Shown: one piece after another, positions 1 to 20,000 of the stretch
How positions within the stretch are numbered: position 1 is the stretch's first letter
Layout of the letters: every line of letters begins with the position of its first letter
Virus record (IMG/VR): IMGVR_UViG_3300001680_000191
Coordinates: 53,631-73,630 of that record
DNA: 20,000 nt
Source of the DNA: an uncultured virus (IMG/VR IMGVR_UViG_3300001680_000191)
Lineage: Duplodnaviria; Heunggongvirae; Uroviricota; Caudoviricetes
Strand: one strand, 5' to 3'
The notes under the pieces: model-generated
The model's database searches: none
What the model was told of the DNA's origin: nothing
What the model saw: the letters and a program-made list of their open reading frames with translations, nothing else
Program-made: the position numbers and the translations under genes

Positions 1-15
1 TAGAATAGTTACTAT

Positions 16-264
16 GTGGAATTTAAACGCGGAAATTTGATACGGTGGGTGGTGGATCATAATGCATATGAAGCCTCCGACGACGTTTTAAGGGGTATCA
101 GCCCTAATTATAGACATGGGATTGTCATGGAAGTATCGAATAAAGATCCAACTGCCGTGATGGTTTTTTGTTATGATTGCAAAAAGAAAAGGGAGGGCAA
201 TTGGATGATACTCGATGCGGCACACGATAGACTTGAAATTTTGAGTGGTGAATCCGATGGCTAA
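16..264 (+). CDS. Hypothetical protein, diverged SH3-like micro-protein
   Basis: FKRGNLIRW...HGIVMEV...LEIL loosely follows the family pattern; GTG start uncertain at window edge. Confidence 0.6.
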   Translation: MEFKRGNLIRWVVDHNAYEASDDVLRGISPNYRHGIVMEVSNKDPTAVMVFCYDCKKKREGNWMILDAAHDRLEILSGESDG

Positions 265-559
265 TTTATTTTTCAAGAAAGAAAAGTCCCCCAAACAAGA
301 GGCAATAAACGCACTTCTGTTAATGATCTCCAATTATTATGACGGGCGCTATGAAGTGTTGGCGACATCAGATGATGGAGGGGCTATGTTGGAAGTACAG
401 ATAGAGGTGCCTGATGTTTCTGGACACTTATCTACCCAAGCACCAACATTTCCTTTTTTTGATATTTGGCCTATTTGGATGGGCTGGCGTGTGGTGATAG
501 CTAAAGTACCGCCGGGGTACATCGATGCAATAACCTTGGCAGCAGAGTCAGATTATTAA
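257..559 (+). CDS. Hypothetical protein (100 aa)
   Basis: ATG 257 overlaps upstream stop; TAA falls in promoter box 1. Confidence 0.65.
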   Translation: MANLFFKKEKSPKQEAINALLLMISNYYDGRYEVLATSDDGGAMLEVQIEVPDVSGHLSTQAPTFPFFDIWPIWMGWRVVIAKVPPGYIDAITLAAESDY

Positions 560-609
560 CATCCCTCTGACAACATATGCTTGACTTTTTTCTTGAGTTG
601 GGTTATATT
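556..609 (+). promoter_or_regulatory. Sigma70-type promoter with two upstream boxes
   Basis: TTAAC 556, CTGAC 567; TTGACT 581-N17-TATATT 604. Confidence 0.8.
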
Positions 610-629
610 TATAACATAGAGAGAAGATT

Positions 630-1268
630 ATGTCAATGGAACAAAAAATTACTGAAACTCTTTCAAGGTCGGTCTGCGGTGGATGGGATCGTGGCTTTTT
701 AGAATCTATCCTTGACCAACTTGCCAAGGGTCGCAACCTATCAATCAAACAAAAACAAAGCATAGGCAAAGTATTGGCGCGTAACGGCGATGACGCGCAG
801 GGAGTTCACGACAACTGGCAAACTGAATATATTAAGAAATATAAAAAAGATGGAATCGTGCTGGCCACATATCATTCCCGGCAGCCTTATTATAAGCCAA
901 TGGCCGCAGACATTTTAGCAGACAAAGTGCCGGAGTATAAAAAGTTTCTCCGCATGTATAATAATAAGTATTCCCGCAAGGTTCTTGCAGCCCACACACA
1001 GGCGCCACGTTATGCGGTAAGCACCCATATACAGGGGAGAACCAATCTGAATGCCTACAAAGACATTGAGATAGATAGTGTAGCGTGGACTACTCAATCG
1101 GCCGTCGTGGAAAAGTTCAAAAAGCATGGCGGGTTCATAATGGAGATTCGCCCTGAAATATATTCTCATGCCAAGGGTTCTAAACGATACAAGATTTTAC
1201 CCATAGGCGCTACAATACCTCTTATTATTGAGGAACGACACCTGAAACTACATCGTAAGACCAAATAG
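630..1268 (+). CDS. Hypothetical protein, paralog of 10423..11232
   Basis: Shared motifs FL.SI.DQ, VLA.Y, NK...KVLAA, GSKRY..LP.G...EER. Confidence 0.85.
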   Translation: MSMEQKITETLSRSVCGGWDRGFLESILDQLAKGRNLSIKQKQSIGKVLARNGDDAQGVHDNWQTEYIKKYKKDGIVLATYHSRQPYYKPMAADILADKVPEYKKFLRMYNNKYSRKVLAAHTQAPRYAVSTHIQGRTNLNAYKDIEIDSVAWTTQSAVVEKFKKHGGFIMEIRPEIYSHAKGSKRYKILPIGATIPLIIEERHLKLHRKTK

Positions 1269-1283
1269 GAAGCTATTTATGGT

Positions 1284-1517
1284 GTGTATCCTCCACGCTT
1301 TCAATCCGGTACTTTCGTTCGATGTGTCTATGACTTCATGGATTTTTATACCTATATTTATGACGATGTTGACGCGACAGATTACACTCACTACGGTCTT
1401 GTGATCCGCGCCGACCCCGAGTTTTTAGATTTTATGGATGAATATGTTTATGAGGTTTTGTGTGTGGACGGGATTAAGAGGCATTTTATGGAGTCAGAAA
1501 TCGTAGAAGTTATGTAA
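1284..1517 (+). CDS. Hypothetical protein, diverged SH3-like
   Basis: FQSGTFVR...YGLVI...YEVLCVDG...EIVEV; GTG start. Confidence 0.65.
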   Translation: MYPPRFQSGTFVRCVYDFMDFYTYIYDDVDATDYTHYGLVIRADPEFLDFMDEYVYEVLCVDGIKRHFMESEIVEVM

Positions 1518-1525
1518 GTTTGCAC

Positions 1526-1554
1526 TTGACAGGGCGTGCGTAATGCGATATACT
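1526..1554 (+). promoter_or_regulatory. Sigma70-type promoter for tRNA-Leu
   Basis: TTGACA-N17-TATACT just upstream of the tRNA; no upstream box pair. Confidence 0.8.
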
Positions 1555-1566
1555 TTATATAGGAAG

Positions 1567-1652
1567 GGCTGATTGGTGGAACGGTATACACAGGAGACTT
1601 AAAATCTCCCGCCCGTTCGGGCTTGCGGGTTCGAGTCCCGCATCAGCTACCA
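1567..1652 (+). tRNA. tRNA-Leu(TAA)
   Basis: Acceptor GGCTGAT/ATCAGCT, anticodon arm GGAGA-CTTAAAA-TCTCC, long variable arm, GGTTCGA T-loop, encoded CCA. Confidence 0.95.
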
Positions 1653-1665
1653 TTTAGGAGGTAAA

Positions 1666-1857
1666 ATGAAAAGCATTTTCAAATATGGGATAATCGTTAT
1701 TTTAATCTATTTTGGGGTCAACTGGGTTGCAGATAATCCGAAGTCAATGCACCAGTTTCGCAAGATAATGAATGGCTGGGTAGCTACCGGCGCAGAAAAG
1801 GCTTCGGAAGTGTTTGACGGGATAAAAACGAGTGCCTCACAATCTCTTGACAAATAA
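1666..1857 (+). CDS. Small protein with N-terminal hydrophobic segment
   Basis: AGGAGG SD; YGIIVILIYFGV stretch. Confidence 0.75.
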   Translation: MKSIFKYGIIVILIYFGVNWVADNPKSMHQFRKIMNGWVATGAEKASEVFDGIKTSASQSLDK

Positions 1858-1890
1858 AATCTTGCTTTTTTCATAGCAGGGTGCTATATT
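1836..1890 (+). promoter_or_regulatory. Sigma70-type promoter with two upstream boxes
   Basis: CTCAC 1836, TTGAC 1847; TTGCTT 1862-N17-TATATT 1885. Confidence 0.75.
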
Positions 1891-1912
1891 ATATACATCC
1901 AAGGAGAGCAAA

Positions 1913-2071
1913 ATGGATTTTAGTATTGGTGATATTGTGAAACATATTGAAGCTGGCAAGATTGGCACGGTAAGGCTGATCGACGGTGTGGCTGTCTGGG
2001 TATACTGGGGGTGCGGGTCGCTCGATCACACCAACTATATGCAGCTTGAAATACTTGACACGGCTGTATGA
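1913..2071 (+). CDS. SH3-like micro-protein (52 aa)
   Basis: Hand translation MDFSIGDIVKH...GTV...VWVYWGCG...LEILDTAV; AAGGAG SD; ATGA overlap with next gene. Confidence 0.8.
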   Translation: MDFSIGDIVKHIEAGKIGTVRLIDGVAVWVYWGCGSLDHTNYMQLEILDTAV

Positions 2072-2289
2072 TAAGAGTAGGCGATCTGGTAAAATACATT
2101 CCGAGTCCCTCTGCCACATTTAAGTGGGAGAGGTACACGGATGCGTATAAAGCCCTTCCTGGCGTGATTCTACGCGAAGTGAAAGCCAAGGGCACCACTA
2201 CGCGCCGATTTGAGATACGCTGGCACGACGGCCAGCTATCAGAAGAATGGATAAGTTTTCTGGAACCCTTTGACAACTCTTTGACTTGA
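2068..2289 (+). CDS. SH3-like micro-protein (73 aa)
   Basis: MIRVGDLVKY...GVIL...IRWHDG...FLEPF. Confidence 0.85.
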   Translation: MIRVGDLVKYIPSPSATFKWERYTDAYKALPGVILREVKAKGTTTRRFEIRWHDGQLSEEWISFLEPFDNSLT

Positions 2290-2314
2290 CTTGGGGCGGT
2301 TTCGGTGTTATATT
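2270..2314 (+). promoter_or_regulatory. Sigma70-type promoter, short (11+5) box variant
   Basis: TTGAC 2270, 2281; TTGACT 2286-N17-TATATT 2309. Confidence 0.8.
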
Positions 2315-2336
2315 ATAAGAGTAAGGAGAGGAAGAA

Positions 2337-2531
2337 ATGAGCCCTGAAGAAATGAAAGCGCGCCCCGTGCGATTTATCGTCGCTGGTGATATGGTACACG
2401 AAAATATAGGAACCTTTGGCGAATGGATCGGGCTCGTCATTGATGTTGATCAGCGTACAGGGACAGCCAAGATTCTCAGGCGAGGGAAAATCATCGAAAG
2501 AAGTGATCACGGTCGCTGGAATGTTGTTTAG
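2337..2531 (+). CDS. SH3-like micro-protein (64 aa)
   Basis: VAGDMV...GLVIDV; AAGGAGAGG SD. Confidence 0.75.
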   Translation: MSPEEMKARPVRFIVAGDMVHENIGTFGEWIGLVIDVDQRTGTAKILRRGKIIERSDHGRWNVV

Positions 2532-2535
2532 ACTC

Positions 2536-2590
2536 TTGACAATCACTTGACAGGATTGCCCTTGCTACCTGTGTCCCACTATGTTATATT
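2536..2590 (+). promoter_or_regulatory. Sigma70-type promoter with two upstream boxes
   Basis: TTGAC 2536, 2547; TTGCTA 2562-N17-TATATT 2585; leader ATAGGTATAGAAAGGA. Confidence 0.8.
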
Positions 2591-2612
2591 ATAGGTATAG
2601 AAAGGAGAAAAC

Positions 2613-2786
2613 ATGATCGAAGTTGGAAGTATTGTAGAGAGCATCGGCTTTGTGCAAGGGCACAACAAGTCAAACCACGGGCTTGTCATTAGCCTGATGG
2701 CAGACGGCAAGATCGCTCGCGTGTTCTGGATGGCTACGCAGCAGAGCGGCTTTTGCTCAGTTAAAGATTTGAAGGTGATAACATGA
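2613..2786 (+). CDS. SH3-like micro-protein (57 aa)
   Basis: Hand translation MIEVGSIVES...HGLVISL...RVFW...DLKVIT; AAAGGAG SD. Confidence 0.8.
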   Translation: MIEVGSIVESIGFVQGHNKSNHGLVISLMADGKIARVFWMATQQSGFCSVKDLKVIT

Positions 2787-3130
2787 AAGTTTGGGTTATG
2801 CAAGGAAGCTATGAAGGCGAGTTGTTTAGCAGCGTACACCTGACTCAGAAAGGTTGCGCCATGGCGTGTATTGCTGATATAATGGAGTTCTTGGATATTG
2901 ACGACGAAGCATCGATGCTCGATGCGATACAAGACAGACAGGTATACGAGGCTCCCGTTGGAGAAAAAGACGATATTGCGAAGCCTATTGAGTGGGACCA
3001 AGAGAAACTGAAAGAAATGACGAGCGAGCAGCTTTGGAAGATTTTTGCTGAGTGGTCCGAGATCAGTTGGGATCGAATGGCAGATCGTAGCTATAATCTC
3101 GACGCAAATCCTGTGGAGATTCAAGCATGA
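2783..3130 (+). CDS. Acidic hypothetical protein, paralog of 3127..3432
   Basis: ATGA overlaps at both ends; shared [VI]WV...S.H.T.KG and S.QL..I...W motifs. Confidence 0.85.
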   Translation: MKVWVMQGSYEGELFSSVHLTQKGCAMACIADIMEFLDIDDEASMLDAIQDRQVYEAPVGEKDDIAKPIEWDQEKLKEMTSEQLWKIFAEWSEISWDRMADRSYNLDANPVEIQA

Positions 3131-3432
3131 TGAACATTTGGGTAGTACGACAGACATGCACAATGGAACACGACACCTATCTCTCCACGCATATAACGGA
3201 GAAAGGCGCGCTGATCACCGCCATTAAAATAGTGCGTGAGGATCTGACAGACGGATTCGATGAGGATGAGCTTGAAGATATGCGATCAGGCATGCCCCAC
3301 CATCCCGAAGAAGATTTGATGCAGTACGACAGCAAACAACTACGGGGCATTGTTAACGACTGGTGGGAGTATGGCTTTGATATGAATGAACACGTACAAT
3401 ACCAGATACATCAAACACAGGTGGTAGGATGA
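3127..3432 (+). CDS. Acidic hypothetical protein, paralog of 2783..3130
   Basis: GGAG SD, ATGA overlaps, shared motifs. Confidence 0.85.
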   Translation: MMNIWVVRQTCTMEHDTYLSTHITEKGALITAIKIVREDLTDGFDEDELEDMRSGMPHHPEEDLMQYDSKQLRGIVNDWWEYGFDMNEHVQYQIHQTQVVG

Positions 3433-3665
3433 CAGCACTTAAAGTTTTTATTTTGGTGGGAACGATAGATTCTCACGATGGTCAGTTTGCGACAGTCGAA
3501 CTTAATCTAAATCCAGCAACGAATGGTGGCCCCGCGATGGCGGTGCTGCCCGTGTCTGCGTTTCCATGCGAGATCAAGGAAGGGAAAGTGTTTTATGTAG
3601 TTAAACTTTCCGAGCTGGAAGATGCTGTTATCATTTGCCAAAAGGAGCCTGATGAAAATAGGTGA
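3429..3665 (+). CDS. Hypothetical protein, possibly DUF3006-like
   Basis: TIDSHDGQFATVEL...LPVSAFP..IKEGKVF resembles the DUF3006 pattern as recalled, not searched. Confidence 0.65.
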   Translation: MTALKVFILVGTIDSHDGQFATVELNLNPATNGGPAMAVLPVSAFPCEIKEGKVFYVVKLSELEDAVIICQKEPDENR

Positions 3666-3846
3666 TTTGGTAAGGTTTGAAAGTGTCTTGAACGATGATA
3701 TGGATCGTTATCAAGAAGCACATGGCTTGGTGGTGAAGATGTCTAAGACTGGACACGATACAGAGTCAGCACAGGTGTTGTTTAGCAACGGAGAAACTGG
3801 ATGGCTTGATACTCAAAGATTGGTGGTGATAAATGAAAGTAGGTGA
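3652..3846 (+). CDS. MKVGDLV-family micro-protein (64 aa)
   Basis: AAGGAG SD then ATG 3652 MKIGDLVRF...LVVINESR. Confidence 0.88.
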   Translation: MKIGDLVRFESVLNDDMDRYQEAHGLVVKMSKTGHDTESAQVLFSNGETGWLDTQRLVVINESR

Positions 3847-4054
3847 CTTAGTTAAACTTCCGTCCTCGCGTGGAGCATCGTTCCGCGCTGGGCTTATTGT
3901 TGATTTTGTTGAAAAGAAATGCTGGCGCACAGAAGAACTTGGCATCAAGGTAGACTGGCGCAAGATCGATCCAGAGCCTCACGCGGTTGTGTTGATTAAC
4001 GGTAACCGCCGGACCATTCCGTTGACAGACTTGGAACCTATTGATGAAAGCTAG
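3833..4054 (+). CDS. MKVGDLV-family micro-protein (73 aa)
   Basis: MKVGDLVKLP...GLIV...LEPIDES; 14-nt overlap with upstream gene. Confidence 0.88.
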   Translation: MKVGDLVKLPSSRGASFRAGLIVDFVEKKCWRTEELGIKVDWRKIDPEPHAVVLINGNRRTIPLTDLEPIDES

Positions 4055-4250
4055 CGGCGCCCCCAGCATCGGTGATCTTGTTGTCGCACTCTACGATGTG
4101 GAGCGCGGCATTTCTTGCGCTGGATTGGTGATGGAGACTAAGGGAATCGAATGTAATGTTCGGTGGTTATCCGCAAGTTATCCTATCGGATGGTGGCAGC
4201 GTTCAGCCCTAAAAGTTATCAGCCCAAGCGGGAAGACCAAAAAAGTTTAA
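4044..4250 (+). CDS. MKVGDLV-family micro-protein (68 aa)
   Basis: MKASGAPSIGDLV...GLVME...VRW...LKVIS. Confidence 0.8.
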   Translation: MKASGAPSIGDLVVALYDVERGISCAGLVMETKGIECNVRWLSASYPIGWWQRSALKVISPSGKTKKV

Positions 4251-4255
4251 CGCAC

Positions 4256-4310
4256 TTAACAATCACTTGACAACTTAGAGGTTGACTAACACCCGTTTGG
4301 GTGCTATATT
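4256..4310 (+). promoter_or_regulatory. Sigma70-type promoter with two upstream boxes
   Basis: TTAAC 4256, TTGAC 4267; TTGACT 4282-N17-TATATT 4305; conserved leader. Confidence 0.85.
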
Positions 4311-4334
4311 ATAGGTATAGAAAGGAAGAAATAT

Positions 4335-4544
4335 ATGAAAGTCGGTGACCTTGTGATGTTTGAAAGTGACGTTCCCAAATCCCAGCGGTTCTGGACTGGC
4401 GAATATGTCAGAACAGGCATTGTTGTTGCTGAGTTATCCGGCGATCATATCGAAGCACCCGCTGTTTCAGTATTGTGGGCATCAGGCGAACTTACTGAAA
4501 GATGTCCTCCCCGGATACTGGAGGTGATCAGTGAAAGTCGGTGA
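4335..4544 (+). CDS. MKVGDLV-family micro-protein (69 aa)
   Basis: MKVGDLVMF...GIVV...VLWASG...LEVISESR. Confidence 0.9.
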   Translation: MKVGDLVMFESDVPKSQRFWTGEYVRTGIVVAELSGDHIEAPAVSVLWASGELTERCPPRILEVISESR

Positions 4545-4701
4545 TTTGGTAAGAGACGTTGAAGGCAAATACATCGGCATAGTTTCGCACATTGATCCTG
4601 AAGAAATCGGTGATGATGATGCGGTTATGGTTGTGTGGCTCGATGGTGATGCTTCTTGGCATACAGCAGAGTTTTTGGAGAGATTAAATGAAAATAGGTG
4701 A
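4531..4701 (+). CDS. MKVGDLV-family micro-protein (56 aa)
   Basis: Hand translation MKVGDLVRDVEGKYIGIVSHIDPEEIGDDDAVMVVWLDGD...LNENR; GGAGGTGATC SD, GTG start. Confidence 0.88.
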   Translation: MKVGDLVRDVEGKYIGIVSHIDPEEIGDDDAVMVVWLDGDASWHTAEFLERLNENR

Positions 4702-4864
4702 TTTGGTAGAATCCCCCCATCATATGATTCGGGGCATTGTCACGGAAGTAGGCGATGGTGACGATAACTATAATAACGGCCCAGCCGTGCGCGTCAAATG
4801 GCTTGACGGCGACGATTCGATAGAGTGGGCAGAGTATTTGAGGGTGATCAGTGAAGGTCGGTGA
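4688..4864 (+). CDS. MKVGDLV-family micro-protein (58 aa)
   Basis: Hand translation MKIGDLVESP...GIVTEV...VKWLDGD...LRVISEGR. Confidence 0.88.
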   Translation: MKIGDLVESPHHMIRGIVTEVGDGDDNYNNGPAVRVKWLDGDDSIEWAEYLRVISEGR

Positions 4865-5021
4865 TCTGGTGAGAAGCCTTAAATCTGAGGGTGGCATGTT
4901 GGGTATTATAGTTGGATGGCATCGCCACAACCGTGAGGCGCGCCCAATAGTCCGATGGAATGACGGCAGAATCAGTTGGGTGATGCCACATTTAGTCAAG
5001 GTAATGTGTCCAGTATTATGA
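4851..5021 (+). CDS. MKVGDLV-family micro-protein (56 aa), close paralog of 6570..6749
   Basis: Hand translation MKVGDLVRSLKSEGGMLGIIVGW...PIVRWNDGRISWVMPHLVKV. Confidence 0.88.
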   Translation: MKVGDLVRSLKSEGGMLGIIVGWHRHNREARPIVRWNDGRISWVMPHLVKVMCPVL

Positions 5022-5215
5022 AAGTAGGCGATCTGGTAAAGGTGGGACCACCATCGCGCCCTTTTATCACCCATCCATTTTTCGTGAGCATCGTGTTGGA
5101 AGTCAACAAGAGCGAAAACCATCCGAATGGTTTGGGGTTAGTTAAAGTGTTGGAAGCCGGCCAAGAAGCGTGGTATCCCATTGGATGCATCGAGTTGATA
5201 AATGAAAGTCGGTGA
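5018..5215 (+). CDS. MKVGDLV-family micro-protein (65 aa)
   Basis: ATG 5018 MKVGDLVKVG...IELINESR. Confidence 0.88.
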   Translation: MKVGDLVKVGPPSRPFITHPFFVSIVLEVNKSENHPNGLGLVKVLEAGQEAWYPIGCIELINESR

Positions 5216-5387
5216 TCTGGTTAAACTAAAGTGGCGAGGAAATGGTCACCCCAAGATTGGTGTGATTGTTGGTAGTTTTCAAGGTGACCTGGACTGTGAA
5301 GAATATAAAGTTTTATGGGATTGCCCGGAGTGGTCGATGGGCATGTGGAAAGAGCGTGAGTTGGTGGTGATCAGTGAAAATAGGTGA
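5202..5387 (+). CDS. MKVGDLV-family micro-protein (61 aa), paralog of 9851..10036
   Basis: MKVGDLVKLKWRGNGHPKIG...VLWD...LVVISENR. Confidence 0.88.
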   Translation: MKVGDLVKLKWRGNGHPKIGVIVGSFQGDLDCEEYKVLWDCPEWSMGMWKERELVVISENR

Positions 5388-5562
5388 TCTGGTCGAGATT
5401 GAAAAGTGGTGCAAGAACAAGTTTAGGAAAGCTATTGTTGTTCGGGTCGAAGAATGGGATCGCGAAGGCGCATGGATTAAGTATCTCGATGGCGGCCATG
5501 GCACAAGTGACAGCGGCTATGCCATGAAACGAAACTTGAAGGTGATCAGTGAAAGTAGGTGA
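5374..5562 (+). CDS. MKVGDLV-family micro-protein (62 aa)
   Basis: MKIGDLVEI...IKYLDG...LKVISESR. Confidence 0.88.
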   Translation: MKIGDLVEIEKWCKNKFRKAIVVRVEEWDREGAWIKYLDGGHGTSDSGYAMKRNLKVISESR

Positions 5563-5728
5563 TTTGATTAAACATAGGCATGCCGAGTGGCACACAGGCA
5601 TAGTCACAAAGGTTAGCCGTGACGGACCACCGGGCTTGGTGTATGTAGAGGCTTTGTGGAGTGGCGACTGGCTTAATGAACGGAGCATAGAACAACAATA
5701 TCTTGAGGTGATCAGTGAAGGTCGGTGA
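5549..5728 (+). CDS. MKVGDLV-family micro-protein (59 aa)
   Basis: Hand translation MKVGDLIKHRHAEWHTGIVTKV...ALWSGD...YLEVISEGR. Confidence 0.88.
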   Translation: MKVGDLIKHRHAEWHTGIVTKVSRDGPPGLVYVEALWSGDWLNERSIEQQYLEVISEGR

Positions 5729-5876
5729 TCTGGTTCGCGTAAATGCTCCCGTGGTGTATATCGGTATGGTTATGGTTACTAATGTGAAAGGTGGCGCTCT
5801 TGTGCGCTCGCTTGATGGCAACTATGAGTATTGGATATATGACTGGAGCGGGGAGGTTATCAGTGAAAGTCGGTGA
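5715..5876 (+). CDS. MKVGDLV-family micro-protein (53 aa)
   Basis: Hand translation MKVGDLVRVNAPVVYIGMV...RSLDG...EVISESR. Confidence 0.85.
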   Translation: MKVGDLVRVNAPVVYIGMVMVTNVKGGALVRSLDGNYEYWIYDWSGEVISESR

Positions 5877-6069
5877 TCTCATATCGTTCAAGCCAAAATC
5901 GTTCGGTGATGATGACTGGTCTAACCCCGGCATTGTACTCGACAGCTATGAGCATGATGATCGGCAAACTGGAGGCTGGAAAGACTTGATATGGATTGTA
6001 TGGATCGATGGTTATAAATGTATGGTCAACCAAAGAAACGATGATGTGGTTTACTTGACAGGTTCTTGA
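5863..6069 (+). CDS. MKVGDLV-family micro-protein (68 aa)
   Basis: GGAGG SD, GTG 5863 MKVGDLISF...PGIVL...IVWIDG. Confidence 0.88.
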   Translation: MKVGDLISFKPKSFGDDDWSNPGIVLDSYEHDDRQTGGWKDLIWIVWIDGYKCMVNQRNDDVVYLTGS

Positions 6070-6099
6070 CTTGACATTGGGGCAAATGGGTGTTATATT
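6055..6099 (+). promoter_or_regulatory. Sigma70-type promoter, short (11+5) box variant
   Basis: TTGAC 6055, 6066; TTGACA 6071-N17-TATATT 6094. Confidence 0.85.
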
Positions 6100-6105
6100 A
6101 TAGGT

Positions 6106-6243
6106 ATGAAGAAGAAAAAGACCAACACCCCGAAGCGCCGCAACTGGATCGCAGTCGCCGCACATTTTCGGCTCGCCGGAGCGATGAAGGATCGCAAGAA
6201 GGCAGCGAACAAAAAGGCATGCCGAGGAAAGGTGCGAGTATGA
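6106..6243 (+). CDS. Very basic 45-aa peptide, probably leaderless
   Basis: Hand translation MKKKKTNTPKRRNWIAVAAHFRLAGAMKDRKKAANKKACRGKVRV; ATG 7 nt after -10; ATGA overlap with next gene. Confidence 0.75.
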   Translation: MKKKKTNTPKRRNWIAVAAHFRLAGAMKDRKKAANKKACRGKVRV

Positions 6244-6410
6244 AAATCGGTGATCTGGTGCGTATGCAAGCGAATGGAACGATATGGTTAGTTATGTGTG
6301 TTGTCGGTGACGATGCACTGTTACATAATATGAAGACCAACTATCGAATGTGGGCGACTTGGAACCTCACACACGATAGACTCAACTATGAAGTGATGAG
6401 CGCAGCATGA
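6240..6410 (+). CDS. MKVGDLV-family micro-protein (56 aa)
   Basis: ATG 6240 MKIGDLVRM...YEVMSAA. Confidence 0.85.
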   Translation: MKIGDLVRMQANGTIWLVMCVVGDDALLHNMKTNYRMWATWNLTHDRLNYEVMSAA

Positions 6411-6583
6411 AAGTCGGTGATTTGGTAAAGAGTCGTTACGCAAGGTTTGAACTCGCTGGAGTGATGGGGGTTATCGTCAAAAATACACCCGAGTATTCCA
6501 CAACCCAATATCAGGTTTTGGTGGGTGGTCGCATACGATCCTTTGCGGCGAGGCATTTGGAGGTTATCAATGAAAGTCGGTGA
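6407..6583 (+). CDS. MKVGDLV-family micro-protein (58 aa)
   Basis: Hand translation MKVGDLVKSRY...GVIV...YQVLVGG...HLEVINESR. Confidence 0.88.
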   Translation: MKVGDLVKSRYARFELAGVMGVIVKNTPEYSTTQYQVLVGGRIRSFAARHLEVINESR

Positions 6584-6749
6584 TTTGGTGAGAAGCCTTC
6601 AGAGTTATAACTCTGAAGGCGGCATGTTAGGTATTATAGTCGGCTGGAACCGCAGCCCTGCAAATCTCCCTCATATCTGCCCAATAGTACGATGGAATGA
6701 CGGTAGAACCAGTTGGGTTATGCAACATTTAGTTAAGGTGGTGGTATGA
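6570..6749 (+). CDS. MKVGDLV-family micro-protein (59 aa), close paralog of 4851..5021
   Basis: GGAGG SD, ATG 6570 MKVGDLVRSLQSYNSEGGMLGIIVGW. Confidence 0.88.
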   Translation: MKVGDLVRSLQSYNSEGGMLGIIVGWNRSPANLPHICPIVRWNDGRTSWVMQHLVKVVV

Positions 6750-7030
6750 AAGTCGGTGATTTGGTAACATTGTCAACATATTCGTTATGTTCAGAACCGA
6801 TGTGGACATGGAAGAACAAGATTTGGGATGGTAAAAAGTCCCTTGTGGGGCTGGTTGTGTGTGTGAAAAATAACCCACGTATCAGGCCATGGACATCTAA
6901 GAATGAAAGCACATTTTATTATATTAACTGGATGCAGAAAGATGGTCCTGCGAGCCGATTCGGAACAACAATCTATCACGGCAGCGCGTCTGGATATTTC
7001 CTGCGTAAAGATTTGAAGTTTGTGAAGTGA
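6746..7030 (+). CDS. MKVGDLV-family protein with long loops (94 aa)
   Basis: MKVGDLVTL...GLVV...YINW...DLKFV. Confidence 0.88.
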   Translation: MKVGDLVTLSTYSLCSEPMWTWKNKIWDGKKSLVGLVVCVKNNPRIRPWTSKNESTFYYINWMQKDGPASRFGTTIYHGSASGYFLRKDLKFVK

Positions 7031-7047
7031 ACAAAAAGGAGATAAAG

Positions 7048-7392
7048 ATGCAAGTAAATGAGTTTTTTAATACAGTTGGTTCCAACAGGAACCGACAGGT
7101 TGTGTGTGCTGATGGGTTCACCATGAGTGTGCAAGCGTTCGATGGTGGGTACTGCACACCGCGCATCAACGACGCAGACAAGTATGAAGAAGTTGAGGTA
7201 GGCTACCCGAGCGAGCGCGAGGAACTACTGATGAACTGGGCAGAAGAACCCGACAAGCCGACACAAACGGTTTACGGATACGTGCCGGTTCAAGTGGTGA
7301 CGAATGTGCTGGCAAAGCACGGCGGCATTGTTGACGGCGAGATCCCCAAGGGTGTTGCCCCAATCCCAGCAAACTTTATGGTTGACGAATAG
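7048..7392 (+). CDS. Hypothetical phage protein (114 aa)
   Basis: AAGGAG SD before ATG 7048; CADGFTMSVQA...YCTPR...VEVGYPS motif, function unknown. Confidence 0.85.
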   Translation: MQVNEFFNTVGSNRNRQVVCADGFTMSVQAFDGGYCTPRINDADKYEEVEVGYPSEREELLMNWAEEPDKPTQTVYGYVPVQVVTNVLAKHGGIVDGEIPKGVAPIPANFMVDE

Positions 7393-7436
7393 TTGACAAC
7401 TTAGGCGTTGACAGTGGCGCTATGCTTTGCTATATT
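7382..7436 (+). promoter_or_regulatory. Sigma70-type promoter with two upstream boxes
   Basis: TTGAC 7382, 7393; TTGACA 7408-N17-TATATT 7431; conserved leader. Confidence 0.85.
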
Positions 7437-7459
7437 ATAGGTATAGAAAGGAAAAAACT

Positions 7460-7669
7460 ATGACCGAGCAACGACACCCAATCCACGCCGTAGGATCTTT
7501 GGTGCGGCACAAGAACCTTCCTGACAACCCTCTTGCGCTTGTTATAGACCATGCGCCTTGTTCAGATGGTAGCGGGATCATCGTCAGAGTGCTAAAGCCA
7601 TCAAGGGGCAATCCAAGCGGTGAGTTTGTCACAGTATCTATCAGATGGGAACTTGTTTCTTCGTCCTGA
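7460..7669 (+). CDS. SH3-like micro-protein (69 aa)
   Basis: AAAGGA SD, ATG 7460; AVGSLVRH...ALVID...VRVL...WELVS. Confidence 0.8.
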   Translation: MTEQRHPIHAVGSLVRHKNLPDNPLALVIDHAPCSDGSGIIVRVLKPSRGNPSGEFVTVSIRWELVSSS

Positions 7670-7719
7670 CATTCACTTGACAAGAAATGGCTTGCACTAA
7701 TAGCCATCCCGGTTATATT
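7666..7719 (+). promoter_or_regulatory. Sigma70-type promoter with two upstream boxes
   Basis: CTGAC 7666, TTGAC 7677; TTGCAC 7692-N16-TATATT 7714. Confidence 0.75.
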
Positions 7720-7738
7720 ATAAGAGTAAGGAGAAAAT

Positions 7739-8140
7739 ATGGGTTATCGTTCCGAAGTTGTTTTGTATGTGGGTCCAGAAGTGATGCCACAGTTTATGGT
7801 CGCGATGGCCAAGTCCCAAGCCGCCCGAGAGTTGTGCTTTGGCGATGCCGATCAGATGGTCAAAGATTATGGTGACGTTAAAGGTTCGTTCCTATTTAAG
7901 TGGGGATGGCTCAAATGGTACGATAGCTTCCCTTGTGTGAACGCCATCGAGGACTTTATGGATTGGTGCGACGGCGAGAAAGTTCCCACAGGCGAGAAAG
8001 ACGAGGAAGGGAAAGATAAGACAGACCACGCCACCGAGTTTTTCAAGTTTATTCGCATTGGCGCAGAAATGGATGACAATGAGCAGCGAGGCGATGCGTT
8101 TTGGGGTGACATTTATATCAACCGGAGCATTGAGTTTTAA
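7739..8140 (+). CDS. Hypothetical phage protein (133 aa)
   Basis: TAAGGAG SD; MGYRSEV...WLKWYD...FIRIG. Confidence 0.85.
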   Translation: MGYRSEVVLYVGPEVMPQFMVAMAKSQAARELCFGDADQMVKDYGDVKGSFLFKWGWLKWYDSFPCVNAIEDFMDWCDGEKVPTGEKDEEGKDKTDHATEFFKFIRIGAEMDDNEQRGDAFWGDIYINRSIEF

Positions 8141-8151
8141 GTTTGAGGAAA

Positions 8152-8227
8152 GGGACCATAGCTCAACTGGCAGAGCAAAAGGCTTTTAACCTTTAGGTTC
8201 TGGGTTCGATTCCCAGTGGTCCCACCA
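8152..8227 (+). tRNA. tRNA-Lys(TTT)
   Basis: Acceptor GGGACCA/TGGTCCC, anticodon arm AAAGG-CTTTTAA-CCTTT, GGTTCGA, CCA. Confidence 0.95.
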
Positions 8228-8234
8228 TTATCAC

Positions 8235-8311
8235 AGGCTCTTAGCTCAGTTGGTCAGAGCATTCCGCTCATAACGGATCGGTCGTCGGTTCAAGTCCGAC
8301 AGAGCCTACCA
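8235..8311 (+). tRNA. tRNA with CAT anticodon, probably tRNA-Ile2 (otherwise elongator Met)
   Basis: Acceptor AGGCTCT/AGAGCCT, loop CTCATAA, GGTTCAA, CCA; paired 1:72 and no GGG/CCC anticodon stem, so not initiator. Confidence 0.9.
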
Positions 8312-8331
8312 CTTTTATAATAGGAGAGAAA

Positions 8332-8535
8332 ATGATTTACACAGTCATTTATGAAGAAGAAAACACAGGAAATATGGGGACTTTTACTTTCGCGGCTCAG
8401 AGGCATGACAAAAACTATGCATGGGCTGAGTTTGTTGAAAAGTATGCAGAGAAAGGGCAAGAACCGATTGCTATAATGCCCGGTCAAAGCCTCGTATATT
8501 TTATACCTGACATTTCGTTTGCAAACGTGGCTTGA
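8332..8535 (+). CDS. Hypothetical protein (67 aa)
   Basis: AGGAG SD; stop lies in the -35 of the next promoter. Confidence 0.8.
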   Translation: MIYTVIYEEENTGNMGTFTFAAQRHDKNYAWAEFVEKYAEKGQEPIAIMPGQSLVYFIPDISFANVA

Positions 8536-8560
8536 CTTCGACAAGCGCCTGAGTTATAAT
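8532..8560 (+). promoter_or_regulatory. Sigma70-type promoter for tRNA-Arg
   Basis: TTGACT-N17-TATAAT directly before the tRNA; no upstream box pair. Confidence 0.85.
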
Positions 8561-8568
8561 ATAGTTAT

Positions 8569-8645
8569 GCTTCGGTAGCTCAGCTGGATAGAGCATCGGC
8601 CTTCTAAGCCGAGGGTCATAGGTTCAAGTCCTATCCGAAGTGCCA
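8569..8645 (+). tRNA. tRNA-Arg(TCT)
   Basis: Acceptor GCTTCGG/CCGAAGT, anticodon arm TCGGC-CTTCTAA-GCCGA, GGTTCAA, CCA. Confidence 0.95.
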
Positions 8646-8670
8646 CTCACAAACAACAAAAGGAAACAAA

Positions 8671-8895
8671 ATGTCGTATCACGATGGCTATATTAAACCA
8701 GGCTCCACAGGTATATCCGTGGTCAATCCTCTCCATGAGGTGCAGCTTAAACTCGATAAGATCACACAGTTGGTCAGTGAGTCGTCTACCGCTGAACATG
8801 AAGATGCCGGCGTTATTAGTATCGAGCACCTTAGAATGATACTGACACTTCAAAACATTCTCGACGGCACCGACGACGAGAAAGATGTAAAGTAA
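8671..8895 (+). CDS. Hypothetical protein (74 aa)
   Basis: AAGGA SD before ATG. Confidence 0.7.
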   Translation: MSYHDGYIKPGSTGISVVNPLHEVQLKLDKITQLVSESSTAEHEDAGVISIEHLRMILTLQNILDGTDDEKDVK

Positions 8896-8907
8896 ATGTT
8901 AGTCCCC

Positions 8908-8936
8908 TTGACGCGCCCCCACATAGGGGTTATATT
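8908..8936 (+). promoter_or_regulatory. Sigma70-type promoter
   Basis: TTGACG-N17-TATATT; no clear upstream boxes. Confidence 0.75.
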
Positions 8937-9019
8937 TATAGAGTAGGGCAAGATCCCGCGATTTTTTCTCGCCATTTTTTCTTACCAAAAATCTCTTTTC
9001 CCAACGCACAGAAAGCACA

Positions 9020-9304
9020 ATGAAAATGACACTCGTAGTAGACACGGACGACCCGAAAGGGATTGATCACGCATGGGAAATGATTGCCATTCTTCAAAAG
9101 AAGGCTGGTCGGAACCCAACTGCGATTCGGTATACTAAAGAGTTTGGAAAGATTGAATACATTAAGTCCCTCCGCAAGTACGTGCGCGAACAGGCAGATG
9201 CACTTAAAGATGCCGACGACGATACCGTGGGTGATATTAAGGACATGCAGAGCCTTCGCAATACCAAGCAGTTTGCTGACCGTATTTTCAATGGTGAAAA
9301 ATGA
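9020..9304 (+). CDS. Hypothetical protein (94 aa)
   Basis: ORF ends in ATGA overlap with next micro-gene; weak SD. Confidence 0.7.
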   Translation: MKMTLVVDTDDPKGIDHAWEMIAILQKKAGRNPTAIRYTKEFGKIEYIKSLRKYVREQADALKDADDDTVGDIKDMQSLRNTKQFADRIFNGEK

Positions 9305-9480
9305 AAGTTGGTGATCTGGTGACATTTGAGTTTAACCCTGATAACATCGCGTCGTTGGGTATCGTTACTTGTATCGATCCCGAAGAAATCGGTGATGCAA
9401 ATGAAGTCGAAGTTTTATGGAACGATGGCGATTCACGGAACCACTCAACAATCCATCTGGAGCTATTAAGTGAAGGTTAA
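9301..9480 (+). CDS. MKVGDLV-family micro-protein (59 aa), paralog of 4531..4701
   Basis: Hand translation MKVGDLVTF...GIVTCIDPEEIGDANEVEVLWNDGD...LELLSEG. Confidence 0.88.
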   Translation: MKVGDLVTFEFNPDNIASLGIVTCIDPEEIGDANEVEVLWNDGDSRNHSTIHLELLSEG

Positions 9481-9658
9481 AGTTGGCGATCTGGTGAGAA
9501 TGAAGGACACTATGTATGATAGTGATCTTGTCGGCATCGTTGTTGACAGGGACCATCATCCTAACTCTACCCAAATAGGTATAAAATGGTTTGGAGGTTC
9601 AGGCAAAGTTGACTGGGAGCCCGAGCCATGGTTGGAGGTTGTCAGTGAAAGTCGGTGA
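9470..9658 (+). CDS. MKVGDLV-family micro-protein (62 aa)
   Basis: MKVKVGDLVRM...GIVV...IKWFGG...LEVVSESR. Confidence 0.88.
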   Translation: MKVKVGDLVRMKDTMYDSDLVGIVVDRDHHPNSTQIGIKWFGGSGKVDWEPEPWLEVVSESR

Positions 9659-9794
9659 TCTGGTGTTTGATAGATACCATAAAAAATACAGCATCGTTGT
9701 GGATGTGTGGGGCAGCAAGAAAACGGGGAGGTTCGTTAAACTTAACCAGGGATACAAAGTATCTGCCGAATATATGAGGGTTGTTAGTTCTTAA
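9645..9794 (+). CDS. MKVGDLV-family micro-protein (49 aa)
   Basis: GGAGG SD, GTG 9645 MKVGDLVFD...MRVVSS. Confidence 0.85.
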   Translation: MKVGDLVFDRYHKKYSIVVDVWGSKKTGRFVKLNQGYKVSAEYMRVVSS

Positions 9795-9844
9795 CAATCT
9801 CTTGACGGGAAAAACTTGCGTTAACCGCTGCGCGGTGTTATAAT
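9791..9844 (+). promoter_or_regulatory. Sigma70-type promoter with two upstream boxes
   Basis: TTAAC 9791, TTGAC 9802; TTGCGT 9816-N17-TATAAT 9839. Confidence 0.75.
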
Positions 9845-9850
9845 ATATAT

Positions 9851-10036
9851 ATGAAAGTTGGTGATCTGGTAAAACTCAAACATCAAGGTAATGGCCACCC
9901 ACGTATCGGTATCGTTAAAAGCGTGTCGGTGCGTTCTCTTGAAGAAAGGGTATGCACGTGTATGTGGGATAAGCCATTGTGGGATTACGTTCAGTATAAT
10001 GAAGGCGAGTTGGAGGTTGTTAGTGAAAGTAGGTGA
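9851..10036 (+). CDS. MKVGDLV-family micro-protein (61 aa), probably leaderless
   Basis: MKVGDLVKLKHQGNGHPRIGIV...LEVVSESR; ATG 7 nt after -10, no SD. Confidence 0.88.
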   Translation: MKVGDLVKLKHQGNGHPRIGIVKSVSVRSLEERVCTCMWDKPLWDYVQYNEGELEVVSESR

Positions 10037-10190
10037 TCTGGTGAGATACAAAGGCATTTTAGGCATTGTTACTGCGCCTTGCATAAAGCGATGGGCTAAA
10101 TCTGGTGATGTGTGGGTGCTGTGGAACAACAGGAGCAAGCCCATCGTGGAGTGCAGCGGCTTTATGGAGTTGGTAAATGCAAGTCGGTGA
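10023..10190 (+). CDS. MKVGDLV-family micro-protein (55 aa)
   Basis: GGAGG SD, GTG 10023 MKVGDLVRYKGILGIV...VLWNN...MELVNASR. Confidence 0.88.
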   Translation: MKVGDLVRYKGILGIVTAPCIKRWAKSGDVWVLWNNRSKPIVECSGFMELVNASR

Positions 10191-10359
10191 CTTAGTTAAA
10201 CATTTTCTGACCGAGCAGATCGGCGTCATAGTTTTTATCTCGCAACATAACGGGCTTCCGATCCGTGTGCTGTGGACAACGCAGGGCGATTCCCTGTTCG
10301 GTCCCGGCAACAAAGAATGGTGTGGAGAGAATCAGTTGGATCTCTTGACAACTGCTTGA
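10177..10359 (+). CDS. MKVGDLV-family micro-protein (60 aa)
   Basis: MQVGDLVKH...GVIV...VLW...LDLL. Confidence 0.88.
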   Translation: MQVGDLVKHFLTEQIGVIVFISQHNGLPIRVLWTTQGDSLFGPGNKEWCGENQLDLLTTA

Positions 10360-10399
10360 CAGCATTTACCTTGACCGAAAGGGGTTTGGGGGTTATATT
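10345..10399 (+). promoter_or_regulatory. Sigma70-type promoter with two upstream boxes
   Basis: TTGAC 10345, 10356; TTGACC 10371-N17-TATATT 10394. Confidence 0.85.
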
Positions 10400-10422
10400 T
10401 ATAGGGTAAGGAGAAGAAATCA

Positions 10423-11232
10423 ATGGCTCGCGTAACTCTCGGTGATCGACTTGAAGTGCTGGCATCCAGCCCACACCTTTCTAACCGGGATCGTGTGTTC
10501 GCTGCGTCCCTGCTCGCCCACTATCAAAAGCGCCGATCACTTACATCGGGTCGCCGCGTGTGGGTTGATCGTCTGGAAGCCATGGCCGAGGAAATCAAGA
10601 ACCGCGATCCGAGCGAGTACGAATCCCTTGTTATTGAGATTGAAGATATGATGACTCGCGTTGAGTCTGATGGGTGGTCTGCTGATTTTCTGGCAAGTAT
10701 CCGCGATCAAGCCAAGCGTGTCGGCGCTCGACTGAGCACCCGTCAACAGGAAATCTTTGACAAGATCAAGAGCGAGAACACGCCCGAAATGGTGGAGCGT
10801 CGTGGTCGCTGGGCGCAGGAATACCGCACCCACCACCTTGAAACCGCTACCGTCCTCGCCAACTACTATTTGCAGACCGGATACTGGACGCATATGGCTC
10901 GCGATATTATCGAGCATGATGACTACGTGCCACCAATGGACAAGTTTCAAAAGATGAGCCAAAACAAGTTTGCCGCAAAGGTGCTGGCTGCATGGCGAGC
11001 AGACCCGAAGTATCCCGTGGGAACGTCGGTGATTGAACGTCGCAATCAACCGCATCGTCTACAAAAGGGTGGAATGGTCCTCTCGACCACTGAGCCCATC
11101 GTTAATGCGGCTGCGGGCTCCAAGCGTTATCTTGTTCTCCCCTACGGTAGCACCGTGCCCGTAAGCGTCGAAGAAAGGTGCGTTAAACTTTTCCGGGGCC
11201 GCGGCAGGGCCAAAAGCCCGGCCAAAATATAA
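10423..11232 (+). CDS. Hypothetical protein (269 aa), paralog of 630..1268
   Basis: TAAGGAG SD; motif-level alignment with 630..1268 over ~200 aa. Confidence 0.9.
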   Translation: MARVTLGDRLEVLASSPHLSNRDRVFAASLLAHYQKRRSLTSGRRVWVDRLEAMAEEIKNRDPSEYESLVIEIEDMMTRVESDGWSADFLASIRDQAKRVGARLSTRQQEIFDKIKSENTPEMVERRGRWAQEYRTHHLETATVLANYYLQTGYWTHMARDIIEHDDYVPPMDKFQKMSQNKFAAKVLAAWRADPKYPVGTSVIERRNQPHRLQKGGMVLSTTEPIVNAAAGSKRYLVLPYGSTVPVSVEERCVKLFRGRGRAKSPAKI

Positions 11233-11240
11233 GTCAACCC

Positions 11241-11295
11241 TTGACAATCACCTAACAACTCAATACTTGACAAACACCCCATCCGGTGCTATATT
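11241..11295 (+). promoter_or_regulatory. Sigma70-type promoter with two upstream boxes
   Basis: TTGAC 11241, CTAAC 11252; TTGACA 11267-N17-TATATT 11290; conserved leader. Confidence 0.85.
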
Positions 11296-11319
11296 ATAGG
11301 TATAGAAAGGAAAAACATT

Positions 11320-12189
11320 ATGTCATGGTCTGGAACCGTAACCTGCTCTCACTGCTACACAACAGGACACAACAGGCGCAAATGCCCTGACTATACTGCG
11401 ATGGTGCTGCGTCGTTATAAGGACAATCTGGGCTATGCAGAGGACAAAGACGGCGACATCGATCACTACACCCGCACTGCCGAGCGGTATCGCCTTGAAT
11501 ACATGAAGCGCACCAAGATCGATCCCGCCACTGGCGAGAAGGTGAAGAACAAGACTGCGAAAGCCGAGCGCATGAAGAAGGTAACCTGTGGTTACTGCCA
11601 AGAGACAGGACACACCCGCCGTATCTGTGAAGTTGTGAAGCGCGATAAGCTGGTATTCATCGAGGAATCGCGCCGCGTCCGTGTTGGTGTGCTGGCAGAT
11701 GCCCGCGAGACTGGGATCGGTGTGGGCTCAATGATCCCTATCCGCACACACGGTTATAATAGCTCTGGTGAGTGGGGAACACACACATCGCTGCGCTACG
11801 TTAAAAGTGTAGACTGGTACACAGTTACCTCCGGCAGCGCCGGTCTGTGGGTTCATCACATCGTGGCAAGCAAGTTAGCATCGGCTAACCAAAGTCGCTG
11901 GACTTCTCGCGACAAGATCGTGAAGATGCAGGAAAACTTTAAGGAAGCATGTAACTATGCGGAAGGCATGAGCCAATCCGAGCCTACTGCTTCGCTCATC
12001 CCATCGCTTGATCCGCCTGATGGCTGGCTGGACTGCGCGCCGTCTACCATCGACGTTGCCTCTGCCTTCCCTACCACGGGTAACAGGCACAACAAGCAAC
12101 GTGGCCACAGCTATGCATGGCCGAGTGGCGTGACGGCGGAAGTGATCCGCGATCTCGGACTTGAAGAACACTGGGAAGGTCGTTTTTAG
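11320..12189 (+). CDS. Protein with two CCHC zinc knuckles (289 aa)
   Basis: CSHCYTTGHNRRKC and CGYCQETGHTRRIC both match CX2CX4HX4C. Confidence 0.88.
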   Translation: MSWSGTVTCSHCYTTGHNRRKCPDYTAMVLRRYKDNLGYAEDKDGDIDHYTRTAERYRLEYMKRTKIDPATGEKVKNKTAKAERMKKVTCGYCQETGHTRRICEVVKRDKLVFIEESRRVRVGVLADARETGIGVGSMIPIRTHGYNSSGEWGTHTSLRYVKSVDWYTVTSGSAGLWVHHIVASKLASANQSRWTSRDKIVKMQENFKEACNYAEGMSQSEPTASLIPSLDPPDGWLDCAPSTIDVASAFPTTGNRHNKQRGHSYAWPSGVTAEVIRDLGLEEHWEGRF

Positions 12190-12191
12190 AC

Positions 12192-12246
12192 TTAACATTC
12201 CCTTGACAGCCCTCGCCTTGACTTATGGGCAAAAGGTGGTTATATT
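12192..12246 (+). promoter_or_regulatory. Sigma70-type promoter with two upstream boxes (first of tandem pair)
   Basis: TTAAC 12192, TTGAC 12203; TTGACT 12218-N17-TATATT 12241. Confidence 0.8.
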
Positions 12247-12295
12247 ATAAGGGTAGGAAAGAGAAAGAAAAGTTGTCATCCGATAACAAAAACCT

Positions 12296-12350
12296 CTGAC
12301 ATTTACCTGACACCAAAATACTTGACGTAAAGACCTTACTGTGTTATATT
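12296..12350 (+). promoter_or_regulatory. Sigma70-type promoter with two upstream boxes (second of tandem pair)
   Basis: CTGAC 12296, CTGAC 12307; TTGACG 12322-N17-TATATT 12345. Confidence 0.8.
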
Positions 12351-12400
12351 TATAGAGTAAGGCAAAGAAACAACAACCCTCCCAACTTGGAGCAAACATC

Positions 12401-13486
12401 ATGGCTATCGACTTCGCAACATTTCTCGCTGTCGCCCCTCACGTACTCAACTCACGGCTTCCCGTGCTTATCCGTGGTCGCCACGGTGTCGGCAAGTCCG
12501 AAGTGGTCTACCAGATCGCAGAGACTCGCGAGCTTCCGATTGTGGAGCGCCGCGCATCGCAGATGACCGAGGGTGATCTTTTGGGTCTGCCCGATACGGC
12601 GGATACCGCGATCAATGGTCGCAAATGTACCACGTGGAACGCCCCTGATTGGCTTGTAACAGCCTGTGAGCAGCCCGTGTTGCTGTTCTTGGACGAGGTT
12701 GACCGTGCGACTCAAGAGGTCCGTCAAGGGCTGTTTGAGTTGACTGATAGCCGCAAGATCAACGGTTGGCATCTGCACCCTGAGACTCTGATCGTCGCTG
12801 CCGTCAATGGTGGCGAGCATGGCGCGCAGTACCAAGTCGGTGAAATGGACCCGGCAGAACTTGACCGTTGGACCGTGTTCGATGTTGAACCTTCAACCGA
12901 AGATTGGCTCAAGTGGGCAAATGGCCGGATTCCCTCCGTTGTGTGGGACTTCATTAACCATAACCGGAAGCATCTGGAGCATGAGGGTGATTTTGAGCCT
13001 AACAAGGTTTATCCTTCTCGCCGCTCATGGGCGCGTTATAGCGATACCGCTGCGTCCGTTGGCGTGTTCGATGAGGATGGCGATCGCGATATGCTGTTCA
13101 ACCTTGCGACTGCGTTCCTTGGTTTTGAGGCGGCTGTGTCCCTTCGTGACTTTGTTGAAAAGTACGAATGGCAAGTAACCATCGAGGATATTCTTGATGC
13201 CGGCGATCTCTCCAAGTGTGAGAAGTGGGGTATCAATGACCACGCTGCCATGATTGAGAAGTTTGAGGCATCCGGTGTATTCAAGGAAGATCTGGCCGAG
13301 AGCCAGATCACCAACCTCGCAGAATACTTTGTTGCTCTGCCCTCCGAGGTAGCTATGAAGTTGTGGACCGTTCTCGGTGACACCGACAACATTAACAACG
13401 TCGTTGCTCTGCACAAGGCTGAGACTTCTGATGGCAAGCGAGTGAGTGATCACCTTGTTGAGATCCTTGGTGGGGGAGATGCATAG
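12401..13486 (+). CDS. MoxR/dynein-related AAA+ ATPase (361 aa)
   Basis: Walker A GRHGVGKS, Walker B LLFLDE, sensor AAVN, arginine finger DPAELDRW, PSRRSW; VWA partner nearby. Confidence 0.92.
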   Translation: MAIDFATFLAVAPHVLNSRLPVLIRGRHGVGKSEVVYQIAETRELPIVERRASQMTEGDLLGLPDTADTAINGRKCTTWNAPDWLVTACEQPVLLFLDEVDRATQEVRQGLFELTDSRKINGWHLHPETLIVAAVNGGEHGAQYQVGEMDPAELDRWTVFDVEPSTEDWLKWANGRIPSVVWDFINHNRKHLEHEGDFEPNKVYPSRRSWARYSDTAASVGVFDEDGDRDMLFNLATAFLGFEAAVSLRDFVEKYEWQVTIEDILDAGDLSKCEKWGINDHAAMIEKFEASGVFKEDLAESQITNLAEYFVALPSEVAMKLWTVLGDTDNINNVVALHKAETSDGKRVSDHLVEILGGGDA

Positions 13487-13724
13487 TAGCGTAAGGCGAC
13501 CGCCCCTCCGCGCTCCGATGATTGGCGACATTGTTCGCCTCTCCGGTCCCGGCGGAATGGGACGCCAGTATAAGAGGGTTCACGGTCTTGGGATCGTGGT
13601 TCTCATAGCTAAACCAGAAGATCGCCGAATCGAGTACGAGGTAAAGTGGCTCAAGAGTGATGAGCGCATGCGATTTAACGAAGAAGACCTGATCATAATA
13701 TCCGATGTGGACCGACAAACTTAA
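13479..13724 (+). CDS. SH3-like micro-protein (81 aa; start may be later)
   Basis: PMIGDIVRL...LGIVV...YEVKWL...EEDLIII. Confidence 0.8.
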   Translation: MHSSVRRPPLRAPMIGDIVRLSGPGGMGRQYKRVHGLGIVVLIAKPEDRRIEYEVKWLKSDERMRFNEEDLIIISDVDRQT

Positions 13725-13908
13725 AATAGGCGACCTTGTATGGTCGAAACGCGACGATAAGCCCGCCCTGATCCTTGACCGCGAGGAAACAGCGCGTGTC
13801 AAATATGGTGATCTTGTCAACAAAAGGATGAGGTTCAAACTACATATTGATGGTGAGCAGGGATGGCTCGATGAGATCAAACTTCGAGCGATGTATAAAC
13901 TTCCCTGA
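13705..13908 (+). CDS. MKVGDLV-family micro-protein (67 aa)
   Basis: LKIGDLVW...ALIL...LHIDGEQGW. Confidence 0.8.
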   Translation: MWTDKLKIGDLVWSKRDDKPALILDREETARVKYGDLVNKRMRFKLHIDGEQGWLDEIKLRAMYKLP

Positions 13909-13959
13909 CATTCACTTGACAACATTTACCTTGACGTTTGCCCTTTTGGGTGCTATATT
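13905..13959 (+). promoter_or_regulatory. Sigma70-type promoter with two upstream boxes
   Basis: CTGAC 13905, TTGAC 13916; TTGACG 13931-N17-TATATT 13954; conserved leader. Confidence 0.85.
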
Positions 13960-13983
13960 ATAGGTATAGAAAGGAAAAAGAAC

Positions 13984-15207
13984 ATGGCCGATAAGCCCTT
14001 CAATCTCAACATGCACACCGCTCGCCTTCTGATGCGCGAGCCCTTCTTTGCTGCGCTCTCGCGGCGGATCGACAAGATCGCCTCGACCGCGATCCCGACT
14101 GCCGGTGTGCGGGTCAACCCCGACTCCGCTCAGTTTGAACTTCTGTATAACCCGGAGTTTTTCGCGCAGCTTAGCGACGATCACAAGTTGGGCGTTTTGA
14201 AGCATGAGTTTTACCACTTGATCTTTGAGCACGTAACCAGCCGCAAGCCAGCCGATGGCTTGAAGCGGATCGATAACATCGCTATGGATCTGGCGATCAA
14301 CTGCCACATTTCCAACGAGTTGCCCAACGAAGCAAATCCCGGTCCAACCATCGGCAAAGAGCCGATGCAAGCATGCATCCCCGGTGAAGGCATATTCAAG
14401 GATCTGCCGTCGTTCAAGTCTTACGAGTGGTATCTTGAAGCCCTTAAAAAGATGCAAGAGGATCAGGACGAAGGCGACGGCGAAGGTGGCGAAGGCTCCG
14501 GCGATCCCTTCGGTGACGCTGACTCGCTCGATGACCATGACGGCTTCGGTGAAGTCGATGGCACAACTGAGGAAATCGCCAAGGAGCGCATGAAAGAAAC
14601 GCTCAAGAAAGCCGCAGAGGAAGCGGAGAAAGCACGCAACTGGGGTACAGTATCCTCGTCCATGCGTCAGGATATTCTTGATCGCATCCAGACCAAGATC
14701 GATTGGCGCAAGGTTCTCCGCTACTTCGTTAAAACTTCTCAGCGCGCAGACAAGCGTTCGACGCCTCGCCGCCTGAACAAGCGTTATCCGCGCATCCATC
14801 CGGGCAAGCGTGTCCGTCGCCAAGCCAAGATCGCGATCAGCATTGATCAATCTGGATCGGTCGATGATCAGATGCTTGCCGCGTTCTTCTCCGAGTTGAA
14901 CAAGCTGGCTGAGATTGCCGAGTTTACCGTGATCCCCTTCGATACCGTTGTGGCCGAGAGCAAGATATACACATGGAAAAAAGGACAGAGCAAAAAGACC
15001 GAGCGTGTGATGCGCGGAGGTACATGCTTCAACGCGCCAACCAAATACGTCAACGAACGTGGATTTGATGGTCACATCGTTTTGACAGACCTGTGTGCCC
15101 CGAAGCCCGTTGCATCCAAGTGCCAACGCATGTGGATGACTACGGCGACGTATGCTGCTCGCCCCTACTTTTCAACTAACGAACGTATCATAGCTATCGA
15201 CGCTTAG
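13984..15207 (+). CDS. Putative metallopeptidase domain plus VWA-like domain protein (DUF2201-type)
   Basis: HEFYH (HEXXH), NIAMDLAIN, acidic Gly-rich linker, MIDAS DQSGS, GGT and LTD motifs. Confidence 0.9.
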   Translation: MADKPFNLNMHTARLLMREPFFAALSRRIDKIASTAIPTAGVRVNPDSAQFELLYNPEFFAQLSDDHKLGVLKHEFYHLIFEHVTSRKPADGLKRIDNIAMDLAINCHISNELPNEANPGPTIGKEPMQACIPGEGIFKDLPSFKSYEWYLEALKKMQEDQDEGDGEGGEGSGDPFGDADSLDDHDGFGEVDGTTEEIAKERMKETLKKAAEEAEKARNWGTVSSSMRQDILDRIQTKIDWRKVLRYFVKTSQRADKRSTPRRLNKRYPRIHPGKRVRRQAKIAISIDQSGSVDDQMLAAFFSELNKLAEIAEFTVIPFDTVVAESKIYTWKKGQSKKTERVMRGGTCFNAPTKYVNERGFDGHIVLTDLCAPKPVASKCQRMWMTTATYAARPYFSTNERIIAIDA

Positions 15208-15240
15208 GGTGCGTTAAACTTCCCCGGACATGGAGTAAAA

Positions 15241-15567
15241 ATGTCATTCTCAGGACCGAGACTAAAAAACGATGGTGTCATCAAAGCATGGCAGAATGGG
15301 CTAAGTGCCCGTAATCACAGGCATTCTTTGGCTTCGATCTCAGACGAGAGCGGCCGAGCCGAGTTGTATAGCTACGACTTAAAGATCGGAGAGCGCACAC
15401 CTGCCGGTGTCATGGTCATCGCTGACTTCACTGCGCCGGCCAAGGGCTTTCATTCTATGACAACTTCTTGTCATGTGAACCTTGCCAAATGCAAGACGGG
15501 CAACCCTGTGATCATGCATCCGAGGGTGTGGGAGTGTTCACCGTTGAGCGAAACGAAGCCTTTTTGA
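15241..15567 (+). CDS. Hypothetical protein (108 aa)
   Basis: GGAG SD; abuts next gene. Confidence 0.8.
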   Translation: MSFSGPRLKNDGVIKAWQNGLSARNHRHSLASISDESGRAELYSYDLKIGERTPAGVMVIADFTAPAKGFHSMTTSCHVNLAKCKTGNPVIMHPRVWECSPLSETKPF

Positions 15568-15771
15568 ATGAGCAAGTTTAAGCCCGGTGATCTGGTGAGG
15601 ATCAAAGATAATACACATCAGGTTGAAATACCCGATCATCGGGTCGGTTTGATCATGGAAGTAGGTGAGACTTCAAAATCCTACACCAAGGCTTACACGG
15701 TTGTTTTTTTGGGGACAGACGTGCGGTTAAAGTTTCACGAAATCTTCTTAGAACACTTTACATCCTCTTGA
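15568..15771 (+). CDS. MKVGDLV-family micro-protein (67 aa)
   Basis: KFKPGDLVRIK...VGLIMEV...YTVVF...FLEHF. Confidence 0.85.
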   Translation: MSKFKPGDLVRIKDNTHQVEIPDHRVGLIMEVGETSKSYTKAYTVVFLGTDVRLKFHEIFLEHFTSS

Positions 15772-15811
15772 CATTTTTAACCTTGACGATAGCCCCATTC
15801 GCGGTTATATT
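15757..15811 (+). promoter_or_regulatory. Sigma70-type promoter with two upstream boxes
   Basis: TTTAC 15757, TTGAC 15768; TTGACG 15783-N17-TATATT 15806; conserved leader. Confidence 0.85.
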
Positions 15812-15837
15812 ATAGGTATAGAAAGGAGAAAAAATCT

Positions 15838-16032
15838 ATGCTTACCCTTCCGCTCATTCGCACCGACGACGATTCTAACCTGACCACCATCGAGCGTACA
15901 GCCGTGGGATGCGAGCAGGTGATCACCGCTTTGCTGATGGCAGCAACGATGGGTGATCCCCGTTTGAACGACCAAGAGCGCGAGGTTCTTACAACCCTGA
16001 GCGTGGCCACCATCGTACCAGCGGAGGCATAG
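15838..16032 (+). CDS. Hypothetical protein (64 aa)
   Basis: AAAGGAG SD after promoter. Confidence 0.75.
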   Translation: MLTLPLIRTDDDSNLTTIERTAVGCEQVITALLMAATMGDPRLNDQEREVLTTLSVATIVPAEA

Positions 16033-16033
16033 A

Positions 16034-16351
16034 ATGGATCTGCCTATCGTTGTCAGCATGAATCCGATGCTCTACACTGATCGATCCGGTCAGAAGTGGG
16101 CGGTATCCGGCGAGCATTGGGTGGAAGTGCCTGATGCGCTGACTCTCGACGAGGTTGGCAAGTATATGATCGTGGAGCAGCGTGAAACACCCGCTGTATC
16201 GCGTGACGTTCGCTCCTGGCAGGTTCAAGGCAGCAAGGGGAATACCTACACTGTAACCGACAACGGAGGAACGTGGACCTGTACGTGTCCCGGTTTCGGC
16301 TGGCGTCGAAAGTGTAAGCACGTGGAGGCTCAGAAAAATGAAAGTCGGTGA
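16034..16351 (+). CDS. SWIM zinc-finger protein (105 aa)
   Basis: GSKGNTYTV...WTCTCPGFGWRRKCKHV matches CxC-xn-CxH; GGAGG SD. Confidence 0.88.
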   Translation: MDLPIVVSMNPMLYTDRSGQKWAVSGEHWVEVPDALTLDEVGKYMIVEQRETPAVSRDVRSWQVQGSKGNTYTVTDNGGTWTCTCPGFGWRRKCKHVEAQKNESR

Positions 16352-16505
16352 TCTGATCAGACCAAAGCGAAATCCGGGCTGCGTTGCGGTGGTATTGAAT
16401 ATCGCCGCGATGGGGTTCTTGCGGGTCAAAGTGTTGGTCGTTGGGTCAACCACGCCCGAAACCTGCGACCCGAGAATGTGGGAGGTCATCTATGAAAGTC
16501 GGTGA
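16338..16505 (+). CDS. MKVGDLV-family micro-protein (55 aa)
   Basis: Hand translation MKVGDLIRPKRNPGCVAVVL...WEVIYESR. Confidence 0.85.
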   Translation: MKVGDLIRPKRNPGCVAVVLNIAAMGFLRVKVLVVGSTTPETCDPRMWEVIYESR

Positions 16506-16695
16506 TTTGTATAGATTTGAAGGAACCGTGTCCATGCGCCTGTATGGGCGGCTGGCCGTTTATCTCGGTGAGGCTTTTATTCACTTTGACGATGGCTCGA
16601 CCATCGAGAACCATCAAGTTTTGCTGGTCGGAGAGGCAACCCCGACGATCATTGATCGTGGAGTTTTGAAATGGATGAACAGGATAACAGCATGA
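16492..16695 (+). CDS. MKVGDLV-family micro-protein (67 aa)
   Basis: GGAGG SD, ATG 16492 MKVGDLYRF. Confidence 0.85.
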   Translation: MKVGDLYRFEGTVSMRLYGRLAVYLGEAFIHFDDGSTIENHQVLLVGEATPTIIDRGVLKWMNRITA

Positions 16696-16850
16696 AAGTT
16701 GGCGCATTGGTGGAGTTTCGGGGTTATCACGGGTTGATACTTGAGATCGGTGAAGATGATCGGGACGGTCAAGTATTTGTCGGATGGTTTGGATTGTTGC
16801 CGGAATGGGACAACCCCAAGATATTGAAGGTTATCAATGAAAGTCGGTGA
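16692..16850 (+). CDS. MKVGDLV-family micro-protein (52 aa), close paralog of 18298..18447
   Basis: Hand translation MKVGALVEFRGYHGLILEIGEDDRDGQVFVGWFGLLPEWDNPKILKVINESR. Confidence 0.88.
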   Translation: MKVGALVEFRGYHGLILEIGEDDRDGQVFVGWFGLLPEWDNPKILKVINESR

Positions 16851-17016
16851 TCTGGTATGCCTGTGTCCGGTCGCCTATCCCGACACGATTGGCGTGGTTA
16901 CGCAGATCCTTATCCGGGATCAGTATGGCGATCCTCTGGATATAAAAGTGCTGCACAACGGTCAGATCGACCAATGGGAAGCAGACGAAGCGGCGGTGAT
17001 CAGTGAAAATCGGTGA
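16837..17016 (+). CDS. MKVGDLV-family micro-protein (59 aa)
   Basis: Hand translation MKVGDLVCLC...IGVVTQI...KVLHNG...AVISENR. Confidence 0.85.
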   Translation: MKVGDLVCLCPVAYPDTIGVVTQILIRDQYGDPLDIKVLHNGQIDQWEADEAAVISENR

Positions 17017-17179
17017 CTTGGTAAAAACCGTTATTGAAAATCCAAGTGTTCACACACAACGCCCTTTCCTCGTAACAGAGAAAATGAGCGTCATAGGGGT
17101 AAGTTGGATCAAACTGCTTGGGTTTCCCGATTGGTTTCGCGCAGAAGAATGGATGGTGCTCAGTGCGATGTACTCTTAA
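17003..17179 (+). CDS. MKVGDLV-family micro-protein (58 aa)
   Basis: Hand translation MKIGDLVKTV...FLVTEK...WIKLLG...WMVLSAMYS. Confidence 0.85.
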   Translation: MKIGDLVKTVIENPSVHTQRPFLVTEKMSVIGVSWIKLLGFPDWFRAEEWMVLSAMYS

Positions 17180-17360
17180 TGGTATTTATGTCGGCGATCT
17201 TGTCACGTATAGCTCTCCGGCAATCACCGGCAACTTTGCCGGTCTTGTCACCGAAGTTGGCTCATGGCAAGGCAACGCCGACGTTAAAGTATTGTGGACG
17301 CATGAAAATGAGCCCATCACACAGAAAAGCAGTCATCTGAAGCTCTTGACAAACGCTTGA
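17163..17360 (+). CDS. MKVGDLV-family micro-protein (65 aa)
   Basis: GTG 17163; IYVGDLVTY...GLVTEV...VKVLW...HLKLL. Confidence 0.8.
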   Translation: MRCTLNGIYVGDLVTYSSPAITGNFAGLVTEVGSWQGNADVKVLWTHENEPITQKSSHLKLLTNA

Positions 17361-17400
17361 CAGCTTAAACCTTGACAGTCACCCCTTCCAATGCTATAAT
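17346..17400 (+). promoter_or_regulatory. Sigma70-type promoter with two upstream boxes
   Basis: TTGAC 17346, 17357; perfect TTGACA 17372-N17-TATAAT 17395; conserved leader. Confidence 0.9.
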
Positions 17401-17424
17401 ATAGGTATAGAAAAGGAAAAAACT

Positions 17425-17538
17425 ATGTTTCAAAACCGTAACGGCATGATGGCCGGTCTTATTATCGCTGATCTTACCTGCTGGTCTGGTCTTATTTTCC
17501 TCGCCTTTAAGTGGGCAGCTTGCACATGCGGAGCATAA
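17425..17538 (+). CDS. Small hydrophobic peptide (37 aa)
   Basis: Hand translation MFQNRNGMMAGLIIADLTCWSGLIFLAFKWAACTCGA; first ORF after promoter and AAAGGA SD. Confidence 0.65.
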   Translation: MFQNRNGMMAGLIIADLTCWSGLIFLAFKWAACTCGA

Positions 17539-17539
17539 A

Positions 17540-17740
17540 ATGAACATTGATTTGACACACGACGAGATCATCCTTTTGCTCGATTCAATGGCCGGCCGAA
17601 TGGACGATCTAAATACTTGCGCCATGTTTGGCGATGGCACCACTATCGGCGGCGAACTCGCGGATTTGGATGAGCTTATCGAGAAACTTTCTGACGCATT
17701 AAACCAAAATATCACCGACTTGGAGGTTGCAAGTGCCTGA
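17540..17740 (+). CDS. Acidic, probably helical hypothetical protein (66 aa)
   Basis: GGAG SD; Leu/Asp/Glu-rich. Confidence 0.8.
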   Translation: MNIDLTHDEIILLLDSMAGRMDDLNTCAMFGDGTTIGGELADLDELIEKLSDALNQNITDLEVASA

Positions 17741-18161
17741 TGATTTGAAAACCGTGATGCTGACAGAGCGAGAAGTTGATCTGGTCCTCCAATGTATCTT
17801 TTCCCAAATCGAAACCGTCAAGCGACGGCACCCGATGACCGGATCGACTGCTGATCTGATTCAAGAACTTGCTGAGATGGATATGGATATTCGTGAGCAA
17901 GCCTTTCGCGGATCTGACGGATTTGGCGGATCGGACGATGCCGAGCATCCCGATCTGCTCATGGATCCGGTTGAGTTTGCTGTGAAGCATGACGCGGAAA
18001 CGCAAATGTTTAATGCTGGTGTAGAAGCCCGCGAGCAAAAGAAGGCGACGAGCCGAGCACAAGACCGGCGCACCTTTAACACGCAGCGCCATCGCGATAG
18101 CAGACGCTCAGAGACTCAGACCCATGATGTGTGGGATGACTGCGACCCGAGGAACTGGTAA
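17733..18161 (+). CDS. Hypothetical protein (~142 aa)
   Basis: GGAGG at 17722 favours GTG 17733 over TTG 17727. Confidence 0.8.
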   Translation: MPDDLKTVMLTEREVDLVLQCIFSQIETVKRRHPMTGSTADLIQELAEMDMDIREQAFRGSDGFGGSDDAEHPDLLMDPVEFAVKHDAETQMFNAGVEAREQKKATSRAQDRRTFNTQRHRDSRRSETQTHDVWDDCDPRNW

Positions 18162-18165
18162 GTAT

Positions 18166-18297
18166 ATGAAACTATTGACTTTATTGGCTATGCTCTCGAC
18201 TCCCGGATCTGGTTCCGTCTTTGACGAGACGACGATCCGCTTGACTGCACCCATCGTCCTTGACGATTCCTTGACAACTCAAACCGTCCGAGGGTAG
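18166..18297 (+). CDS. Small hypothetical peptide (43 aa)
   Basis: Hand translation MKLLTLLAMLSTPGSGSVF...TVRG; fills the gap and its stop abuts ATG 18298. Confidence 0.5.
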   Translation: MKLLTLLAMLSTPGSGSVFDETTIRLTAPIVLDDSLTTQTVRG

Positions 18298-18447
18298 ATG
18301 AAAGTAGGTGATCTGGTTGAGTTTGCGGGCTTTCACGGGTTGATCCTTGAGATCGGATTTGATGATAGAGAGGGTCAGGTATTCGTTGGCTGGATCGGCT
18401 TATCGCCAGAATGGGATGACCCCCGCTTACTGAATGTGATAGAATGA
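18298..18447 (+). CDS. MKVGDLV-family micro-protein (49 aa), close paralog of 16692..16850
   Basis: Hand translation MKVGDLVEFAGFHGLILEIGFDDREGQVFVGWIGLSPEWDDPRLLNVIE. Confidence 0.88.
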   Translation: MKVGDLVEFAGFHGLILEIGFDDREGQVFVGWIGLSPEWDDPRLLNVIE

Positions 18448-18614
18448 AAGTCGGTGACTTGGTTCAGCGGAACCACTACAACCTCAAACGCGCCCCTGTG
18501 GGGATCGTCATCCGGCGCGCCCTCACGCTACCGAGCGACTGGTGGATCGTGGAGTGGGCTGCCGATGGCCGGCGCGAGACTATAAGAGCAGAACACTTAA
18601 AACTTGTCTACTGA
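18444..18614 (+). CDS. MKVGDLV-family micro-protein (56 aa)
   Basis: Hand translation MKVGDLVQRN...VGIVI...IVEWAADG...HLKLVY. Confidence 0.88.
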   Translation: MKVGDLVQRNHYNLKRAPVGIVIRRALTLPSDWWIVEWAADGRRETIRAEHLKLVY

Positions 18615-18665
18615 CATTCACTTGACAACTTAGTTGTTGACTTACCCCCGTTTTAATGGTATAAT
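18611..18665 (+). promoter_or_regulatory. Sigma70-type promoter with two upstream boxes
   Basis: CTGAC 18611, TTGAC 18622; TTGACT 18637-N17-TATAAT 18660. Confidence 0.88.
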
Positions 18666-18692
18666 GGTTATACCAAGTAAGGAGAAACCATC

Positions 18693-18914
18693 ATGGCTTC
18701 AAACATTCCGACCGTCATCCTTTTCGCAGACGCATGCGATACCTTCATCACCGAGATCCTTCCGATGATCCAAGAAAAGTTCGAGCAGGACGGTCAACCT
18801 GACTGGCCAGCGCGCCGCGAGGCTTGGAACGACTGGGTTGATGGACTGAGCCAAGACGGACAGATCAGCGAGTGGCAAGCGAACAACTGGGGTCACCCAG
18901 CTTGCAACGGCTGA
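18693..18914 (+). CDS. Trp-rich hypothetical protein (73 aa)
   Basis: TAAGGAG SD; DWPARREAWNDWVDGL...WQANNW. Confidence 0.85.
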   Translation: MASNIPTVILFADACDTFITEILPMIQEKFEQDGQPDWPARREAWNDWVDGLSQDGQISEWQANNWGHPACNG

Positions 18915-18965
18915 CATTCACTTGACAACTTAGGTGTTGACAGCACCCCCTTTTAATGGTATAAT
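18911..18965 (+). promoter_or_regulatory. Sigma70-type promoter with two upstream boxes, near-copy of 18611..18665
   Basis: CTGAC 18911, TTGAC 18922; TTGACA 18937-N17-TATAAT 18960; conserved leader. Confidence 0.9.
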
Positions 18966-18989
18966 ATAGGTATAGAAAAGGAAAAAACT

Positions 18990-19391
18990 ATGACCACGAC
19001 ATTCAGCCTCGACCAACTTACTGACTCTAACGGCGATTATCGCTATCGCGCCGATCCGATGATCAACAACATCGAGATTATCTCAAACCGCAAAAAGGTC
19101 TATCGCCCGCAGCCCAAACCCCCGACGCGCAAGCAGCTTACAGGCTGGACCGTCGAGCAAGTGGGTCCGAAGATGTGGCGCGTGTTTCGCAACTCGACCA
19201 CACAAGGCAAGCAAGCGATCATGGACTACAATACGCCCGAAGGCGCGCAGTCGTTTGCCGATGGTTGCAACGGGGAGCACAAAAACCCCACCAAGATGAG
19301 CGCCGCGAGCCTCCGCAACAAGAACAAAGAGCACTTGACCGACGAAGATAAAGCTGATTTGGCTGCGCTGGCCAATGGCGAGGGTATCTAA
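18990..19391 (+). CDS. Hypothetical protein (133 aa)
   Basis: AAAGGA SD after promoter. Confidence 0.85.
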   Translation: MTTTFSLDQLTDSNGDYRYRADPMINNIEIISNRKKVYRPQPKPPTRKQLTGWTVEQVGPKMWRVFRNSTTQGKQAIMDYNTPEGAQSFADGCNGEHKNPTKMSAASLRNKNKEHLTDEDKADLAALANGEGI

Positions 19392-19715
19392 ATGAAATAC
19401 TACATATCACAGACAATCGTGGAAATGGTTGACGGTCGCTTGATCGGTCGTGAGGTAGTGTTGACCCGCGCTGATTCAAGAGTAAAAGACAGCGACGGTA
19501 CAAGGTATAAGAATGTCAAGTTATTCATGCACAAGATGAGAGCAATAGGTATCGAGAACCTTCATATTAACAAGTATGAAAAGAAGCGATACAACAGATT
19601 GATCCGCGAGCAGAATAAGAGGCATAAAGTTAAACAGTTAACAATGGCTGATTTAGCTAAAATGACCGAACAGGCTGACAAAGAACTATCAGATAATCAC
19701 GTAGGAGGTGAATAG
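19392..19715 (+). CDS. Basic hypothetical protein (107 aa)
   Basis: Abuts upstream stop; GAGGG SD. Confidence 0.75.
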   Translation: MKYYISQTIVEMVDGRLIGREVVLTRADSRVKDSDGTRYKNVKLFMHKMRAIGIENLHINKYEKKRYNRLIREQNKRHKVKQLTMADLAKMTEQADKELSDNHVGGE

Positions 19716-19893
19716 AATGGAGTTTCTTATTATGGTGGCGGTTGGAGCATCCGCCGCATTTATTGTTATGGCGATCCATGAGATTGCAACGGAGGTCCGA
19801 GGCATGCGTTCCGTGCTGGAGACACACTATCAGTTAGAGCGTGTGCCCGTAAGATCCGAGAACCCTTATAAAAGGAAGGGTGTGGACCTATAA
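19708..19893 (+). CDS. Small membrane-anchored protein (61 aa; ATG 19717 is an alternative start)
   Basis: AGGAGG upstream; FLIMVAVGASAAFIVMAI hydrophobic stretch. Confidence 0.7.
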   Translation: MNRMEFLIMVAVGASAAFIVMAIHEIATEVRGMRSVLETHYQLERVPVRSENPYKRKGVDL

Positions 19894-20000
19894 TGTTTGA
19901 AGTCGGAGAGTTAATAAAAAGAAAAGCAGTAAGCCCGAAAGCAAGGGCTCTGTGTCTGATTATTAGCGAGGACACTGATAACTATATGTTATATAATCTT
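19893..20000 (+). CDS. SH3-like micro-protein, truncated by window end
   Basis: TAATG overlap; MFEVGELIKRK...LCLII. Confidence 0.65.
   Translation, partial: MFEVGELIKRKAVSPKARALCLIISEDTDNYMLYNL

Follow-up and report, generated by a model that had tools for sequence, protein, structure and literature searches.

Translational coupling via overlapping stop and start codons, either as ATGA or as longer overlaps, is known from bacterial and phage operons, and integron cassettes are handled by the attC/IntI system, in which attC is an imperfect inverted repeat. The closest system to the one described here is the shuffling mediated by PeSLs, which are intergenic elements of approximately 100 bp, composed of a sigma-70 promoter and a stem-loop terminator, that flank unrelated ORFans; modules of T4-type phages are shuffled by way of PeSL cassettes (Arbiol et al. 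2010, PMC2839356; Comeau et al. 2014, PMC4122927). Judged against the accessible text of these two papers, the joint between the small genes of the present phage is a coding-overlap variant of that system. In both cases short conserved repeats in the same orientation separate early genes that are small, non-essential and part of a hyperplastic region, recombination from copy to copy removes, adds or exchanges the genes that they flank but leaves them expressible, close relatives differ by just such events, and the carrier is a myovirus that has a recombinase of its own. Copy recombination appears to lie behind the indels and replacements that separate close relatives here (the 176-bp indel and the cassettes of L161, below). 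Unlike the PeSL of those texts, the joint is overlapping coding sequence, about 30 nt long, supplies stop, Shine-Dalgarno (SD) and start without promoter or terminator, and connects paralogues of one family inside polycistronic trains. Although the region itself is hyperplastic, the joint has neither a sigma-70-like promoter nor a stem-loop and its position is not intergenic. The separate promoter cassette of the locus, which carries a sigma-70-like promoter, is more PeSL-like than the joint.

The two other systems are also only partly similar. As in coupled operons, the stop lies in or just after the next start, and the upstream coding sequence contains the SD. Ordinary coupled overlaps differ from the joint, in which a conserved protein N-terminus is coded by a single 14-nt overlap that for this reason recurs dozens of times, the two remaining frames are stopped as well, and recombination takes place at these very bases. 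With integrons the arrays share small promoterless co-oriented cassettes behind a promoter and a fast-changing content; in contrast, the present arrays go without an integrase in the five related records searched and have no inverted-repeat attC at the joints (direct-repeat families are found instead), exchange is apparently driven by homology, and the cassettes are paralogous.

The DNA analysed (the window) is the final 20 kb (20,000 nt) of a 73.6-kb (73,630-bp) contig of an uncultured marine phage. It encodes approximately 35 members of one unnamed family of 50-70 aa with predicted SH3/Tudor-like barrels; HMM matches were obtained for 35 ORFs of the window at E<=0.0013, on the + strand only. 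The canonical head [A/G]TG-AAR-RTN-GGN-GAY, coding MK[V/I]GD, opens 26 window genes. On its + strand the window has 25 copies of RTGAARRTNGGTGAY, whereas 200 shuffles average 0.01, and a slightly looser head pattern gives 26 + strand matches. Canonical heads are absent from the - strand of the window and from the remainder of the 73,630-bp contig (looser pattern). A repeat search of 4300-6100 recovered the joint as a 33-nt direct repeat in nine copies; the inverted repeats in this interval are two pairs, none of them at any joint. On the + strand, no promoter-like site was found from 4311 to 6070, a span of nine joints, and no terminator-like site from 4304 to 6836. The coordinates of the features are listed in Table 1.

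Table 1. Features of the locus, in coordinates of the window
Feature	Position	Strand	Remarks
Reference joint	4519..4551	+	TGGAGGTGATCA (upstream L-E-V-I and SD), GTG start, then AAAGTCGGTGA
Sigma-70-like promoter	4282..4310	+	TTGACT-17-TATATT in repeated promoter cassette; heads the train of 10 mini-genes
Train 1	4335..6069	+	Ten family genes; eight 14-nt overlaps and one ATGA overlap
Train 1, first five genes	4335-4544, 4531-4701, 4688-4864, 4851-5021, 5018-5215	+	
Train 1, last five genes	5202-5387, 5374-5562, 5549-5728, 5715-5876, 5863-6069	+	
Train 2	6071..7030	+	Family genes preceded by a promoter (6071-6099) and a small basic ORF (6106-6243)
Train 2, family genes	6240-6410, 6407-6583, 6570-6749, 6746-7030	+	
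Polymorphic cassette, 176 bp	6570..6745	+	Exactly missing in L200; also absent from a run X4 contig
Non-family gene	3429-3665	+	Tail D-E-N-R-stop comes from the next head
Family genes after 3429-3665	3652-3846, 3833-4054, 4041-4250	+	Block 3429..4250
Mosaic patch	3645..3726	+	17 differences from L200, among them a 3-nt indel; run X4 only
Mosaic patch	4419..4526	+	20 differences from L200; ends at the joint preceding gene 4531
Divergent family members	1913-2071, 2068-2289, 2337-2531, 2613-2786	+	Block 1913..2786; N-termini include xxIGDIV, MIRVGDLV and MIEVGSIV
Second array	9301..10359	+	9301-9480, 9470-9658, 9645-9794, 9851-10036, 10023-10190, 10177-10359
Scattered divergent members	within ORFs 13446-13724, 13705-13908, 15568-15771	+	Block 13446..15771
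Non-family gene A	16034..16351	+	Conserved, 105 aa; terminal N-E-S-R-stop imposed by the following head
Third array	16338..17360	+	16338-16505, 16492-16695, 16692-16850, 16837-17016, 17003-17179
Divergent member of third array	within 17118-17360	+	
Family genes, ATGA-joined	18298-18447, 18444-18614	+	Block 18298..18614

At the reference joint, bases 4519-4550 read TGGAGGTGATCAGTGAAAGTCGGTGATTTGGT, with GGAGGTGATC at 4520-4529, and both readings given in the original prediction are present. GGAGGTGATC codes the last strand, L-E-V-I, of the upstream protein, and the first strand of the next gene is MKVGDLV. AAAGTCGGTGA is read as K-V-G-D downstream and as E-S-R-stop in the upstream frame, the tail S-E-S-R-stop being forced; the joint thus codes in two frames. 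Within it, GGAGGUGAUC is presumably the complement of the 16S 3' tail, taken in its canonical form, which may not be that of the host. In 17 of the 26 canonical heads the true upstream gene stops at the TGA at offset +11, giving a 14-nt overlap (heads 3652, 3833, 4531, 4688, 4851, 5202, 5374, 5549, 5715, 5863, 6570, 9645, 10023, 16338, 16492, 16837 and 17003). With the divergent head MQVGD at 10177, which has the same overlap, they make up the 18 junctions originally predicted. The eight predicted ATGA overlaps were likewise recovered, six at canonical heads (5018, 6240, 6407, 6746, 9301 and 18444) and two at 2068 (MIRVGD) and 16692. In all 18 plus eight overlaps the stop overlaps or follows the next start and the SD lies within the upstream ORF. 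The other three heads are not overlapped: two of them (4335 and 9851) follow promoters, and 18298 follows an in-frame TAG. The start at 16692 is an internal ATG within the longer ORF 16671-16850, and at head 9301 both out-of-frame stops terminate long open frames. Programmed frameshifting to fuse neighbouring domains was also considered and provisionally set aside, no slippery site being seen by eye.

The mini-genes are predicted, at the level of fold, to be five-stranded small SH3-like/Tudor beta-barrels. An AlphaFold2 model of gene 4531 with the family alignment has a pLDDT of 91.3 (the final six residues average 75), with strands at residues 6-9, 15-21, 31-36, 41-45 and 49-51 of a barrel of about 55 residues. 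The best Foldseek matches (TM 0.72-0.79, all with E-values >0.01) are PetP (2n5u), Lon specificity factor, PHF1/PHF19 Tudor, KOW and SPbeta YorP (2heq). None of 17 members passes a Pfam gathering cut-off (best SH3_CYT4, 16.9 bits against a cut-off of 27), PHROGs gives no usable name for the family, and a sequence search of the PDB returned marginal SH3/KOW/eS28 rows, the top one a designed SH3 (E 0.0048). Nearest neighbours in the ESM Atlas are viral hypothetical proteins; the named ones, R67 DHFR and DsrB, score 0.86 and are leads only. The long multi-repeat profile matches proved to be eukaryote-type Tudor_5 repeat proteins, and were taken as alike in fold and not as kin. The family comprises 4,215 representative clusters (E<=0.001) among 1.84 billion proteins, its members are called 'hypothetical protein' by their sources without exception, and it does not extend beyond a single 15-20 kb region of genomes that measure about 190 kb. 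Against GenBank phages, megablast of 3500-9500 gave a single 58-nt tRNA-like match and tblastn of one family member gave none. The neighbouring ATPase has at most 31% identity to cultured Vibrio phages, and therefore there is no cultured relative. 'MKVGDLV' is absent from the literature searched (subscription papers and supplements lay outside its scope), and a search for tandem SH3-like small phage genes gave nothing relevant among the matches listed; by these searches, the family and the joint seem to be undescribed.

We consider it probable that the joint is the common boundary of a tandemly amplified, hyperdiverse SH3/Tudor-like family, at which coding, translation and recombination are served at once. 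Its left half codes L-E-V-I, the final beta-strand of the protein upstream, and its right half the first strand of the next (M-K-V-G-D-L-V); read one frame over, the right half adds a passenger tail, -[S/N]-E-[S/G]-R, with a TGA stop to the upstream product. GAG-GTG-ATC would also act as a long SD site 6 nt before the start, and each gene of a promoter-driven train of up to ten could be translated by direct initiation or by re-initiation of the ribosome that terminates 11 nt downstream. Finally, roughly 20-33 nt of near-identity in dozens of same-orientation copies would be acted on by the RecA/UvsX-type homologous recombination that the phage itself encodes, or by slippage during replication, the part of the joint in recombination being documented below for one event and probably general. 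Whole cassettes could be deleted, duplicated, swapped and re-ordered in register, and since exchange is in register, each product would retain a working stop, SD and start. On the contig, for which a search for a recombinase had been suggested, a RecA-family protein is encoded at 19298-20440 (PF00154, 121 bits; phrog_97 UvsX-like, E 2.6e-60), and the contig also codes a 5'-3' exonuclease and an SSB.

The documented event separates the window from a 99.98%-identical relative (L200), which differs at 3 of 13,255 positions over 6746-20000. The 176-bp cassette is bracketed by the identical 20-mer ATGAAAGTCGGTGATTTGGT at 6570-6589 and 6746-6765, and the crossover falls inside this 20-nt identical head. 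Both forms are held by environmental contigs (the data of the four runs are assembled contigs), the deletion being bridged by a 4,018-nt contig of run X4 and the cassette being present on a 7,054-nt contig of run X5; the indel is thus a polymorphism. Three mismatch patches are unlike in their distribution among X3, X4 and L200, and two of the three adjoin a joint: the one at 3645 begins at the joint preceding gene 3652, and the one at 4419 is carried by run X3 as far as 4517 and by run X4 as far as 4484. Of 73 homology ends in the array regions, 45 fall into the interval -15..+25 around a head, where 16.5% would be expected, a count that is no independent proof of mechanism, as its rows repeat events over 17 relatives and selection alone would also leave ends at gene boundaries. 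With the indel, these ends agree with the predicted placement of gain and loss breakpoints in the joint. Short-sided contig joints ('skips', 'goes back', with sides of 22-38 nt) mostly begin and end at heads; as circles or rearrangements they were rejected and left uncounted, being de Bruijn ambiguity at a repeat. Five distinct indels of at least 30 nt were found between near-identical locus pairs: one is head-to-head, two involve promoter cassettes and the other two have different positions. Homology-driven indels thus also occur at a second repeated element, the promoter cassette, and recombination is not peculiar to the joint.

Turnover of the cassettes is extreme. The 708 family ORFs fall into 416 clusters, and at 85-95% ATPase identity only 123 of 515 cassette clusters are shared (an underestimate, many relatives' loci being incomplete) and 14 of 38 possible adjacencies are retained; cassette content and order change much faster than the neighbouring core ATPase. 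In L161 and other relatives cassettes are relocated and replaced, and the slot of the third array is occupied by other cassettes in relatives. The linkage profile shows that bases 0 and +3 track the upstream cassette, and those from +14 onward the downstream one.

The 80 loci that supplied 221 family-to-family joints of the 14-nt class were retrieved via the neighbouring ATPase and not via the joint itself; the consensus of these joints is TGGAGGTGATCA[A/G]TGAAAGTCGGTGAT. The original prediction had proposed a plug-and-play shuffling connector. Its breakpoints in the joint and its synonymous excess are found, but selection for such a role is inseparable from a by-product of paralogy and context switching, and the promoter cassette has indels too. 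We give only tentative credit to second-order selection that keeps the two-frame TGAs and the SD-coding tail, making any cassette insertable in an integron-like manner without integrase, with putative circles passing between co-infecting phages. The TGA at +11 is kept in approximately two thirds of the heads that do not need it, but its loss may lag behind a change of context. Heads punctuate non-family genes too: 78 of 299 14-nt overlaps have a non-family upstream gene, and 19 of 42 sources of gene A orthologues end in -[EA][SN]R-stop, while the remaining 23 have unrelated tails and orthologues without a following head have different C-terminal ends. The same cassette is met in different joint classes (26 of 68 cassette clusters found in at least two contexts occupy more than one), and the PeSL mini-circles, as the accessible text reports them, are a precedent (PMC2839356). 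On the other hand, the assembled contigs yielded neither a circle nor an intermediate of insertion, and the 221 14-nt against 29 ATGA joints between family genes point to an inherited fixed arrangement and not to free plugging in all frames. The broadest form of the idea is one we would offer with reserve: an evolved universal adaptor, its stops and SD tail kept for insertability, would turn genes into self-punctuating cassettes independent of a recombinase, with putative circles as vehicles, and build combinatorial libraries of SH3-like binders, probably for early host takeover or counter-defence.

Constraint alone, with two strands, an SD and a stop packed in the same bases and recombination incidental and no commoner than at other short repeats, is in our view unlikely, even though dual coding accounts for most of the conservation. 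Most high-information positions of the joint are non-synonymous or SD positions: the synonymous third base of GAG is G in 95% of the 221 joints, consistent with SD constraint, and GGAGGT at -11..-6 is conserved at 71-95% per base. The synonymous sites of Leu6 and Val7, just past the overlap, vary freely, and other repeats show indels as well. GTG is the start in 106 of 221 overlapped joints against 12 of 98 free-standing heads, and GTT, which would yield a Trp tail, is found in one of 195 GTN codons of overlapped family joints against 10 of 76 in free-standing heads. Dual coding does not account for all, however. In free-standing heads, GTC makes up 46 of 76 GTN codons at codon 3 (61%; background 0.198) and GGT 66 of 97 at codon 4 (68%; background 0.31), two to three times the background; with one value per 60%-identity cluster the counts are 37/60 and 52/78, and even the clustered version lacks phylogenetic independence. 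The predicted conservation beyond amino-acid and SD constraint is therefore present, at two synonymous sites. A 5' preference for A/T-ending codons could account for AAA, GAT and part of GGT, but not for GTC; the excess is most simply explained by frequent switching of cassettes between overlapped and free-standing positions and by exchange inside heads. The crossover of the sole recent cassette indel inside a head and the extreme turnover of neighbours also argue against constraint alone.

Site-specific recombination, in which a dedicated recombinase or nuclease would recognise the joint much as IntI does attC, would suit its very sharply conserved core and the swaps exactly in register, but is highly improbable: neither tyrosine (PF00589; control positive in 14 of 14 genomes) nor serine recombinases (PF00239) were found in five related records, four of them rated 100% complete, the repeat is direct and not inverted, and the gene at 13984-15207, labelled 'HNH endonuclease' by PHROG, is a DUF2201 VWA/metallopeptidase protein by Pfam. 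It is equally improbable that the cassette indel is an assembly artefact of a collapsed repeated joint: contigs of all four runs do tend to break at joints, but both forms stand on long contigs from different runs with >1.8 kb on each side, two separate IMG/VR records carry the two forms, and the usual assembly word is longer than the 20-nt repeat.

Phage 'ORFan' regions are a source of new host-interaction genes, and their rapid turnover is only partly understood. At this locus one can see, at base resolution, which unit is exchanged, where the crossover lies and a natural polymorphism for the presence or absence of a cassette. The crossover takes place not in a regulatory spacer but in an overlapping stop, SD and start, which would assure expression of whatever is joined. 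The family is a good system for the study of how a minimal binding fold diversifies, and the joint a natural design for the seamless assembly of polycistronic cassettes.

All the features that the original prediction listed for the joint, a stretch of about 30 nucleotides (nt) where stop, Shine-Dalgarno (SD) and start overlap between mini-genes, were found where it had placed them. The start of the downstream gene, or head (MK[V/I]GD), has the pattern RTGAARRTNGGTGAY, with 25 copies in the window against 0.01 expected; a slightly looser pattern gives 26 heads, all on the + strand, and none in the rest of the contig. Seventeen canonical heads and a divergent one at 10177 overlap the upstream gene by 14 nt, and eight starts have an ATGA overlap. 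The frame arithmetic is also correct: downstream [A/G]TG-AAA-GTC-GGT-GAT is read upstream as A[G/A]T-GAA-AGT-CGG-TGA, that is S/N-E-S-R-stop. The consensus between two family genes is TGGAGGTGATCA[A/G]TGAAAGTCGGTGAT, and its left half encodes L-E-V-I, the last strand of the upstream protein. At its synonymous third position, GAG has G in 95% of family-to-family joints, as expected from its SD role (GGAGG). No inverted repeats were found at the joints.

At E<=0.0013, an HMM built from the 26 proteins identified 35 open reading frames (ORFs), which lie without exception on the + strand, from 2059 to 18611. The proteins have 49-94 aa and the pattern MKVGDLV...G[IV]V...V.W.DG...L.V[IV]; divergent members keep xGDLV, with otherwise different N-termini. 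AlphaFold2 with the family alignment predicts a confident five-strand barrel (pLDDT 91.3) and a less confident C-terminal tail. Foldseek groups the predicted barrel with SH3-like, Tudor and KOW barrels, among them PetP, YorP of SPbeta and PHF1/19, at TM ~0.75 but E>0.01. No Pfam family exceeds its cut-off for these proteins, and two members match PHROGs, both of unknown function. Searched with a profile, 1.84 billion representatives yielded 4,215 matches at E<=0.001, mainly single-domain proteins of 50-70 aa, named "hypothetical protein" throughout. Four complete relatives have 16-22 copies each, essentially all inside one 12-20 kb region. Because adjacent genes lie one frame apart, a single-base frame change at the joint would fuse two barrels; metagenomic proteins P0005, P0077 and P0202 are natural two-domain fusions in which reading continues across the joint, turning it into a linker (for example ...LEVVKQVKVGDLV...).

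The window makes up the final 20 kb of one virus record, which is 73,630 bp long. Outside the window, entirely on the + strand, the contig encodes tail sheath, tail tube and baseplate proteins, a DnaB-like helicase, ribonucleotide reductase, a large DNA polymerase, GroEL, head proteases, SSB, a UvsX/RecA-like recombinase and a 5'-3' exonuclease. Some relatives found through the MoxR-like ATPase are records of 187-195 kb with a completeness rating of 100%; no close cultured phage was found, the top ATPase identity being 31%. A PHROG label of "HNH endonuclease" for the DUF2201 protein has no Pfam backing. Contig depth over 8005-8671 rises 10-25-fold in three of four environmental runs (X1, X3, X4), presumably from tRNA-like contigs of other organisms mapping there. 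In the arrays, GC skew is strongly positive (0.20-0.32 over 3001-7000). Long ORFs (at most 165 aa) cross several cassettes in antisense (e.g. 4625-5122, - strand) and are probably spurious. As the last family-like gene is cut by the contig end, the array probably extends past the record.

Features of the window outside the canonical mini-genes
Feature	Window positions	Strand	Remarks
Promoter cassette	1885, 2309, 2585, 4305, 6094, 7431, 7714, 8555	+	about 80 nt
Promoter cassette, further copies	9839, 11290, 12241, 13954, 15806, 17395, 18960	+	
Stem-loop of copy 1885	1859-1882		overlaps -35 box
Stem-loop of copy 4305	4290-4303		short, G/C; between -35 and -10
tRNA genes (4): Leu-taa, Lys-ttt, Met-cat, Arg-tct	1567-1652, 8152-8227, 8235-8311, 8569-8645		among arrays
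Small basic ORF	6106-6243		45 aa, very basic; starts MKKKK
MoxR-like AAA_5 ATPase	12401-13486		conserved core between arrays
DUF2201 protein (VWA-like + putative metallopeptidase)	13984-15207		conserved core between arrays
Gene A	16034-16351		conserved, non-family, 105 aa
Family-like gene	19894-20000		starts MFEVGELIKRK; truncated by contig end

The original prediction saw in the joint a connector for inserted cassettes (single family genes as exchange units), and gave overlapping coding and SD constraint as the alternative. Both were evaluated in 80 loci retrieved through the ATPase, a sample unbiased with respect to the joint, with 667 family ORFs and 490 unique canonical heads. A 14-nt overlap links 221 heads to an upstream family gene and 78 to another upstream ORF; 77 heads have the ATGA overlap, 98 are free-standing and 16 are ambiguous. 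The upstream tail imposed by the joint is a passenger: in gene A the C-terminal tail varies with whichever gene comes next, reading -[EA][SN]R* in 19 of the 42 sources and being unrelated in the remaining 23. Near its end gene A also has a C-x-C...C-x-H motif, which we take to resemble a SWIM-type zinc finger; it has no Pfam match. Past the overlap, synonymous sites vary freely (Leu6 is TTG, CTG or TTA; Val7 is GTA, GTT or GTG). By these observations and the L-E-V-I/GAG pattern, dual coding, SD and stop account for most of the conservation.

An excess remains at codons 3 and 4. Free-standing heads have GTC in 46/76 GTN and GGT in 66/97 GGN, and ATGA-overlapped heads in 39/63 and 53/76, against 0.198 and 0.31 in family bodies, although these counts are phylogenetically non-independent. 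With one value per 60%-identity cluster, free-standing heads still give 37/60 and 52/78; their Val7 is GTC in just 3/89. GTT at codon 3, which would place Trp at the upstream C-terminus, occurs in 1/195 GTN of overlapped family joints and in 10/76 of free-standing heads, and GTG starts in 106/221 and 12/98, respectively. Among 68 cassette clusters met in at least two contexts, 26 span two or more joint classes. The excess is most simply read as cassettes switching context faster than the GTC/GGT sites decay, with exchange inside heads homogenising them. Direct selection for insertability could also keep the excess, and codon preferences near the 5' end may play a part in GGT, AAA and GAT.

Exchange can be followed between near-identical genomes. 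L200, a separate IMG/VR record, differs from 6746-20000 by 3 mismatches in 13,255 positions and lacks exactly 6570-6745. In the window this cassette has the 20-mer ATGAAAGTCGGTGATTTGGT at either end, and L200 has it once, with a 14-nt overlap joining the tail of gene 6407 to the body of gene 6746; the punctuation is thus kept. Both forms occur in environmental contigs: a 4,018-nt contig of X4 omits the 176 nt, with 20 letters matching both sides, and a 7,054-nt contig of X5 is unbroken across 4519-11314 (X1, possibly the source sample, is not independent). The other 38 differences from L200 (2228-6589) cluster in three patches: 3645-3726, which begins at a joint (X4 only), 4108-4124 (X3 only) and 4419-4526, which stops at a joint (X3 and X4). 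This uneven spread among runs points to independent exchanges among co-occurring strains. Of five distinct indels of at least 30 nt between near-identical locus pairs, one is head-to-head, two fall at the repeated promoter cassette (one of 223 bp with a tRNA in L204 vs L236, the other in L217 vs L219) and two elsewhere, so the joint is not the only place where homology drives exchange.

Turnover is extensive in wider comparisons. Against 17 more distant relatives, 45 of 73 homology ends within the arrays fall at -15..+25 of a head (16.5% expected) and the others mostly at other gene boundaries, where selection alone would likewise enrich breakpoints. Cassette 3652 stands two genes further along in the related locus L161, and the slot behind gene A has different cassette sets among relatives. 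Clustering at 60% identity sorts 708 family ORFs into 416 clusters. Locus pairs with ATPase identity of 85-95% share 123/515 clusters and retain 14/38 possible adjacencies, and those at 70-85% share 389/6,992 and retain 9/62, all underestimates because some loci are truncated. Over 230 unique joints, variation switches from upstream-linked to downstream-linked between +3 and +14, based on non-independent pairs with only the upstream (74) or only the downstream (105) cassette in common.

The promoter cassette consists of two or three TTGACA boxes, TATATTATAGGTAT, then AGAAAGGAG and the start; allowing <=3 mismatches there are 19 matches (1.08 expected), seven exact, with about 15 copies on the + strand. 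One copy directly precedes the small basic ORF that leads the second train and joins its first family gene by ATGA overlap. Since no promoter-like or terminator-like site was found on the + strand between the promoter at 4282-4310 and 6069, the ten family genes of Train 1 (4335-6069) would rely on their joints for initiation.

The closest described system is modular shuffling by promoter-early stem-loop (PeSL) cassettes of T4-type phages (PMC2839356, PMC4122927), where short repeated elements also direct recombination to acceptable places and expression signals travel along. As described there, PeSLs are intergenic, measure about 100 bp, contain promoter and terminator and link unrelated ORFans, whereas the joint is a coding overlap of about 30 nt with neither signal, linking paralogues. 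The promoter cassette resembles PeSLs and is their closer analogue.

The recombination genes of the phage are of RecA/UvsX type, and no tyrosine or serine recombinase was found in four complete relatives. The joint is probably the boundary that a tandem array of paralogues has inherited, serving at once as SD, start, stop and, being repeated in register, as a crossover point for the homologous loss, gain and exchange of cassettes.
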